Shown: positions 1-64,000, counted from the first letter of the stretch. The stretch: DNA of 64,000 bases from an uncultured Acidobacteriota bacterium (GCA_963805925.1 CAWDWB010000005.1:18247-82246); one strand, 5' to 3'. Numbers and translations: made by a program. Notes: generated from the letters alone by a model not told the origin.

Positions 1-470
1 AGGGCAAGCGGATCGTGGCGGCTTATCGGGCGTCGTACCCGGATACGCCTCCGTCGCTGTTGACGGCGCAGATCGGCAGCGACCGGCGGGTGCGAGGCAA
101 CGCCATTGCGATGAGCGAACTGAAAGCGGCTCAGGGCGAGGCGCCGGTTTACGCGTATCGGATGGATTGGCCGTCGCAGTCTGCCGGCGGAAAGTTCGGC
201 GCGGTGCATGGTACGGACGTGCCGCTGTCGTTGCGGAATCCCGGTAAGTGGCCTTTAACGGGTGACGGAGCGGAGGCGCAGACGATGGCGAATCGCTTGT
301 CGGCGGCGTGGGTGGCTTTCGCGAAGACAGGGGATCCGAACGACTCGGAATTGCCGCAGTGGCCGGCTTACGATGCGGATTCGCGAGCGACGATGATCTT
401 CAACTTGGAGACGCGCGTGGAGAACGATCCAGACGGCGAATTGTTGAAGCTGGTGGGTGCGCGCAGTTAG
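1..470 (+). CDS. Carboxylesterase (type B / cholinesterase-like) family protein, C-terminal fragment; 5' end outside the window
   Basis: The frame is open from the window edge (..GKRIVAAYRASYPD..) to the TAG at 468-470. The blocks PVYAYRMDWPS..FGAVHGTDVPL and AWVAFAKTGDPN..LPQWPAY resemble the catalytic-His region and tail of type-B carboxylesterases. Confidence 0.7.
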   Translation, partial: GKRIVAAYRASYPDTPPSLLTAQIGSDRRVRGNAIAMSELKAAQGEAPVYAYRMDWPSQSAGGKFGAVHGTDVPLSLRNPGKWPLTGDGAEAQTMANRLSAAWVAFAKTGDPNDSELPQWPAYDADSRATMIFNLETRVENDPDGELLKLVGARS

Positions 471-544
471 GGGCGAGCGGTGATGTGTCTTGGCGCGAGC
501 CTGCGCAGTTCGCTCCCTGACGGTCGCGGCTCTGTTGCGCTGGT

Positions 545-1906
545 TCAAGCGGATTGAGTGGGCTGGTCGCGCCAGGCTGAGGGGCCGATTAAGACGAGCG
601 CTAAGACGATGCCCACGAGCAGCCCCGTGGTGAGCGAGAAGTACATGATCGTGGCGGCGGCGAGTAGGGCGATGCCGCGTTCGATGCGGTCTTCGAGCAT
701 GGCCAGGGCGACGTAGGCGCAGGCGAAGCCGGTGAGCAGCAGCGTCAGCGAGAAGGCGATGTCGAGCGTGGGGCGCAGCAGCACCAGCAGCGGTGCGATG
801 AAGTAGGCCCAAGGGATTCCGAAGACGTAGTAGCTGCCGACGCCCGAGAAGATGGATTGCATCTCTTGCTTGCCGCGGCGGTAGCGTTCGGAGACGACGA
901 TCATCGCGCCGGCCCAGAGCGGGCCTTGCAGCGGGAAGAACGGGCCGCCGATGAGGGCAATGCCTGTGTTGCGGAGTCCTAGAGAGAGGTGCGTGCGGCG
1001 CGAGTCGAAGGGGATCGTTTCGTCGGGACGGTCGGCGGCGGCTTCTTGCAAGATCGCTGTGCCGGTGATGATGTCGGTGAAGCCTACGAGGTAGGCGACC
1101 AGCGCCAGCGGCACGGCGTGGGCGAAGGCGCTGAGGCTGGGCAGTCCTAGTCCGAGGACGCTGAAGTTGGCGACGAGACCGGAGAAGTCCGGCCAAAACA
1201 GCAGCGGGCCGGAGTAGGCGGCGAACTCATCGAAGTGAACCTCGCCGACAGCCCAACCCGCCAGCGCGCCCACAAAAAACCCCGGTGCGATGCCCATCGA
1301 AGAGAGCACGCGCAGCCAGGGGTAACGGACCTTCCAGGGCTGGAGCGGCTTCGAGAACATCAGGAACAGACTCAGGCCGACGGCGACGAGGATGGAGACG
1401 GTGAGCGCATCCGTGCGCGCGGGACGTCCGCCGGACCGCGGGATGAATTCACCGTATATGGCGCTGAGGCCAGCACCGAGAATGATGGTGGCGCGCAGGA
1501 CTCGCGGCACGAGCCGCAGGAAAAGCTTGCCCAGTCCAGTGAGTCCGAAGAGCAGAAAGACCAGGCCGGTGAGTAGCACGACGGCGTTGACGAACTCGGT
1601 ACGCTCGGGGCCGGCGGGAAAGGCGACCGCGGCGGCCAGCACCAGCGGCAGGGCCGGGGTGAGCCAGCCGGGAGCGAACGGCTCGCCGAAGATCAGGAAT
1701 GACGAACAGATCATCAGGGTTTGCACGACGACCAGGGCAATGGCCGTCTCAAAGGGCATGCCGAAGTGCTCGGCGTAGAGCGGCACGACGGCAATGCCGG
1801 TGGCCGAGCCCACGGTGAGGCCTTGCAATAGCTCGGGCCACTCCGCGCGGTAGTGCACGAAGGGGATGCGGAGGGTGAAGGGACCCCAGCGAAGTCCGGC
1901 AGACAT
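545..1906 (-). CDS. Polytopic membrane permease of unknown substrate (NCS2/SulP-like appearance)
   Basis: Long ORF with many hydrophobic segments. Start chosen at ATG 1906 (MSAGLRWGPFTL..) because the longer 2056 start overlaps the upstream gene and adds Arg-rich junk. Family assignment is tentative. Confidence 0.6.
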   Translation of the reverse strand: MSAGLRWGPFTLRIPFVHYRAEWPELLQGLTVGSATGIAVVPLYAEHFGMPFETAIALVVVQTLMICSSFLIFGEPFAPGWLTPALPLVLAAAVAFPAGPERTEFVNAVVLLTGLVFLLFGLTGLGKLFLRLVPRVLRATIILGAGLSAIYGEFIPRSGGRPARTDALTVSILVAVGLSLFLMFSKPLQPWKVRYPWLRVLSSMGIAPGFFVGALAGWAVGEVHFDEFAAYSGPLLFWPDFSGLVANFSVLGLGLPSLSAFAHAVPLALVAYLVGFTDIITGTAILQEAAADRPDETIPFDSRRTHLSLGLRNTGIALIGGPFFPLQGPLWAGAMIVVSERYRRGKQEMQSIFSGVGSYYVFGIPWAYFIAPLLVLLRPTLDIAFSLTLLLTGFACAYVALAMLEDRIERGIALLAAATIMYFSLTTGLLVGIVLALVLIGPSAWRDQPTQSA

Positions 1907-1923
1907 CGAAGAGGCCAATTGTA

Positions 1924-3960
1924 CTAGTTGAGCGCCTGCCAGAGGCCGGCGTAGTCGTCTGTCCAGCGCAGGGTGGAGGGATCGCTGCTGACGTCGACGG
2001 CTCGGCGTACGCGGGGATTGTTGAGGAAGGCTTCGTTCTTGGTCAGCAGCATCCACACGGCGGCATTAGCGCCCGGCTTGGAGCCGGGGGTCGAAATGCG
2101 TATCGCTTTCAGGCCCAGGCGCTCGGCGATGCCGTTGACCACAGGAGTGAGGTCGAGGAAGCGGTTCGTGATGTGGAAGGCGAGGATGCCGTCGTCCTTT
2201 AGGCGTTTGCCGTAAACGTCGGCGGCTTCGGCGGTAAGCAAGTGCAGCGGGATGGCGCCGCTGGTGAAGGCGTCAATCGCCAGGATGTCGAAGCGAGTCG
2301 CCTCGCCGTTCGCAATTTCCTCTTCGAGGCGCATGCGGGCGTCTCCGGGGACGAGTTCGATGTCGGCGTGCGAGTCGTCGAGGTAGGTGAAGTACTCGCG
2401 GGCGACGTCGATGACTTGGGGGTTGAGTTCGTAAAAGCGGAAGGTGTCGCCGTCGTGTCCGTAGGCGGCCATGGTGCCGGCGCCGAGACCGACGATGGCG
2501 ACGTACAGAGGCTCGCCGGCTAGGCGGCGGGGATGAAGATCGAAGGCGAGTTCGATGCCCGAGGCGGAGCCGAAATAGGTTGTGGGTTCGAGGGAACGCT
2601 CGGGGTCGAGGTATTGCGTGCCGTGCTCGGTGCGTCCGTGGGTGAGGATGCGTATGCGGTCACGACCTTGGCCCTTTTCACTTACGCGCAGCACGCCGTA
2701 GAAGTCGCGCATGGTGAGGGTGGTCCGCGGGTCGTGCGAGGCATCGACGGCATACGCCAAGATCACCAGGCTGAGCAGCAATGCCGGCGGCGGCGCCAGG
2801 AAAGCGGTTGGCCGAGTCGTGTCCGGCCGCCAACCTGCTACTGCCCAGACGACGATGGCTGCGATCGAGCAGGCGGCGAGGGAAATGGCGTACTCCCAAT
2901 AGTCGGAGAAGATGCGCGGAGCGATCACGGCGACGAAGATGCCGCCAAGAGCGCCGCCCGCCGCCACCCATAGATAAAAGCCTGTCGCTTCGGCCGCGTC
3001 AGGCCGTGTGTTGTACAACTCGCCGTGGCAGACCATGCAGGCGACGAACAGCGCGCCGCAATAGATGACGATCTGAAGACCGATGGGCAGCAGCCCACCG
3101 GCGGCCATCGCGACAGCGGCGGTCGGGATGGCGATGGCGAGCAGGAAGCTGTAGGCTTTGCGGCGATACCAGTTCTCGCTCTCGAAGCAGAGGATGAAGG
3201 TCAAGAGATAGATCGTCAGCGGCAAGATCCACAAGAACGGCACGACGGCGATCTCTTGCGACATCTGGTTCGTCGTCGCCACGAGCAGTGCCGAGCCGAT
3301 GGCGGAAAACGCCAGCCAGGTGAGCTTCTTCGAGGCGGTTTGCGGCGGCGCCGGCTCTTGGGTCAGCGAACTCGCGGGAACTTTGCGGACTTGCCAGGCG
3401 CAGTAGGCGCAACACACTGTGAAAAGTCCGTAGAGCAGACTCCAAGTAAGGCTCTGTTGGTCCATGCGCATCAGCGGCTCGACAATCGTGGGGTAGCTGA
3501 TGAGGGCGAGCAGCGACCCGGCGTTGGAGACGGCGTAGAGCCGGTAGGCTGTCCGCGAGGGATAGAGGTCGTGGAACCAGCGCTGTACTAGAGGCGCCGT
3601 GGCGGAAAGCGTCAGATAGGGGAGCCCCGCCGAGATCGTCAGCAAAGCCAAAATGTGCCAGGTCGGGTCGCCTTCGATGGCATGCTTCCAAACCTCGGGA
3701 TTGGGTGCGATAGGCAGCGCCAACAGGGAAATTCCCAGCAGCGAGATGTGCACAATACGCTGTTTGGCGGGGCGCAGCGTGGTCGCCAGCCAGTGAGCGT
3801 AGGCGTAGCCGCCGAGCAGCAGAAGTTGGAAGAACAAAAGGCAGGTGGTCCAAACGCCGGGGCCGCCGCCGAACCAGGGCAGAATGTAGCGCCCCAGGAT
3901 CGGCTGCACCTGGAAGATGAGCAGGGCGCCGAGGAAGACGGTAATTGCAAATGCGGCCAT
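1924..3960 (-). CDS. Fused membrane domain + spermidine synthase-like (class I SAM-dependent transferase fold) protein
   Basis: N-terminal ~400 aa are multi-TM. The C-terminal part has VAIVGLGAGTMAAY..FYELNP..FDILAIDAFTSGAIPLHLLT..DDGILAFHITN, typical of spermidine synthase-like domains fused to membrane modules. Confidence 0.75.
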   Translation of the reverse strand: MAAFAITVFLGALLIFQVQPILGRYILPWFGGGPGVWTTCLLFFQLLLLGGYAYAHWLATTLRPAKQRIVHISLLGISLLALPIAPNPEVWKHAIEGDPTWHILALLTISAGLPYLTLSATAPLVQRWFHDLYPSRTAYRLYAVSNAGSLLALISYPTIVEPLMRMDQQSLTWSLLYGLFTVCCAYCAWQVRKVPASSLTQEPAPPQTASKKLTWLAFSAIGSALLVATTNQMSQEIAVVPFLWILPLTIYLLTFILCFESENWYRRKAYSFLLAIAIPTAAVAMAAGGLLPIGLQIVIYCGALFVACMVCHGELYNTRPDAAEATGFYLWVAAGGALGGIFVAVIAPRIFSDYWEYAISLAACSIAAIVVWAVAGWRPDTTRPTAFLAPPPALLLSLVILAYAVDASHDPRTTLTMRDFYGVLRVSEKGQGRDRIRILTHGRTEHGTQYLDPERSLEPTTYFGSASGIELAFDLHPRRLAGEPLYVAIVGLGAGTMAAYGHDGDTFRFYELNPQVIDVAREYFTYLDDSHADIELVPGDARMRLEEEIANGEATRFDILAIDAFTSGAIPLHLLTAEAADVYGKRLKDDGILAFHITNRFLDLTPVVNGIAERLGLKAIRISTPGSKPGANAAVWMLLTKNEAFLNNPRVRRAVDVSSDPSTLRWTDDYAGLWQALN

Positions 3961-4069
3961 TGCTGAGGGCGGAAGAGATGCCGGGCGAGAGCGTCAGCCG
4001 GACCTCGCGGCCCGTAGGAACCATGCTAGCAAGGCCATAGGGGAGCTCTGCGGGGGATCGTGGCCCGCT

Positions 4070-4078
4070 TGTTACAAT
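4070..4078 (+). promoter_or_regulatory. Candidate extended -10 promoter element (TGTTACAAT) for uvrA
   Basis: TGnTAnAAT-type match about 54 nt upstream of the preferred TTG start at 4132. No convincing -35. Overlaps GTTACAATGCGAAC (4071-4084). Confidence 0.3.
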
Positions 4079-4131
4079 GCGAACGGCGGCTGCGATTCTC
4101 TTTCGCCGGCCAGATTCACCACAGGACGGCT

Positions 4132-6930
4132 TTGGCGCAGGATTACCTCGAGATCCGTGGAGCACGGGTCCACAACCTCAAGAACGTCGACTTGCGATTG
4201 CCGCACAACCGATTGACGGTTGTGACCGGCGTCTCGGGTTCGGGCAAGAGTTCGTTGGTGTTCGACACGGTCTATGCCGAGGGGCAGCGCCGCTACGTCG
4301 AGTCGCTTTCGGCTTATGCGCGCCAGTTCTTGGAGCGCATGGAAAAGCCTGATGTCGATGAACTCACCGGCATCGCGCCGGCGGTCGCCATCCGCCAGAA
4401 GAACTCGACCAGAAATCCGCGGTCGACGGTGGCCACTTCCACTGAAATTTACGATTTCTTGCGGCTGCTGTTTGCCCGGGCCGGCCAGACCTACTGCGGC
4501 AATTGCGGACGGCAGGTCTACAAGGACACCGTCGATCAGGCTGCCGAGCAGGTCCTTGCCTGGCCCGAGCGATCGCGCTGGTACGCGCTCTTCCCCGTTC
4601 ACGCGGATGCCGAGCATAAGGACTTGAAGGATCGCCTGGGTGGCTTGCGTTCGAAGGGCTTCAACCGGCTCTACCAAGACGGCAAGATTTACGAGTTTTC
4701 CACGCCGGAATCGTTGCTTGAAGTGGACTTCGAGCGCCCGGTCTATGTGCTGGTGGATCGGTTGGCGATTTCTCCGGACTCCAGAGAAAGAATCGTCGAC
4801 GCGATCGAAATCGCTTACCGCGAATCGCAAGAGGTGGTGTTCGAAGCAGCCGAGGGCAATCCGCCGGAGCGCAAGTGGTACAGCGAGCGGTTTGAATGTC
4901 GGCAGTGCGGCATCCCCTATATTGAACCCGAGCCGCGGCTGTTCAGTTTTAACAATCCGTTCGGCGCGTGTCCGCGTTGTCAGGGGTTTGGCGACACGGT
5001 TGACTATGACATCAACTTGATAGTTCCCGACCGCTTCTTGAGCCTGCAGCAAGGAGCCGTCGATCCGTTCACCAAACCCAAGTACCTCGCCTGGCAGAAG
5101 AACCTGCTGGTCGCAGCGAAGCGCGCCGATGTTCGCGTCGATGTGCCCTATCACGAGCTAACGGCTGACGAGCTAAAGCTGGTGATGGACGGCGACGGAG
5201 AGTACAAAGGCATCAACGGTCTCTTCGCTTTCCTTGAGACGAAGAAATACAAAATGGCCGTACGCATCATGCTGGCGCGCTATCGCGGCTACACGCGTTG
5301 CCCGGACTGCAAGGGCGGACGCCTCCGTAAAGAAGCGCTGAACGTGCAGTTCGAAGGAAAGACGATTCGCGACGTCGTGCAACTGACTCTGGAGCAGGGT
5401 CTGGCGTTCTTCGAGAGTTTGCAGCTTCGCGGAGAGCAGGCGGTGATCGGCGATCAACTGGTGTTGGACATCAAACACCGGCTGCAGTTCTTGAATGAGG
5501 TTGGCCTGGAGTACTTGACGCTCGACCGGCTGTCGTCGACGCTTTCGGGCGGTGAAGCACAGCGCATTCAACTGGCGACTTCGCTCGGATCCAGGCTAGT
5601 GGGAGCTTGCTATGTGCTGGATGAGCCGTCGATTGGATTGCATAGCCGCGACACGGCGAGGCTGGTCGGCATCCTCGAAAGGCTGCGCGACCTCGGCAAT
5701 ACGATCCTGGTGGTCGAACACGACCCGGACGTGATGCGGGCGGCGGATCATATCGTCGATATGGGGCCTGGCGCGGGGGAACTCGGCGGCGAGGTGATTT
5801 TCGAGGGCACGCTGGAGCAATTAAAGGCGAAGCCGGTCGGCCGTTCGCTGACGGCGAAGTACCTGAGCGGGAAGAGCAAGATCGCCGTGCCGAAGAAGCG
5901 CCGCAAGGCGAGCCCGAGGAAGAAGGCGACGTTCCAGGGCGCGTCCAAACACAACTTGAAATCTGTCGATGTCACCGTATCTGCGGGCATCCATACGGTC
6001 GTCACGGGGGTCTCCGGTTCCGGTAAATCCACACTGGTTCACGACGTGATCTATGAGGGGCTGACCGCACTCTCGAAACAGAACATCAAGTCGGCCACGG
6101 ACACGGATTCACTGCGGTTGCCATGCCGCAAGATTAGCGGGGCCTCCACATTCGAAGAAGTGATCTTGGTCGACCAGTCGCCGATTGGGCGTTCGCCTCG
6201 TTCGAATCCGGTAACGTACGTCAAGGCTTTCGACGAGATTCGGCGGCTGTTTGCATTCACTCCCGAGGCGCGCAAGAAAGGACTGATGCCAGGCGCTTTC
6301 TCGTTCAACGTAGCCGGCGGCCGGTGTGAAACTTGCCAAGGCGACGGCACGGTAACGGTCGAGATGCAGTTCTTGGCGGACGTTGCGCTGGTCTGCGAGG
6401 AGTGCGGCGGCAAACGGTACGGACCGGAAGTTCTAGGCATTCTCTACGACGGCAAGAACGTCTACGACGTGTTGCAATTGACGGTCGACGAGGCCATGCG
6501 CTTCTTTGCACGTGCGCCGCGGGTGACGGGCAAGTTGAGTTGCTTGGCGGAAGTCGGCCTCGGCTACTTGCGCCTTGGACAATCGGCCACGACGTTATCG
6601 GGCGGGGAAGCACAGCGCGTCAAGCTGGCGGCCTACGTGGCTCAATCGCGCTGCGACGACACGCTGTATATCTTCGATGAGCCCACGACAGGACTGCACT
6701 TCGACGACATCGCTAAGTTGCTCAAGGCCTTCGACCGGCTGATCGACAACGGCGGAACTATCCTGACCATTGAGCACAACATGGACGTTATCAAGTGCGC
6801 GGACTGGGTGCTGGACTTGGGGCCGGAAGGCGGCGATAAGGGCGGGGAGATCGTCGTCGAAGGTACGCCGGAAGTCATCGCCAAGTGCGAGAAATCCTAC
6901 ACCGGACGATTTCTCAAAGCGGTGCTGTGA
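4132..6930 (+). CDS. uvrA: Excinuclease ABC subunit A
   Basis: EIRGARVHNLKNV..GVSGSGKSSLVFDT..YAEGQRRYVESLSAYARQFL, a second Walker A GVSGSGKSTLV, and two LSGGE signature motifs. TTG 4132 preceded by AGGA (4123-4126) gives a canonical N-terminus. The ORF track start at 4060 adds 24 Arg-rich residues. Confidence 0.95.
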   Translation: MAQDYLEIRGARVHNLKNVDLRLPHNRLTVVTGVSGSGKSSLVFDTVYAEGQRRYVESLSAYARQFLERMEKPDVDELTGIAPAVAIRQKNSTRNPRSTVATSTEIYDFLRLLFARAGQTYCGNCGRQVYKDTVDQAAEQVLAWPERSRWYALFPVHADAEHKDLKDRLGGLRSKGFNRLYQDGKIYEFSTPESLLEVDFERPVYVLVDRLAISPDSRERIVDAIEIAYRESQEVVFEAAEGNPPERKWYSERFECRQCGIPYIEPEPRLFSFNNPFGACPRCQGFGDTVDYDINLIVPDRFLSLQQGAVDPFTKPKYLAWQKNLLVAAKRADVRVDVPYHELTADELKLVMDGDGEYKGINGLFAFLETKKYKMAVRIMLARYRGYTRCPDCKGGRLRKEALNVQFEGKTIRDVVQLTLEQGLAFFESLQLRGEQAVIGDQLVLDIKHRLQFLNEVGLEYLTLDRLSSTLSGGEAQRIQLATSLGSRLVGACYVLDEPSIGLHSRDTARLVGILERLRDLGNTILVVEHDPDVMRAADHIVDMGPGAGELGGEVIFEGTLEQLKAKPVGRSLTAKYLSGKSKIAVPKKRRKASPRKKATFQGASKHNLKSVDVTVSAGIHTVVTGVSGSGKSTLVHDVIYEGLTALSKQNIKSATDTDSLRLPCRKISGASTFEEVILVDQSPIGRSPRSNPVTYVKAFDEIRRLFAFTPEARKKGLMPGAFSFNVAGGRCETCQGDGTVTVEMQFLADVALVCEECGGKRYGPEVLGILYDGKNVYDVLQLTVDEAMRFFARAPRVTGKLSCLAEVGLGYLRLGQSATTLSGGEAQRVKLAAYVAQSRCDDTLYIFDEPTTGLHFDDIAKLLKAFDRLIDNGGTILTIEHNMDVIKCADWVLDLGPEGGDKGGEIVVEGTPEVIAKCEKSYTGRFLKAVL

Positions 6931-6934
6931 AGAT

Positions 6935-7543
6935 CTACTTGGGCCGCTTGAGTTCCGCGTCAATCTCAATGAAGACTTCGTCGGCAGCAACCACGCCGCC
7001 GGCTTCGACCACAGCGTTGTAGGTCAGCCCAAACTCGCGGCGGTTGACCTTGGTTGCGGCGGTCGCAGCGGTTCGCGGGCCGTTGTCGGATTGCACGACC
7101 GCGTTGAGGCCGTCGACGTCGAGGGTGACTTCTTTGGTCACGCCGTGCATGGTGAGATTGCCGGTGAGTTTGACGGTCCCGTCGGATTGGGGTACGGCGC
7201 GGGTCGAGACGAAGCCCATCTCCGGGAACTTGTCGACTTCAAAAAATCCTTCGCCCTTCAGGTCGCGGTCACGCACGCCCATACCGGTGGTGATCGACGA
7301 TGGATCGATCGAGATATCCATGCGCAGGGTCGATAGGTCGTCTTTATCGAACCAAACTTTGCCCTCGGCCTTGGTGAAGCTCCCACGCACCCAACTGATC
7401 ATCAGGTGGCGCACCTTGAAGCCGACGTGGGAGTGGTTGCCGTCGAGGCTCCATTCCAATACTTCGGCCGAAGCCAATGGCGCTAGGGCAAGCAGTGCGG
7501 CGGCCAGCAGAAGTGTGGTTCGGCGGAGCATAAGCAATCTCAA
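6935..7543 (-). CDS. YceI-like periplasmic polyisoprenoid-binding protein (signal peptide)
   Basis: Signal peptide followed by HSHVGFKVRHLMISWVRGSF..LTMHGVTKEV, the YceI family pattern. Confidence 0.85.
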   Translation of the reverse strand: MRLLMLRRTTLLLAAALLALAPLASAEVLEWSLDGNHSHVGFKVRHLMISWVRGSFTKAEGKVWFDKDDLSTLRMDISIDPSSITTGMGVRDRDLKGEGFFEVDKFPEMGFVSTRAVPQSDGTVKLTGNLTMHGVTKEVTLDVDGLNAVVQSDNGPRTAATAATKVNRREFGLTYNAVVEAGGVVAADEVFIEIDAELKRPK

Positions 7544-7572
7544 TAGTTTAGAGGGCTCGCGGGCGCTTCAGG

Positions 7573-8169
7573 TTACTGCACAGGACGCAACTCAGCCTCA
7601 ATCTCGATGTATACGTCGTCGCCCACGGTGAAACCGCCACTAGCGATCGGCTCGGTGAAGCTGACGCCCCATTTACTGCGCTGGATGACCGCACGAGCCG
7701 TGGCGCCCATGCGAGGACCGCTGCCGGGATCGACGACTTTGTCGAGACCGGTGACGTCCATGGTGATCTCGTGCGTCGTGCCGCGCATGGTGAGGTCGCC
7801 GACAACCTTTACCGAGCCGTCGGGCTGCTTCATCGAACGCTTCGAGACGAACTTCATTTCGGGATGATTTTCCGAGTCGAAGAAATCGGCAGTGCGTAGA
7901 TGGTCATCGCGCTTCTGGACGCCGGTATTGACGGAGGCTGTCTTGATGTTGACTTCCATCTTCAACGAGGAGAGATCGTCCCGGTCGACCCAGATCGTGG
8001 CCTGCGGCTCCATGAATTGGCCGCGCACCCAACTCACCATGAAGTGGCGAATCTTGAAGCCGACGTTGGAGTGCACGGGGTCGAGCCGCCAAGCTTCCAC
8101 TTCGGCCGAAGCGAGCGGAGCAAGCGCGAACAGAGCGATTGCCAAGGGCAGAAAAGTTCTTCGGAGCAT
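7573..8169 (-). CDS. YceI-like periplasmic protein (tandem paralogue)
   Basis: HSNVGFKIRHFMVSWVRGQF..LTMRGTTHEI. Clearly paralogous to 6935-7543. Confidence 0.85.
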   Translation of the reverse strand: MLRRTFLPLAIALFALAPLASAEVEAWRLDPVHSNVGFKIRHFMVSWVRGQFMEPQATIWVDRDDLSSLKMEVNIKTASVNTGVQKRDDHLRTADFFDSENHPEMKFVSKRSMKQPDGSVKVVGDLTMRGTTHEITMDVTGLDKVVDPGSGPRMGATARAVIQRSKWGVSFTEPIASGGFTVGDDVYIEIEAELRPVQ

Positions 8170-8190
8170 AGGGGTGTCCTCGAGTTCCGT

Positions 8191-9873
8191 TTAGGCGAAA
8201 TCGCCTTGCTTGCCACGCTCGATAATGCGCTCGCAGGCGCGAACGGTGAGCGCCATCATCGTGAGTGTTGGGTTTGCGCAGCCGACGGAAGGAAACGCTG
8301 AACCGTCGGTGACGAAGAGATTCGGAATGTCGTGTGTTTGGTTCCACTTGTCGAGCACGCTGTTGCGCGGGTCCGCGCCCATGCGCGCCGTGCCCATTTC
8401 GTGAATTCCGAAACCGGGAGTCGAACGCTCGCCGCTCATGACTATGTTCTTGGCGCCGGCGGCCTCGAGCATCTCGGCGCCTTGCTGCTGCGAGTCGTTC
8501 CAAAGTGCCAGCTCGTTGTCGCTCCAATTCATGCTGATGCGCGGAGCGGGAATGCCCCAGGCATCCTTGACGTTGGGGTCGAGCGTGACGTGATTCTCAT
8601 AGCGTGACAAGCACTCGTGGAAGGCGTTGATACGCATGGACCAAGCGGCTTCGCTGCGTACGGCATTCTTGTATTGGGAGCCGAAGCCGGGCGAGTTCAT
8701 GGCAAACGAGGGGAACGCCGTGCCCTGATAGCCGTAGCCGCGAATAAAACCGTTCGTTTGGCTGCGGTCCACGTTGCGGAAGCGCGGAATGTACAACCCG
8801 TTCGGGCGCGACGGAGGCCCGGACCAAGCCTGCCCTTTGGGCAACTCGGGGAAGTCGCCGTTGATGTAACTGCGATAGATGTGATCCATCAAGTAGTGCC
8901 CGAGAGTGCCGCTTGAATTCGCCAGACCGTCAGGGGCGGAGTTCAGCAGCAGCCGGGTCGACTCCAAGGTCGAGGCGCAGAGGACGACCACCTTGGCTCG
9001 CACCTCGCGCGACTCTCGAGTGGGACCGTCCACGTAGGCGACGCCGTTGGCGCGGCCGGTAGCGCTGTCCATCAGTACGTGCGATACGGGAGAGTCGGTG
9101 AGCAAGGTCAGGTTGCCGGTATCGGCGGCGTCCTTCAGCGTTGTCCAGGGACTGGCGTAGTAGGAGTTGGTGATGCAGCCTTGTTCGCAGGGCCCGCAAT
9201 AATGGCAAGCGGGACGCCCGTTCAACGCTTCGGTCAGGATGGCGACGCGGCCGATGGTGACGGTGCGGCCCATGTTAGCCTTCACGCGTTCCGCGAAGAT
9301 TCGTTCGGCGCAGCTGAAGCCCATGGGCGGCTGGAATACGGAGTCGGGCAGTTGCCGTAGACCTTCGGCGCGTCCGCTGATGCCGATAGCGCGCTCGACT
9401 CGTTCGTAGAAAGGGACGAGTTCCTCGTACTGGATGGGCCAGTTGACGCCGTAGCCGTCGTGGTCGGCGGCTTGCAGATCGAGCGGGCCCATACGGTAGG
9501 TCTGACGTCCCCAGGAGAGAGAACGTCCGCCGAGGCGGCGCTGGCGTATCCAGTGGAAGGGCTTGTCGTCGGGCGTCGTGTAGGGATTCTCGATGTCGTT
9601 GACGAACCAGTTCTTGTTCGACTCCCGGCAGGCGTAGACGCGCCGTTGGATCGGCTGCATGGGAGACAGGATTGGCTGGATGGCCCGGTACTTGTAGTCG
9701 TACGATTGCGTGTGCTCGGTGAACTCGGCTGGCGTGGTCGGCGGCCCAGCTTCAAGAAGGCAAACTTTCAGTCCGCCCTCGGTGAGGACCTTGGCGGCCC
9801 AACCGCCGTTAGCTCCGGAGCCGACGACGATAGCGTCATAAACATTCTGCGAACGATCAATGACTTGCAACAC
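8191..9873 (-). CDS. GMC-family FAD-dependent oxidoreductase
   Basis: N-terminal DAIVVGSGANGGWAAKVLTEGGLKVCLLEAG dinucleotide-binding fold, and a C-terminal ..HEMGTARMG..NLFVTDGSAFPS block typical of GMC oxidoreductases. Confidence 0.85.
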   Translation of the reverse strand: MLQVIDRSQNVYDAIVVGSGANGGWAAKVLTEGGLKVCLLEAGPPTTPAEFTEHTQSYDYKYRAIQPILSPMQPIQRRVYACRESNKNWFVNDIENPYTTPDDKPFHWIRQRRLGGRSLSWGRQTYRMGPLDLQAADHDGYGVNWPIQYEELVPFYERVERAIGISGRAEGLRQLPDSVFQPPMGFSCAERIFAERVKANMGRTVTIGRVAILTEALNGRPACHYCGPCEQGCITNSYYASPWTTLKDAADTGNLTLLTDSPVSHVLMDSATGRANGVAYVDGPTRESREVRAKVVVLCASTLESTRLLLNSAPDGLANSSGTLGHYLMDHIYRSYINGDFPELPKGQAWSGPPSRPNGLYIPRFRNVDRSQTNGFIRGYGYQGTAFPSFAMNSPGFGSQYKNAVRSEAAWSMRINAFHECLSRYENHVTLDPNVKDAWGIPAPRISMNWSDNELALWNDSQQQGAEMLEAAGAKNIVMSGERSTPGFGIHEMGTARMGADPRNSVLDKWNQTHDIPNLFVTDGSAFPSVGCANPTLTMMALTVRACERIIERGKQGDFA

Positions 9874-9944
9874 AGCTTGGCTAGTTTAGCAGCGCGGTGC
9901 AGATGGCGACGGCGCGGCAGGCGAGCTAAGCTGAGAATAATCAA

Positions 9945-10415
9945 ATGGCGTTGCTAGACAAGATTTCGGCTGACATGGTCGTCGCGATGCGGGCTAAGGA
10001 TGCGGTGAAGCTAACGACGCTCCGTTCGATCAAAACCGCCCTCGATAAATTTCAAAAGGATCAGCGCAAAGAGCTGGATGAAGCCGGCGAGCAGGCCATC
10101 CTGCAAACTCTGGCCAAGCAGCGACGGGAGGCGGCTGACGCTTTTCGCAATGGGGGCCGTGAGGAGTCCGCCCTGCAAGAGGAAGCGGAGTTGGTGGCGA
10201 TTGAGGGCTACATGCTGCAAATGGCGACCGACGCCGAAGTCGATGCCGCTATCGAGCGCAGCATGGCCGCCCTCGATTTGCCGCCCGCCGGCGATCCCAC
10301 CAGAATGCGCCAGATGGGCGCCGTCATCAAGGGCGCCAAGGAGCAACTCCCGGGCAAGCGAGTTGACGGTCAGGCGTTAGCGAATAAGGTGAAGAGCGCC
10401 TTGGGCGCTGCATGA
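9945..10415 (+). CDS. GatB/YqeY domain-containing protein
   Basis: MALLDKISADMVVAMRAKDAVKLTTLRSIKTAL..AELVAIEGYM matches the YqeY pattern. Confidence 0.8.
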   Translation: MALLDKISADMVVAMRAKDAVKLTTLRSIKTALDKFQKDQRKELDEAGEQAILQTLAKQRREAADAFRNGGREESALQEEAELVAIEGYMLQMATDAEVDAAIERSMAALDLPPAGDPTRMRQMGAVIKGAKEQLPGKRVDGQALANKVKSALGAA

Positions 10416-10433
10416 CCTCGCTCGACTACCCGC

Positions 10434-13076
10434 TTATTGGATCGAAATCGTCACCGGTTGACCGCTAGGGCTCAGCGGGCTGCTGACTCCGCCAATGTTA
10501 ATGTCGACCCGAACCGCACCGGATGGCGTGTTTGCTGGTATGCGCGCGTTGACCTGGACGACTCCGCTGACGAGTCCCGGCGCCGGCCCGGCAAACTCGA
10601 CCACGGCGTCGGCGAAGTCGATGGATACTTGCACTGGTTCCACCAGTTGCGGCAACGGGAAGTCGTTCAGTGAACCGGTCACCGATGGCGGGTTGGTGGC
10701 GCCCGCGCCGGTGAGATATAAGACGATCACCGAGCCTGCAGCCGCCGGGTTACCTGGGCTGTTGATCGAACTGTCCTGATTGAGCGCGGCCGCTTGGCCG
10801 CCTCCGGAAGTATTAACGGTAAACAAACCCGGCGAAGCGTTGCGGACGGGGTAGGATTCGGTCGGAGAATCCAAACCATTCCGCCGGAAGCGAATCCTCA
10901 ATCTCTCGCTCACTTCGTTCGGTATCACGAAGGCTGCCTGATCGGCGCGCGCAAAGATGATCGGCGCCGGCTGGTCGTCGACGAATACTTCGAGGCCGCC
11001 GACGGAAGTCTGCCATGTTCCGTGGCCGCTTTGTCCGGGAGCGCCGTAGGCAAGAGCCTCGCCGCCCAAGAAATCGCCAAACACGGAGACGAGGTCGCCA
11101 GGGGAAAAGGCCGGATAGGAATCGAAGCTCGCCCCGTTTACTACCGCTGCGGAGTACGGGCGTTCAAGCGAGCACTCGTCCGCATCGCGAACGACGAACA
11201 CGCGGTCCAAGACATCGTCGGCGATGAACAAGTCGCCGTCTTTATTGGTCGCGATCGCCGATACGATGCTCAGAGCGGCATTCGGGGCCAGTTTTCCATT
11301 CTCAAACTGAATGCCAGCGCCGTACGCGAATAGGTCCGTTGTTCGACCTTGCGGTGAGCGTCGGGCGACCCGGACGGCTCCGGACAAAACGAAGTACGTA
11401 CCGTTGCTCGTGCTTGCTCCCTGGGCGGCAAACAAACTAAACGGTTTCAGCGGCGACGATAGGAAGTCTGTGTAGACTTCGAAGTCTCCGTCTACTGACA
11501 GCAGTCGGCCTTCGCGGTCGACTGCCATGAAGCTCGGCTGGCCTTGAGGGCCTGCAGTCATCACGCCGTTGGCGTCGACCTGAAATGCACGGCCTCGAAT
11601 CTGGAATAGGAGTAGCCCGCCAGGGGTCACCGCTATCAGGGGCACACGGGCCTGGAAGTCCGTGTCGACGATGTTCTGGTTGTAGAAGAATTCCGGCTGG
11701 GCATTGTTTCCTTTGCCGGCCAGAACCGTGAGCGTACCGTTCAGCTCTACTCGGAGAATCATGCTCGGCTGGCCGGACCTGGCGCCGATGCTGAGATAGA
11801 GGCGGTCTTGTCCGTCGAGTGCAATATCGCCCACCAATCCAAAGGAGGCGTCCAAGGCCGCAACGCCGTTGTCCGCGGGCTGATCGCCGCCCCCGGCGAT
11901 GATTTCGATCTTGCCGTCCAGCGTCGTTCGCGAAACGACGGTAGAACTGGCGTCGAAGTAATAAAGCCGGTCCTGAGAATCGGTGAGCATCTTGCGTGGG
12001 CTGACCACGAAGCTCTGGCTGAGCGGACGTCCCGGTTGATACCAGGCGCTGCGGTCGACTCCAGCGATGGGCTGGGGGGTGTCGTCCGGAAGCAAGTGGA
12101 ATACGCGGCCGTTCTGGGAGAAGAATACGCCGGCGGCACTAGAGTCCAGGCCGCTGACGCCAGCCAGGCCGAGGCGGTGAATCACGCCCTCACGGAGAAC
12201 TAAGAGTCCCCAGGTAGCGTCTGAGATGAACAGGTCTCCTGCCGCGTTCGCGGCTAGATAATTGGGGAGTCCCAGGCCGGTCTGTAGCGCTGGAGCGCCG
12301 TCAATAAACGAACCGCCGCCATTGCCGACAATGACGTGGATGATACCGTCGCCGCCGATCCGCATGATGCGGTCACGGTCCCTCACTACGAGGTCGCCAT
12401 TCGAAGCGAGCAACAGGTCGCCCGGAACCTCAAATGTGTAATCCAAGGCGGGTACACCGTCGTCCGTGCCGTTTCCGAAGCCCGGCATTCCGCCGGCGAC
12501 GGCAGTCTTTGAACCGTCGCCTTCTAGGCGGTAGAGGCCGCGCACGATATCGGATGAGTAACCGAACGATGGCGTGGTCTCCGTGAAATAAACGATTCCG
12601 CCCGCTGCCGGAAGAATTCCGCCAATGAAGCCGAGTCGCTGAGAGTAGACGGTCTCCATGGTCCCGTTTGGCGTGATTCTACGAAGAAGTTGCCGCTCAT
12701 CGTCGACGAAGTACAGCGAACCGTCAGGCGCGAGTTCGAGGATGGAAGGTCCGGCCAATTGAGCCTGGACTGCAGGACCGCCGTCGCCCGACGTGCCGCG
12801 GATTCCCGTGCCAGCAATTGTCGTGACTGTCCCTTGCGTGTCGATCTTTCTGATGCGGTAGGCATATTGCTCCGCCACATAGATGGTTCCGTCAGCAGCG
12901 GCCACCATGGCGCCCAGGCCTATGAACTTGGCATTGATCGCCGGTCCGCCGTCGCCGGTAGAGAACACGGGGTCGCCGATGAAAAGTTCGACTTGGCATT
13001 GCTGCTGCGGCTGAGCGGCCAGAATGAGCGGCAGGGACAAGAGTAAGACAAACCTGCAGTAGTTGGACATGATCAA
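10434..13076 (-). CDS. Secreted NHL/beta-propeller repeat protein with Solibacter-type C-terminal domain (TIGR03437-like)
   Basis: Signal peptide, then many repeats of the type GDGGPA..A.L..P.G.A.D..G.LY..D. The C-terminal ~230 aa (VVNGASF..PGDLVSVFG..PGLFT..GQAAALNQD..VIVLYLTGAG..VEFAGPAPGLVSGVVQVNARIP) resemble the Solibacter uncharacterised C-terminal domain, as I recall that family. Confidence 0.8.
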   Translation of the reverse strand: MIMSNYCRFVLLLSLPLILAAQPQQQCQVELFIGDPVFSTGDGGPAINAKFIGLGAMVAAADGTIYVAEQYAYRIRKIDTQGTVTTIAGTGIRGTSGDGGPAVQAQLAGPSILELAPDGSLYFVDDERQLLRRITPNGTMETVYSQRLGFIGGILPAAGGIVYFTETTPSFGYSSDIVRGLYRLEGDGSKTAVAGGMPGFGNGTDDGVPALDYTFEVPGDLLLASNGDLVVRDRDRIMRIGGDGIIHVIVGNGGGSFIDGAPALQTGLGLPNYLAANAAGDLFISDATWGLLVLREGVIHRLGLAGVSGLDSSAAGVFFSQNGRVFHLLPDDTPQPIAGVDRSAWYQPGRPLSQSFVVSPRKMLTDSQDRLYYFDASSTVVSRTTLDGKIEIIAGGGDQPADNGVAALDASFGLVGDIALDGQDRLYLSIGARSGQPSMILRVELNGTLTVLAGKGNNAQPEFFYNQNIVDTDFQARVPLIAVTPGGLLLFQIRGRAFQVDANGVMTAGPQGQPSFMAVDREGRLLSVDGDFEVYTDFLSSPLKPFSLFAAQGASTSNGTYFVLSGAVRVARRSPQGRTTDLFAYGAGIQFENGKLAPNAALSIVSAIATNKDGDLFIADDVLDRVFVVRDADECSLERPYSAAVVNGASFDSYPAFSPGDLVSVFGDFLGGEALAYGAPGQSGHGTWQTSVGGLEVFVDDQPAPIIFARADQAAFVIPNEVSERLRIRFRRNGLDSPTESYPVRNASPGLFTVNTSGGGQAAALNQDSSINSPGNPAAAGSVIVLYLTGAGATNPPSVTGSLNDFPLPQLVEPVQVSIDFADAVVEFAGPAPGLVSGVVQVNARIPANTPSGAVRVDINIGGVSSPLSPSGQPVTISIQ

Positions 13077-13254
13077 TTTGGCGCCTCGAAATCCGTCGGG
13101 TCAGGGCACAGGCAGGGGCACGCCACCACGCAGGGCGCCGACCGCTAAGAGCCCAACGACGAATCTAGGAAACATCGAATTCGGCCTCGAAAATGTAAGG
13201 GAAGAAGTAACGGCGAGCTACTAGTCTTGAGCTTAGTCGAAAGCTCGATGCTCT

Positions 13255-13776
13255 TTACTGATTCCCGGCCGGGCGCGATGTGAATTTCTTCAGCCGACCA
13301 ACTGGCCCTGGCCGAGCCACTTCTTCAGCAGCTGCCATTTGGCCCAGGTGATACATTTCGTGGCCGGCCAGAAAGGCCGCTGCGCCGAGGATGCTCTTGT
13401 CGCCGATGGGGAAGTCGCGAGCGCAAGTCGTGCTCAGGTCCTCGTCGGAGAGAGTTTCGAAGTGTGCATTCAAGGCGGCAACCGACGTATTCCACGAGTC
13501 GCGAACCTCGCTGACCGAGGGCAGGCTGGCTTCGTCGCCTGGCTGGCTTCCCCGGCTGAAGAGTTCGTTCCACGGGCGTTGATCGGCGCCGCCCATGAGC
13601 ACAACCAGTCCCAGACGCGAGTTGGCGGCGTGGCCCAGCAACCAGAGCATGTGGTTGGCGGTCTCGGGAGCGCGGTAGAAATCCTCGTCGGAGAGATTTT
13701 CGAGGGCCTTTTCGATACGGCTGCCGCTGACGGCGAACTGTTGGGAGACGAGTAAGAGTTTCTCTGGAATAGCCAT
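13255..13776 (-). CDS. DinB-family (four-helix bundle) protein
   Basis: ..HMLWLLGHAANSR.. and ..FLAGHEMYHLGQM.., the DinB/YfiT-like His triad context. Confidence 0.75.
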   Translation of the reverse strand: MAIPEKLLLVSQQFAVSGSRIEKALENLSDEDFYRAPETANHMLWLLGHAANSRLGLVVLMGGADQRPWNELFSRGSQPGDEASLPSVSEVRDSWNTSVAALNAHFETLSDEDLSTTCARDFPIGDKSILGAAAFLAGHEMYHLGQMAAAEEVARPGPVGRLKKFTSRPAGNQ

Positions 13777-13788
13777 GGAGTTCGCTCC

Positions 13789-14757
13789 TTATTTGGGACC
13801 GACGACGACGTTCTGCGGATCGCCGTTGATGAAATCGAAAATATTATTGATCGCCAGTTGAATGCCGGCGTCGAGGGCCTCTTGGGCGATGCCGCCGGAA
13901 TGCGGGGTCAGAATGGCGTTGGGCAGGCGCGTTATCGGGGCATTCTCAGGCAGCGGCTCGGTCTCAAAGACGTCGAGTCCCGCGCCTGCGATCTTGCCGG
14001 TTTCGAGGGCTTTGATCATAGCTTCCTCATCCACGACGGCGCCCCTCGCGGTGTTGATAAAGATGGCGGAGGACTTCATGAGTCCGAACTCGCGTTCGCC
14101 GACGAACTTCACCGTTTCGGGCGTCGCCCGTATGTGGATGCTGACCACGTCGGAACGCTTGTAGAGATCGTCGAGCGGAACGAATTCGAGGTCGAGCTCT
14201 TGCGCAGTGAGAATGTTTGCGTGGCGCGTCCAAGCGATCACGCGCATGCCGATTCCGCGGGCGATGCGCGCCAACTGCTGGCCGATGGCCCCCAGGCCGA
14301 CGATGCCCAGCGTCTTGCCGTGAAGTTGCTTGACGAAGCCGCGCGGCCAGGCGCCTCGCTTGGTTTTGGCGTCGATGCGCGGAATGTCGCGGGCGACCGA
14401 CAGCATCAGCGCCAGGGCATGCTCGGCCATGGCGATGGCCGAAACGCCGGGCGTGTTGACCACGGTAATCCCCAGCCGCGAGGCGGCCTCGAGGTCAATG
14501 TGATCCGTGCCGGTGCCCCAAATGGAGATGAGCTTCACATTCGGCAGCGCTTCGAGAACTTCTGCCGGGTAGGGGACGGACGAACGGATGCTGACGACGT
14601 GTTCGGCGTCGCCGATGCGTTCCAGCAGAACTTCCGGCGTCGGCGGCAACGTATCGTGATAGCCGACGTCGGCTCGGAACTTGAGCATCTTGAAGGCGTT
14701 GCTGGGACCCATTACGGGCGGGTAGTCGTCGGGGATGACGATGCGAGGCTTCGACAT
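13789..14757 (-). CDS. D-isomer-specific 2-hydroxyacid dehydrogenase (PGDH-like)
   Basis: GKTLGIVGLGAIGQQLARIARGIGMRV (NAD fold), FINTARGAVVDE, TPHSGG. Confidence 0.85.
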   Translation of the reverse strand: MSKPRIVIPDDYPPVMGPSNAFKMLKFRADVGYHDTLPPTPEVLLERIGDAEHVVSIRSSVPYPAEVLEALPNVKLISIWGTGTDHIDLEAASRLGITVVNTPGVSAIAMAEHALALMLSVARDIPRIDAKTKRGAWPRGFVKQLHGKTLGIVGLGAIGQQLARIARGIGMRVIAWTRHANILTAQELDLEFVPLDDLYKRSDVVSIHIRATPETVKFVGEREFGLMKSSAIFINTARGAVVDEEAMIKALETGKIAGAGLDVFETEPLPENAPITRLPNAILTPHSGGIAQEALDAGIQLAINNIFDFINGDPQNVVVGPK

Positions 14758-14769
14758 AAGCTTCCTAGT

Positions 14770-15651
14770 TTATAGATGTGCGATCCACGAGCGCGTGCCG
14801 AAGTGGAGGCACGAAAGGCTCGCCGTGCGGCTCGCCGCTGCGAGGGCTGCCGGGAAGTCCCGCTGGCCGCGCGCCCACTCGTAGGCAAACGCGCCGTGGA
14901 AGATGTCGCCGGCGCCAAGCGTGTCGACGGCTTCGATCGTTTCGACCGACACGGATCCCGAGCCCTGCGGCGATTGATAAACAATCGGGCGTTCGCCGTG
15001 CGTGACTGCGCGATAGGCGACTCCGCGCTCTGCGAGATAGTCGAGTATGTCTTCCGTCCCGGCCACCCCCGGCGGCGCGAAGTCCTCGGAGCAGATGGCG
15101 ATATCGCAATGCGGCAAGAGATCCTCGAAGTAGGACCGCCAACTGCCGCCGTCGATCACCACGGGGACGTCCTTGGCGCGGGCTTTGCGCACGGCGTCGA
15201 GAGCGAGGTCCGAGAGATAGCCGTCGATCAGCACGACGTCGGGCCGGACATTGTCGAGCAGATCGTGCACGTCGTCCGGTTGCGCCAGATGAAAAGCTCC
15301 AGTCGAAACGGCCAGGCGGTCGCCGCCCGGCGAGACGATCACTGAGGCGAAGGCCGGCGGACCGGCGTACTCGGGGGCCATGTCGCACACGTCGATCTGC
15401 TGTTTGTCGAGATCGCGCCGAATGACTTCCGACAGTGGATGGGTCCCCAAAACCGTGAGCAGCGTCGCTTCCCCACCGAGCGCGCGGAAGGCGACCGAGG
15501 CATTAGTCGCCGGACCGCCAGGGATCAAGTCCCACTCGGTGACTTGGATCTTGGAGTTGGGTTGGGGGATGTTCGGTACGGCGAAGATCGAGTCAACCGT
15601 CGAGATGCCGACAAATAGTCCCTGTGGCGGCCTGTACAGCGACAAGCCCAC
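14770..15651 (-). CDS. PfkB-family carbohydrate kinase
   Basis: ..GGPATNASVAFRALGGE.. and C-terminal DTLGAGDIFHGAFAY (PfkB signature 2). Confidence 0.8.
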   Translation of the reverse strand: MGLSLYRPPQGLFVGISTVDSIFAVPNIPQPNSKIQVTEWDLIPGGPATNASVAFRALGGEATLLTVLGTHPLSEVIRRDLDKQQIDVCDMAPEYAGPPAFASVIVSPGGDRLAVSTGAFHLAQPDDVHDLLDNVRPDVVLIDGYLSDLALDAVRKARAKDVPVVIDGGSWRSYFEDLLPHCDIAICSEDFAPPGVAGTEDILDYLAERGVAYRAVTHGERPIVYQSPQGSGSVSVETIEAVDTLGAGDIFHGAFAYEWARGQRDFPAALAAASRTASLSCLHFGTRSWIAHL

Positions 15652-15667
15652 AGGGTATCAAAGGCAT

Positions 15668-17212
15668 TCAACCCAAAAGGTCGAGCAGCTTGGGACGCTG
15701 CCGCGCGGCCACCTGGAGCGCGAACTGTTCGGCGGCGGAAGCGTTCTGCAGAGCGCTGATTGACTGGAGTGCGTCGGCGTCTTGGTGCAGCGACAGCCGG
15801 GCTGTGTTGACGGTGTCCAGCTCGGCGAGGTTGTCAATGGTGACCTCGGCCTGGCGCAGGGTGGCGCCGTAGAACGCTTGCGATTGGCTGACGTGATCCG
15901 TGGCCTGTTGGACGCGTCCCACGGCCTCGTTGATGGTGGCTCCGTGGTCGGCCCGCAACGCTGCGATCAGATCGTGCAGCGCGCCGAAGACATTGGCGCT
16001 ATTCAAACCTCCGACGCGATGGACGCCGCCGAGTCCGGAGGAGAATCCTGTGCCGCGGTCGAAGTCGATGGCCGTGAAGGTGAAATCGACATCGCCGTCG
16101 ACAGTCACTTGACCATCCTCGACGCTGAAGCGAACGTTCGCGGCGGACAGTGCCGAGTTCTGGGCGATTGCGGCGTTCAGCGCGGCGGCCGTCTCTTCGG
16201 CCGAATAGCCCCCGGCCGATCCGCCCGCTTCCAGGCCCGTGGTCACCGATCCGGCGCTCGAGGAGGTGAACGAGAATCCGGTGCCTGCCGAATCATCGAC
16301 GACCAGCTTCAATGCGCCTCCGTCTTCGGCGAACCGCACTTTGCCGGCGAGGTTGGGATTGGCGGCGATTTGGGTATTCAGCAGAACGGCGATAGCGGCG
16401 GCGTCTTCGCCTCCGGCTAGCGGCTGCGTGGTGATCGTTCCGCCGGGCGAGCCGTCATCGGCGGTGAACGAGACCGTCACGGTATCCCCAGCGCCGGCGC
16501 CCGACGGCGCGACCGAAGCCAAGAAGGGGCCACGCAAGTCGACGCTGATGGCTCCCTCGACGTCGCCTTGGAACGAGATCCCCAGCCCGACGGGCAAGTT
16601 CGTCGCGGCAGCTGTTTCTGTGGCCGTGCGGCCTGCGCCGATGAAGACGTCGGGCGTCAAGAAGATCGCATCGCCCGGCAACGATACCGGCGCGGGACGC
16701 CGATCGGGGAAGGTCAGTTGGCGGTTCGAGGCGTTCCCTTGATAAGTGATTCCGTAAGGCGCGGAGTCGTCGATGACAAAGGGCGGGCGATCGTCAATCG
16801 ATCCGCCGAAAACATAGCGGCCGCCGTGGACCGTGTTGGCGATGCTGGCGATGTGCCGGTAGATGCCTTCGACCTCGCCGGCGATCAATGCGCGGTCTGT
16901 GGCGTCGCTCGTATCGCTGGCGCCCTTGGCAGCCAGTTGCGCGGCGCGATCCAAGGCCGACGTTGCTTGGAAGATCGAGCCGTCTACCGCCCGCAGTTCC
17001 GTTTGGACCGACTCCAGGTTTTCGCGGAAGCGAGCAATCGTGGCCAATTCTGCCCGAGTCCGTACGATGCCTGCGGCGTCCGATGGATTATCTGATGGCT
17101 TGGTGACTCGCAGGCCGGACGATACTTCCTGCGTGGCCTTAGAAATCTTGGCCGCTGCCGAACGGATGTTGAGAATCGTCGTGCGAGACGTGTTGAGCGG
17201 GGTCGTTCTCAT
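15668..17212 (-). CDS. flgL: Flagellar hook-associated protein 3 (hook-filament junction)
   Basis: Flagellin-like N-terminus (..ISKATQEVSSGLRVTKPSDNPSDAAG..) and a C-terminal heptad region. Sits immediately downstream of flgK. Confidence 0.85.
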   Translation of the reverse strand: MRTTPLNTSRTTILNIRSAAAKISKATQEVSSGLRVTKPSDNPSDAAGIVRTRAELATIARFRENLESVQTELRAVDGSIFQATSALDRAAQLAAKGASDTSDATDRALIAGEVEGIYRHIASIANTVHGGRYVFGGSIDDRPPFVIDDSAPYGITYQGNASNRQLTFPDRRPAPVSLPGDAIFLTPDVFIGAGRTATETAAATNLPVGLGISFQGDVEGAISVDLRGPFLASVAPSGAGAGDTVTVSFTADDGSPGGTITTQPLAGGEDAAAIAVLLNTQIAANPNLAGKVRFAEDGGALKLVVDDSAGTGFSFTSSSAGSVTTGLEAGGSAGGYSAEETAAALNAAIAQNSALSAANVRFSVEDGQVTVDGDVDFTFTAIDFDRGTGFSSGLGGVHRVGGLNSANVFGALHDLIAALRADHGATINEAVGRVQQATDHVSQSQAFYGATLRQAEVTIDNLAELDTVNTARLSLHQDADALQSISALQNASAAEQFALQVAARQRPKLLDLLG

Positions 17213-17215
17213 GGT

Positions 17216-19222
17216 CTACTTCACCAAGTTCAATAGTTCGTCGGAGAGTTGGTTGACGACCTGGATGAGGCGCAACATCGCTTGGTAACCCTGCTCGAAC
17301 TGCAGCAAGTAAACCGCCTCTTCATTGAGGTCGACGCCCGAAAAATTGTCGCGCAGGTTCTCTGAGGCGACGGTTACTTGCTGCTGGGTGTCGAGCTGCG
17401 AGTACGTCACGGCCGCGGCGTCGCCGAAGTGAGAGACGAGGCCCGCGAAGAAGCCGTTCAGCGTGGAACCGTCGACCAGTTTGGCGTCGGCAAGGGCGAT
17501 GATCGCGTTGAGATTCTCGTTACTGCCGGGATTGTTCGGGTGGGCGGCGGCAATCTGGATCGGCCGTATATCGGATGTCGCTAGCGTGCCGGCAGCGCCG
17601 AGTCCGCCGGCGGAGCCCGCGCCGTTCAGCCCGGAGGCGAAACCGGTCGCGGCCGGGTCGATGTCGGTCACCGTGAAATCGAACGTTATGTCGCCGTCGA
17701 GACGCAGTTGGCCATTGATGGCCGTGATGCGTACCGCAGCGGCCACGAGTTCTTGCTGATTAGCGATCTCGGCGTTCAATGCAGCGGCGATCTCTTCGGC
17801 CGACTGGCCGCCCAGCGTGCCGCCGGGTTCGAGTCCGGTCAGGAAGCCGGAGCCAGCGGTAGATGCCGTGAAGCTAAAGCCCTGTCCGGCGGACTCCGAC
17901 AGCGTCAGCTTGAGAGAGCCGCCCGCGTCGGAGACGTCGACCAATCCCGCTAGTTGCGGGTCCAGGGCGATCTGGTCGTTGATGCGCGTCGCCAGTTCTG
18001 CCGTCGTCTCGCCGCCCAATAACGGCGACGTCGTCACCGTACGGTCAATGCTGCCGTTGGCGGAGACGAGCCGTAATGAGAGCGTATCCCCTGGCGCCGG
18101 GACGCCTGGCGGCGTCGAGCCGACGACGAAATTGTCGAGCGTCGCCGTGATGGAGACGGTAAACGGCCCGCTGAAGTCGACCTGTACTTGGGAGGGCGGA
18201 GCAGGCGTGGCCAGGCCGAGGCTTCCGGGCGTCCTGCCCGCGCCGATTACGGCGGTCTCGTCGTAGGTGAACAACGCTTTTCCGGGAGCGCCGTTCAAGT
18301 CGACGCCTTGAGCGAGTTGTGCGTTGACCGCATCGGCGAAGTGCTTGGCCAGACGGTCGAGATTGGCGCCCAGTTCGGGCAGCACCACGTTGCGCGCTTC
18401 GAGGGCCCCGCCGAGGCTGCCGCCCGCACTTTGTATGGAGGCCGTCACGTCCTTGCCGTCCTGGTCGAAGACGCGGATTGAGCCGTTCGAAACAGAGACC
18501 TGTAACGGCCTGGCGAAGACTCCCGTCAGTAGTGCCGTCGAGCCGGAAACGACGGCCAGGGCGCCGTCCTGCTGCCGCTGTACGTCGACGCCGATCAGGC
18601 TGGATAGTTCTTCGAGCGCTTGTTGCGACCGCGTATCCACAGCCGCATTCGGGACGCGAGGGTCTCGCTGATTGCGCTGACCTTCGAGTCCGGCGAGTTC
18701 TTCCAGCAGCGCGTTGATTCGCGTCACGGAATTCCGTATCGAGCCGTCGACGTTAGTCTGACTAGCCGCTAGTTCTGCGTTGGCCTGCCGGAAGGCGCCG
18801 GCCACTCCGTCGGCGGCGCTCAACAAATTACTGCGTTGCGTGAGGTCGCCGGGATTGGCCGAGAGTTGGGACGCCGATGAAAAAAAGGCGTCCAGCGCGC
18901 TGTCGATCCCGCCGTTGCTGTTGAGCCGGAAGACGGGTTCGGTGGTTTGGAAGAACGTAGAGAGTTCGCCGAGTCTGCCTTCCGCTTGGTGAGCGGCGAG
19001 CACCTGCAAGTCGAGCAAGTTGTTACGCGCCGACTCGATTCGGGTGAGTTCGACGCCTGTGCCCGTGCCGTCCGGGAAGATGACTGGAGCAAGAGCTGGG
19101 CGTTGCCTGGCGTAGCCGGGCGTGGCGGCGTTGGCGATGTTTGTTTGGACCGCCTCCAGCGCCTGCGAGAACGTCGACAGGCTGCGTTGGGCGCTATTGG
19201 TTGCCGCGGTGAGGCCCGACAT
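17216..19222 (-). CDS. flgK: Flagellar hook-associated protein 1
   Basis: N-terminus MSGLTAATNSAQRSL..VQTNIANAATPGYARQ and C-terminus ..NLNEEAVYLLQFEQGYQAMLRLIQVVNQL are canonical FlgK. Confidence 0.9.
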   Translation of the reverse strand: MSGLTAATNSAQRSLSTFSQALEAVQTNIANAATPGYARQRPALAPVIFPDGTGTGVELTRIESARNNLLDLQVLAAHQAEGRLGELSTFFQTTEPVFRLNSNGGIDSALDAFFSSASQLSANPGDLTQRSNLLSAADGVAGAFRQANAELAASQTNVDGSIRNSVTRINALLEELAGLEGQRNQRDPRVPNAAVDTRSQQALEELSSLIGVDVQRQQDGALAVVSGSTALLTGVFARPLQVSVSNGSIRVFDQDGKDVTASIQSAGGSLGGALEARNVVLPELGANLDRLAKHFADAVNAQLAQGVDLNGAPGKALFTYDETAVIGAGRTPGSLGLATPAPPSQVQVDFSGPFTVSITATLDNFVVGSTPPGVPAPGDTLSLRLVSANGSIDRTVTTSPLLGGETTAELATRINDQIALDPQLAGLVDVSDAGGSLKLTLSESAGQGFSFTASTAGSGFLTGLEPGGTLGGQSAEEIAAALNAEIANQQELVAAAVRITAINGQLRLDGDITFDFTVTDIDPAATGFASGLNGAGSAGGLGAAGTLATSDIRPIQIAAAHPNNPGSNENLNAIIALADAKLVDGSTLNGFFAGLVSHFGDAAAVTYSQLDTQQQVTVASENLRDNFSGVDLNEEAVYLLQFEQGYQAMLRLIQVVNQLSDELLNLVK

Positions 19223-19227
19223 CTTGT

Positions 19228-19545
19228 TTAGCCTCGCTGGTCCAACAGTCTGTGCGCCGCCGGACGGGGAACGGCGCCAGGCCCGTAAGCGCCGCGCACT
19301 TCCGCCCGGATGCCGACGAGAGCGCCGCGCACCGCCTCAATGTGCGAGAGCACGCCAAATAGTTCGGCGAATCGTCGCTGCAGGGCGGGGACCTGCTCCG
19401 CCGGCGGTTTCGGCAACTTGGCGGCGGCACGTTCAAGGTGCGCGCCCAGGGTCATGAAGTCGTTGAAACGGCCTTCGGCGGCGGCTCGCTGCGTCTCGGT
19501 CAGTGCCGCGCCGAATGCATCCCAGGGCGTTGCAGCGGAGGGCAT
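19228..19545 (-). CDS. Hypothetical protein in the position usually held by the FlgN chaperone
   Basis: 105-aa helical-looking ORF tightly packed between flgM and flgK (4-5 nt gaps). No motif recognised, so the functional call rests on synteny only. Confidence 0.4.
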   Translation of the reverse strand: MPSAATPWDAFGAALTETQRAAAEGRFNDFMTLGAHLERAAAKLPKPPAEQVPALQRRFAELFGVLSHIEAVRGALVGIRAEVRGAYGPGAVPRPAAHRLLDQRG

Positions 19546-19549
19546 GGGT

Positions 19550-19879
19550 TTAGGCCTTCGGAGATGGTCCAGAAACCTGCGACAACAACGCCGTATCCGC
19601 GACCGCGCTTTGGATCAGCGAGTCGGCCACTTCGGCGGCCGGTACGTTGAAGCTGCCTGACTGATAGAGCTTTTGGGCCTCGGAGACGGCGGACACGCGT
19701 TCGGGAGACTCCGTCTGCAGCGCCTGGGAGATCTGTTGCGTCAGCGACGAGATGGAGGCGGAGTCTTGGGCGGAGGACGTCTTGCCGCTCCGTTGGGATC
19801 GCGTGTTCTCCGCCTGTTGAGCCTTGTCGATGTGGGTCGATTGCAGATCCGTCGAGGGAGTGAAATTGTCGATCTTCAA
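19550..19879 (-). CDS. flgM: Anti-sigma-28 factor FlgM
   Basis: 109 aa, Ser/Gln-rich. C-terminal ..RVSAVSEAQKLYQSGSFNVPAAEVADSLIQ fits the FlgM sigma-28-binding helices. TTG start with GGAGG 8 nt upstream. Confidence 0.8.
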   Translation of the reverse strand: MKIDNFTPSTDLQSTHIDKAQQAENTRSQRSGKTSSAQDSASISSLTQQISQALQTESPERVSAVSEAQKLYQSGSFNVPAAEVADSLIQSAVADTALLSQVSGPSPKA

Positions 19880-19900
19880 GTGAGTCGCCTCCAGTTCTTC

Positions 19901-19927
19901 CTATCGGCGGATGGCGGCAAAACTTGA
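19901..19927 (-). promoter_or_regulatory. Sigma-28 (FliA) class promoter for flgM operon
   Basis: The minus strand reads TCAAGTTT-N11-GCCGATAG against the consensus TAAAGTTT-N11-GCCGATAA. It lies about 22 nt upstream of the flgM TTG start. Confidence 0.7.
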
Positions 19928-20038
19928 GACCTATCTCCGTCCTACGACCCCAACCCACAGAACCCCAACGACCCGAGCCCAGCCGCGTAAGCGGCGGGCC
20001 TTAGACCCGGGAAGTGCCGCCAAGGGACCGATCCCCGA

Positions 20039-20284
20039 TCACTCTGTGAGCTTCCGTCTAGCTCGCTCAAGTACCGTCAATAGTTCCTGGACTGGTACAG
20101 ACCAGCGGCCATCATGGTCTCGGCCCAAAATGATGATTTCGAGGCCAGCAGCTGTCTCTCGTACGAACCCAAACTCCTCTCCATCCAGGCGGATCTCGAC
20201 TCTCAGTTCGTCGATATCAGGCGGCCCAGTGATGTCGATTACGCTGGCTACCTCAAGTTCCCAACGTGATGGGTCGGTTTTCAA
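20039..20284 (-). CDS. Hypothetical 81-aa protein (orphan, visibly lower GC than neighbours)
   Basis: TTG start at 20284 with GGAGG (complement of 20292-20296) 7 nt upstream. No family recognised. Confidence 0.5.
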   Translation of the reverse strand: MKTDPSRWELEVASVIDITGPPDIDELRVEIRLDGEEFGFVRETAAGLEIIILGRDHDGRWSVPVQELLTVLERARRKLTE

Positions 20285-20349
20285 GCTAGGGCCTCCAATA
20301 ATCCGATCAACTTACAGTGTGCGCAAGAACCAGACATGCCCGGACAGCC

Positions 20350-20833
20350 TTACTCCCCACGCCGTGCCGCAAAGAACCGCTGCAAAGGCGCCACGCACTC
20401 TGCGGCCAGCACGCCTTCCACAACCTCAACGCGGTGATTCAATAAATCCGAATCCGCAATGCGGAACTTACTGCGCACAGCCCCAAAGCGAATATCGCGT
20501 GTCCCGAAATATCAGCCGCCGGATGCGCGCCGTCACGATTGCCCCGGCGCACATTGCGCAGGGCTCCATGGTGACGTAGAGATCGCAGCCGTCGAGGCGG
20601 TGCGAACCAACTGCAGCCGCGGCGGCGCGCAAAGCAACAACCTCGGCGTGCGCGGTGGGGTCGTTGGCGGCAATGGGACGGTTGTGGCCGCAGCCGATCA
20701 CTTCGCCTTCGCGAACGATCACCGCGCCCACAGGCACTTCGCCCTCCTGCTCGCCCTCGGCGGCGAGTTCAAGAGCGCGACGCATGAAATCCTCGTCGGC
20801 TAGCGGCACGCCCCTATTATCGTGCGGGCTCAT
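20350..20833 (-). pseudogene. tadA: tRNA-specific adenosine deaminase TadA, interrupted by a 1-nt frameshift
   Basis: ORF 20468-20833 carries ..HAEVVAL.. and ..PCAMCAGAI.. and then ends abnormally. The adjacent frame continues GTRDIRFGAVRSKF..LLNHRVEVVEGVLAAECVAPLQRFFAARRGE* to the TAA at 20350-20352. The total span is 484 nt (3n+1). Confidence 0.8.
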
Positions 20834-22124
20834 CCGTCGGCGGGCGATCGCGCCACCACGAAGCCAGCAGCGAACCGTTGACGTTCATGACGGTGGAAAA
20901 GACGATCGGCGCCAGCACTGCGCCGCTGCTCTTGAGGACGCTCAAGGCCAAGCCGCCGGCCATGCCGCTGTTCTGTAAGCCGACTTCAAAGGCGACGGTG
21001 CGGCGATTGTGTCCGCGGATGCCGGCGAGGAACGCTAGCCAATAGCCCAGGATCATTCCAATGACGTTGTGTAGGGTCGCGGCCACAACTAGCAGAAGGC
21101 CTGCAGAGATGAGGTCGTCACGCGAACTGGCGGTGACGATAACCAGGAAGAGACACAGCGCCAGGATTGAGACCACCGGCGGCAGCTTCTGAAAGGTCTC
21201 TTGTCGTCCGGCCAACGTGGCGTTGATCACCAGGCTCAGCAAGAGCACCAGGCCGAACAGCACGGTCCCTTGCCTCAACAGGGCATGCAGGAACGCGTCG
21301 TCCAGAGTCGCGCCGCCCAGAAGCTGGATGATCCCGAACAGCATGGCAACGCCGGCCCCGAACGCCAAGCAGAGCGGCCCGGTCGTGCGAAGCAACTCCC
21401 CGACCGAGCGGCGTTGCTGGCTCACCTTGTTGACGATCAATCCGCCGCCGATTGGGATGATGACGAGGTTGACGATCGACAGCATCATGGCCCAGAAGTC
21501 GACCTCGACCAGGTGCCCGGCCAAGTACTGCATCAGCAACGGCGTCATCACGGGCGCCAGCAGCGTCGAACAGGCCGTCATGGTGACAGACAACGCGACA
21601 TTGCCCCGCGCCAGAAAGACCATCAGATTGGAGGAGACGCCGCCCGAACAAGAGCCCACCAGGATGATGCCCGCGGCGACGGCCGGCTCAAAGCCGAACG
21701 ATTCAGCGATGAGCCAACCGACGCCGGGCATCACCGTGAACTGCAAAATCATCCCGACCAGCACGGCCTTGGGCATGCGCAACGCGCTGGTGAAGTCCGC
21801 AATGCTCAACGTGGCGCCCATGCAGAACATGATGGTTTGCACCAGGTAGAGGTTGATGCTGTTCAGCTCAAAGCCATTCCAGGTGAGGAAGTACTGCGGC
21901 CAAAACAATCCCGCGCCGGTACTGATGCTCAACCACAGCGTGAGCGTGATGACGCGCAGCGTGGGGTGCTTACGCCAACACAGCGCCAGCAGCGCCATAC
22001 CGCCGATCAACCCCGGTCCGATGCCCGGCGTATAACCGACCGCCCAACTGACGGCGAACAGAACGCCGGCGGCAAGGGTCAATGCCAACAGAAGCTTGCT
22101 GGGTCGTGGTGCAGGGTCAGTCAT
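20817..22124 (-). CDS. Bile acid:sodium symporter (BASS/SBF-like) family transporter
   Basis: Polytopic. ..GMILQFTVMPGVGW..GIILVGSCSGGVSSNLMVFLARGNVALSVTMTACSTLLAPVMTP.. is the SBF core pattern. Confidence 0.8.
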   Translation of the reverse strand: MTDPAPRPSKLLLALTLAAGVLFAVSWAVGYTPGIGPGLIGGMALLALCWRKHPTLRVITLTLWLSISTGAGLFWPQYFLTWNGFELNSINLYLVQTIMFCMGATLSIADFTSALRMPKAVLVGMILQFTVMPGVGWLIAESFGFEPAVAAGIILVGSCSGGVSSNLMVFLARGNVALSVTMTACSTLLAPVMTPLLMQYLAGHLVEVDFWAMMLSIVNLVIIPIGGGLIVNKVSQQRRSVGELLRTTGPLCLAFGAGVAMLFGIIQLLGGATLDDAFLHALLRQGTVLFGLVLLLSLVINATLAGRQETFQKLPPVVSILALCLFLVIVTASSRDDLISAGLLLVVAATLHNVIGMILGYWLAFLAGIRGHNRRTVAFEVGLQNSGMAGGLALSVLKSSGAVLAPIVFSTVMNVNGSLLASWWRDRPPTDEPAR

Positions 22125-22125
22125 G

Positions 22126-23430
22126 TTAGGCCGCGGATTGCTTCGGCGGACGGTCGCGCCAGTACGATGCGAGTACCGACCCGGTGACGTTCATCCAGGT
22201 ACCGAAGATCGCCGGGCCCAACGCCGCCGCCGTGCTCTTGAGCACGTCCAGTGCTAGGCCGACGCCCATCGCGCCGTTCTGCATGCCGACTTCGAAGGCC
22301 ACTGTGCGCCGGTCCGATTCCGACAATCCGGCCAACTTGGCGAAGCCGTAGCCCAGGCCGTAGCCCGCCACATTGTGGATGAAGGCGGCCAGCAACAGCA
22401 GCAGGCCGATCGCCAGCAGGTCATCGCGAGACGCGGCGGCGATAATCGTCAAGATGATGCAGATCGCCGTCATCGAAACGATCGGCAAGATACGGTCGAA
22501 CGACTCACGGTTGCCGGCTAGGGCGACGTTGAGGATCCAGCCGACTAACAAGGTCAGCGCCAACAAGAAGAGGCCTTGGTGCAAGAGCCCAAACCAGAAA
22601 GGGTTGTCGGCATTGGCGCCGCCCATCATTTGAACTGCACCCGTCGCCGCGGCCACGCCCGTCGCGAGCAGTAAAGCCAAGGGCGCCAGCGTCTTGAAGA
22701 AGGCGCCGAAATCACGGCGCTTGTTGAGGACTTGATTGGCGATCAGGCCGCCTCCGATGGGGATGATCACCAGATTGATGATCGACAGCACCATCGCCCA
22801 GAAGTCGACCACAATGAGCCGGCCGGCAAGGTTCTCCATCAGCAGCGGCGTCATCAGCGGAGCCAGCAGCGTCGAGCAGGCGGTCATGGTGACCGAGAGC
22901 GCCACGTTGCCGCGCGCCAAGTAAACCATCACGTTCGAAGCCACACCGCCCGAGCAGGAGCCGATCAAAATGATCCCTGCGGCGACCTCCGGGTCAAAGC
23001 CAAATGCGCGCCCGACGAACCAGCCCAGCGTGGGCATGACCGAAAACTGCAAGACGATGCCGATCAACACGGCTTTGGGCATCTTCAACGCGTCGGTGAA
23101 GTCGCGAATGCTCAAACTCGCTCCCATGCCGAACATGATGATCTGCGTCAGCGGCAGGTTCAGCCGGTTCAAGCGGAAGCCGTTCCACTCCGTGAATAAA
23201 TTGGGCCAAAACATGGCCGCCGCCGTTCCCGTGAGGATGAAGAAGGTAAAGGTAAAGACGTGCAGCGTTGCGTGTTTGCGGAAGTACAGCGCCGTCAGCG
23301 CCATCGCGCCGACCAGGCCCGGCCCAATTCCCGCCTGCACTCCCCCAGCCCAGGAGCCGACGAAAACCACGGCGGCGACGGCTGCGGCGACGAGCAAGAG
23401 CTTGTTGGGTTGGGCAGGGTGGTCTGGCAT
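22126..23430 (-). CDS. BASS/SBF-like transporter (tandem paralogue)
   Basis: Collinear with 20817-22124 (..GIVLQFSVMPTLGW..GIILIGSCSGGVASNVMVYLARGNVALSVTMTACSTLLAPLMTP..). Start chosen at ATG 23430 (MPDHPAQPNK..). Confidence 0.8.
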   Translation of the reverse strand: MPDHPAQPNKLLLVAAAVAAVVFVGSWAGGVQAGIGPGLVGAMALTALYFRKHATLHVFTFTFFILTGTAAAMFWPNLFTEWNGFRLNRLNLPLTQIIMFGMGASLSIRDFTDALKMPKAVLIGIVLQFSVMPTLGWFVGRAFGFDPEVAAGIILIGSCSGGVASNVMVYLARGNVALSVTMTACSTLLAPLMTPLLMENLAGRLIVVDFWAMVLSIINLVIIPIGGGLIANQVLNKRRDFGAFFKTLAPLALLLATGVAAATGAVQMMGGANADNPFWFGLLHQGLFLLALTLLVGWILNVALAGNRESFDRILPIVSMTAICIILTIIAAASRDDLLAIGLLLLLAAFIHNVAGYGLGYGFAKLAGLSESDRRTVAFEVGMQNGAMGVGLALDVLKSTAAALGPAIFGTWMNVTGSVLASYWRDRPPKQSAA

Positions 23431-23497
23431 GAGGTCGTCGTGGACACACGAATAGCAAAGGCGGAATCGTACCACAGCGCGAGGTTCCGGGTTAAGA

Positions 23498-24238
23498 TTG
23501 CCTCTTCGGATGTCTTTGGCCCGCCTCATCCTCACCTCCGCGGTGTTGGTTCTAGCGTCGAATTGCGGAGGAAATCCGCGGATCTCGCTGCCTCCGCCGC
23601 TTGCGGCCCGCGTCGGGTACGTGGAGACGGGAGTGGCCAGCTGGTACGGCCATCCCTACGACGGCCGCAAAACCAGCAACGGCGAAATCTATCATATGGA
23701 GCAGCTTACGGCTGCACACCTCCAGCTTCCGTTTAATACGGTGGTGCGTGTCACCAACCTGGCCACCGACCTGTCCGTGGATGTCCGCATCAACGACCGG
23801 GGTCCGTTCATCAAAGACCGCATTGTGGATCTTTCCCACGCGGCGGCGCGCCAGATCGGCATGATCGGCGACGGTACCGCGATGGTCCGGCTCGAAGTCG
23901 TGAAGGCTCCTGGCGGGGTCGACGAGCCGCTGGTGCTGGATGACACCGTCATTTCGGGCGCCGTGGGCTGCGGCTCAGAATCCTTTTATGGCGCCCAGGT
24001 CGGCTCTTTCGCCGACATCGAAAACGCCGAGCGCATGGAGGGCAAGATGCGCCTTGCCTACGGTGCAGCGGCGATTCTGACCGCGCAGTCGGCCGAGGGC
24101 CAACAGCTCTACCGTGTGGTGGTCGGTTCGGCGGACGCTGGAGGCGATCTGGATGGCTTGCGCCGCCGCCTTGCCGACGACGGAATCGATTCATTTGTGC
24201 AGCGCGTGTCCGCCGAAGACGCGCAGAACTGCACATAA
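23498..24238 (+). CDS. rlpA: Septal ring lytic transglycosylase RlpA-like protein (DPBB + SPOR domains)
   Basis: GVASWYGHPYDGRKTSNGEIY..AAH..LPFNTVVRVTNL..VDVRINDRGPF (DPBB), and a C-terminal SPOR-like FYGAQVGSFADIENAERM..LYRVVVGS. Confidence 0.85.
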   Translation: MPLRMSLARLILTSAVLVLASNCGGNPRISLPPPLAARVGYVETGVASWYGHPYDGRKTSNGEIYHMEQLTAAHLQLPFNTVVRVTNLATDLSVDVRINDRGPFIKDRIVDLSHAAARQIGMIGDGTAMVRLEVVKAPGGVDEPLVLDDTVISGAVGCGSESFYGAQVGSFADIENAERMEGKMRLAYGAAAILTAQSAEGQQLYRVVVGSADAGGDLDGLRRRLADDGIDSFVQRVSAEDAQNCT

Positions 24239-24313
24239 ATATTCTGTATATCTCGCAAATCCGTCTCTTTTTTGCGAATTGCTTGCTAGCATCGGTGCGG
24301 AGCCGATCGCCCG

Positions 24314-25342
24314 ATGCCGTTTGACAAGACCGCCGTCCAACGCCGGGTCAATTTTGGCCTCGTCGGCGATTCCGCCCCGATTCGCAAGCTTCGTGAGACC
24401 ATTCGCAAGCTCAGCAACGACGACTCGACGGTGCTGATCAGCGGCGAGAGCGGCTGCGGCAAGGAACTGATTGCCCGGGCGGTGCACGACGTCTCCGTGC
24501 TGTCGGACAAGATCTTCCTGCCTGTTGACGCCGCCTCCGTCGTGGGTTCGCTAATGGAAAGCGAACTGTTCGGCCACAAGAAGGGCGCCTTTACCGGAGC
24601 GACGGAAGACAAACTGGGTCTGGTCCGCGCAGCTTCCGGCGGCACGCTCTTCCTGGATGAGATTGGCGAGTTGACGCTCGACGTGCAGGCCAAACTGTTG
24701 CGGCTTTTGCAAGAGGGCGAGGTTCGTCCCGTGGGCGCCACGACCGCCGCCAAGGTGAACGTGCGCATCATCGCTGCGACCAACCGCGATCTGGGCGAGG
24801 AGGTGGAGAACGGCCGCTTTCGGCGCGATCTCTACTACCGCTTGAACGTGATCTCGCTCAGAGCGCCGACGTTGCGGGATCGGCCCACGGACATTCCGTT
24901 GCTGGCGGCGCATTTCCTCAAGAAATACGCGGGCCGTAAGGCCGCGTTGTCGTCCGAAGCGCTGGAGCTCTTCTGCCGCTACGATTGGCCGGGCAACGTC
25001 CGCGAGTTGGAGAACGCCGTGCGGCGTTCCGTGGCCCTGCGAGCGGCCGACCTGATTTGCGTCTCCGATCTCCCGAGCGCGCTGCGCAATTTTGCGTTGT
25101 TCGACGGCGATACGGCTAACTTTAGCGAGCAGATCGCGCCGCTCGCCGAGGTCGAGCGCCGCCACATTCTACGGGCCGTCGACCACACCAAGGGCGATGT
25201 GAGCGCGGCGGCGATGATGCTCGGCATTGGCCGCACCACGCTCTACCGCAAGCTCAAGAGCTACGGATCGGACCGCGTGGATTCGGGCCAAAAGCAATCG
25301 CGCTCGGACTGGGGCCAAACCTCCCGTCGAGCCGTCCGTTGA
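24314..25342 (+). CDS. Sigma-54-dependent transcriptional activator (AAA+ plus Fis-type HTH, no N-terminal sensor domain)
   Basis: GESGCGKE (Walker A), ESELFGHKKGAFTGA (GAFTGA loop), GGTLFLDEIGEL, RFRRDLYYRL, and a C-terminal HTH AAAMMLGIGRTTLYRKLK. Only about 25 aa precede the AAA+ core. Confidence 0.9.
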   Translation: MPFDKTAVQRRVNFGLVGDSAPIRKLRETIRKLSNDDSTVLISGESGCGKELIARAVHDVSVLSDKIFLPVDAASVVGSLMESELFGHKKGAFTGATEDKLGLVRAASGGTLFLDEIGELTLDVQAKLLRLLQEGEVRPVGATTAAKVNVRIIAATNRDLGEEVENGRFRRDLYYRLNVISLRAPTLRDRPTDIPLLAAHFLKKYAGRKAALSSEALELFCRYDWPGNVRELENAVRRSVALRAADLICVSDLPSALRNFALFDGDTANFSEQIAPLAEVERRHILRAVDHTKGDVSAAAMMLGIGRTTLYRKLKSYGSDRVDSGQKQSRSDWGQTSRRAVR

Positions 25343-25355
25343 TGCCGAGGCCTGG

Positions 25356-26657
25356 ATGGGCCATGCTGTGGAGGTGGCCGAAGATTCGTTTTCGCGTGTC
25401 GCCAGTACCCTACTTGCCGGCGGCGTCGCACCCAGCTCCGACTTGGATTGGATCGTCGACCAGGCGACCGCGTCTGACCCCGCCGTTGCCGTCCCCGCTT
25501 CCAAGCGTCTATTCCGGGACATCGTCGAGCCGTTAGCCGACCGCTTTGAACCCCAACTGAGCGAGCAATACTCGCGGTTCTTCACCGCCGTGTTGGACCG
25601 CCTACAGGGCCGCCCCGGATTCGAGCGATTCAACGAGCGGCGTGTGCGCCTCACCCAGCGCGAGGCCGCCAACGATGAGGCCTTGCCTGAAGCGCGCCGT
25701 TGCCTAGTGTTGTCGCGCGTGACGCTCGGCGCCGACGTCGCCGTAACCAGCGTGGTCCTCGACGGGCTCAAGGCGGCATTCCCCAGCGCGACGGTGACCC
25801 TGGCCTGCGGGACCAAGGCGGCGGCTCTGTTCGGCGGCGATCCGCGCATCTCTTTCTTGCCGATCGAATACCAACGGGGGGGCTCCTTGCACTCACGCCT
25901 CAACGCCTGGGTCGAGCTGTCCGAACAGGTCGAGCAGTGGGTCGGCGGCGATCCGGCAGGTTGCCTCATCGTCGATCCGGACTCCCGTCTCAGTCAACTT
26001 GGTTTGCTGCCCGTCGGTCCGGCGGCAGTTCGGGAGATCTCCTTCGATAGCCGGGCATTCGGCGAAGACGGCGACGAATCGATATCTGAATTGACTTCGC
26101 GCTGGGTAGCCGAAACGTTCGGCGTCGGCGGAGCGCTGCCTTACGTCGCGCCGTCGCCTGCGGAACTCCAGGCAGGCCGCAAAATGCGGGGCGGCTCCGG
26201 GATTCGCGTCGCCGCCATCAACTGGGGCTTCGGCGGAAACGAGACCAAGCGCGTATCACCCGAGTTTGAGACCGCCGTCGTCTTGGAGTTGCTGCGCGGC
26301 GGCTGGCGCGTCGTTCTCGACAAAGGCGCCGGCGACGCGGAAGGCTCTGCGGCCGAAGCGACAGCGGCTGCCGCCCGCAACGAGGGTTTGCCGGAAATCG
26401 AGGTCTTTGCCGGTCCGCTCAGCGGCTTTGCCGCAGTGATCGACGCCAGCGACCTGTTCGTCGGCTACGACTCTGCAGCGGGACACATCGCCGCCGCCCT
26501 CGCTGTGCCCGGCATCGACGTCTTTCGCGGCGCTGTCTGCGAGCGCATGATGCAGCGCTGGTCCCCATGGGGCAAGCATCCGGCCCAAGTCTTGGCGGTC
26601 GCTGAAGGAGAAACCCCTGCGGTGACGCTGGCCCGCGTCGTGGAGCTGCTTCCGTGA
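25356..26657 (+). CDS. Glycosyltransferase family 9 (heptosyltransferase-like) protein
   Basis: ..CLVLSRVTLGADVAVTS.. and ..LSGFAAVIDASDLFVGYDSAAGHIAAAL.. resemble GT9 enzymes. ATG 25356 is preferred over 25227, which overlaps the upstream gene. Confidence 0.7.
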   Translation: MGHAVEVAEDSFSRVASTLLAGGVAPSSDLDWIVDQATASDPAVAVPASKRLFRDIVEPLADRFEPQLSEQYSRFFTAVLDRLQGRPGFERFNERRVRLTQREAANDEALPEARRCLVLSRVTLGADVAVTSVVLDGLKAAFPSATVTLACGTKAAALFGGDPRISFLPIEYQRGGSLHSRLNAWVELSEQVEQWVGGDPAGCLIVDPDSRLSQLGLLPVGPAAVREISFDSRAFGEDGDESISELTSRWVAETFGVGGALPYVAPSPAELQAGRKMRGGSGIRVAAINWGFGGNETKRVSPEFETAVVLELLRGGWRVVLDKGAGDAEGSAAEATAAAARNEGLPEIEVFAGPLSGFAAVIDASDLFVGYDSAAGHIAAALAVPGIDVFRGAVCERMMQRWSPWGKHPAQVLAVAEGETPAVTLARVVELLP

Positions 26658-27721
26658 AGATCGGCCTCGATGCTAGCTACAGCATCGACCGTCAGCCTAC
26701 CGGCGTCGGCATCTACTCCAGGCGCCTAATCGAAGCCCTCGCCGCGCAAGGCCCGGCAGATGCGTTCACGCTTTGCTATCGGGCGAATCGCTACTTGCGT
26801 TCGTGGCGAGAGCCAATTGCCAAAAATTGCCGGCGCGCTCTGCTCGAGAATTTCACCTTGCCGGGGTTAACCCGACGGCTCGAACTTTTTCACGGCTTGA
26901 ACCAGCGTCTGCCGGAGCGCCGTTTCCAACGCGCTGTCAGTACATTCCACGACTTGTTCGTGATGACCTCCGAGTACTCAACGTCCGACTACCGTGCACG
27001 GTTCACCCAGCTGGCCAAGCACGCCGCCGAACGTTCCGACAGCATTGCGGCGGTCTCGGCGTTCACGGCTGATCAGGCCGCCGAACTGCTCGGTTTCCCC
27101 CGTGAGCGGATTGTCGTCGTACCCCACGGAGTCGATCCCTTACCGCAGTTTTCGGCAGACCAACTGAGCGAGTTCCGCCAAGAGCATGGACTGCAACGGC
27201 CGTTTCTGCTGAACGTCGGCGCCTTGCAAGAACGCAAAAACATCAATCGCCTGGTGGAAGCTTTCGAGCGGCTTCCCAACGAACTCTTGCTCGTGCTGGC
27301 CGGCTCGACCGGTTATGGCGGCGAGCAGATCTCCGCGCGCATCGCAGCGAGTCCCGCGCGCGAGCGCATCGTCCAACTCGGCTACGTGGACGACGCCGCC
27401 AAGGCCAAGCTCTACCGCACAGCCCACGCCCTCGCTTTCCCGTCGCTCGACGAAGGTTTCGGCATTCCGATCTTGGAAGCGATGTCCGCTGGCCTCCCTG
27501 TGTTGACTTCGAACTGTTCCGCCATGCCCGAAGTCGCCGGCGACGCGGCCGTGCTGGTCGACCCGCAAGATTCCGAAGCCGTCGCCCAGGGCTTACAACG
27601 CATCATAGAAGACGAAGCGCTGCGCCAAGACCTGCGCGACAAGGGCTTCCTGCGGGCGGCCAACTTTACTTGGAGTCAAGCCGCCGACAAGATGCTCGCG
27701 CTCTACAGGGAGTTGGTCTAA
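26654..27721 (+). CDS. Glycosyltransferase family 4 (GT-B, group 1)
   Basis: ..LLNVGALQERKNI..LVLAGSTGYG..AHALAFPSLDEGFGIPILEAMSAGLPVLTSN.. . The start overlaps the upstream stop by 4 nt. Confidence 0.85.
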   Translation: MKIGLDASYSIDRQPTGVGIYSRRLIEALAAQGPADAFTLCYRANRYLRSWREPIAKNCRRALLENFTLPGLTRRLELFHGLNQRLPERRFQRAVSTFHDLFVMTSEYSTSDYRARFTQLAKHAAERSDSIAAVSAFTADQAAELLGFPRERIVVVPHGVDPLPQFSADQLSEFRQEHGLQRPFLLNVGALQERKNINRLVEAFERLPNELLLVLAGSTGYGGEQISARIAASPARERIVQLGYVDDAAKAKLYRTAHALAFPSLDEGFGIPILEAMSAGLPVLTSNCSAMPEVAGDAAVLVDPQDSEAVAQGLQRIIEDEALRQDLRDKGFLRAANFTWSQAADKMLALYRELV

Positions 27722-27722
27722 A

Positions 27723-28706
27723 GTGTCCGCCGAGCGAGACACCATCTTCCTGACCGCAACCGACGAAGCCGTCGGCGAGCGCCTGGACGTCTATCTCTCC
27801 AAGGCGCTCGAAGACATTTCCCGTTCGCGCATCCAGCAGTGGATTCGAGAAGGGCGAGTCAGCGTGGACGAACTCGCGTGTCGCTCTTCGCTGAAATTGC
27901 GTGGCGGTGAGTCGATTGAAGTTGAGCCCGCGCCGCTGAAGCCGTTGCACGCCTTCGCCGAAGACATTCCCCTCCAAATTCTCTACGAAGACGACGACAT
28001 GGCGGCCATCAACAAGCCAGCAGGCATGACCGTCCACGCCGGGGCGGGGGAGGCTGCCCAATCCGGAACGTTGGTCAACGCTCTGCTGCACCATTTCGGT
28101 GCGTCGTTGTCCGGCGAGGGCGGTGAATTGCGTCCAGGCATCGTGCACAGGCTCGACCGCTGGACCAGCGGCCTCATACTCGTGGCCAAGACCGACAAGG
28201 GACACCAAGGACTAGCGAAGGCCTTTGAAGCGCGCCAAGTAAAGAAGGTCTACACCGCACTCACCCAAGGGGAAGTCCAAGATCCCGAAGAGAGCCGGCG
28301 CACGGTCAAAGAGCGTCCCGTCCAAGAAGACGGCAAGTGGTGGATGCGCATCGAAGCCCCGATCGGCAGGGATCCACGCCGTCGCAGCCGGATGGCGGTC
28401 ATCGACACGGGACGCTCGGCGGTGACGGATTACCGGCCCCTGCGAGTGCGCTCCAAGCCCGCTTTTAGCCTGCTCGAAGTGCGAATCCACACCGGACGCA
28501 CGCACCAGATTCGCGTCCACCTGTCGTGGGTCGGGCGGCCCATCGTCGGCGACGCCACCTATGGAGCAGCGGCCGGAGGCGCCGAGCGCTTCTTTCTCCA
28601 TGCAACCCGCATCGAGATCGCCCACCCCGTGAGCGGCGCGCCGTTGCGGATCGAGGCTCCGCTGGCTGAGGACTTCAGAGACCGGCTGGCCGCTCTGTCG
28701 CTATAA
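27723..28706 (+). CDS. RluA/RluD-family pseudouridine synthase (S4 domain + catalytic domain)
   Basis: S4-like ERLDVYLSKAL..SRSRIQQWIREGRVSV, catalytic HRLDRWTSGLILVAKT, and ..GRTHQIRVHL.. . Confidence 0.85.
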   Translation: MSAERDTIFLTATDEAVGERLDVYLSKALEDISRSRIQQWIREGRVSVDELACRSSLKLRGGESIEVEPAPLKPLHAFAEDIPLQILYEDDDMAAINKPAGMTVHAGAGEAAQSGTLVNALLHHFGASLSGEGGELRPGIVHRLDRWTSGLILVAKTDKGHQGLAKAFEARQVKKVYTALTQGEVQDPEESRRTVKERPVQEDGKWWMRIEAPIGRDPRRRSRMAVIDTGRSAVTDYRPLRVRSKPAFSLLEVRIHTGRTHQIRVHLSWVGRPIVGDATYGAAAGGAERFFLHATRIEIAHPVSGAPLRIEAPLAEDFRDRLAALSL

Positions 28707-28719
28707 TCAACGGCAGCTT

Positions 28720-29682
28720 ATGAACAGATTCGGACTGATGCTGGCGTTGTCCGCGGTCGCGGCCGCCGGGTACCTGATGGCGCAGGATGCTGGCCGTGTA
28801 GCCCCGCAGCCGAGCGACGTAGTCCCCGGCAATGAGGAGTCCACGATTCGCGTCGAGGTCTCTCGCGTGCCCTTGCTGTTTGCCGTGACCGACAAACGCA
28901 ACCGCTTCATCACTGATCTCGACAAGGACGACTTCGAGGTTTACGACAACAACGTCAAGCAAGAGATCCGCGAGTTCGTCCGCGAATCCGATCTCCCCCT
29001 GCGTATCGGTATTTTGATGGATACATCGAACTCCGTCCGCGGCAGATTCCGCTTCGAACAGGAGTCGGCGATTGAGTTTATCCGAGGCGTGTTGGCCGAC
29101 GGCAACGACCGCGCCTTCTTGGTCAGCTACGACACTCGCGCCGAGTTGATGGTCGATTACACGCAGGACGCTGAAGAGCTAGGACGCGGGGTGCGCCTGT
29201 TGCGCGCCGGCGGCGGCACGGCCTTATACGACGCGATCTACTACGCATGCCGCGACAAGCTGCCTGAAGACCAGCCGCTGGCGCAGTTTCGCCGGGCGCT
29301 GATCGTGATTGGCGACGGCGAAGACAACCAGTCCTCCGTGACCCGCGACATGGCGCTCGAAATGGCCCACAAGGCGGAGACCGTGATCTATTCGATCTCG
29401 ACGAACCGCACAGGCCAAAGGCAGTCGGGCGATAAAGTTCTACGATATTTTGCGGAAGAGACCGGCGGAAGGTCCTTCCACCCCTTCCAGGCGACAGAAC
29501 TGGAGCAATCGTTTGCGGATATTGCCAACGAACTGCGGCACCAGTACTTCATCATCTATTCGCCTACAGACTTTGCGCTTGACGGGAGTTTCCACAAGAT
29601 CCGTGTGCAGACGAACGTCAAGAACACGTTGGTCAGAGCCCGTAGCGGCTATTATGCGCCGCTGCCGAACGAGCAGCAGTAG
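28720..29682 (+). CDS. Secreted VWA-domain protein (acidobacterial VWFA-related type)
   Basis: Signal peptide. ..LRIGILMDTSNSV.. (MIDAS DxSxS) ..GGGTALYDAI..LIVIGDGEDN.. . Confidence 0.8.
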   Translation: MNRFGLMLALSAVAAAGYLMAQDAGRVAPQPSDVVPGNEESTIRVEVSRVPLLFAVTDKRNRFITDLDKDDFEVYDNNVKQEIREFVRESDLPLRIGILMDTSNSVRGRFRFEQESAIEFIRGVLADGNDRAFLVSYDTRAELMVDYTQDAEELGRGVRLLRAGGGTALYDAIYYACRDKLPEDQPLAQFRRALIVIGDGEDNQSSVTRDMALEMAHKAETVIYSISTNRTGQRQSGDKVLRYFAEETGGRSFHPFQATELEQSFADIANELRHQYFIIYSPTDFALDGSFHKIRVQTNVKNTLVRARSGYYAPLPNEQQ

Positions 29683-29748
29683 CGGTCCGTCCCGCCGTGG
29701 AACGGTTTCTTAAATTTTGGACTTTCTTTGGTGAGCCCGATCATGTAT

Positions 29749-29763
29749 ATTCGATATTTGTTC
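29749..29763 (+). promoter_or_regulatory. Candidate LexA (SOS) box upstream of recA
   Basis: ATTC-GATATTT-GTTC is GTTC-N7-GTTC with one mismatch. It lies 47 nt upstream of the recA ATG and overlaps a TATATT -10-like hexamer. Confidence 0.3.
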
Positions 29764-29809
29764 GCCCCTTTGGTAAGGTAGATCTATGATGAGAGGAGCA
29801 AAGAAAACC

Positions 29810-30850
29810 ATGGAGACGCGTGACCGAGTACAAAGCTTGGAAGCGGCCATCGGAGAGATCGAGAAAGCTCACGGCAAGGGCTCGATCCTTCGCCTTGGGC
29901 AAGACGGCGCTGTGGACGCGGTCGCAGCGATTCCGACGGGCTCGCTTTCCGTCGACTATGCGTTAGGCGTCGGCGGTCTGCCTCGCGGCCGCGTCGTTGA
30001 GATCTACGGCCCGGAGTCGTCGGGTAAGACGACTCTGGCTCTATCGACCATTGCCCAGGCCCAGAAGCTAGGCGGCGTAGCGGCCTTCATCGACGCGGAA
30101 CACGCCATGGACCCGATCTACGCGGCTCGTTTGGGTGTAGACATCGACAATTTGTTGGTATCGCAGCCGGATTCCGGCGAGCAAGCCCTGCAAATCGCCG
30201 ACGTGCTGGTCAGTTCCGGCTCAGTCGACATCTTGGTAGTAGATTCGGTCGCCGCACTGGTGCCGCGCGCTGAACTTGAAGGCGAAGTGGGCGATTCGCA
30301 CGTCGGCCTGCAGGCGCGCTTGATGTCCCAGGCCCTGCGCAAACTGACCGGCCACGTGTTCAAGTCCAACTGCTGCCTCATCTTCATCAACCAGATACGC
30401 GAGAAGATCGGCGTCATGTTCGGCAGCCCCGAGACGACCAGCGGCGGCCGTGCGCTCAAGTTTTACTCTTCGGTCCGCATCGACATTCGCCGCATTGCCG
30501 CGATCAAGGACGGCGACGTCGTCACCGGCAACCGGACCAAGGTCAAGGTGGTCAAGAACAAGGTCGCCCCGCCGTTCCGGCAGGCCGAGTTTGACATCAT
30601 GTACGGTCAGGGAATTTCGCTCGAAGGCGACTTGATCGACCTAGGCGTCGAACACAAAGTCTTGAACAAGAGCGGATCTTGGTACTCCTACGGCGACGAC
30701 CGCATCGGTCAAGGACGCGAGAACACCAAGCAGTTCTTGAGCGAAAACATCGACGTGCGCGACAAGTTAGAGAACGAACTGCGCGAAGCTCTGGGGTTGC
30801 CGAGCCTACTCGATGTCGTCGAGGAAGCCGAGGCCGTTGCGGACGAGTAG
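29810..30850 (+). CDS. recA: Recombinase RecA
   Basis: ..[48 protein letters not shown].. . ATG 29810 is preceded by GAGAGGAG, so the ORF track start at 29786 is probably too long. Confidence 0.97.
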
Positions 30851-30875
30851 CGCGACTCGCTAACAGAACGAATGA

Positions 30876-30909
30876 GGGCCGCTCCGTCGGGAGCGGCCCT
30901 TTTTCCTTT
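30876..30909 (+). terminator. Rho-independent terminator after recA
   Basis: GGGCCGCTCC-GTCG-GGAGCGGCCC (10-bp perfect stem) followed by TTTTTCCTTT. Confidence 0.8.
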
Positions 30910-31942
30910 AGCGCTTGATCTTGGCCATCATACTGGCCTTCTCCCGGACCTTCGGATTGGCGATGAACGGCGGCGCTTGGCCATTGAAGACCGCTAGGAT
31001 GTTGGTGCAGACTTCGCGGCTGTTGCCCTCGACGTTCTCCTCGGTCATCGGAATCCAGTGCGGCGTCAAGATGACGTTGTCGAGGGCAAAGAATGGATGA
31101 TCCTTCGGCGGCGGCTCCTGGCGCAGCACGTCCAAGGCGGCGCCGGCGATACGCCGCTCTTTCAGCACAACCAACAAAGCCTCTTCGTCGACCAACTCGC
31201 CGCGTGCCGTATTGATCAGATAAGCCGACGGCTTCATCAGCGCAAGCGCCCGCGCATCGATGATGTTGCGGGTTTGCTCGGTCAATGGCGCGTGCAGCGA
31301 GATGAAGTCGCTCTCACGCAGCAACGTGTCGAGATCGACCAATTCGACGCCAATTTCGGCGGCGCGCTCAGCCGAACAGAATGGGTCATAGGCGATGGTT
31401 CGTCCGAAGTCGATCGCCTTGGCCAGCCGCACAAATTCGCTGCCGATATTGCCCACGCCGACAATTCCCACGGTGCGGTCGCGCACCAGCACGCCCGAAG
31501 CCTCCATGCCCTGCCGCCAATTGCCGGCGCGCACATTGCGGTCTTGATTGAGAACGTTCTTCGACAGCGTAAGCAGCAGCGTCAACGCGCCCTCGGACAC
31601 CGTGCGCTTCAACGTCGTCGGCGTCACGGCCACGAAAATGTCGTTGTCGGTGGCGGCATCGACATCGATCCGGTCGTAGCCCACGCCCCAGCGCGCCAAA
31701 CACTTCAGCCGCTTGGTCTTCGACAGCAATTCGCGGTTGAAGTAGTAGCCGAGCACCAGCAGGGCGTCGTAGCTGTCCACAACCTCCAGCGAGGGCGTAG
31801 AATCGGCGCACTCCGGCATCACCTCGTACTCAATGCCTTCGACCGGATCAAAGACCTCGCGCAGGGCCGGTCCGAGAACGGACTCGGTGCGGTCGGCCCA
31901 ATCATGTGTGATGCCGACGCGGAACTTTTCGTTAGTGGACAT
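30908..31942 (-). CDS. D-isomer-specific 2-hydroxyacid dehydrogenase
   Basis: ..RTVGIVGVGNIGSEFVRLA..YLINTARGELVDE..LTPHW.. . True start at ATG 31942 (MSTNEKFRVG..). The 581-aa ORF call extends antisense into tdh. Confidence 0.85.
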   Translation of the reverse strand: MSTNEKFRVGITHDWADRTESVLGPALREVFDPVEGIEYEVMPECADSTPSLEVVDSYDALLVLGYYFNRELLSKTKRLKCLARWGVGYDRIDVDAATDNDIFVAVTPTTLKRTVSEGALTLLLTLSKNVLNQDRNVRAGNWRQGMEASGVLVRDRTVGIVGVGNIGSEFVRLAKAIDFGRTIAYDPFCSAERAAEIGVELVDLDTLLRESDFISLHAPLTEQTRNIIDARALALMKPSAYLINTARGELVDEEALLVVLKERRIAGAALDVLRQEPPPKDHPFFALDNVILTPHWIPMTEENVEGNSREVCTNILAVFNGQAPPFIANPKVREKASMMAKIKR

Positions 31943-32044
31943 AAAAAGAGCGGCCCAGCCTGGGCCGAACGGCCATTGTAGCGTCCCGTTGTCGCTCCGA
32001 GGGGGCCGACGCCTATACTTGTGATTCGGTGGCAAGATAATCAA

Positions 32045-33079
32045 ATGAAGGCCCTGGTCAAGAGCAAAAAAGAAGTCGGCCTGTGGATGGAAGACATCCC
32101 CAAGCCAGAATGCGGCATCGACGACGTGCTGATTCGCGTCCACCGCGGCGGCATCTGCGGAACCGACGTGCACATCTGGAACTGGGACGATTGGGCCCAG
32201 GGCGCGGTCCCGGTGCCGACCGTCGTCGGTCACGAGTTCGCCGGTGAGATCGCCGAACTGGGCAGCAACGTCCACGGCTTCGAGATCGGCGACTTCGTCA
32301 GCGCCGAAGGACACGTCGTCTGCGGCAAGTGCCGCAACTGCCAAGCGGGCCGCCGCCACCTGTGCGCCCATACCGAGGGCGTCGGCGTCAATCGAAACGG
32401 CGGATTCGCCGAGTTCGTGACCATTCCGAAATCGAACGTCTGGCGTCACGAAGACGGCATCGACCGGGAGCTGGCGGCGATCTTCGACCCCTTTGGCAAC
32501 GCGGTTCACACGGCGCTGAGCTTCCCGCTCGTGGGTGAAGACGTGCTGATCACGGGCGCAGGGCCGATTGGCTTGATGACGATCCCGGTGGTGAAGCATG
32601 CCGGCGCACGGCACGTGGTAGTCACGGATCTGAATGCGGTTCGCCTGGAGCAAGCGCGCAAAATGGGCGCCACCGTCGCATTCAACCCCATGGAGCGCTC
32701 GCTCGACGACGTACAGCGCGAACTCGGCATGAAAGAAGGCTTCGACGTGGGTCTGGAAATGTCCGGCAGCCCGGCGGCGTTACGTCAGATGGTCGCCAGC
32801 ATGAGTCACGGCGGCAAGATCGCCATTCTAGGCATCCCCAACGACAGTCCCGGCATCGACTGGCGCAAAGTGATCTTCAAGAGCCTGACGATCCTCGGCG
32901 TCTACGGCCGCGAGATGTACGAGACCTGGTACAAGATGACCATGTTGCTGCAGTCCGGCGTCGAAATTTCGCCGGTCATCACACACCGGTTCGCTTTTGA
33001 CGACTACGAAGAGGCCTTTCGGTTGATGAAGACGGGCGACTGCGGCAAGGTCATCTTGTCCTGGCCCTGGGCGGAGTAA
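32045..33079 (+). CDS. tdh: L-threonine 3-dehydrogenase
   Basis: [53 protein letters not shown].. . Followed by kbl. Confidence 0.93.
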
Positions 33080-33084
33080 GCAAA

Positions 33085-34272
33085 ATGTTTGGCGAAGAGA
33101 CGCGAGCGCGATTCAGCAAGACGTTAGAAGAGATCCAGGCTGCGGGCCTGTACAAGTCCGAGCGCATCATCACCAGTCGGCAAGACGCGCACATCGAGAC
33201 CGGCGAGGGCGGCGAATCGCTCAACCTCTGTGCCAACAATTACCTGGGCCTCGCCAGTCACCCGGAGATCATGGCCGCCGCCCGCCACGCGCTGGACGAG
33301 TGGGGCTATGGCCTCTCGTCCGTGCGCTTCATCTGCGGCACGCAGATGCCTCATAAGCACTTGGAGAACGCCCTGAGTTCCTTCCTCGGCACGGACGACA
33401 CGATTCTCTATTCGTCCTGCTTCGACGCCAACGGCGGTCTGTTTGAGACCCTGCTCGGCCCCGAAGACGCCGTCATCTCCGACGAACTAAACCACGCCAG
33501 CATCATCGACGGCATACGCCTCTGCAAGGCCAAGCGTTTCCGCTATCGCAACAACGATATGACGGATTTGGAAGAGCAACTCCAGGCCGCCTCCGACGCT
33601 CGCATCAAGATGATCGCCACCGACGGCGTCTTCTCCATGGACGGCTACTACGCCAACCTAAAAGCGATTTGCGACCTGGCCGACAGGCACAACGCCATGG
33701 TCATGGTCGATGACTCGCACGCCGTCGGCTTCACCGGCGAGAAAGGCCGCGGCACGCACGAACTCTGCGGCGTCATGGGACGTATCGACATCATCACCGG
33801 AACGCTCGGCAAGGCCCTCGGCGGCGCCAGCGGCGGCTACACCAGCGGACGCAAAGAACTCGTCGACATGCTGCGCCAGCGTTCGCGCCCGTACCTGTTC
33901 TCGAACTCCGTGCCGCCTATGGTCGTCGGCGCCTCGCTGCGCGCCCTCGAACTGCTCGAAGAGAGCGGGGAACTGCGCGAGCGGCTTGTCTCGAACACCA
34001 AGATGTTCCGCGCGGGGCTGGAGAAGCTCGGCTTCAACGTCCTGCCTGGCACGCATCCGATCGTTCCTGTCATGCTCGGCGACGCGGCGTTGGCAGGTCA
34101 ATTCGCCGATGCCCTGCTCGAACGCGGCATCTACGTCATCGGTTTCTCGTACCCAGTCGTGCCCCAAGGCAAAGCCCGCATCCGCACGCAAGTCTCCGCC
34201 GCCCACACCGAAGAAGACCTCAAGTTTGCCCTTGAGCAATTCGGCGCCGTGAAGAAAACGCTGAGCGTTTAA
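33085..34272 (+). CDS. kbl: 2-amino-3-ketobutyrate CoA ligase (glycine C-acetyltransferase)
   Basis: ..[39 protein letters not shown].. (PLP-Lys context). Classical tdh-kbl pair. Confidence 0.93.
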
Positions 34273-34409
34273 TGGCGCGATGGACGACTCGATTCATCCT
34301 GATGAAAAGGTCATCGGGACAGTCGCGTCTCTCGGCTGGGCTGTGCGACGGCGATGCGGCTGAACGGCGTAACGCAACGCTCAGCGGCCAGCCTCCGTGG
34401 AAGGCAGCC

Positions 34410-34435
34410 GTGGACAGTCAAGAGTGACTGTCCAC
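34410..34435. terminator. Perfect 11-bp hairpin between convergent kbl and DinB genes (possible bidirectional terminator)
   Basis: GTGGACAGTCA-AGAG-TGACTGTCCAC. There is no strong T tract on either side, so terminator function is uncertain. Confidence 0.4.
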
Positions 34436-34483
34436 TTGACGGCCCGATTGTGAGAACTCTCTTTCTCCCCGGCGCCTCGCGTG

Positions 34484-34981
34484 CTATTGAGTGTCCGCCG
34501 AAGGCCCGTAGATCCCTGGGACCTTGCCGCCCATCGGGCGCAAGTATGTGCTGAGCTGGCCGCGGTGGTGGACCGAATGCTTGGCCGACATCGCCAGAAA
34601 GTTCACTCCTGACGTCTGGATCATGCCGAACATGTCGATCGTGTCGTTTAGTTTGTCTCCTGGCATGGCGCGCACACGATCCATCGCCGCTGGAAGTTTT
34701 TCCTTGTAATAGGCGACGGCGTCAGCCGGACTCATGATGCCGCAAGCGTCGGAATCGTCCGGGGGAGGCGTGAACTCTCCGTTGGCGATGCAGTTCAACA
34801 GCCACTCGTCTTCGAGAGCGATGTGCCGGACGAGTCCGAGAGCGGACTTGGACTTCGGGTCCGGCTGGTAGTCGAGGTTAGCTGTCGGTACCGCTTCGAT
34901 TACGCGGATAGTGGCCGGCATTTCGTTTTCGAAATCGGCGATGAGAAAGTCGGCGATGGCTTTGGTCTGGTTGGAATCCAC
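34484..34981 (-). CDS. DinB-family protein
   Basis: ..GLVRHIALEDEW.. and ..AKHSVHHRGQLSTYLR.. . GTG 34981 is preceded by AAGGAG 6 nt upstream. The longer TTG 35044 start is possible. Confidence 0.75.
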   Translation of the reverse strand: MDSNQTKAIADFLIADFENEMPATIRVIEAVPTANLDYQPDPKSKSALGLVRHIALEDEWLLNCIANGEFTPPPDDSDACGIMSPADAVAYYKEKLPAAMDRVRAMPGDKLNDTIDMFGMIQTSGVNFLAMSAKHSVHHRGQLSTYLRPMGGKVPGIYGPSADTQ

Positions 34982-35294
34982 AGGATGCTCCTTTTCTTCG
35001 ATTGATGTTTCTTCTCTGGTCTCTAGCCGATCCGCTTTGGGCAACTGCTAGATACCCGGATGTGTAGCAACCAGCGTCCGCGTTACAGAGTAGGGGACGA
35101 AAAGGGAGGAAAGAGGACGGGCTGCACCGAGTCGAAACAGCCCAGCAGCATAGTACCCTTCGGTCTCGATTCGTCCTTGACTGCCTGAGCCCGTGCTGAC
35201 GGTTCTGATACCTTCCCCCGGGCAGGGCGATCTGCCAGCCGATTTTCACCTGTCGGCAGCAAGAGGAAGAATATGAGGAAAGCCGTGACTGATT

Positions 35295-35554
35295 TTGGAA
35301 CGAAACGATGAATCATCGCCCTCGCCGCATCCAGGCGATGGCTGGGTCGACGCCAAAGGCAGCTTCCTAGCCGCCGTCGGCGCCGGGCCCGTCTATGAAC
35401 TACTCGTCAAGCATGAGACGAGTTCCGACGTGTCCCCCCGGTTGGTATGCGGGTCATCGACGGCGCCGTCAGCTTCCACGAGTGTGCCGGCGGGCACACG
35501 TCGCTGCCGAGCTGGCCGACGTTCCTGGAGTTTGCCGAACGGCAGTTGCAGTGA
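35295..35554 (+). pseudogene. 3'-terminal relic of an esterase (CE15/acetyl-xylan-esterase-like), 5'-truncated and frameshifted
   Basis: Frame 1 reads ..HPGDGWVDAKGSFLAAVGAGPVYELL.. . After a C6 run (35434-35439) the sense continues in another frame as VGMRVIDGAVSFHECAGGHTSLPSWPTFLEFAERQLQ* (TGA 35552-35554). No upstream esterase body is present. Confidence 0.5.
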
Positions 35555-35563
35555 TTCTGGGGC

Positions 35564-36478
35564 TCAGCCCAGAGCTGGCGATCCCACGGCTAACCAAGCC
35601 GCGCAATCCGGCGAGAGGTTCGCGTTTACCGTGTCTTCGTACTTCTGAATTTCTTCGGCGCTCAGCATGTCCCGCCAACGGTTGTTCGTACCCTTGTTGA
35701 TGAAGCTCTTCATGCCGCCGTCCCATAGCTCGTTCAGTCCGGGCGAAAGAGACTCCGCGTTCTCTTTCATATAGGCGAAGGTGCAATGCTCGACGATGGC
35801 CGGCCATTTTGCCTCGTCGATGGGAATATCGAGGAACTCCGCGATGCGGCGCATCTCGCCCGGCAAGTCTGCCTTCAGGTCGTTGTAGTGCAACAGTTTC
35901 ACGTTGGGCAAATGGCGAATATCCCACCACGTCTGGATGTTCTCCCAATAGGGCCAGTACGGAGCTGCATCGTTGTCCAGCCAATCATGGAAGAACTGCC
36001 GAATGTCCACCGTCGGCCGGGACAGGGGTCTATCCTCATTTCCCGGCAAGCTGTTGATGATTCCGTAGAACTCATCTTTCATGATCATCAGGTGGTTGTA
36101 CCAGCTCCACACGACGTCGCGGCCGTCTCGTGCGAGGTAAATATACTTCGCCCTTGGCGACATCACCAGGGCGTCCGCCGGCAGGTGCGTCTTCAAACAG
36201 CGCCGATGGGTTTGCGCCGCCAACTGATCCATCATGGGCTCGTACGGAATGATCCGCATGTCGACCCACGGCGCGATGTCCATCGTAGCGATCTGCTCCT
36301 GCCCTTCGAAGATCAACTGCGTCACGATCTGCTGGCACCAGGTGGTCCCGGATTTGGCCCAGGTGCCGATGACGATGTCGTCGTCGCGAAACGCGAAGCC
36401 GTCCCAGCGAGTGGATTCCATCACTGGATGGACATATTCCCGTTTCTTTTCGGGAACGGTAGCGACGTTGTCGGACAT
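35564..36478 (-). CDS. Sulfotransferase-domain protein (PAPS-dependent, cytosolic type)
   Basis: ..GTWAKSGTTWCQQIV.. (5'-PSB loop), ..YLARDGRDVVWS.. (3'-PB region), ~300 aa. Confidence 0.8.
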   Translation of the reverse strand: MSDNVATVPEKKREYVHPVMESTRWDGFAFRDDDIVIGTWAKSGTTWCQQIVTQLIFEGQEQIATMDIAPWVDMRIIPYEPMMDQLAAQTHRRCLKTHLPADALVMSPRAKYIYLARDGRDVVWSWYNHLMIMKDEFYGIINSLPGNEDRPLSRPTVDIRQFFHDWLDNDAAPYWPYWENIQTWWDIRHLPNVKLLHYNDLKADLPGEMRRIAEFLDIPIDEAKWPAIVEHCTFAYMKENAESLSPGLNELWDGGMKSFINKGTNNRWRDMLSAEEIQKYEDTVNANLSPDCAAWLAVGSPALG

Positions 36479-36812
36479 GCCGGGGCTCCTTTGTTTGCCG
36501 CAGACAGGTTAGCACCATCGCACGCCCACCGGCGGTCAGCATTTTCCTCAACATCCGACCCAGAGGACTGTCGGCCCCGGCTGACCACGATCACCCTGCT
36601 TAACGGCCAACCGACTTGACACGGGGTGGTATACCTAGAAGCAGAAGAGCCCCAGTTAGGCCAGGCACGGCTGGGGCCCCCGACGCGTAGGGAGCAGTAC
36701 TTGGGGCATGCCGATGAGGCCAAACGAAACGGCAGCGTAAGAGCGAAACAGAAACTAGGGTCGACCCAAAGACATCTCCGGTTCCCCGCTTGGAAGGGAA
36801 TCCAACCTGCGT

Positions 36813-36846
36813 CCCAAAGGGCTCCTGGAAACAGGGGCCCTTTGGG
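36813..36846. other. Long GNRA-capped hairpin inside a 540-bp non-coding gap
   Basis: CCCAAAGGGC-T-CCTG-GAAA-CAGG-G-GCCCTTTGGG: 10 bp, a U-G wobble, then 4 bp, with a GAAA tetraloop. No flanking T tract. Confidence 0.4.
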
Positions 36847-37019
36847 CGTTTGGCCTTCAATGAATCAACTCGCCAAATCCGGCGCCCAACGTGCCTCCGC
36901 AATGCCAATCTGCGCCTCGTGGGGCGCAAACTCGTTCCCGCCGCAAACGCCTCCTTGAAGTAAGCTACATAGCGGTGGGGCGCCAGTGGCGCTCCGTATT
37001 CAGCTCCGGAGGAACTCGC

Positions 37020-37925
37020 ATGCAGATTCGAAAGTTCGCATTGACGTTAGTCTTGATCGCGCTCTGTGCCGGCGTTGCAGTTGGGGCCACGCCCCCGGGC
37101 ATGCCCGACGGCTGGTCCGACGGCTACGTCTACGCCAACGGAATCCGCATCCACTACTATCACGCCGTTTCTACGCCCGGTAAACCCGTCATCGTCATGG
37201 CCCACGGCTTCAGCGATTACGGTCTCAACTGGACGACTCTGACCGAAGACTTACAAGACGACTATGACATCTACATGGTCGATGCCAGAGGTCATGGGTA
37301 TACCGATCCGCCCGTTGCTGACGAAAAGGGCGACGTCGCCGTGGAGGACCTCGTCGGGTTCCTGCGCGAGATGAAGATCGAGAAGCCGATCCTGATGGGT
37401 CACTCAATGGGCGCCGCCACGGTGATGCGAATTGGCGCGACCTACCCGGATCTCCCCAAGGCGGTGATCATGCTCGACCCCGGACTAGGGCTTCCCGGCA
37501 CCGGACGGCCCGCACCCCCAAAACAATCACAAGCCGAGGCGATCAAGGCTGCGCTGGCTCGCAATAATACGCCCTACGACGACCTCGTGGCGCAATGCCG
37601 CAAAGGGACGCCGCTCTGGGACCAACTGGACTGCGAGTACTGGGCAGTGTCCAAGAGAATCTTCCACGGTTCTTATGCGCCCGGAGGCCGTATCTCAACC
37701 GGCGCAAGACGAATGAGCACGTCAGAGACCCTGAGTAAGATTACGGCCCCCGCGCTGATCCTCAAGGCCGATGCTACGCCCGAGATCCGAGCGGCAAACA
37801 ACGAAGCCGCCAAAGTCCTCAAGAACGGCAAGCTCGTCCACATCGACGGCGCCGGCCACAACCTGCACCACGACCAGCGTAAGAAGACTGTGGAAGTGCT
37901 GACGGCATTCCTCGGCTCGCTCTAG
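37020..37925 (+). CDS. Secreted alpha/beta hydrolase
   Basis: Signal peptide (MQIRKFALTLVLIALCAGVAVG), HG box VIVMAHGFSD, nucleophile elbow GHSMGA, and a C-terminal ..DGAGHNLHHD.. . ATG 37020 preferred. Confidence 0.8.
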   Translation: MQIRKFALTLVLIALCAGVAVGATPPGMPDGWSDGYVYANGIRIHYYHAVSTPGKPVIVMAHGFSDYGLNWTTLTEDLQDDYDIYMVDARGHGYTDPPVADEKGDVAVEDLVGFLREMKIEKPILMGHSMGAATVMRIGATYPDLPKAVIMLDPGLGLPGTGRPAPPKQSQAEAIKAALARNNTPYDDLVAQCRKGTPLWDQLDCEYWAVSKRIFHGSYAPGGRISTGARRMSTSETLSKITAPALILKADATPEIRAANNEAAKVLKNGKLVHIDGAGHNLHHDQRKKTVEVLTAFLGSL

Positions 37926-37939
37926 ACCGGGGTTCGGCG

Positions 37940-39223
37940 CTACACGAAGAACGGCACGTCGGGCACGGCGTACTTGCGCATTCCTTCTTCGTTGATCTCA
38001 ACACCGATGCCGGGCTTGTCGGAAACGGCGATAAACCCATCCTCGACCATGTCGCCGTCGAAGGTGACGATTTCCTTGAACATCGGATCCGTGTGAAAGT
38101 AAGTCTGCCACTCCAGAATCATGAAGTTTGGCACCGAGGCGCAGACATGCGCCGAGGCCATCGCGCCGAGATAGGAAGACACCATGTGCGGGGCGAACGG
38201 CACATAGTACAGATTCGAGAGGTTCGCGATGCGCTGACCTTCCGCCAGCCCGCCCACTTTCTGCAAATCGGGCATAATGATGTCGACCGCGCCCTCTTCA
38301 AGCAACTTGCGGAAGCCGTGCGCTAGATACAAATTCTCTCCCGTGCAGATCGGCGTACTGGTCGAGTGCGTGATCCACTTGTAGGCATCGACGTTTTCCG
38401 CCGGAATCGGCTCTTCAAGCCACATCAGGTTGATCGGCTCCATGCGCTTGGCCACCTGTTGGGCGGTGGCGGCGTCATACCGCCCGTGCATGTCCGCGCA
38501 GATATCGATGTTGGGACCGACCGCTTCGCGCGCCGCCGACATCTGATCCACCATACGCTGGACTTCAGCGGGACTGGCTGTCCAATTGAAACGGTCGTAC
38601 TTATTCGGGTCGTTCGCTTGATCGAGGTCGAACTTCACGGCGGTGAAACCCATATCGACAGCATTCTTGGCCGCTTCGGCAAATTGTTGGGGCGTAGGTA
38701 AACGCGCCTGATACAACGCCGTATCCATGTAGACGCGGACGCTATCGCGGAACTTGCCGCCGAGCAACTGGTACACCGGCAAACCAAGCGCCTTGCCGGC
38801 CAAGTCCCAAAGTGCATGTTCAATGGCCGTCAGCACCGCTACGTAAATGCCGGACTGGGCGCCCTCAAAGAAGCCGGCCTTGCGGACCTGCTCAAATAGG
38901 CGGTTCACGTTAAGCGGGCTCTGCCCGCGGATGCGTTGACCAAATGTCTTCACCAAGTGATAGGTGCCTGGCGTGGCGTCAGCGGCTTCTCCGCAGCCCC
39001 AAATATCTTGATTCGTGTGAACTTTCACGAATAGAGCGTGTCCCCCGCGAATGAAGCCGCAGGTCACGTCGGTGATCTGCAAGTCCGAAGGCATCGACGA
39101 CTGCCCGGCGCCGTCGACGGCGTTCTGCAGTCCTTGCGCGAAGACGGCGGGCGAGAGAGATGCAGCGGCGCCGGCGAGGGCGCTGTTTGCTAAAAACGAT
39201 CGGCGGGAAAGGGAAGAATGCAT
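37940..39223 (-). CDS. Enolase-superfamily (mandelate racemase / sugar-acid dehydratase-like) enzyme with Tat signal peptide
   Basis: N-terminus MHSSLSRRSFLANSALAGAAASLSPAVFAQG (twin-arginine motif). The body has ..FTAVKFDLD..DICADMHGRY..MWLEEP..TGENLY.. metal-ligand blocks. Confidence 0.85.
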   Translation of the reverse strand: MHSSLSRRSFLANSALAGAAASLSPAVFAQGLQNAVDGAGQSSMPSDLQITDVTCGFIRGGHALFVKVHTNQDIWGCGEAADATPGTYHLVKTFGQRIRGQSPLNVNRLFEQVRKAGFFEGAQSGIYVAVLTAIEHALWDLAGKALGLPVYQLLGGKFRDSVRVYMDTALYQARLPTPQQFAEAAKNAVDMGFTAVKFDLDQANDPNKYDRFNWTASPAEVQRMVDQMSAAREAVGPNIDICADMHGRYDAATAQQVAKRMEPINLMWLEEPIPAENVDAYKWITHSTSTPICTGENLYLAHGFRKLLEEGAVDIIMPDLQKVGGLAEGQRIANLSNLYYVPFAPHMVSSYLGAMASAHVCASVPNFMILEWQTYFHTDPMFKEIVTFDGDMVEDGFIAVSDKPGIGVEINEEGMRKYAVPDVPFFV

Positions 39224-39418
39224 TGTGCTGACTCCGGGACGGCAAGGAAAAACCGCCCGGCGCACATGCTAACACGAGGGCGCAGCCTAGGGCCGTTCCG
39301 TCATAGCCTCACGTTTCCCACAAAGCTAGCCAACGCCGGCAGAAGCGTACCGAGGATGGACCACAGAAGCCCGGGCGAAGCACTCTCTGTCGGCGTGCTC
39401 TGCAGCTTCGGCTTCACG

Positions 39419-39571
39419 TCACTGCATCGCTTCTTTGGCGGCATGCCAGCGTCGCCGGGCCTCGTCATCTTTTGGTTCGAGAATTCGCCGTATTCCCTGT
39501 AGTTCTGCGCGGCGGGAAATCTCGGTGTCCGAGGCCGAGAGGCCTACGGACGTATACGCAGTGCTGTGCAT
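39419..39571 (-). CDS. Possible 50-aa small protein (unknown function)
   Basis: ATG 39571 is preceded by GGAGG (complement of 39578-39582) at 6-nt spacing. Lies in a lower-GC patch. No family recognised. Confidence 0.3.
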   Translation of the reverse strand: MHSTAYTSVGLSASDTEISRRAELQGIRRILEPKDDEARRRWHAAKEAMQ

Positions 39572-39939
39572 AACGGACCTCCACTTGTAGCTTGGTGGCG
39601 GGCGCCAGGTTTCACGCGTCATTGGGGGACGAGTTTACCTTGGTTATCGCTGAGCTTAAACTCCCGTTCGGTGGTAGTGTCCTAACAATCAACTGCTGGG
39701 GCGCTGGCGGTTCATCTTCCTGGTGACGCGAGAGCAGATCCTGCCAGTAAGCCTCAAGAAACGTCAGGCGAGCGACGGGCGATGCTTCCGGAGTGTTTTC
39801 GGGGCCGGTCAACTCGACTAGGTCCTCGAACAGCATGACTCAACGCTAAATCAGCGTTACGCATTCGAGCAATGGATCGAAGGTTTGTCTTTGTAGGGTC
39901 TTGTGCCTAAGCCTCGCTCGACTGGTGGCCTGCCCGGTG

Positions 39940-40035
39940 CGGCAGAACCCAGTCGCGGCGGGGGAAATGACAGGTGTCCACGATAAGCATCAGAGGACGG
40001 TCGAAGTACTGACCGAGTTCCTCAGTTCGTTGTTG
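39940..40035 (+). pseudogene. Short relic of the 3' end of an alpha/beta hydrolase paralogue
   Basis: ..GVHDKHQRTVEVLTEFLSSL.. parallels the C-terminus of 37020-37925 (..GHNLHHDQRKKTVEVLTAFLGSL*). No upstream hydrolase body. Confidence 0.3.
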
Positions 40036-40108
40036 GCGCGCGCAGTCAGCAAGGGGCGAGGCAGCGTCAGTCCCTTGCCGCCCCAGCGGCAACTACGCCT
40101 TGTTCCAC

Positions 40109-40561
40109 TTAGGTGAGGGCGTAAGCGTAAACTTCATGAAGTTTCATTACGGCGCCACGGCGGGTCGCTTCCTCGAACTTCGCATCGCCGAGTGTCTGCC
40201 GGATCCTCGTCGTGGCCTCTGAAAGCTGTGCCACAAACGGATTCGATTCGAAAAGTCTCGCGACGGCGCCATTCAATACCGCGGCAGCGTAGCCATACCC
40301 AAGCCGCTTAAACAAGACGATCAGGCTGCCGATTCCGTGTGAGATTAAGAGGAGATCCGTGGACCTACGCCAGTGGTCCATCATTTGGGAGAAATTCTCT
40401 AAGGCCGCAATCGGATCCATTTGGGTCGCCTGAAGCGCTGCGACTTCCGCTGCCCCCATGGCCTCCCAAAGACGGTTGCCGGACTCGCGTGCGATCGCGA
40501 TAGAGCGCTCATAGGCCGCCGCCATCGCCAGATCGGTGTACGCCCACACGAACGGCGCCAT
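40109..40561 (-). CDS. C-terminal fragment of a large helical-repeat (TPR/ATPase-type) regulator; probably a truncated remnant
   Basis: 150 aa ending ..LGDAKFEEATRRGAVMKLHEVYAYALT*, like the tails of large AAA/TPR regulators. The space where its N-terminal domains should lie is occupied by the opposite-strand MBL gene. Confidence 0.45.
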   Translation of the reverse strand: MAPFVWAYTDLAMAAAYERSIAIARESGNRLWEAMGAAEVAALQATQMDPIAALENFSQMMDHWRRSTDLLLISHGIGSLIVLFKRLGYGYAAAVLNGAVARLFESNPFVAQLSEATTRIRQTLGDAKFEEATRRGAVMKLHEVYAYALT

Positions 40562-40574
40562 CTCGGTGTTGCCT

Positions 40575-41331
40575 ATGCGCGATATCGCCTCCCGGCCATA
40601 GCGCTTGGCGTACCGGTCAACGCCTTTCTGTCGATGGCCCGCGATCCGGTGCTTGTGGACACAGGCATGGCTGCGGATAGCGTCCAGTTTCTGGAGTCGT
40701 TTCGCAACGTCATGGACCCCAAGGACCTCAGGTGGATCTGGTTAACCCATCCGGACCCCGACCATACCGGCAGCCTGCTTGAACTCCTGGAGGAGTCGCC
40801 GCAGGTCAAAGTCATCACGACATTCTTCGGGTACGGAATCCTGGGTCTTTCGAAGCCGTTGCCGCTGGATCGCGTCTACTTCCTCAATCCCGGCCAAGCG
40901 ATCAGCATGGGTGATCGAACCCTGACGGCGGTGATCCCGCCAACATTCGACAGTCCGTCCACAACGGGATGCTACGACTCTCGGTCTGGAGTCTTTTTTA
41001 GCGCGGATTATTTTGGCGCAGTGCTGACGGCGCCGGCTCAGGAGGCCGGGGCGATCCCGAAGGACGACCTCCAGGCGGGTCAGCTCTTGTGGGAGTCCAT
41101 TGATCATCCGTGGATTCGAAAATTGATCGACTGAAACTCGCTGGGGACTTGAATGCCATTCGACGGATGGATCCGCGTTTGATTTTGAGCGGCCATCTGC
41201 CGCCGGCATCCGGTATGACGCGCTCATTTCTCGATACCATGGCCCAATCGCCGGATGCGGCGCCCTACAGCGGACCGGATCAAGCAGCCCTTGAGAAATT
41301 GTTGGCGCAACTAAACGGATCGGAGAGTTGA
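40575..41331 (+). pseudogene. MBL-fold metallo-hydrolase, reading frame broken (one clear, one tentative frameshift)
   Basis: ..VNAFLSMARDPVLVDTG..WIWLTHPDPDHTGSL.. ends at TGA 41132-41134. The next frame (open from 41104) continues ..IDRLKLAGDLNAIRRMDPRLILSGHLPPA.. to 41331. The 5' end is unclear: the ATG 40575 frame is lost at the CCC at 40591-40593. Confidence 0.6.
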
Positions 41332-41357
41332 TCCGCGCCGCCAAGGGCGTCGAGGGG

Positions 41358-41864
41358 CTACGCAGCGCCTTCGCGGCGGGGCAGAACCCAGCCCGAGCGA
41401 GGGAAGTGGCAGGTGTACCCGTTCGGGTAGCGCTCAAGGTAATCCTGGTGCTCGGGTTCGGCTTCCCAGAAAGCGCCGGCCGGCACGACCTCGGTTACCA
41501 CCGGCCCAGGCCATAGGCCGGAGGCGTCGACGTCGGCGATCGTCTCCTCTGCCACGGCCTTCTGTTCATCCGAGAGGTAGTAGATTGCCGAGCGGTACGA
41601 TGTCCCGACGTCGTTGCCCTGGCGGTCTTTCGTCGTGGGGTCGTGGATTTGAAAGAAGAATTCCAGCAGCTTGCGATAGCTAATCTGGTCGGGGTCGAAC
41701 TCGATCTCGATCGCCTCTGCGTGCGTGCCGTGATGGCGATAGGTGGCGTGTTGCACATCTCCGCCGGTATAGCCGACGCGCGTTTCGAGGACGCCCGGCA
41801 GTTTGCGAATCAGATCCTGCATGCCCCAAAAGCAGCCGCCGGCTAGAACTGCGCGTTCGATCAT
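41358..41864 (-). CDS. msrA: Peptide-methionine (S)-S-oxide reductase
   Basis: ..[25 protein letters not shown].. . Confidence 0.95.
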
Positions 41865-42332
41865 TTAGACGTCCTCCACTTGGTCGAGATACTTGCCGTA
41901 GCCCTCTGCCTCCATGTCGTCGCGGTGGACGAAGCGCAGACTGGCGCCGTTGATGCAATATCGCAGTCCGCCGCGGTCGTGCGGACCGTCCTCGAAGACG
42001 TGTCCCAGGTGGCTGTCGCCGAAGGTCGAGCGCACTTCGGTCCGTCGCATGCTGTGGCTGGTGTCGCTGAGCTCGTTGACGTACTCATCGTCGATCGGCT
42101 TGGTGAAGCTCGGCCAACCGCAGCCGGATTCGTACTTGTCGGAGCTGGCAAACAGCGGCTCACCGGAGACGACATCGACGTAGATGCCTGGCTCCTTGTT
42201 GTGGAGATACTCGCCGGTGCCGGGCAGTTCGGTTCCGTTTTGCTGCGTCACGCGGTATTGCTCGGGCGAGAGGTCCGCTACGGCGGCGTCGGTCTTCTTG
42301 TATTCCATGTCAGTCAGCTTTGATTCTGACAT
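41865..42332 (-). CDS. msrB: Peptide-methionine (R)-S-oxide reductase
   Basis: ..[47 protein letters not shown].. . Abuts msrA with no spacer. Confidence 0.95.
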
Positions 42333-42340
42333 GCCCGGCT

Positions 42341-42841
42341 TTAGGGCACGATCTTAATGAGCGTCCTGGGTCCGTCGAGGTTTCTGCCAATAAAGTAGCC
42401 CATGAAGGCGCCGCTTGCCCCAACTGCCGCAATGGTGAGCGCGGCGGTGCCTCGGGAACTCGGCTGAGGTGCAAGAGCGTATAGGCCTACTCCGGCGGCT
42501 GCTCCCAAAATTGCGCCGAGTTTTCCACGCCCGCCGCGGCGCGGCTGCAGTAGTTCGAGCAAAGTCACTGAAGCGCGCGGGATCGATGCGTGTCCCCTGG
42601 GATGCACGACGTGGTTGGTGGTTCTGTTGATGGTGAGAATGAGCGTATCGTCGCGTACCGCAACGACTTCGGCCCTGATGGTCACGGCGTCGGGCAACGT
42701 GAGCTGTACCTGGCGCCCCTCAATCAGTGAAGCCAGTTCAGCCCATTTGCGTTCCTGAGGCTGCTGCTGGGCGAGGGCAGCGTTCCCCAGACAGAGCAAT
42801 AGGATGAGAGCGGCAAGGCTTAGTCGGGGCATGAGGTTCAC
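42341..42841 (-). CDS. Hypothetical secreted/membrane-anchored protein with glycine-zipper C-terminus
   Basis: Signal peptide [24 protein letters not shown], and C-terminal [26 protein letters not shown]. Lies 8 nt upstream of msrB on the same strand. Confidence 0.55.
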
Positions 42842-42998
42842 GTTGAGACGGAGCCGGCGCCAATTCGGTTTCAGCGGACCTACTCAACACGTGGGCCAAT
42901 TGTATATCCGGCGGCATTCGTGGTGTTTTCGGCGAAGGCCCTCTCGGCCAAATGAGAATCACAATTGACATCGCCTGGCGCGACTGTCACTTTGAGCA

Positions 42999-43775
42999 GT
43001 GATGAAAAACAGACTCGCCGGAAAATTCGCTGTGGTTACGGGAGCAGGCAAGGGCCTCGGGTGCTCCGCGGCAATCCTGATGGCTCGGGAAGGCGCTAAG
43101 GTCGCGGTCGTCGACCGAGACGAGGCAGCCGGGGTCGCGGTCGTCAAAGAAATCCAGGCCAAGGGCGGAACCGCCATTTTCAAACGACTGGACGTCACCA
43201 AGGAAGCCGAAGTCGAGCGGGTTCTCAACGAAGTTGCCGCCGAGCTCGGCGGCCTGAACGTACTCGTCAACAATGCCGGAATTTCGGGCGCCAATAAGCC
43301 GACGCATGAGGTGACGGAACAGGAGTGGGATCTGGTGATGGCGGTGAATGTGAAGGGCGTATTCTTCTGCACCAAGCATGCGATTCCTCACATGAAAACC
43401 GCCGGCGGCGGCAGCATCATCAATCTCTCTTCGATTTACGGCCTGGTCGGCGCACCGGACGTGCCGCCGTATCACGCCTCGAAGGGGGCAGTCCGTTTGA
43501 TGTCCAAGACGGACGCGCTGCTGTATGCCCCCGACGGGATTCGCGTGAATTCGATTCACCCCGGTTACATCTGGACCCCGATGGTAGAGGCATTCGGAGC
43601 GGACAATCCAGCGGGAACTGAGGAGTTCCGCAAGCAAGTCGGCGCACTCCATCCGCTGGGGCACATGGGCGAAGCGGACGACATCGGTTGGGGCGTCGTT
43701 TACCTGGCCTCGGACGAATCGAAGTTCGTCACCGGCTCTGAGTTAGTCATCGACGGCGGGTACACGGCGCGCTGA
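42999..43775 (+). CDS. Short-chain dehydrogenase/reductase (SDR)
   Basis: TGAGKGLG cofactor motif, NNAG, S..YHASK catalytic triad context, ~258 aa. Confidence 0.9.
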   Translation: MMKNRLAGKFAVVTGAGKGLGCSAAILMAREGAKVAVVDRDEAAGVAVVKEIQAKGGTAIFKRLDVTKEAEVERVLNEVAAELGGLNVLVNNAGISGANKPTHEVTEQEWDLVMAVNVKGVFFCTKHAIPHMKTAGGGSIINLSSIYGLVGAPDVPPYHASKGAVRLMSKTDALLYAPDGIRVNSIHPGYIWTPMVEAFGADNPAGTEEFRKQVGALHPLGHMGEADDIGWGVVYLASDESKFVTGSELVIDGGYTAR

Positions 43776-44068
43776 GCGGAGGCTGTGGGCTTGGGCGGCG
43801 TCAGTTCTTTGACCATCATCTGCGCCAGGCCGAACGTGCCTTTGGCGGCCATGGTTTCCGCCAGAACCTTCTCGCCCATCTCCAGGTAACTGTCAGCTCC
43901 GGCCATTTCGGATTGTTCGGCGAGAACGCTTCCCGCGTCGCGCGCCGACTTGAGCCACTGAGCGATCAGCATGGTCTCGAATTCACGTGCGGCGTCTTCG
44001 ACCGAAGGGCGTTTTACCTCAGCGCGATGAGCAAGTAGGTCAGGTGAAAGAGCGATGAGATTATCCAT
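43700..44068 (-). CDS. flgJ: Flagellar rod-binding protein (FlgJ N-terminal domain only; no muramidase domain)
   Basis: ..AAREFETMLIAQWLKSAR..YLEMGEKVLAETMAAKGTFGLAQMMVKEL resembles the Rod_binding domain. Sits directly downstream of flgI. Confidence 0.65.
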   Translation of the reverse strand: MDNLIALSPDLLAHRAEVKRPSVEDAAREFETMLIAQWLKSARDAGSVLAEQSEMAGADSYLEMGEKVLAETMAAKGTFGLAQMMVKELTPPKPTASAQRAVYPPSMTNSEPVTNFDSSEAR

Positions 44069-44071
44069 GGT

Positions 44072-45160
44072 TTACATGACCTGCAGTTCGGCTTCGAGTG
44101 CGCCGGCGGCGGCGATGGATTGCATGATGGCGATGATGTCGCGCGGCGTCGTGCCGATGGCTGTGAGCGCCTGCACCAGCTCTTCGACGGTGGCCCCGGC
44201 GGGGATCATGCCTTTCTTAGCGGCTTCTTCGTTGATCTGTACGTTCGACTGCGGCACAACGGTCGTTTCTCCCGCGCTGAAGCCAGTGGGCTGTGAAACG
44301 ATGTAGTCGGTCACGATCTGCACCGTCAGGGAACCGTGCAGGATGGCGACCGGCGCGATGCGTACTTGGCTGCCGATGACGACGGTGCCGGTGCGCTCGT
44401 TGAGCGTCACGCGGGCGGGGCGGTCGGTTTCGATTTCAACGGCGCCGAGGCGGGCGAGGAAGGCGACCGGTTGGTCGACGTAGTTCTCGGGCATGGCGAT
44501 ACGCAATGTCCCTGAGCTTTCGGCTTGGATGTGCGCTTCGGGAAATTCAATCATCAGGGCGTCTTTCATACGCGAAGCCGTAGCGAAGTCGGCTTGGCGC
44601 AACTGCAAGCGAAAGCCTGCGGGGTCGGGGCGGATGCTGGGGGCGTCTCGCTCGACCAGGGCGCCTTGGGGGACGCGTCCAACGGTGGGGTGGTTGACCC
44701 GTACGTTGGCCCCGCCGCGACCCGCGGCGAAACCGCCGATCGAGAGCGGACCTTGCGCGGCGGCGTAGCTCTCGCCGTTGGCGCCCTTGAGCGCGGTCAA
44801 CAGCAGCGTGCCGCCTTGTAGACTTGCGGCGTCGCCGATGGAGGAGACCGTCACATCGAGCTTGATGCCGGGCGTGGCGAAAGGCGGCAGCGTGGCAGTG
44901 ACCATGACGGCGGCGATGTTGTTGATGCGCAGTCCGTTGGGGTCGACGTTGACGCCCATGCGGCGCAGCAGGTTGGAGAGGCTCTGGGTTGAGAACACCG
45001 TTTGTTGGCGGTCGCCGGTGCCGTTGAGTCCGACCACCAATCCGTAGCCGAGCAGTTGGTTTTCGCGTACGCCTTCGATCGAGGCCAGGTCTTTGATGCG
45101 CACCGAGGCGCCGGCAATAACGGCCGCGAGAAGGAGAAACGAGAGGATTCGTAATGGCAT
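44072..45160 (-). CDS. flgI: Flagellar P-ring protein
   Basis: Signal peptide, then RIKDLASIEGVRENQLLGYGLVVGLNGTGD.. and C-terminal ..LVQALTAIGTTPRDIIAIMQSIAAAGAL.. . ATG 45160 preferred. Confidence 0.92.
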   Translation of the reverse strand: MPLRILSFLLLAAVIAGASVRIKDLASIEGVRENQLLGYGLVVGLNGTGDRQQTVFSTQSLSNLLRRMGVNVDPNGLRINNIAAVMVTATLPPFATPGIKLDVTVSSIGDAASLQGGTLLLTALKGANGESYAAAQGPLSIGGFAAGRGGANVRVNHPTVGRVPQGALVERDAPSIRPDPAGFRLQLRQADFATASRMKDALMIEFPEAHIQAESSGTLRIAMPENYVDQPVAFLARLGAVEIETDRPARVTLNERTGTVVIGSQVRIAPVAILHGSLTVQIVTDYIVSQPTGFSAGETTVVPQSNVQINEEAAKKGMIPAGATVEELVQALTAIGTTPRDIIAIMQSIAAAGALEAELQVM

Positions 45161-45167
45161 GGGGTAT

Positions 45168-45842
45168 TTAGAAGGGCAATAGGCGTCGGAAGATGCGGTA
45201 GAGGGCATTGGGGCGGCGGATGGCTTCGTTGACGACGCCCTTACCGTTCACGCGTAGGTCCATCAGCGCGATGCGGTCGGACGAGACGCTGTTGTCAGTG
45301 CGCAGATCGGCTTGGCGCACGACGCCGCGAATCACGACGAGTTGACGCTCAGCGTTGACGGAAATCTCTTTCGTCCCCTCGATGATCAGGTTGCCGTTGG
45401 GCATGACTTCGACGACGTGTGCGGTGACGACCGCGGTGACGGCCATTTGGCGTCCCGTGCTGCCGCTGCCGTCGAGGCTGGAGTCGGAGCCCTGGTTGAA
45501 AAGGTTGGGCAAGCCGCCGAGCGGAGCCATGACGCCGAGCAAATTGCTGACCGCGCTGTCGCTGGAGGAACTTCTGGACTGGGTGAGCGATCCGCTGGTC
45601 AACGCGCTGGCTTGTTCGGAGATGGCGATGGTGACCAAGTCGCCGATTTTCGAGGCACGGGCATCGCGAGCCAGGTCGGCCAGGTAAGAGTTCTGCGTAA
45701 AGAGCGAGCCGGCGGAAGGGCCGTTTTCACTCGATTCGAGGATGGTACGCGAACGGTAGCGTCCGAGCGCTTCGGGAGCCGTTTGGGCGATGAGCGGTCC
45801 GAGAATAACCAGGACCGTCAGGGAAATTCTAGCGGCTAGCAT
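45168..45842 (-). CDS. flgH: Flagellar L-ring protein
   Basis: ..SLFTQNSYLADLARDARASKIGDLVTIAISE..NGNLIIEGTKEISVN.. . Confidence 0.88.
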   Translation of the reverse strand: MLAARISLTVLVILGPLIAQTAPEALGRYRSRTILESSENGPSAGSLFTQNSYLADLARDARASKIGDLVTIAISEQASALTSGSLTQSRSSSSDSAVSNLLGVMAPLGGLPNLFNQGSDSSLDGSGSTGRQMAVTAVVTAHVVEVMPNGNLIIEGTKEISVNAERQLVVIRGVVRQADLRTDNSVSSDRIALMDLRVNGKGVVNEAIRRPNALYRIFRRLLPF

Positions 45843-46731
45843 GGTCGGCCTCGACGTATGCGGTTTCTTGATCGGTTAGACGGGCGCTGACCCGTCCGCC
45901 GGTAGCGATGTTGTGAAAGGGAAGCAGATCGCCGCGGGATCCGGAGGCTTCGGCGCGCCCGGGGGAACGTAAGCGGATGCCGCCGAACTCATAGCGCAGT
46001 TCGACAAGATCGCCCCGGGAAACCAACGGGACGGAGTGTACGAGGTCATCCGTTATGGGCTGGCCAGGCTTAATAGAGCGCATGAGAGTCCAACGTCCAT
46101 CTAGTTGATCTGACAATAGATAACTGTTGAGGGTGGGGAGTGCGCCGCGCTTGGATATGACGTCCGATGGCGTGAGCGCCGTGCCGGCCGGTAAGCTTGC
46201 CGCGGCCTCATACCATTGGCCTTCGACGATGATGACGGCCCGCACGAGTTCAATCCCGGTGCGGCCGCCTGACTCGCGCCAGCGTAGGCGCAGCGGCGTG
46301 GGTTGGTTGAGCGTGAGGCGGTTGCAGAGGCACTCAAGGGAGATTTCACCGGCGGGGACCGAGGGCGCCCCGCCGGAAAGGATCTCGATGGAGATGTCGT
46401 CGGCGTCGATGGCGGCGCTAGCGGCTTGCTCGATCTCGTCGTGCGTCAGCAAACGCATCGTGCGACGCAGGATCAGTTCTTCGGGAAGTTGCTGCGGGTT
46501 GAGACCCAGAGAGCTAGCCCAACGCAGCAGCTCAATACGGGTGACGCGCCGGGTCACGCCGGGAGCAGGGGCACGGGCGACGGTCGCGGCGGGGTCGGCC
46601 TGAGCGAAAGCCGCGACATCGGCGGCGAGGCTCCCGGCGGTGACGTCGGGAGAGGCAATGTCGATCACCGGTTGACTGTAAGCGGGTGAGGCGAGCGCGG
46701 TGAGCAGCAGTAGAGTTTTCAGGTCGGTCAT
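45829..46731 (-). CDS. flgA: Flagellar basal-body P-ring formation chaperone
   Basis: Signal peptide. C-terminal SAF-like ..IKPGQPITDDLV..PLVSRGDLVEL.. . Position between flgG and flgH. Confidence 0.75.
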   Translation of the reverse strand: MTDLKTLLLLTALASPAYSQPVIDIASPDVTAGSLAADVAAFAQADPAATVARAPAPGVTRRVTRIELLRWASSLGLNPQQLPEELILRRTMRLLTHDEIEQAASAAIDADDISIEILSGGAPSVPAGEISLECLCNRLTLNQPTPLRLRWRESGGRTGIELVRAVIIVEGQWYEAAASLPAGTALTPSDVISKRGALPTLNSYLLSDQLDGRWTLMRSIKPGQPITDDLVHSVPLVSRGDLVELRYEFGGIRLRSPGRAEASGSRGDLLPFHNIATGGRVSARLTDQETAYVEADHASR

Positions 46732-46735
46732 AGCG

Positions 46736-47527
46736 TTAACGCGTCAGGCTATTGGCTTCTTGCAGCATTTCGTCGGCCGCGCGGACGACGCGCGAGTTGG
46801 CTTCGTAGGCGCGTTGGCTAGTGATCATGTGGATGAACTCTTCGACGATGCTGACGTTGGAACCTTCGAGCATTCCTTGGCGCAGTGCGCCCATGCCTTC
46901 TTGGCCGCCGGGCGTGCCGACGACGGGGTCGCCGGAGGCTTCGGTGGGCTGGAAGAGGTTGCTGCCGAGGGCGCGCAGACCGGCAGGGTTTTGGAAATCG
47001 GCGATCTGCAGCAGGCCTGCTTGGCTGGCTTGATTTTGTCCGGTCAAGGTGTAGCTGACCGTCCCGTCGTTGGCGATGGAGACGTTCAACGCCTCGCGGG
47101 GGACGGCGATGTTGGGGTCCAAGAGATCTCCGTTGGAGGTGACGAGGTTGCCGTCACGGTCGAGTTGGAACGAACCAGCACGGGTGTAGGCGAGCTCCCC
47201 GGTCGGCATGACGACCTGGAAGAATCCTTTGCCTTCGATGACCACGTCGAGCGGATTGTCGGTGCTGATAAAGTCGCCTTGTTTGAAGATGACTTCATTG
47301 GAGACGACGCGCGTCCCCAGGCCGAGCTGCAGGCCCGCCGGGAACGTCGTTTGCTGGCCCGACGCGGTGCCGGGGGCGACAAGGTTTTGGTAGAGCAGGT
47401 CTTGGAACTGAACGCGACGGTGCTTGAAGCCGGTGGTGTTGGCGTTGGCCAGATTGTTGGCCGTGTTGTCGACGTTCAGTTGTTGGGCGACCATGCCGCT
47501 GGCGGCGCTGTAGAGGGCTCGTATCAT
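46736..47527 (-). CDS. flgG: Flagellar distal rod protein
   Basis: MIRALYSAASGMVAQQLNVDNTANNLANANTTGFK.. and ..LEGSNVSIVEEFIHMITSQRAYEANSRVV.. . Confidence 0.93.
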   Translation of the reverse strand: MIRALYSAASGMVAQQLNVDNTANNLANANTTGFKHRRVQFQDLLYQNLVAPGTASGQQTTFPAGLQLGLGTRVVSNEVIFKQGDFISTDNPLDVVIEGKGFFQVVMPTGELAYTRAGSFQLDRDGNLVTSNGDLLDPNIAVPREALNVSIANDGTVSYTLTGQNQASQAGLLQIADFQNPAGLRALGSNLFQPTEASGDPVVGTPGGQEGMGALRQGMLEGSNVSIVEEFIHMITSQRAYEANSRVVRAADEMLQEANSLTR

Positions 47528-47551
47528 GGGTCTTCCTTCTATTCACGTGAA

Positions 47552-48292
47552 TCAGCGAATCGCGCCTAAGCGTTCCACCGCTTGGCCTTCCATTTCATCG
47601 CCGACGAGACTGGCTGCGCGGCGAAGCAGATCGAAGTGCCGCGATGCAGCGATGAGTCGCACGGCGGATTCCGGTACGTTGACGTTGGCGCCCTCGAGAG
47701 AGCCCTGCTGCACGGTCGTCGTGGCGTTGGGCGCCGGCTTGACCCCTTCTTGGAGAGAGAACAGGGTGTGTCCCACTTTCTTGAGGACGCGTGGTTCTGA
47801 GAATTCCTCGACAAGCAGTTGTCCCGCGGCGATCCCGCCAACTTCGATGCCGCCGTTCTGAGAGATCTCGAGTTCTCCCTCGCGCGGCAACACGATCGGC
47901 TGACGGTCGGACCCAAGAACGGGCAGCCCGTCGGACGTGCGCAGCATCCCTTGGGCGTCGAGTTGCAGCGAGCCGTTGCGCGTGTAGAGTTCGCCTTTCG
48001 GCGTCTGCACGACAAGGAAGCCGGGGCCGGAGAGTGCGACATCGAGTGTGGAGCCGGTGGTTTGCATCGTCCCCTGGCGGAAATCGGTGCGGCTGGCCTC
48101 GATGTAGGGCATCTCGGGGCGTCCGACGGCGCCTTGGCCGGGTCGCGAGAGCGCGGCGTCGAACAGCCGGTAAAACTCTTGGTCGGCCTTGAATCCGTTA
48201 GCGCCGGCGTTGGCAATGTTGTTACTGATGACGTCAAGGGATTCCATGCGAGCGCGCATTCCGGCGGCGGCGGTGAGCAGGGCAGGATTCAT
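47552..48292 (-). CDS. flgF: Flagellar proximal rod protein
   Basis: From ATG 48292: MNPALLTAAAGMRARMESLDVISNNIANAGANGFK.. . C-terminus ..LEGANVNVPESAVRLIAASRHFDLL.. . Confidence 0.85.
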   Translation of the reverse strand: MNPALLTAAAGMRARMESLDVISNNIANAGANGFKADQEFYRLFDAALSRPGQGAVGRPEMPYIEASRTDFRQGTMQTTGSTLDVALSGPGFLVVQTPKGELYTRNGSLQLDAQGMLRTSDGLPVLGSDRQPIVLPREGELEISQNGGIEVGGIAAGQLLVEEFSEPRVLKKVGHTLFSLQEGVKPAPNATTTVQQGSLEGANVNVPESAVRLIAASRHFDLLRRAASLVGDEMEGQAVERLGAIR

Positions 48293-48389
48293 CTCATAAG
48301 CGGTTAAGCAATCGTCGTACCACTCTGGAAGGCCTGCAAACAGGGCGTGCGGGGACGCCAAGGCGTCACCGATCTGACAAAGCGACGAC

Positions 48390-48418
48390 ATTATGGCGGC
48401 GTCCTGCGACGACGTCAA
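48390..48418 (-). promoter_or_regulatory. Sigma-70-type promoter candidate for the flgF-flgJ operon
   Basis: The minus strand reads TTGACG-N17-CATAAT, about 95 nt upstream of the flgF ATG. Confidence 0.5.
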
Positions 48419-48452
48419 ACGCTAAGTGGCGCATTTTGAGCGGAAATCGGTT

Positions 48453-48468
48453 TGGCCCGTGAGTTGCG
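48453..48468 (+). promoter_or_regulatory. Sigma-54 (-24/-12) promoter candidate upstream of fliK
   Basis: TGGCCCG-TGAG-TTGCG against the consensus TGGCACG-N4-TTGCW, with correct GG/GC spacing. A weaker second match, TGGCGCA-TTTT-GAGCG, lies at 48427-48442. Confidence 0.45.
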
Positions 48469-48481
48469 AAGCTCAGCTCGA

Positions 48482-50419
48482 ATGACAAGCGTTCCGCAAC
48501 TGCCCGTTGAAGCGCCGTCGACGAAGGCTCTCCCAAAAGGCGAGACGCCGCGCGACCGCGCCAACAAGCAAACGGAAGAGGGCGGAGAAGGACTATTCGC
48601 AGCCGTGCTTGCTCAGGCGCTGCCTGAGCGCCAGCAAGCAGCGAAGGCAGCGAAGACGGAACCGACCGCTGAGTCGAAGAGTTCGAAAGTCGGCGGAGAG
48701 GGTATTGCGGCGGAGGATGTGGAGGCGTCTGTTGTAGCCGATACGCAAGCAGCGCCGGCGCCCGGAATCCCGGCCAAGGCGGTGAAGTCGGAAGCGACCG
48801 CGCTAGCCGTCGAGGCCAGGCCGGTTCTTGTGGCGGTGCAGGCCGAGGAAGTTGCCGCTGAGACGCTAACGGAGTTGGGCGAGGAACAGGTGAGCGTTAC
48901 GGAGACGTTGGAGGGTCAGCCTGTTGGCGTCCCTGCTGCAGCGCCCGCTGAGGGAGGCCCGGTTTTGGAAGTCCGGCCCGCAGCTGCGGAGGTTGAGGTT
49001 GACGAGGCGCGGCGGCAGGACCGTACGCAATCCCTAAACAGGCCGCCCTCAACTCCGCGGTTGGAGACGACAGCTGACAAACCGGCAGCGAAATCCCAAG
49101 AAGAGCGGCGACCGACAGAGCGCCCGCAGGAACAGCAGGCGGAGTCGGTACATGCTGATTTGAAGGCGGCTGCCGTGGTGTACGTTGTGGACGCGCCGGC
49201 GCCGGGAGCGGCCCCGGTGCAGGCGGTGCAACCGCCGTGTGAGGTGTCAACCGCGCCGACGAAGACGGAAACGCTGCCCGGTCCGAGGGAGGCCGGCGCA
49301 GGCGCACCGAGGCTTATCGCCGAGACGCCGGGTGCATCGAAGGCTGAGTTGCCAAAGGCGGATGCCCCCCCGGTGATCGAGTTCCAAGTACGCAAGGAAA
49401 CGCCCGCTCAGGAAGTTCTCCAGGAGCCGCAGACTGCGGACTGGGCGAGAGAGATAGAGTCCGAGGCACAGCCGAAAGCCGCGGCGTCCAGCAAACCGAC
49501 GGAGACCCCGGCGAATACAACGCCGCAAAAGGTGACTGGCGCGCCGTCCGTTGAGGCTGTGCCGGTTGCGAAACCAACGGAGAAGGTGGTTGCTATCGCT
49601 GTCGTTGCTGCCCCAGAGCCAGAGCCGGTAAACGCGAAAGAGGACCAACGGGCGCGGCTCAGGCCGTCGGCGGAACACAGCGATGGCCGGCGCGCCGCGC
49701 AGCAGGCGGTTAACGTTGCGCCCCGAGCCGACGTGCGCGAGAAAGACGCTCAAGCGGGGCGCGGCGGATCCGGCGATGTGCAGCGCGCCGGGGATGAGAG
49801 CGTTCAAACCAAGGCGACGCCGAAGCCCGAGGTCGTGAGGACTGAAAATGTTGCCGCCGTTTCCGTCGATCCCGTGGCGGAGCCGGAACGCTCCAAGCAG
49901 GTTGCAGCTAAGCCGACAGCAGTCGCGCAGCCCGCAGCGCAGGCGGCAGTCGGAGAGCGAGCCGCGCCGCTGAACAGCATTCCGCAGGAGGCCTCCGCTG
50001 CTCCTCCGGCTGAAGAGGCGCGTCCCGTGGTTTCGGCCGGCGTCCCGAGGGAGCCGGCGATCAGCGCCGAATTACAGCAAGAGAACAGACGGACAACGCT
50101 GAACGTTGTGCTGCAAGACGAACGGTTAGGACGCGTGGCGTTGCAATTGGTGGAACGCGGCGGCTGGATTGAGACGGCGATTCGGGCCAGCGATCCACGT
50201 ACCGTGCAGCTGCTGTCTAACGGCGCCGCAGGGCTTCTCGAAGCGTTGCAGCATGGTGGCCTATCGTTGGCGGCAGGCAACGGCGCTTCGGCATGGGATG
50301 CGCAAGAAGGCCAACGAAGAGACAACCCCCAACGCGACCAAGAGTCACAGAGAAAGCGGTTCCGGTTGCGTCGGAGCGGCGGAGAATTTGAAGGCGCATT
50401 GGCGCGGGCGGAAGGATAG
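48482..50419 (+). CDS. fliK: Flagellar hook-length control protein
   Basis: Long Ala/Pro/Glu-rich body. C-terminal ..LNVVLQDERLGRVALQLVERGGWIETAIRASDPRTVQLLSNGAAGLLEALQHGGL.. matches the FliK C-terminal domain. The start is uncertain (TTG 48452 or ATG 48482). Confidence 0.75.
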   Translation: MTSVPQLPVEAPSTKALPKGETPRDRANKQTEEGGEGLFAAVLAQALPERQQAAKAAKTEPTAESKSSKVGGEGIAAEDVEASVVADTQAAPAPGIPAKAVKSEATALAVEARPVLVAVQAEEVAAETLTELGEEQVSVTETLEGQPVGVPAAAPAEGGPVLEVRPAAAEVEVDEARRQDRTQSLNRPPSTPRLETTADKPAAKSQEERRPTERPQEQQAESVHADLKAAAVVYVVDAPAPGAAPVQAVQPPCEVSTAPTKTETLPGPREAGAGAPRLIAETPGASKAELPKADAPPVIEFQVRKETPAQEVLQEPQTADWAREIESEAQPKAAASSKPTETPANTTPQKVTGAPSVEAVPVAKPTEKVVAIAVVAAPEPEPVNAKEDQRARLRPSAEHSDGRRAAQQAVNVAPRADVREKDAQAGRGGSGDVQRAGDESVQTKATPKPEVVRTENVAAVSVDPVAEPERSKQVAAKPTAVAQPAAQAAVGERAAPLNSIPQEASAAPPAEEARPVVSAGVPREPAISAELQQENRRTTLNVVLQDERLGRVALQLVERGGWIETAIRASDPRTVQLLSNGAAGLLEALQHGGLSLAAGNGASAWDAQEGQRRDNPQRDQESQRKRFRLRRSGGEFEGALARAEG

Positions 50420-50428
50420 GAGAAGCAA

Positions 50429-50707
50429 ATGGTGGATGCAACGCAGTCAACTTCAGGCGCGGCAGGCGCCCAAGGAGGGGCCGGGATTTTCGACTCGACC
50501 CGCGCCGATACGGGGACGTTTTTGCGTCTGCTGGTGACGCAGGTTCAGAATCAGGATCCGCTGAACCCCCAAGACCCAACGCAGTTCGTGAGCCAACTGG
50601 CGCAGTTTAGTTCGCTCGAACAACTGCTCAACGTCAACAAGCAACTTGAGGTTATCGCCGCCAACAGCGAGCCGACCACAGCAACAGAGGAAATCACCAA
50701 TGCCTAG
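50429..50707 (+). CDS. flgD: Flagellar hook capping/scaffold protein, N-terminal domain only (92 aa)
   Basis: ..[45 protein letters not shown].. is the FlgD N-terminal signature. The stop overlaps the flgE start. Confidence 0.75.
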
Positions 50708-52001
50708 TGCGTTTTTTACCGGCCTATCGGGCCTCAGCTCTCATTCCCGCGCCGTCGAAGTGGTGGCGAACAATTTGGCCAACTTGAACACCTTGTCGTT
50801 CAAGGGCAGCCGCTCGGACTTCCGCGACTTGTTCTACCAGAACATCGGACAGAGCCGCTCCGGCGTCGCGTCGCAGGTCGGCATTGGCGCGGCGCCGATT
50901 ACAGTGTCGCGGCGATTCGATCAGGGCGTGATTCAGAGCACGGGCGGATTGCTCGACGCGGCGGTGCAGGGGGAAGGCTTTTTCATCGTTAGCGACAACA
51001 ACCTGGTGCAGTATACGCGCGCGGGAAATTTCCAGCTGAACGCAGACCAGGAGTTGGTGACGCTGAACGGCGAGAGCGTGCAGGGCTGGATTCGCGACCG
51101 CGTGGGCGGAACCGTGGACACGCTGCAACCGATCGGGTCGATCACGCTGCAGGGCAACGATCGAATCGAACCGACGGCGACCTCGGAGTTGTCGATTGCG
51201 GCGAATTTGCAGAGCGGGTCGACGCTGGAGTTTTCACGCCCGATTCAGATATTCGACTCGCTTGGTAGTCCGCACGTCATGACCTTGACGTTTACGCCCA
51301 CAGCGCCGACCGTGGCGACAAACTCCAACGCATTTAGGGTATCGGTCTCTCTACCGGCAGGCGACGTGGTTGACGTGGGTACGGGAAACCCGCCGCTGAT
51401 TGACCCCAATCTGGTCACCCCGCAGCCGCTGGTCATCGAGTTCGACGAGAACGGCGATCTCGACACGACGACCTCGGCGACCTCGATCAGCATCGATATG
51501 GCAACCAACGGCATGTCATACAAGAACGGCGCCGGCGATCTGCTCGTGAACTGGAACCTGCTGGATAATCTTGGCCAGGCGCGACTGACCAGCGTCGCGT
51601 CGCCATCGGCAGTGACGGACATCTACCAGGATGGGTCGGCGTCATCGGAACTTGTTTCGATCCAAATTGCCGACTCGGGCAAGCTGAACGGCATCTATTC
51701 GGACGGTCGAACTCTATTGCTGGCGCAGCTGGCCTTAGCGCGCTTCACGAATCCGCAGGCGCTCCAGGCCGTTGGTAACAACAACTATGTGCCGACGACG
51801 AGCGCGGGCCTGCCGATTACGGGAACGGCGAATACGGCGGGACTCGGCTCGGTCGTTGGACTATCGCTGGAAGCGTCCAACGTCGATATTGCCCAAGAGT
51901 TCACCAACTTGCTGACTTATCAGCGAGGGTTTCAAGCCAACTCGCGCGTCATCACAACGGCAGACGAGTTGAATCAGGAAGCTCTCAATTTAAAGAGGTG
52001 A
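50700..52001 (+). CDS. flgE: Flagellar hook protein
   Basis: From ATG 50700: [35 protein letters not shown].. . C-terminus ..[35 protein letters not shown].. . Confidence 0.9.
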
Positions 52002-52018
52002 ACTGAGGGGCAAACACG

Positions 52019-52330
52019 TTGGACGAGCCGGAGGAGTCACAGAAGGTTGAGGCGCCGCAAAAGGAAGCAGCGGCCGCGACTCCACCCTCGGAGTTTGATC
52101 GTTTTCGAGACTTGCCCATACGGGCGGCGGTCCATCTGGATCGCCGCCGCCTACTCGTGCGCGAGCTGTTGAGCCTAGAACGCGAGTCCGTGATCCGGCT
52201 GGAGCGGTCTGCCGGGGAGAATGTGGATCTCCTGTTAAACGGGTTGCTTGTCGGCAGCGGGGAGATTGTCGTGATCGACGAACTGGTGGGCCTGCGCATC
52301 ACGGATATTCGCAAGGAAGGTCCCAAGTGA
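52019..52330 (+). CDS. fliN: Small FliN-type switch protein (SpoA domain)
   Basis: ..LPIRAAVHLDRRRLLVRELLSLERESVIRLERSAGENVDLLLNGLLVGSGEIVVIDELVGLRITDI.. . TTG start with GAGGGG upstream. Confidence 0.8.
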   Translation: MDEPEESQKVEAPQKEAAAATPPSEFDRFRDLPIRAAVHLDRRRLLVRELLSLERESVIRLERSAGENVDLLLNGLLVGSGEIVVIDELVGLRITDIRKEGPK

Positions 52331-53358
52331 TCGAATCGATGCCGGCGCTAATCGCCGTCGTCGGCGTGCTCGCGTTTGCGGCGTTTGGGCTGCGGCGCTT
52401 GGAGCGGACCCAACGCCGGGGCCGCTTGCAGGTGATCGAGACGACCGTGCTGGGACCCCAACGAACTGCGGCCGTACTGCGAGCAGGCTCACGGTGCTTC
52501 TTGATTGCCGCCACGAATACAGATATCTCAACGATCGCCGAGTTGGATCCGGCGGAGTGGGAAGGGGAAGTCAAAACCGAGGCAAAGACGAAGCCGATGA
52601 GTGAACTCCTGAGGAGACTCCCGCTTTGGTTGGTGTTGATGGCGATTACGGCGGGCATTGCAGCAGCGCAGGTTCAGTCGCCGACGGCCCCAATTGTGCC
52701 CGACATTCGGGTGATCGATCAACCGCAGCAGATGGGTCTGCCCATGCAGATTCTGTTGCTGATGACGCTGATGACGCTGATTCCGGCGGCGCTGGCATCG
52801 GTGACGCCGTTCCTCAGAATCGTTGTCGTGTTGCACTTCTTGAGGCAGGCGATTGGGACGCAGACGGCGCCCGGAAATCAGACGCTGCTAGGACTGGCGT
52901 TGTTCCTGACGATCGTGTTGATGCAGCCGGTCGCCAATCAGGTTTACGAAGAAGCCGTCGTGCCCGTGCAGCAGGGCAAAATGACGAACTACGAGGGCCT
53001 CGAAGCGGCCAAGGGCCCGGTGAAGCGCTACCTGAGCCGGTTTGTGCGAGAGAAGGACGCGGCGCTGTTTCTCGACATCACGGGTCAGGAACGTCCGAGT
53101 TCGCCGGAGGATCTAGATCTGATTGTCTTGGCGCCGGCTTACATGCTTTCGGAGTTAAAGGTCTCCTTTCAGATTGGGGCGGTGCTGTTTTTGCCGTTTC
53201 TGATTATCGACTTGTTGGTGGCTTCAGTGACGTTGTCGTTGGGCATGATCCAATTACCGCCGGTGATGATTTCGACTCCGTTCAAGCTGTTGCTGTTTGT
53301 GCTGATCGACGGTTGGAACTTGGTGGTTGGTTCGTTGGTGAGAGGGTTCTACGGGTGA
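52327..53358 (+). CDS. fliP: FliO-like N-terminal module fused in frame to FliP (type III export gate)
   Basis: Residues 1-90 have a TM followed by ..LQVIETTVLGPQRTAAVLRAGSRCFLIAATNTDISTIAEL (FliO-like). From the internal ATG 52597 there is a signal-like MSELLRRLPLWLVLMAITAGIAAAQ, then the FliP core ..TPFLRIVVVLHFLRQAIGTQTAPGNQTLLGLALFLT.. . No stop separates the two. Confidence 0.85.
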   Translation: MIESMPALIAVVGVLAFAAFGLRRLERTQRRGRLQVIETTVLGPQRTAAVLRAGSRCFLIAATNTDISTIAELDPAEWEGEVKTEAKTKPMSELLRRLPLWLVLMAITAGIAAAQVQSPTAPIVPDIRVIDQPQQMGLPMQILLLMTLMTLIPAALASVTPFLRIVVVLHFLRQAIGTQTAPGNQTLLGLALFLTIVLMQPVANQVYEEAVVPVQQGKMTNYEGLEAAKGPVKRYLSRFVREKDAALFLDITGQERPSSPEDLDLIVLAPAYMLSELKVSFQIGAVLFLPFLIIDLLVASVTLSLGMIQLPPVMISTPFKLLLFVLIDGWNLVVGSLVRGFYG

Positions 53359-53624
53359 GCGTGGAGATGGCCATCGAGGTGGTCCGCCAAGCCTTCTGGG
53401 TCGCGCTGGTGACCGGGGCGCCGATCTTGGCGGTCGGCTTTGTGGGCGGGGTTGTCGTGAGTTTGGTGCAGATCCTGACTTCAATGCAGGACCCGGCGTT
53501 CAACACCGTCCCTAGGCTGTTAATTTTCATCGGTTCGGCGATGCTCCTATTGCCTTGGATGGCGGCGCAGATGATTACCTATTCGGAACAGTTGTTGGGT
53601 GGACTGGAACGATTCGCGCGATAA
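53355..53624 (+). CDS. fliQ: Flagellar export gate protein FliQ
   Basis: ..VVRQAFWVALVTGAPILAVGFVGGVVVSLVQILTSMQDPAFNTVPRLL.. . GTG 53355 overlaps the fliP stop (GTGA). ATG 53367 is an alternative start. Confidence 0.85.
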   Translation: MSVEMAIEVVRQAFWVALVTGAPILAVGFVGGVVVSLVQILTSMQDPAFNTVPRLLIFIGSAMLLLPWMAAQMITYSEQLLGGLERFAR

Positions 53625-53630
53625 GCGGCC

Positions 53631-54416
53631 GTGTTGGAACTGGATCTACCGGCGGCGTTCTTAGTCAACTGTGCGCTGTTGTTGTCGAGGATGGCCGCGT
53701 TTGTGGTGTTCGTCCCGATGCCGGCAGTGAGGGCCAGTCTGACGACGACGAAGATCGTCTTGGCCGGGGCCTTGACGGCGGTTGCGGCGCCGTACGCGGT
53801 GAGTACGATTCGCCCGGAAGACATTTCCAGCGTTGGAGTTCCTTGGCTGTTGTTGGCGGCAGGGATCTCCGAGGCCGCCTTAGGGGCGGCGCTGGGGGTT
53901 GCGCTGCGATTGACGTTGGAGGCCTTTGGCGTGGCGGCTCAAGCGCTGGGCTTCCAGGCCGGCTACTCGTACGTGAACATGGTCGACCCGACCAGCCAGG
54001 CCGACGCGTCGATTCTCAACGTGATCTTTGCGCTGACGGCAGACTTGTTGTTCTTGGCCACGGATCTGCATTTGTTTGCACTCAGAACGTTGATCGACGG
54101 CCTCCGGTTGCATCCGCTTGGTTCGTTCGTAACGCGCCCAGCCGACGCGCAAATGATCATCGAGTTAGGGGGCTACATGTTCGAGGCGGCCGTGCGGCTG
54201 GCCTTGCCGGTGATGGCGGTTCTGCTGCTGATCGACCTGACTCTGGGATTGCTGAATCAAGTCCACAGCAGGATGCAGCTGATTACCTTCTCGTTCACTC
54301 TCAAGTTGCTGGCCGGAACGGCGGTGATCGTGTTGATGCTGCCGATCGCCCCGAAGGTGTTCCAAGTGATGGCGGAGCACGGCGCCGAAACGATTGTCGG
54401 ACTACTAGGCCGGTGA
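53631..54416 (+). CDS. fliR: Flagellar export gate protein FliR
   Basis: 261-aa polytopic protein with ..FLVNCALLLSRMAAFVVFVP.. . Position between fliQ and flhB. Confidence 0.85.
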   Translation: MLELDLPAAFLVNCALLLSRMAAFVVFVPMPAVRASLTTTKIVLAGALTAVAAPYAVSTIRPEDISSVGVPWLLLAAGISEAALGAALGVALRLTLEAFGVAAQALGFQAGYSYVNMVDPTSQADASILNVIFALTADLLFLATDLHLFALRTLIDGLRLHPLGSFVTRPADAQMIIELGGYMFEAAVRLALPVMAVLLLIDLTLGLLNQVHSRMQLITFSFTLKLLAGTAVIVLMLPIAPKVFQVMAEHGAETIVGLLGR

Positions 54417-54422
54417 TGACTT

Positions 54423-55487
54423 GTGGCTGAAGATCGGGCGCAACGAACAGAAGACGCGACCCCTCGACGGCTGGAAAAGGCCAGGGAAGAGGGCCAGGTC
54501 GCCTCAAGCCGCGAGTTGACGATGGCCTTGCAGTTCGCTGCTGCTGTGGGTTTGCTGAGTCTATATTCCGAGCGCGTGGTGCGCGGCGTCATCCAGACGG
54601 CTCGAGGGTTGTTCGAACAGAGTTTTCGCAGAGAGCTAAGTGTTGGCGAGTTGCAGAGTCTCGCCGCGGCGGTCTTGCGGGACGGCATGTCGTTTGTGTT
54701 TCCGCTTGGGTTGTCCCTAGTAGCGATTGGCTTGTTGATGCATTTGGGCCAAACCGGCTTTGTCCTATCGGCGAAGAAACTGACGCCCGACGTCAATCGT
54801 TTGAACCCGTTGGCCAAGCTGCGGGACCTGCCGGGCGAGAACCTGTCGCAAACATTCAAGGCGGCGGTGCTGCTGCCGCTGTTCGCCGTCGTGTTGTGGC
54901 AGATCGTGAGTTCGCGGCTAGACGTCTTCCTGTCACTCGCGGCGATGACGGCTGCGGCGGGAACGGTAGCGGTCTCGCACGCGGTGTTGGATCTGCTGAT
55001 GAAGGCGGCGGTCTGCCTGGTCGTGCTGGGCCTGATCGATCTCTACCGTCAGCGTAGCCGTTTGAGCGGCAAGCTGAAGATGAGCAAGGAAGAGGTGCGG
55101 CGCGAGCATAAAGACCTCGAAGGAGATCCGCACATTAAGGCGCGTATGCGGCGGCTGCGGCGCGAGATGATGCGGCGGCGGATGATGAGCGACGTGCCCA
55201 AGGCAACCGTGGTCATCACCAACCCGACGCATTATGCCGTCGCGTTGCGCTACGAGCCGCAGGGGGCAGCGGCGCCGGTCGTCGTCGCCAAGGGCTTGGA
55301 TCTGATCGCCCTGCGTATTCGCTCCATCGCCGAAGAGCACGGCATCGCCATCGTCGAGAATCCGCCGCTGGCGCGCACGCTCTATCGCTCCGCGGAGATC
55401 GGTACAGAGATCCCCGAAGACCTCTATCGCACGGTGGCGGAGATCCTAGCGTACATCTACAGCCTGCGCGGCCAGCGGCCGTTCTAG
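54423..55487 (+). CDS. flhB: Flagellar export switch protein FlhB
   Basis: MAEDRAQRTEDATPRRLEKAREEGQV.. N-terminus and the NPTH autocleavage site (VVITNPTHYAVALRY). Confidence 0.92.
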   Translation: MAEDRAQRTEDATPRRLEKAREEGQVASSRELTMALQFAAAVGLLSLYSERVVRGVIQTARGLFEQSFRRELSVGELQSLAAAVLRDGMSFVFPLGLSLVAIGLLMHLGQTGFVLSAKKLTPDVNRLNPLAKLRDLPGENLSQTFKAAVLLPLFAVVLWQIVSSRLDVFLSLAAMTAAAGTVAVSHAVLDLLMKAAVCLVVLGLIDLYRQRSRLSGKLKMSKEEVRREHKDLEGDPHIKARMRRLRREMMRRRMMSDVPKATVVITNPTHYAVALRYEPQGAAAPVVVAKGLDLIALRIRSIAEEHGIAIVENPPLARTLYRSAEIGTEIPEDLYRTVAEILAYIYSLRGQRPF

Positions 55488-55517
55488 GGACGAATAGGGG
55501 AGCTATTAAAGAATTCG

Positions 55518-55546
55518 TTGACAAGCCGCGGAGCTGGCGTTATGCT
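55518..55546 (+). promoter_or_regulatory. Sigma-70-type promoter for the BlaI/BlaR1-like pair
   Basis: TTGACA-N17-TATGCT. The -10 ends 24 nt before the repressor ATG. Confidence 0.55.
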
Positions 55547-55547
55547 C

Positions 55548-55567
55548 ACTACGTATTCGTTAGTAGT
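55548..55567 (+). promoter_or_regulatory. Inverted repeat (candidate BlaI-family operator)
   Basis: ACTAC-N10-GTAGT, lying between the -10 hexamer and the ATG at 55571. Confidence 0.35.
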
Positions 55568-55570
55568 CAA

Positions 55571-55954
55571 ATGGCGCGCAAGAAATCCACCACCCTTACC
55601 GATGTCGAGCTGCGGTTGATGAACGTCCTGTGGGAGCAGGGCCCGTCGACAGTCAGCGACGTGCAGAAGGCTCTGCCGAAGAAGGAACGGGCAGCCTATA
55701 CGACGGTGCTGACGATGCTGCGCATTTTGGAGGACAAAGGCTATCTGGAACACGAGCAGAACGGCCGCGCCTTTGTGTATAAACCGCTGGTCGGCAGGGA
55801 AGCGGCGCAGCGCAGCAGCGTCTCGCACCTGGTCGGCAGACTATTTGACGGCTCGCCGGGTGCGCTGGTTTTGAATGTGCTGGAAAACGAGGAACTGACG
55901 CCGGATGAGTTGGCGCGGTTGCGCGAGTTGATCGCCAAGGCGGAGGAAGCATGA
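55571..55954 (+). CDS. BlaI/MecI/CopY-family winged-helix repressor
   Basis: ..LTDVELRLMNVLWEQGPSTVSDVQKAL..AYTTVLTMLRILEDKGYLEHEQNGRAFVYKPL.. . Confidence 0.88.
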   Translation: MARKKSTTLTDVELRLMNVLWEQGPSTVSDVQKALPKKERAAYTTVLTMLRILEDKGYLEHEQNGRAFVYKPLVGREAAQRSSVSHLVGRLFDGSPGALVLNVLENEELTPDELARLRELIAKAEEA

Positions 55955-57752
55955 GCGGCTTGCCGGTGGACGCACTGTTTGAAGCGCTGGCGAATGGGCT
56001 GTGGCGCGGGAGTCTGTTGGCTGTCGTCGCAGCGGTCTTGATGCGCCTGTTCAAGAGAACGACTGCCGCCGAGCGATACGCCGTGTGGTTGGCGGTGTTG
56101 ACAGTGATCGCGCTAGCGCCCGTCACCGAAGCGTTGCTGAGTTGGGCGCGGCCGGCGGCGCCGCCGATGGCCATCATGCTGACGAGCACAAGTGGGGTTG
56201 AGACTGCGATGCCGGCGCCGATCGAAGCGCCGCAGCAGTGGGAAGCCTTGGCGCTATCGGGTGGTCCCTTCTTATGGCTGTGGAGTTTTGTGGGCCTTGC
56301 GCTGGTCGTGCAGCTGTGTCGGCGATGCACGCTGGCCGCCAGGCTCAAACGCAACGCTTTGCCGCCGGATATCGACTTGACGGCAGCGCTGGAGCAATGG
56401 GAAAGCCGGCTCGCTGCCAGCCGCGTGGGGTCCACGCGGGTCACCAGAAGCCTGCGCTCACCGGCCGCGGTCGGCTGGCTCGAACCGGCTGTGTTGCTGC
56501 CCGACGATGCGCAAGCAAGTGCGGACAGCAAGGATCTGGAGATGTTGTGGCGGCACGAGCAGGCGCATGTCGCCCGCCGGGACGACTGGACGCAGTTGAT
56601 TTCTGAATGTCTTTTCGCCCTGGCTTGGTTTCATCCGGCGGCCCACTGGGTACGCCGACAGCTGGAAAGAGAAAGAGAACTTGCCTGCGACGAGACTGTG
56701 GTTAACAGCGGCGTCGAAGCTGGGCTCTACGCGGGCGCCCTGGGTAGGTGGGCGGAGCGAGCGACAACGAACGAGTTAGCGGTTGGCGTGATGGGTTTGG
56801 GGCGCTCGCCCGCGCTGATTATTAGGAGAATCGAAATGTTATTGTCGCCATCTAGAATTCTTCGCCGAAGCGTCGGCCGCTGGGCGTTTACCGGAAGTCT
56901 GGCCGCCGCGCTTGGCGCATCTTTCTTGCTGACGGTCAGCGGACCGCTGGTCATCCGCGCTCAGTCGGTCGATGTGCCTTTGGACATTGAGGTAGAAGCT
57001 CCGGTGTCGGTTGCCGTGGAGCCCGTGTTGGCCAACCCGGTTGTTCGAGTAGCGCCGGTTGATCTAGCGCTCGACATGGACCTCGAAGTTCCGGTATCCG
57101 TAGTCGTCCCGACAGTAGATGTGGAGCCGATGCTGATGAGCCAGGCCGTTCCGCCCGCACCCCCGGCTCCTCCCGCTCCGCGGCCATCTCCAGTCCCTGC
57201 GCCGGCTGCGGTTCCTGCGCCTCCTGTTCCGCCGGCTCCTGCCTGGTGCCCCCGGCAAGATCGCGGCGCGCGGCGGTCAAGCGCGAAGAGTCGGCAAAGG
57301 CCATGGCAGAATACACGAAGCGTTGGCGCGAAGAGATGCAGCCGCAAATCGCGGCGATTCAACGTGAGGCGCAACGCATTCAAGAGGAGATGCAGGCCAA
57401 GATGGGCCCGCAACAAGAGAAGATCAAGATCTGGCGAAAGCGATGGCCAAGGAGCATGCCAAGTCGATACAGCCGCTGGCCAAAGAGATGGGTAAGCTGG
57501 GTGCGCAGATGGCGCAGGCAAGCGGGGCGCAACGCGAAGAACTAGCGGCCAAGATGGAAGCTCTCGCCAAACAGATGGAGGCGAAGCAGCCGGAGTTCCG
57601 TCGGCTGGAAGAAGAGATGTCCAAGATTCAGATCGACATGGCGCCGATCGAAGAAAGGATGAAGGAGTTGGAGAAAGGGACTACACGAGAAGGAGCTGGC
57701 GCTGAAAGAGGCCCAACGGAAATTCCAAGAGTCCGTCCAGCCGGCGCCTTAG
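55951..57752 (+). CDS. BlaR1-like M56 peptidase membrane sensor with Pro-rich linker and Met-rich coiled-coil tail (tail spread over three frame changes)
   Basis: N-terminal TMs and the HExxH site (WRHEQAHVARRDDW). The uninterrupted ORF ends at 57495, but after ~57240 its sense is Arg-rich junk, while coiled-coil sense continues in other frames to the TAG at 57750-57752. Confidence 0.8.
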
Positions 57753-57785
57753 AACCTAAACAAACGTTCGGGTTCCGTCGATAGA

Positions 57786-57820
57786 ACCTGACGCTCCGAG
57801 TTGCGGCTCGGAGCTCAGGT
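57786..57820 (+). promoter_or_regulatory. 14-bp GC-rich hairpin ending 2 nt before the flhA ATG; contains the flhA Shine-Dalgarno sequence
   Basis: ACCTGA-c-GCTCCGAG / TTGCGG / CTCGGAGC-TCAGGT, followed by TT-ATG. GGAG (57810-57813) sits in the 3' arm. Confidence 0.6.
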
Positions 57821-57822
57821 TT

Positions 57823-59868
57823 ATGACGCCCCCTCCCAGACTGGCCGGACACGCGGGACTCAACGCGATCGTGCCCGCGGCCATCATGGCCGTGGTGCTA
57901 ATGATGGTCCTGCCGATCCCGCCGCTGCTGCTGGACCTGCTGATCTCCTGCAACATTACGCTCTCGGTCGTCACGGTCATCGCCACGATGTATATCGAGC
58001 GGCCGGTCGAGCTGAGCGTCTACCCGTCGTTGCTGCTGCTGCTGACTCTGTTGCGGCTGGCGCTCAATATTTCATCGACGCGGCTGATTCTGATGAACGG
58101 CCAAACCGGGGCGGGAGCGGCCGGAGACGTCATCGAAGCCTTTGGAGACTTCGTCGTCGGCGGTAATTTCGTCGTCGGCATCGTCATCTTCATCCTGTTG
58201 ATCGCCATCCAGTACGTGGTTATCAACCACGGCGCCGTACGCATCTCCGAAGTCACAGCCCGCTTCACATTGGATGCTTTGCCGGGCAAGCAGATGGCCA
58301 TCGATGCCGATCTGAACGCCGGGCTGATCGACGAAGGAGAGGCTCGCAACCGGCGCGAAGCGGTCTCGCGTGAGGCGGAGTTCTACGGGGCGATGGACGG
58401 TGCTGTGCGCTTCACTCAGCGCGATGCGGTCGCCAGCATTATCATCACCTGCGTCAACATATTGGCCGGGTTCCTGATCGGGGCGTTGTCCCACGGCATG
58501 CCGATCGAACAAGCGCTGGAAACCTACACGGTGCTGACGGTCGGCGACGGTCTGGTCACGGTCATTCCGGCCTTGTTGATCTCGGTGTCGGGTGGCATCA
58601 TCACCACGCGCGCGGCGGGAGAAAGCAGCCTGGGCGTCGATTTTGGGAAGCAGTTGTTCGGGCGTCCGGAGCCGCTGATGTTGGCGGCCGGAGTGATGGG
58701 CTCGCTGGCCGCTGTGCCGGGGCTTCCCGCAGCGCCTTTCCTACTGCTGGGCGGCGGAGCCGCGACGGCGGGCTGGCGGCTGAGGAAGCAGGAGAAATTA
58801 CTGCCGAGCGCGGCGCCGCAACTCACCCAGCCGAAAGAACCGGAGAACGTCGAATCGCTCCTGCGCATCGAGCCGTTGGCTATCGAAGTCGGCTTGGGCT
58901 TGGTGAAGATCGTGGACTCTTCACAAGGCGGTGCGCTGCTGACGCGAATCGCCGGAGTCCGCAGGCAATTAGCGCAGGAGTTGGGCTTTGTGCTGCCGCC
59001 TGTGCGCGTGACGGACAACCTGCAACTGAAGCCGCGCGAGTATGTGGTGCTGCTGAAAGGCATGGAGATCGCGCGTTTTGAGCTGTACTCCGACTCCGTG
59101 TTGGCCATCAAGGCCGGACACGCCAACGGAGTGATTGAAGGGGTGCCGTGCAAGGAGCCTGCGTTTGGCCTGGACGGTTTGTGGGTGCCGCAGGAGCAAT
59201 CGGACAAAGCGCGGCTGCTGGGTTACACGGTGGTGGATGCGGCCAACGTGGTCGCCACTCATCTGACGGAGTTGATCCGGCGGCATTCGCACGAGCTATT
59301 CACGCGGCAGGATGCCGATGGTTTGTTGCAGCGAATCAAGGACGAGAACCCCAAGTTGATCGAAGACTTGGTGCCGCAGTTGATGTCGCTGTCGATCGTG
59401 CAGAAGGTGTTGCAGAATCTTCTGCGCGAGCGTGTGTCGATCCGCGACGCGGTGTCGATTCTGGAGGCGCTGTCGGAAGCGGGCTCGGCGACGAAGAATC
59501 CGACTTTGTTGACCGAGTATGTCAGGCAGGCACTGGGGCGCAGCGTCGTACGGCCGTATCTCGACGACAACGGCGACCTGCCCGCCTATCTGCTGGGTCC
59601 GTCCCTGGAGTCGCTATTGCAGGCCGGAGTGGAACACAACGAGCAGGGCTCGCGGCTGACGATGGATCCCGCCGCACTGGGAGAAGCGGCAAGACAGATC
59701 AAGAAAACGGTGGGCGAGTTGCACGGTCCCACGGCGCTGGTCTGCTCGTCTTCGGTGCGCTTTGCGGTGCGGCAGTTGGTGGAAAGCGATATGCCTCTGC
59801 TGGCGGCGATCTCCCACGCCGAGGTTCCTGCGACGGTGCGAGTCGTGTCTTTGGGGGCGGTGGGTTAG
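57823..59868 (+). CDS. flhA: Flagellar export apparatus protein FlhA
   Basis: ..MVLPIPPLLLDLLISCNITLSVV..FVVGGNFVVGIVIF..TARFTLDALPGKQMAIDADL.. and a cytoplasmic C-terminal domain. Confidence 0.95.
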   Translation: MTPPPRLAGHAGLNAIVPAAIMAVVLMMVLPIPPLLLDLLISCNITLSVVTVIATMYIERPVELSVYPSLLLLLTLLRLALNISSTRLILMNGQTGAGAAGDVIEAFGDFVVGGNFVVGIVIFILLIAIQYVVINHGAVRISEVTARFTLDALPGKQMAIDADLNAGLIDEGEARNRREAVSREAEFYGAMDGAVRFTQRDAVASIIITCVNILAGFLIGALSHGMPIEQALETYTVLTVGDGLVTVIPALLISVSGGIITTRAAGESSLGVDFGKQLFGRPEPLMLAAGVMGSLAAVPGLPAAPFLLLGGGAATAGWRLRKQEKLLPSAAPQLTQPKEPENVESLLRIEPLAIEVGLGLVKIVDSSQGGALLTRIAGVRRQLAQELGFVLPPVRVTDNLQLKPREYVVLLKGMEIARFELYSDSVLAIKAGHANGVIEGVPCKEPAFGLDGLWVPQEQSDKARLLGYTVVDAANVVATHLTELIRRHSHELFTRQDADGLLQRIKDENPKLIEDLVPQLMSLSIVQKVLQNLLRERVSIRDAVSILEALSEAGSATKNPTLLTEYVRQALGRSVVRPYLDDNGDLPAYLLGPSLESLLQAGVEHNEQGSRLTMDPAALGEAARQIKKTVGELHGPTALVCSSSVRFAVRQLVESDMPLLAAISHAEVPATVRVVSLGAVG

Positions 59869-59880
59869 GAGTTCGACGCC

Positions 59881-61032
59881 ATGCGATTGAAAACTTACAA
59901 CGCCGACAGCGTACAAGCCGCATTGCGGTTGGCGCGGATTGAGTTGGGGGACGATGCCGCGCTGATTGGTTCGACGGAGAACCCCAAAGGGGGTTCCGGG
60001 GCCAAGCTCAGCGTGACGTTCGGCACGGATCTCTCCGGCGCGGAGGTCGAACCCATCGCCGAACCGGCGCCGGCGCAGCCGGGGGCCGGCGCGGCGCTCC
60101 AATCGTTGCCGGACGAACCAGTGTTAGAGGAGTTGCGGAGGTTGCGCAGTGATCTCGACTGGATGCGCAACAGTCCGCGGCAAAGCGGCGCGGTGGAGTC
60201 GGCCTTCACTCCGGTGTTCGAGAACAAACTAGTGGGCCAACTATTTGTGCGTTTGGTGACACGCGGCGTTTCTCCGGCGCTGGCCGCGCGACTGGCCGCG
60301 GAGTTGGAGGCGGGCGCGGAGCCGGACGCTCCCTACCACGCGCTGATGGAGCGCCTCTATGCGCGGGTGCGCTCGATGTGGAAGATTCGCGACGATCCGA
60401 CATCGGCGGCGCAATCCCCGCAAACCGTCGCCGTGGTCGGGCCTGCCGGCGCGGGCAAGACCACTACGCTGGCCAAGATCGCAATCTCCGTGGGCTTCGC
60501 TCGCGGGCGTTCGATCGGATTTGTCTGCGTCGACCCGTTCCGGGTGGGCGGCGTGGACCACCTGGAGGCCTATGCCGGGCTACTGGACGCGCCGTTGCGA
60601 TTGGTCGATAGACCCGAAGACTTGTCGGCGGCCGTCAATGAGATACGAAGCGGCAACGATGTCCCCGACCTATTGCTGTTGGATACGGCGGGATATCCCT
60701 TGCGCGACGTCGGCAGACAACGGTCGCTGCACGACGGACTGCGCCAATGCGGAGCGGCGGACGTCCACCTTACGCTGAATGCGACGAGTCGTCCCGAGGA
60801 CATCCGGCGCGGCTACGACGCCTTTGGCGCGTCAGCGAACAGTCTGATTTTTACCCGCCTGGACGAAGCTTCGGCCCCTGGTTCGCTATTGGACGAAAGT
60901 TTACGATTCGGATTGCCGATTGCCTATGTGACGACTGGCCAAAGGACAGCGCAAGACCTTTCCCCGGCCGACCGCGATGAGCTGACGATGCTCGCGATGG
61001 GCGGAGCGGATGTCGAGCCGGCTTTTGCCTAG
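59881..61032 (+). CDS. flhF: Flagellar biosynthesis SRP-type GTPase FlhF
   Basis: VAVVGPAGAGKTTTLAKIA (G1), LLLDTAG (G3), ..IFTRLDE.. (G4-like). Confidence 0.88.
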   Translation: MRLKTYNADSVQAALRLARIELGDDAALIGSTENPKGGSGAKLSVTFGTDLSGAEVEPIAEPAPAQPGAGAALQSLPDEPVLEELRRLRSDLDWMRNSPRQSGAVESAFTPVFENKLVGQLFVRLVTRGVSPALAARLAAELEAGAEPDAPYHALMERLYARVRSMWKIRDDPTSAAQSPQTVAVVGPAGAGKTTTLAKIAISVGFARGRSIGFVCVDPFRVGGVDHLEAYAGLLDAPLRLVDRPEDLSAAVNEIRSGNDVPDLLLLDTAGYPLRDVGRQRSLHDGLRQCGAADVHLTLNATSRPEDIRRGYDAFGASANSLIFTRLDEASAPGSLLDESLRFGLPIAYVTTGQRTAQDLSPADRDELTMLAMGGADVEPAFA

Positions 61033-61046
61033 CGACGCAACACACG

Positions 61047-61802
61047 GTGATGTACCCCAAACCCACACTTGCCGCGCCAACCGATCTGGCCGAGAGGCCT
61101 GAGCGGGACCAGCGTATTCTCGAACACCTTGGTCAGGTCAAACTCATCGCATCGCGCATCCATGACAAACTGCCCCAGAGCGTTTGCCTGGACGACTTGA
61201 TCAGCGCGGGCGTCTTGGGTCTGATCGACGCGGTGGACCAGTTCGACGAAACATTGAACGTCAAGCTGAAGACCTACGCCGAACACAAGATTCGCGGCGC
61301 CATTCTAGATAGTTTGCGAAGTCTGGACTGGGCTCCGAGGAACAAGCGGCGTAAGTCGAAGCAGATTGAGGCCACCATCGGATCGTTAGAGACAACACTC
61401 AAGCGGAGCCCGACTGAGGACGAAGTCGCCGCCCAACTCGGAATCACATTGGATGAATACCGGCGCTGGTTGGTGGAGATTCGAGGAATCAACTTAGCGC
61501 CGATGGAACAAGGTCCGACAGGGGACGGAGAGGGCTCCAGCGTGTTGCGCTTCGTTTCCGATGACGAGGATGAGTGGCCCTCCGCTCTGCTGGAACAGTC
61601 TGAACTTCGCCGGGTGGTGGCCGAACTTATCGCCAGGCTGCCGGAAGTCGAGCGGACCATCATTACGCTGTACTACACGAAGGAATTCACGCTGCGCGAG
61701 ATCGCCAAGGTCGTAGACCTACATGAAACACGGGTGTCCCAATTGAAGTCCCAGGCGATTCTGCGGCTGCGTTCAGCGATGCATATGAAATGGCCCCGCT
61801 AG
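61047..61802 (+). CDS. fliA: Flagellar sigma factor sigma-28
   Basis: ..LISAGVLGLIDAVDQFD..KLKTYAEHKIRGAILDSLR.. (region 2) and ..FTLREIAKVVDLHETRVSQLKSQAILRLR (region 4). Confidence 0.9.
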   Translation: MMYPKPTLAAPTDLAERPERDQRILEHLGQVKLIASRIHDKLPQSVCLDDLISAGVLGLIDAVDQFDETLNVKLKTYAEHKIRGAILDSLRSLDWAPRNKRRKSKQIEATIGSLETTLKRSPTEDEVAAQLGITLDEYRRWLVEIRGINLAPMEQGPTGDGEGSSVLRFVSDDEDEWPSALLEQSELRRVVAELIARLPEVERTIITLYYTKEFTLREIAKVVDLHETRVSQLKSQAILRLRSAMHMKWPR

Positions 61803-61814
61803 GTATCGAACATC

Positions 61815-62792
61815 ATGCGCAGCGCACTCAGCCAAGACGAGATAGATCGCCTCTTCACCAATCAGGGCGGCATGGCGACACAGGGCGCCCCGGGGCACAC
61901 GGCGACGGTTTACGATTTCCGCCGGCCCGATCGCATTCCCAAGGACCAGGTCCGTGCTGTACACCTGGTCCATGATTTTCTGTCAAGAAATCTCGCGGCA
62001 TCGCTTGGCGCCTATCTGCGCAGCTATGTGACGGTCAGCCTGGTGTCGGTGGAACAGTTGGCCTTCGGCGAGTTCTTAGGGTACTTGCCGACCCCGACTT
62101 GCATTGCCCACGTCGGGGTGAAGCCGATGGAAGGCAACGCCGTATTGGAGATCAACCCCTCCCTGGTTTTGCCGATGCTCGATATCGTTCTGGGCGGAGA
62201 CGGCAAACACAGCGCCGATCAAGCCAAAGAACTGACCGACATTGAGCAGAGCGTGATGGAGACGATCTTCCGTATCGTGCTCAACGATCTGCGAGACGCC
62301 TGGTCAACGACGCGGGACCTATCGTTTGCCGTCGAAGATACCGAGACGCAGCCCCAGTTGATGCAGATTCTCTCCCCGAATGAAGCGGTCGTGGCGATCG
62401 GATTTGAGATCACGGTGGATAACGCCCGGGGCATGATGAACTTTGGCGTTCCCTCCGTCATGGTCAAGATGATGGGCCAGAAGCTGGAGCAACAGTGGTC
62501 CGTCAAAAAACAGCCGGGCGACACGCGGCCCACGCGGCGCATGGAGTCGTTGCTGCGGGATATACCGGTACCGGTCGAGTCGAGAGTTTCGGGAGGCAAC
62601 TTGACGGTAAGAGAAGTCCTCGACCTAGCGCCGAACGACATTCTTTCATTGGGTACGCCCATTACCCGGCCGACGGAAGTCTCGGTCAGCGGCGTGAACA
62701 AGTTTGCTGCCCGAGTCGTGGCCGCAGGCCGACGTCGCGCATTTCAAGTTCTGGCTGATGATTCCAGTCCGAACGGAGGGAATCCAACGTGA
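61815..62792 (+). CDS. fliM: Flagellar motor switch protein FliM
   Basis: N-terminal CheY-P binding motif LSQDEIDRLF, a middle domain, and a C-terminal SpoA-like ..LTVREVLDLAPNDILSLGT.. . Confidence 0.9.
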   Translation: MRSALSQDEIDRLFTNQGGMATQGAPGHTATVYDFRRPDRIPKDQVRAVHLVHDFLSRNLAASLGAYLRSYVTVSLVSVEQLAFGEFLGYLPTPTCIAHVGVKPMEGNAVLEINPSLVLPMLDIVLGGDGKHSADQAKELTDIEQSVMETIFRIVLNDLRDAWSTTRDLSFAVEDTETQPQLMQILSPNEAVVAIGFEITVDNARGMMNFGVPSVMVKMMGQKLEQQWSVKKQPGDTRPTRRMESLLRDIPVPVESRVSGGNLTVREVLDLAPNDILSLGTPITRPTEVSVSGVNKFAARVVAAGRRRAFQVLADDSSPNGGNPT

Positions 62793-63646
62793 GCGGCGCG
62801 GAACGGTGGAAAAAGAGCCGGACCGAACACTGGTTCACGGCGGCTTGGGCGGAGGGAGCGTGCAAGGCCCTCGCGCTGTTGAACCCTGCGGCGGGCGAAT
62901 TCGCGCTGGAAGCCCGCGATCCGCAGCCGCAGAATTGGGGCGCCTGGACTGAGCCTGTTTGGATCGTCTTTACCTGTGATATCGCCGCAGCGGCAGGCGT
63001 TTCGGTGGGCTGTTCCCGCGAAGTCTTACAGAAGATGGGAAGGCTGGCGCTTGGCGACCCCGAGGATGCTGATGGCCTCGCGGCGGAAACGTACCGCGAG
63101 TTGATCTCCCAGGCCATCGCGTCGGTCGGGGCCGCACTGCGGAACCAGTCGGTCGCCCAGGCGCGGTTCGCCGTCGGCGTCGATGTTGCCGAGCCGTCGG
63201 ATGAATCGCTGGCAGTAGAGTTCTGGTTCGAGATTGACGGAGAGAAATGCAGCATCGCGTTGGTCCCGAATGCGTCCTTCCTGGAAGCGCTCCTCGGCGA
63301 TTCGAATGGCGGGGAGACCGGCGCCAAAGGGGAACTCGAGAGCGCGGAGGAACCTCCGCCCGCCGAAGGTCTGGGAGGAGCCGCGCGACGCAATCTCGAG
63401 ATGTTGCTGGATCTGGAAATGGAGGTCGCCGTGAGTTTTGGCCAGACCGAGATGTTGTTAAACGATGTTCTCAAGCTAACGGTTGGCTCCATCGTTGAGT
63501 TGCAGTGCCAAGCATCGGATCCGGTTGAGGTGCTCGTCAACGACACCGTGATCGCGCGCGGGGAAGTGGTCGTGGTCGACAGTAACTACGGAGTGCGTAT
63601 CACGGACGTGAGCAGCCGTCGGGAGCGGATCCAAAGCATCCTCTAA
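62789..63646 (+). CDS. Large FliN/FliY-like switch protein (unassigned ~200-aa N-terminal region + SpoA domain)
   Basis: C-terminus ..LEMEVAVSFGQTEMLLNDVLKLTVGSIVELQCQASDPVEVLVNDTVIARGEVVVVDSNYGVRITDV.. . The GTG start overlaps the fliM stop. Confidence 0.8.
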   Translation: MSGAERWKKSRTEHWFTAAWAEGACKALALLNPAAGEFALEARDPQPQNWGAWTEPVWIVFTCDIAAAAGVSVGCSREVLQKMGRLALGDPEDADGLAAETYRELISQAIASVGAALRNQSVAQARFAVGVDVAEPSDESLAVEFWFEIDGEKCSIALVPNASFLEALLGDSNGGETGAKGELESAEEPPPAEGLGGAARRNLEMLLDLEMEVAVSFGQTEMLLNDVLKLTVGSIVELQCQASDPVEVLVNDTVIARGEVVVVDSNYGVRITDVSSRRERIQSIL

Positions 63647-64000
63647 TGATGAACGAACTGATTCTGACCGCTGTGCCGATCGCCGTTTCGCTTGGAGCGG
63701 TGTGCTCAGTATGGATACTGACTCGCCGAATAGCCGAGTTGCGGCGGCGCGTGGCCGGCGCGGAGGCCGAAAGCCGCCTATTGAAGAGTCGCCTGGACGA
63801 CGCCTTGGTGTTGTTCGAAGCGCGTCTGTTGCGCCTGGAAGGCGTGAAGGGCTATGCCGGCTCACGATCGAGACAACGCCGGCATGCCGCCGATCTGGTG
63901 CGGCTTGGCGGCGATCCGTTGGCGATCGCCAAGCGCTGTGAACTTCCGGCAGTGGAGTTGCAGGTCCTGCTGCAACTCGACGAACTGAGGAGCCTGGGGC
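63646..64000 (+). CDS. Partial ORF: TM + coiled coil + HTH-like tail (DUF2802-like flagellar-cluster protein); 3' end outside the window
   Basis: Not in the ORF track because it has no stop in the window. Hand translation from ATG 63646 (TAATG overlap with the upstream stop): MMNELILTAVPIAVSLGAVCSVWILTRRIAELRRRVAGAEAESRLL..LVRLGGDPLAIAKRCELPAVELQVLLQL.. . Confidence 0.45.
   Translation, partial: MMNELILTAVPIAVSLGAVCSVWILTRRIAELRRRVAGAEAESRLLKSRLDDALVLFEARLLRLEGVKGYAGSRSRQRRHAADLVRLGGDPLAIAKRCELPAVELQVLLQLDELRSLG

Follow-up and report, generated by a model that had tools for sequence, protein, structure and literature searches.

A BlaI/M56 repressor-protease pair with its own promoter and operator-like dyad between two flagellar operons of Bryobacterales

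A gene pair encoding a BlaI-family repressor and an M56 (BlaR1-like) membrane metalloprotease lies between flhB and flhA in the window, that is, the whole 64,000-nt stretch of acidobacterial DNA analysed here. The pair has a conserved sigma-70-type promoter of its own and an operator-like dyad that lies over the expected transcription start. Sequence comparisons indicate that it is long-standing and has been inherited in place throughout a subclade of Bryobacterales, soil Acidobacteria. flhA is preceded by a conserved sigma-28-like motif that appears to be older than the pair. We lean, with some reserve, towards an autonomous, self-repressed BlaI/M56 module located between two flagellar operons, with flhA transcribed mainly from its own sigma-28-type promoter. 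Control of the flagellar genes by the pair is possible but unsupported.

The repressor-protease pair and related systems

Features are on the forward strand unless stated otherwise. The upstream flagellar export operon, fliK-flgD-flgE-fliN-like-fliOP-fliQ-fliR-flhB, is closed by flhB (54423-55487; PF01312, E = 1e-112), and a terminator scan downstream of flhB found no terminator-like site. The blaI-like gene (55571-55954) follows. The M56 gene starts at 55951, overlapping blaI by 4 nt, and extends to 57752 once three indels described below are repaired. The flhA-flhF-fliA-fliM-fliN operon (57823-63646) opens with flhA (57823-59868; FHIPEP, E = 5e-247), followed by the genes for FlhF, FliA, FliM and FliN. 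FliA passes TIGR02479 and is thus a bona fide sigma-28. Pfam confirmed the identities that the earlier note had given to flhB, the repressor, the protease, flhA and the genes that follow.

The 127-residue repressor matches PF03965 (Penicillinase_R) at E = 3.3e-35 over profile positions 1-114 of 115, and its residues 5-123 match MecI (1sd6) at E = 8e-12, which places it in the PF03965 family. Its N-domain is a winged helix and its C-terminal part a dimerisation helix, the LVLN|V of which falls, in the sequence alignment, on the scissile LVLN|F of MecI and BlaI, which we take to be N101-F102 in the S. aureus proteins; the Asn is kept, and P1' is Val rather than Phe. The repressor scores below the NCBIfam equivalog cut-offs, with 64.4, 41.2, 27.5 and 72.7 bits against 180, 250, 250 and 121.95 for NF012168, NF000243, NF000186 and TIGR02698. 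The last of these, the CopY/TcrY model, is the best NCBIfam match (E = 3e-20), but the score is far under the cut-off. The sequence lacks Cys, hence the CxCx4CxC metal site of CopY, and it has a protease partner, whereas CopY has none.

The M56 protein matches PF05569 at E = 1.2e-28 over profile positions 14-296 of 296 and S. aureus BlaR1 (8exs) at E = 2e-6, and it is accordingly a member of the M56 family. The zinc-binding and catalytic motif HEQAH (56554-56568; H202-E203-H206) is invariant in 10 orthologues. Downstream of it is an ERELACDE block, the columns of which are also invariant in the alignment, with E243 the presumed third ligand. The patterns RELACDE and RRIEMLLSP are common to the whole M56 family. 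After the last transmembrane helix (about residues 313-335) comes a hypervariable linker, rich in V/E/P and in Pro; helix and linker occupy 56887-57250. The alignment of the linker is full of indels, and no nucleotide similarity to locus L165 is seen across 56964-57402.

The C-terminal sensor domain (57273-57749 after repair) comprises about 160 residues of proline-punctuated amphipathic helices in apolipoprotein-like repeats. AlphaFold2, run on the orthologue P0002 with 12 sequences, gave a mean pLDDT of 57.6 and was confident in the C-terminal helices only. It placed a helix at 313-342, disorder at 343-413 and three long helices, at pLDDT 76-91, in the sensor domain. The likeness to apolipoproteins A-I and A-IV is weak: PF01442 matches had E-values of 2.5e-6 to 3e-3, below the cut-off, and PDB profiles reached 5e-4. 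A full HMMER scan of 1.84 billion proteins yielded 48 matching clusters at E <= 1e-3, and 10 further matches to the domain, when tested, were all M56 proteins. A word-indexed search with the C-terminal domain gave one match; its candidates were apparently unrelated proteins, probably drawn in by coiled-coil words. A penicillin-binding sensor domain is absent, the blaR1_generic model scoring 51.7 bits (cut-off 400) with a match to model positions 21-253 of 585 only. Thus, the M56 sensor is a rare helical, apolipoprotein-like domain and not a penicillin-binding domain.

The closest described systems are BlaR1/BlaI and MecR1/MecI of Staphylococcus and Bacillus licheniformis, which sense beta-lactams. 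They likewise combine a winged-helix PF03965 repressor with a PF05569 membrane zinc protease, in which HExxH occurs at almost equal residue numbers and the protease domain is followed by a transmembrane helix and a C-terminal extracytoplasmic sensor. Their operator dyad overlaps their own promoter, much as the operator-like dyad is placed here. In the window, by contrast, the repressor gene comes first and shares 4 nt with the protease gene, there is no neighbouring resistance gene, and a helical, proline-punctuated sensor behind a Pro-rich linker stands in place of the penicillin-binding (class D beta-lactamase-like) domain. The half-sites of the operator-like dyad, ACTAC/GTAGT, also differ from the TACA/TGTA boxes of BlaI and MecI. 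The wider family of 'BlaR1-like' M56 proteins whose C-terminal domain is of a non-PBP kind has the same order of M56 domain, transmembrane helix, Pro-rich linker and variable periplasmic domain and a BlaI-family partner. This family, of which fusions with TonB_C or CarboxypepD_reg are examples, is common in Acidobacteriota and Bacteroidota. We know of no member of this non-PBP family whose signals and targets have been characterised. The present group differs from the others in its rare C-terminal domain and in being fixed, as an orthologous group, at a flagellar locus.

Promoter, operator and conservation in place

The pair's putative promoter (55503-55546) consists of an A/T-rich upstream block, CTATTAAAGAAT, a -35 element, TTGACA (55518-55523), a 17-nt spacer and a -10 element, TATGCT (55541-55546). 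The TTGACA-N17-TATGCT site (55518-55546), which the earlier note had proposed, is indeed there, with 10 of 12 matches in the promoter scan. The scan count itself did not exceed chance (2 sites in 8 kb, with 1.7 expected), so the weight of the call comes from conservation. The -35 TTGACA is invariant in seven loci (the window, L001, L002, L003, L175, L177 and L165), among which the -10 reads TATGCT, TATCCT, CATGCT or TACTCT.

The dyad ACTACGTATTCGTTAGTAGT (ACTAC-N10-GTAGT; 55548-55567), also pointed out earlier, lies between the -10 element and the blaI ATG, where an autoregulatory operator would be expected, and it covers the expected transcription start. It is the sole copy in the 64 kb with 3 mismatches allowed on the full 20-mer (0 expected); that is, the window holds no second copy near the flgM, flgF-I, fliK or flhA promoters. 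Every orthologous locus keeps it as ACTACGTATTCNTTA(G/A)TAG, seen only upstream of blaI. Promoter and operator are near-invariant despite synonymous divergence of 0.7-1.5.

The flhB-blaI-M56-flhA order recurs in 7 further contigs, the FlhA proteins of which are 86-95% identical to that of the window, so the pair holds the identical position in all 8 loci with FlhA identity of at least 86%. The arrangement is therefore not unique to this strain, and conservation of the insertion in related Acidobacteriota, which the earlier note had named as the point to check, is borne out. FlhB of the window is 90% identical to that of L001 and L002. In the comparison with L001, dS was 0.65 for flhB, 0.69 for blaI and 0.72 for flhA, and dN/dS was 0.041 for blaI and 0.048 for flhA. 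Across comparisons, the dN/dS of blaI ranged from 0.02 to 0.09, as low as that of flhA, which points to purifying selection on BlaI equal in strength to that on FlhA.

The statement that flhB and flhA are normally adjacent applies to nearly all of 80 distant FlhA loci and fails in the two nearest outgroups examined. The distant panel consists of the matches listed in the FlhA contig search, at no more than 51% identity, with flhB beside flhA and no pair; it missed the close clade. The nearest outgroups, L176 (FlhA 75% identical) and L178 (72%), are also Bryobacterales. In both, neither flhB nor the pair is at flhA, the region upstream carries unrelated genes encoded on the other strand, and flhA is the first gene of its own operon. 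The flhA-flhF-fliA-fliM-fliN genes follow downstream in every orthologous and outgroup locus.

L165-L174 depart from this pattern. Their BlaI is identical at 125 of 127 residues (98%), with the same promoter and operator and an intact 595-residue M56 protein, and the pair is flanked by genes for a TonB-dependent receptor and an EAL protein. Of the flagellar neighbours, only the last 27 nt of flhB and a piece of flhA 35 nt long are left. A search of metagenome contigs with the M56 alignment gave, among the matches listed, only paralogues of at most 42% identity. Many distant M56 and BlaI paralogues were found in unrelated contexts, in agreement with the earlier remark that such paralogues are numerous.

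The flhA promoter candidate and leader hairpin

Between the M56 gene and flhA is a bipartite motif, CTAA-N17-GTCGATAG, which resembles the window's flgM promoter and shares its -10. The resulting sigma-28-type promoter candidate for flhA, CTAAACAA, occupies 57756-57784, with its -10 element, GTCGATAG, at 57777-57784. It is called on motif conservation: CTA(A/T)-N17-(G/A)(C/T)CGAT, with fixed spacing, occurs in 8 of 8 loci, including L176 and L178. Since these two lack the pair, the flhA promoter is likely older than the pair. The canonical sigma-28 promoter was taken as TAAA(GTTT)-N11-GCCGATAA, i.e., 15 nt from TAAA to GCCGATAA; the window site, TAAA-N16-GTCGATAG, has a spacer 1 nt longer, and its sigma-28 assignment is by motif similarity. 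The pattern TAAA-N14-17-GCCGATA had no match, and the flhA and flgM sites were found with a relaxed pattern only. The in-genome reference is the reverse-strand flgM (19550-19879; PF04316, E = 2.5e-7), whose promoter, TCAAGTTT-N11-GCCGATAG (19901-19928), reads TCAA-N15-GCCGATAG; gene and promoter together span 19550-19928. A sigma-54 promoter pattern gave 23 matches against 28 expected and hence no signal.

The layout recalls sigma-28 (FliA)/FlgM control of flagellar class III genes: fliA lies in an operon behind a TAAA...GCCGATA-type motif, implying autoregulation, and the window's flgM has a canonical sigma-28 promoter. In Bacillus subtilis, sigD ends the fla/che operon, which has a sigma-D-dependent upstream promoter. 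The present operon differs from both in its first gene, flhA, which belongs to the export gate and is as a rule 'early', in the spacer that is 1 nt longer and in the strong leader hairpin at the start codon.

This extended hairpin, AACCUGA-C-GCUCCGAGU/UGCG/GCUCGGAGC-UCAGGUU (57785-57821; -26.1 kcal/mol, z = -5.9), ends 1 nt upstream of the flhA AUG. It is stable in every clade member, as judged from single-sequence folds; these were relied on since RNAalifold on MAFFT alignments misaligned the arms and gave weak covariation counts. Orthologous hairpins range from -12 to -29 kcal/mol, and their inner stems differ, while the outer stem AACCUG/CAGGUU is conserved. A U-tract is absent, only 1-3 U following or overlapping the stem (CUAUG follows it in L175), and the terminator scan makes no call. 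The description of a hairpin that abuts flhA, with no canonical terminator or T-run after the pair, is thus correct. Rfam had no match in the whole window, which puts the hairpin outside described RNA families.

By homology with BlaR1/BlaI and MecR1/MecI, BlaI dimers would bind the dyad and silence blaI-M56. A periplasmic cue acting on the C-terminal helical domain, tethered by the Pro-rich linker, would activate the cytoplasmic zinc-protease domain; the protease would bring about cleavage of BlaI near LVLN|V, and the module would be de-repressed. The cue is presumably not a beta-lactam, given that the M56 protein has no penicillin-binding domain. As no terminator follows flhB, read-through from the export operon upstream probably contributes to transcription of the module. 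The anatomy of the locus suggests that flhA-flhF-fliA-fliM-fliN are transcribed mainly from their own sigma-28-type promoter. A transcript from that promoter, starting about 7 nt past the -10 element, would lack AACCUGA, the 5' arm of the outer stem, so that ribosomes could reach UCAGGUU-AUG. RNA that reads in from blaI-M56 would carry both arms, and the flhA ribosome-binding region would be buried. With burial confined to read-through transcripts, the hairpin would insulate flhA from the module rather than couple the two.

There are counterpoints. The M56 stop codon of L175 lies inside the -35-like element of the flhA promoter, which, together with the lack of a canonical terminator, means that transcription begun at blaI necessarily runs on into the flhA leader. 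If sigma-28 alone drives flhA-fliA, the operon must first be primed, which read-through from the pair could do. That all 8 flagellated members keep the position may in itself point to a functional link.

Frameshifts and rival readings

The M56 gene of the window carries three 1-nt indels in its final 500 nt, within 57243-57676. Its frame is not continuous to 57822: it is intact to about 57250, the called ORF stops at 57495 in a shifted frame, and the conserved C-terminal part lies in two other frames, with the stop at 57750-57752. The called product thus has 514 residues, of which about 85 at the end are out of frame and Arg-rich, and should be treated with caution in annotation, as the orthologues have 565-651. 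The repaired product, of 600 residues, aligns end to end with 9 intact orthologues, which have 571-651 residues. The first indel is in a run of five C (57249-57253), where the three-frame translation leaves the frame of the N-terminal part (start mod 3 = 1) for frame 0 at a point inside 57243-57255; the frame-0 peptide that follows, AKAMAEYTKRWREEMQP, matches AKAIAEYTKRWREEVQP of P0002. The second (57424-57425; column 51 of the DNA alignment) is the loss of a single base, GAGAAGAT-CAAG, that is present in L165, L177 and L001. The third (57674-57676; column 307) is one extra A, GAGAAAGGG versus GAG-CAGGG. Programmed frameshifting was considered and rejected: there are three sites, none is conserved, and all orthologues use a single frame.

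The indels represent either very recent inactivation or a local assembly error. If they are real, the M56 gene here would be a true pseudogene without a sensor domain, and BlaI would be left as an unresponsive self-repressor with no further role. The restriction of the damage speaks for such decay, since about 15 kb of flanking flagellar genes match orthologue lengths within a few residues, UvrA, RecA, FlgK and the other window genes examined are full length, and the called product runs out into the Arg-rich tail. Nevertheless, we think decay unlikely. The repaired frame has no in-frame stops, the M56 gene is intact in every other orthologue, and all three indels fall in short homopolymers. 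In the repaired domain, non-synonymous changes are not in excess on the window branch, which has 14 synonymous and 7 non-synonymous changes, against 6 and 13 on the L165 branch. The paralogue in L004, another long contig, is split at the same place, just past the Pro-rich linker, which hints at systematic assembly error in C-rich sequence.

The earlier note had offered a chance insertion as also plausible. In its strain-specific form, one of the many acidobacterial BlaI/M56 paralogues would have landed here with no selected relationship to the locus. Such pairs are abundant, and distant paralogues do occur in unrelated contexts, that of L004 included. As a strain-specific event, however, the insertion is excluded by the synteny in 8 of 8 loci and by the divergence of blaI in step with flhB and flhA, and even the non-flagellar loci retain remnants of flhB and flhA on either side of the pair; we therefore regard this reading as most improbable. 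The same note's main proposal was that flhA through fliN may be transcribed from, or gated by, the pair, which would place the export gate and sigma-28 under an extracytoplasmic signal. Spelled out, the signal would lead to BlaI cleavage, and read-through from the blaI promoter across M56 into flhA-flhF-fliA would drive the operon or prime a sigma-28 positive-feedback loop. The common gene orientation, the position conserved in the flagellated clade, the missing U-tract terminator after M56, the L175 overlap that carries polymerase into the leader and a fliA operon whose only recognisable promoter looks sigma-28-dependent, and so needs a priming input, all favour it. An independent flhA promoter with full termination after the pair would tell against it; the promoter candidate has been found, but full termination has not, which leaves room for read-through. 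Against gating stand the flhA promoter motif, which predates the pair and also occurs without it, and the hairpin, which on read-through RNA would pair the region to 1 nt before the AUG; a 2-kb flhA left untranslated would be exposed to Rho. L165-L174 keep the pair intact with the flanking flagellar genes gone, the window combines a complete flagellar gene set with a frameshifted sensor gene, and the only operator copy is that of the pair itself. On this evidence, the proposal is unsupported and seems doubtful. An elaboration of it strikes us as a long shot: the pair may ignite a bistable flagellar switch, in which a cue leads to BlaI cleavage, read-through from the strong blaI promoter gives the first flhA-flhF-fliA transcripts, the sigma-28 promoter amplifies them, and the hairpin sets the threshold. 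In such a switch, the apolipoprotein-like domain might sense the state of the membrane or its lipids, contact with a surface, or an intermediate of assembly. If true, this would connect a BlaR1-type proteolytic sensor with flagellar assembly for the first time; our literature search found no paper connecting BlaI/BlaR1 or M56 with flagella.

The self-repressed module that we favour is of interest either way. Acidobacteriota and Bacteroidota encode BlaI/M56 pairs in very large numbers, and, to our knowledge, almost none has a known signal or target. The present one is a tractable case, having a fixed genomic position, an extremely conserved repressor and operator and a fast-evolving, rare helical sensor. 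It also comes with natural 'experiments': the neighbouring flagellar genes are gone from one lineage that still has the pair, and the sensor may have been lost in one genome. Should the pair feed into flhA-fliA, a proteolytic envelope sensor would join the inputs already known for flagellar hierarchies. Otherwise, the locus would illustrate how a foreign transcription unit within a flagellar cluster can be insulated by the gap between two operons, a sigma-28 promoter and a leader hairpin that occludes the RBS.

A conserved repressor-protease pair between flhB and flhA

On the plus strand, the locus consists of flhB (54423-55487; PF01312, E 1e-112), a gene for a 127-aa repressor of the BlaI/MecI/CopY family (55571-55954; PF03965, E 3e-35), an M56 peptidase gene starting at 55951 with a 4-nt overlap with blaI (PF05569, E 1e-28), and flhA (57823-59868; PF00771, E 5e-247), followed by flhF, fliA, fliM and fliN. 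Upstream of flhB lie fliK, flgD, flgE, a small FliN-like gene, a fliO-fliP fusion, fliQ and fliR. The G+C content of the window is 61.8%. The earlier note's description of the locus is correct: the gene row, the promoter, the dyad and the hairpin at flhA were each recovered.

Several neighbouring genes have features of their own. FliO and FliP form a single 343-aa fusion (52327-53358; PF04347 and PF00813 in orthologous loci), and a 103-aa FliN-like protein is encoded just 5′ of it (52019-52330); both are kept in all related loci. The N-terminal region of the FliK-like hook-length protein (48452-50419, 655 aa) is very long and rich in Ala, Pro and Glu, and PF02120 matches residues 541-607 only. 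The divergent flgF starts about 33 nt from the fliK-like start as called, which makes a wrong call at one of these starts probable.

The order flhB-blaI-M56-flhA-flhF-fliA-fliM-fliN recurs, as far as each contig reaches, in seven further contigs: the P0003 and P0007 contigs, L001, L002, L003, L175 and L177. Identities to the window in L001, L002 and L003, respectively, are 94%, 94% and 86% for FlhA; 90%, 90% and 76% for FlhB; 95%, 93% and 79% for BlaI; and 59%, 49% and 48% for the M56 N-terminal region. Relative to L001, the dS of blaI (0.69) equals that of flhB (0.65) and flhA (0.72), indicating that the pair has co-diverged in place. A check for a conserved insertion in related Acidobacteriota was thus positive, and the seven contigs and the matching dS exclude a strain-specific chance insertion, the alternative previously entertained. 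The dN/dS is 0.04 for blaI, 0.05 for flhA and about 0.2 for the M56 N-domain.

Along the module, dS climbs. Against L165, a locus with the pair whose flagellar neighbours are gone, it runs from 0.34 in blaI to 0.62 in the M56 N-domain and 1.7 in the C-terminal domain; against L001, the N-domain reaches 1.67 and the C-terminal domain is saturated, with adjoining flagellar genes at about 0.7. Sensor-allele recombination, weak codon bias or a method artefact could account for the rise.

A promoter scan places TTGACA-N17-TATGCT at 55518-55546. The dyad ACTAC-N10-GTAGT (55548-55567) is the sole such site in the 64 kb, even at three mismatches on the 20-mer. The 70 nt 5′ of blaI, which contain CTATTAAAGAAT, TTGACA, the -10 and the putative operator ACTACGTATTCNTTA(G/A)TAG, are nearly invariant across loci differing by 0.7-1.5 at synonymous sites.

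An FlhA search returned a tight clade at 87-100% identity, then one protein at 75%, then many at 60-73% with the source names Bryobacterales, Bryobacteraceae or Acidobacteria. In the nearest outgroups on long contigs, L176 (75%, GCA_942492705.1) and L178 (72%, 6.9-Mb contig), the genes ahead of flhA-flhF-fliA-fliM-fliN are unrelated and lie on the opposite strand; neither flhB nor the pair lies 5′ of flhA in either. It follows from these layouts that flhA is the first gene of its operon in this FlhA family, and that in the window's clade the pair lies between the last gene of one flagellar operon and the first gene of the following one. In far more distant FlhA loci (at most 51%, including Terriglobia and Holophagales MAGs), flhB mostly adjoins flhA, without the pair.

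The M56 sensor protease and its repressor

The called M56 ORF (55951-57495) encodes 514 aa, of which the last ~85 are Arg-rich and match nothing; a helical Glu/Lys/Met-rich peptide carries on in two other frames. Joining the frames gives a 600-aa product with its stop codon at 57750-57752, which aligns end to end with nine orthologues and retrieves orthologues of full length (571-651 aa) with 98-100% coverage and 44-67% identity. The first of the three 1-nt indels falls at a C5 run, within 57243-57255; the second is a missing base after 57424, and the third is an extra A at 57674-57676. The last two show directly when the DNA is aligned with that of three intact orthologues. The frame fault is local to this gene: the 13 flanking flagellar genes have the lengths of their L001 orthologues within a few residues, and UvrA (956 aa), RecA, FlgK and FlgI are full length. 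The repaired domain has 14 synonymous versus 7 non-synonymous codon changes on the window's own branch (6 versus 13 on the sister branch), and thus shows no sign of relaxed constraint. A BlaI (63%) and M56 paralogue pair in a non-flagellar context (L004 667-2440, on a 146-kb contig) has its M56 gene broken into overlapping ORFs of 431 and 174 aa immediately past the Pro-rich linker, the place of the first indel. The window's indels either arose very recently or reflect an assembly error.

Over its N-terminal part, M56 resembles S. aureus BlaR1 (8exs; E 2e-6) and retains H202-E-x-x-H206 and an ERELACDE block. The last transmembrane helix is followed by a hypervariable V/E/P-rich and Pro-rich linker and then a stretch of about 160 residues in which prolines punctuate the helices. 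For this C-terminal domain, AlphaFold2 predicts three long helices (pLDDT 76-91 versus 57.6 overall), weakly like apolipoprotein A-I/A-IV repeats. Across 1.84 billion representatives, a full HMMER scan gave only 48 clusters matching the domain at E ≤ 1e-3, and 10 of 10 further matches tested were M56 proteins. The penicillin-binding domain is absent from M56 (blaR1_generic, 51.7 bits versus a cut-off of 400). In an alignment with MecI that runs through the scissile region, the repressor reads LVLN|V where MecI has LVLN|F; the repressor has no cysteine and falls under every BlaI, MecI and CopY equivalog cut-off.

The candidate flhA promoter and leader hairpin

The M56-flhA spacer contains CTAAACAA-N12-GTCGATAG at 57756-57784. 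Over eight loci, including the two pair-less outgroups, the consensus is CTA[A/T]-N17-[G/A][C/T]CGAT[A/G/T][G/T], with fixed spacing and variable spacer sequence. The sigma-28 consensus is TAAAGTTT-N11-GCCGATAA; both boxes match, but the flhA spacer is 1 nt longer. The window's flgM (PF04316; 19550-19879, minus strand) has a near-canonical sigma-28 promoter upstream, TCAAGTTT-N11-GCCGATAG (19901-19928), and the FliA encoded in the window satisfies the FliA/WhiG model. Given its motif and its conservation, we read the flhA element as a putative sigma-28-type promoter older than the pair.

Downstream of flgM on the same strand are flgK (17216-19222) and a flagellin-fold gene, probably flgL (15668-17212). 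A second TAAA-N15-GCCGAT match (40309-40333) lies about 90 nt 5′ of the longest called ORF of a metallo-beta-lactamase-fold gene (40421-41134); it may be due to chance, as 6 of 100 shuffles had two such matches per window. Between two flagellar regions lies a 342-aa sigma-54 activator (24314-25342; AAA+ and HTH_8) with neither receiver nor sensor domain; a pattern scan found no enrichment of sigma-54 promoters within the window.

The hairpin at 57785-57821 (-26.1 kcal/mol, z = -5.9) stops 1 nt before the flhA AUG. Because no T-run follows the stem, the terminator scan did not call it, and with only 1-3 U residues it is not a canonical intrinsic terminator. Every clade member has a leader stem-loop (-12 to -29 kcal/mol) ending 1-5 nt before the AUG. 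The inner stem varies (GCUCCGAG in the window, GGCUCCGG in L002, GACCCCGGC in L175, CCC in L177), and the outer stem, AACCUG/CAGGUU, is kept, its 5′ arm starting directly after the -10 box. A sigma-28 transcript whose first nucleotide lay about 7 nt past the -10 would lack the 5′ arm and leave UCAGGUU-AUG unpaired; RNA coming from blaI-M56 would have both arms and bury this region. The simplest reading is that the hairpin would shield flhA translation from upstream read-through.

Role of the pair

Twelve contigs (loci L165-L174) carry a BlaI with 125/127 identical residues, behind the same promoter and operator-like dyad and followed by an intact M56 of 595 aa, with a TonB-dependent receptor gene upstream and EAL and PepSY genes downstream on the other strand. 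In L165 and L167, nucleotide similarity to the window begins 27 nt inside the flhB 3′ end (55461); in L166, a 35-nt fragment 3′ of M56 is 91% identical to flhA codons 21-32 (57884-57918). These vestiges and the blaI dS to the window (0.34, closer than L001) indicate descent from a flhB-blaI-M56-flhA locus. The flanking flagellar genes were probably deleted; copying of the segment elsewhere is less likely. The left junction differs between L165 (4417-5000) and L166 (2759-3424), the latter being ~82 nt longer left of the promoter; at the right junction (L166 5592-5666), L166 has the vestigial flhA fragment, and in L165, L167 and L168 the EAL gene directly follows M56. As read from the sequences, these strain differences suggest stepwise deletion. 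The survival of an intact pair in these loci speaks against a role restricted to flagella.

The earlier note proposed that the pair may drive or gate flhA-flhF-fliA-fliM-fliN. M56 is indeed followed by no terminator, the pair's position is perfectly conserved in flagellated members, and a fliA operon driven by sigma-28 needs a priming source. However, flhA has its own, older candidate sigma-28-type promoter, its start region on read-through RNA is probably occluded by the hairpin, as judged from the fold, no second operator copy was found in the 64 kb, and in L165-L174 the pair is kept without flagellar neighbours. Thus, direct control of flhA-fliA by the pair is reckoned unlikely, though its probability is not negligible. 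A search of the accessible literature found no paper linking the BlaI/M56 family to flagella.

By analogy, the pair most likely works like BlaR1/BlaI, through signal-dependent proteolysis of a self-repressing dimer. It belongs to the broad BlaI/M56 family; its sensor domain is unusual, and its genomic position is new and conserved.
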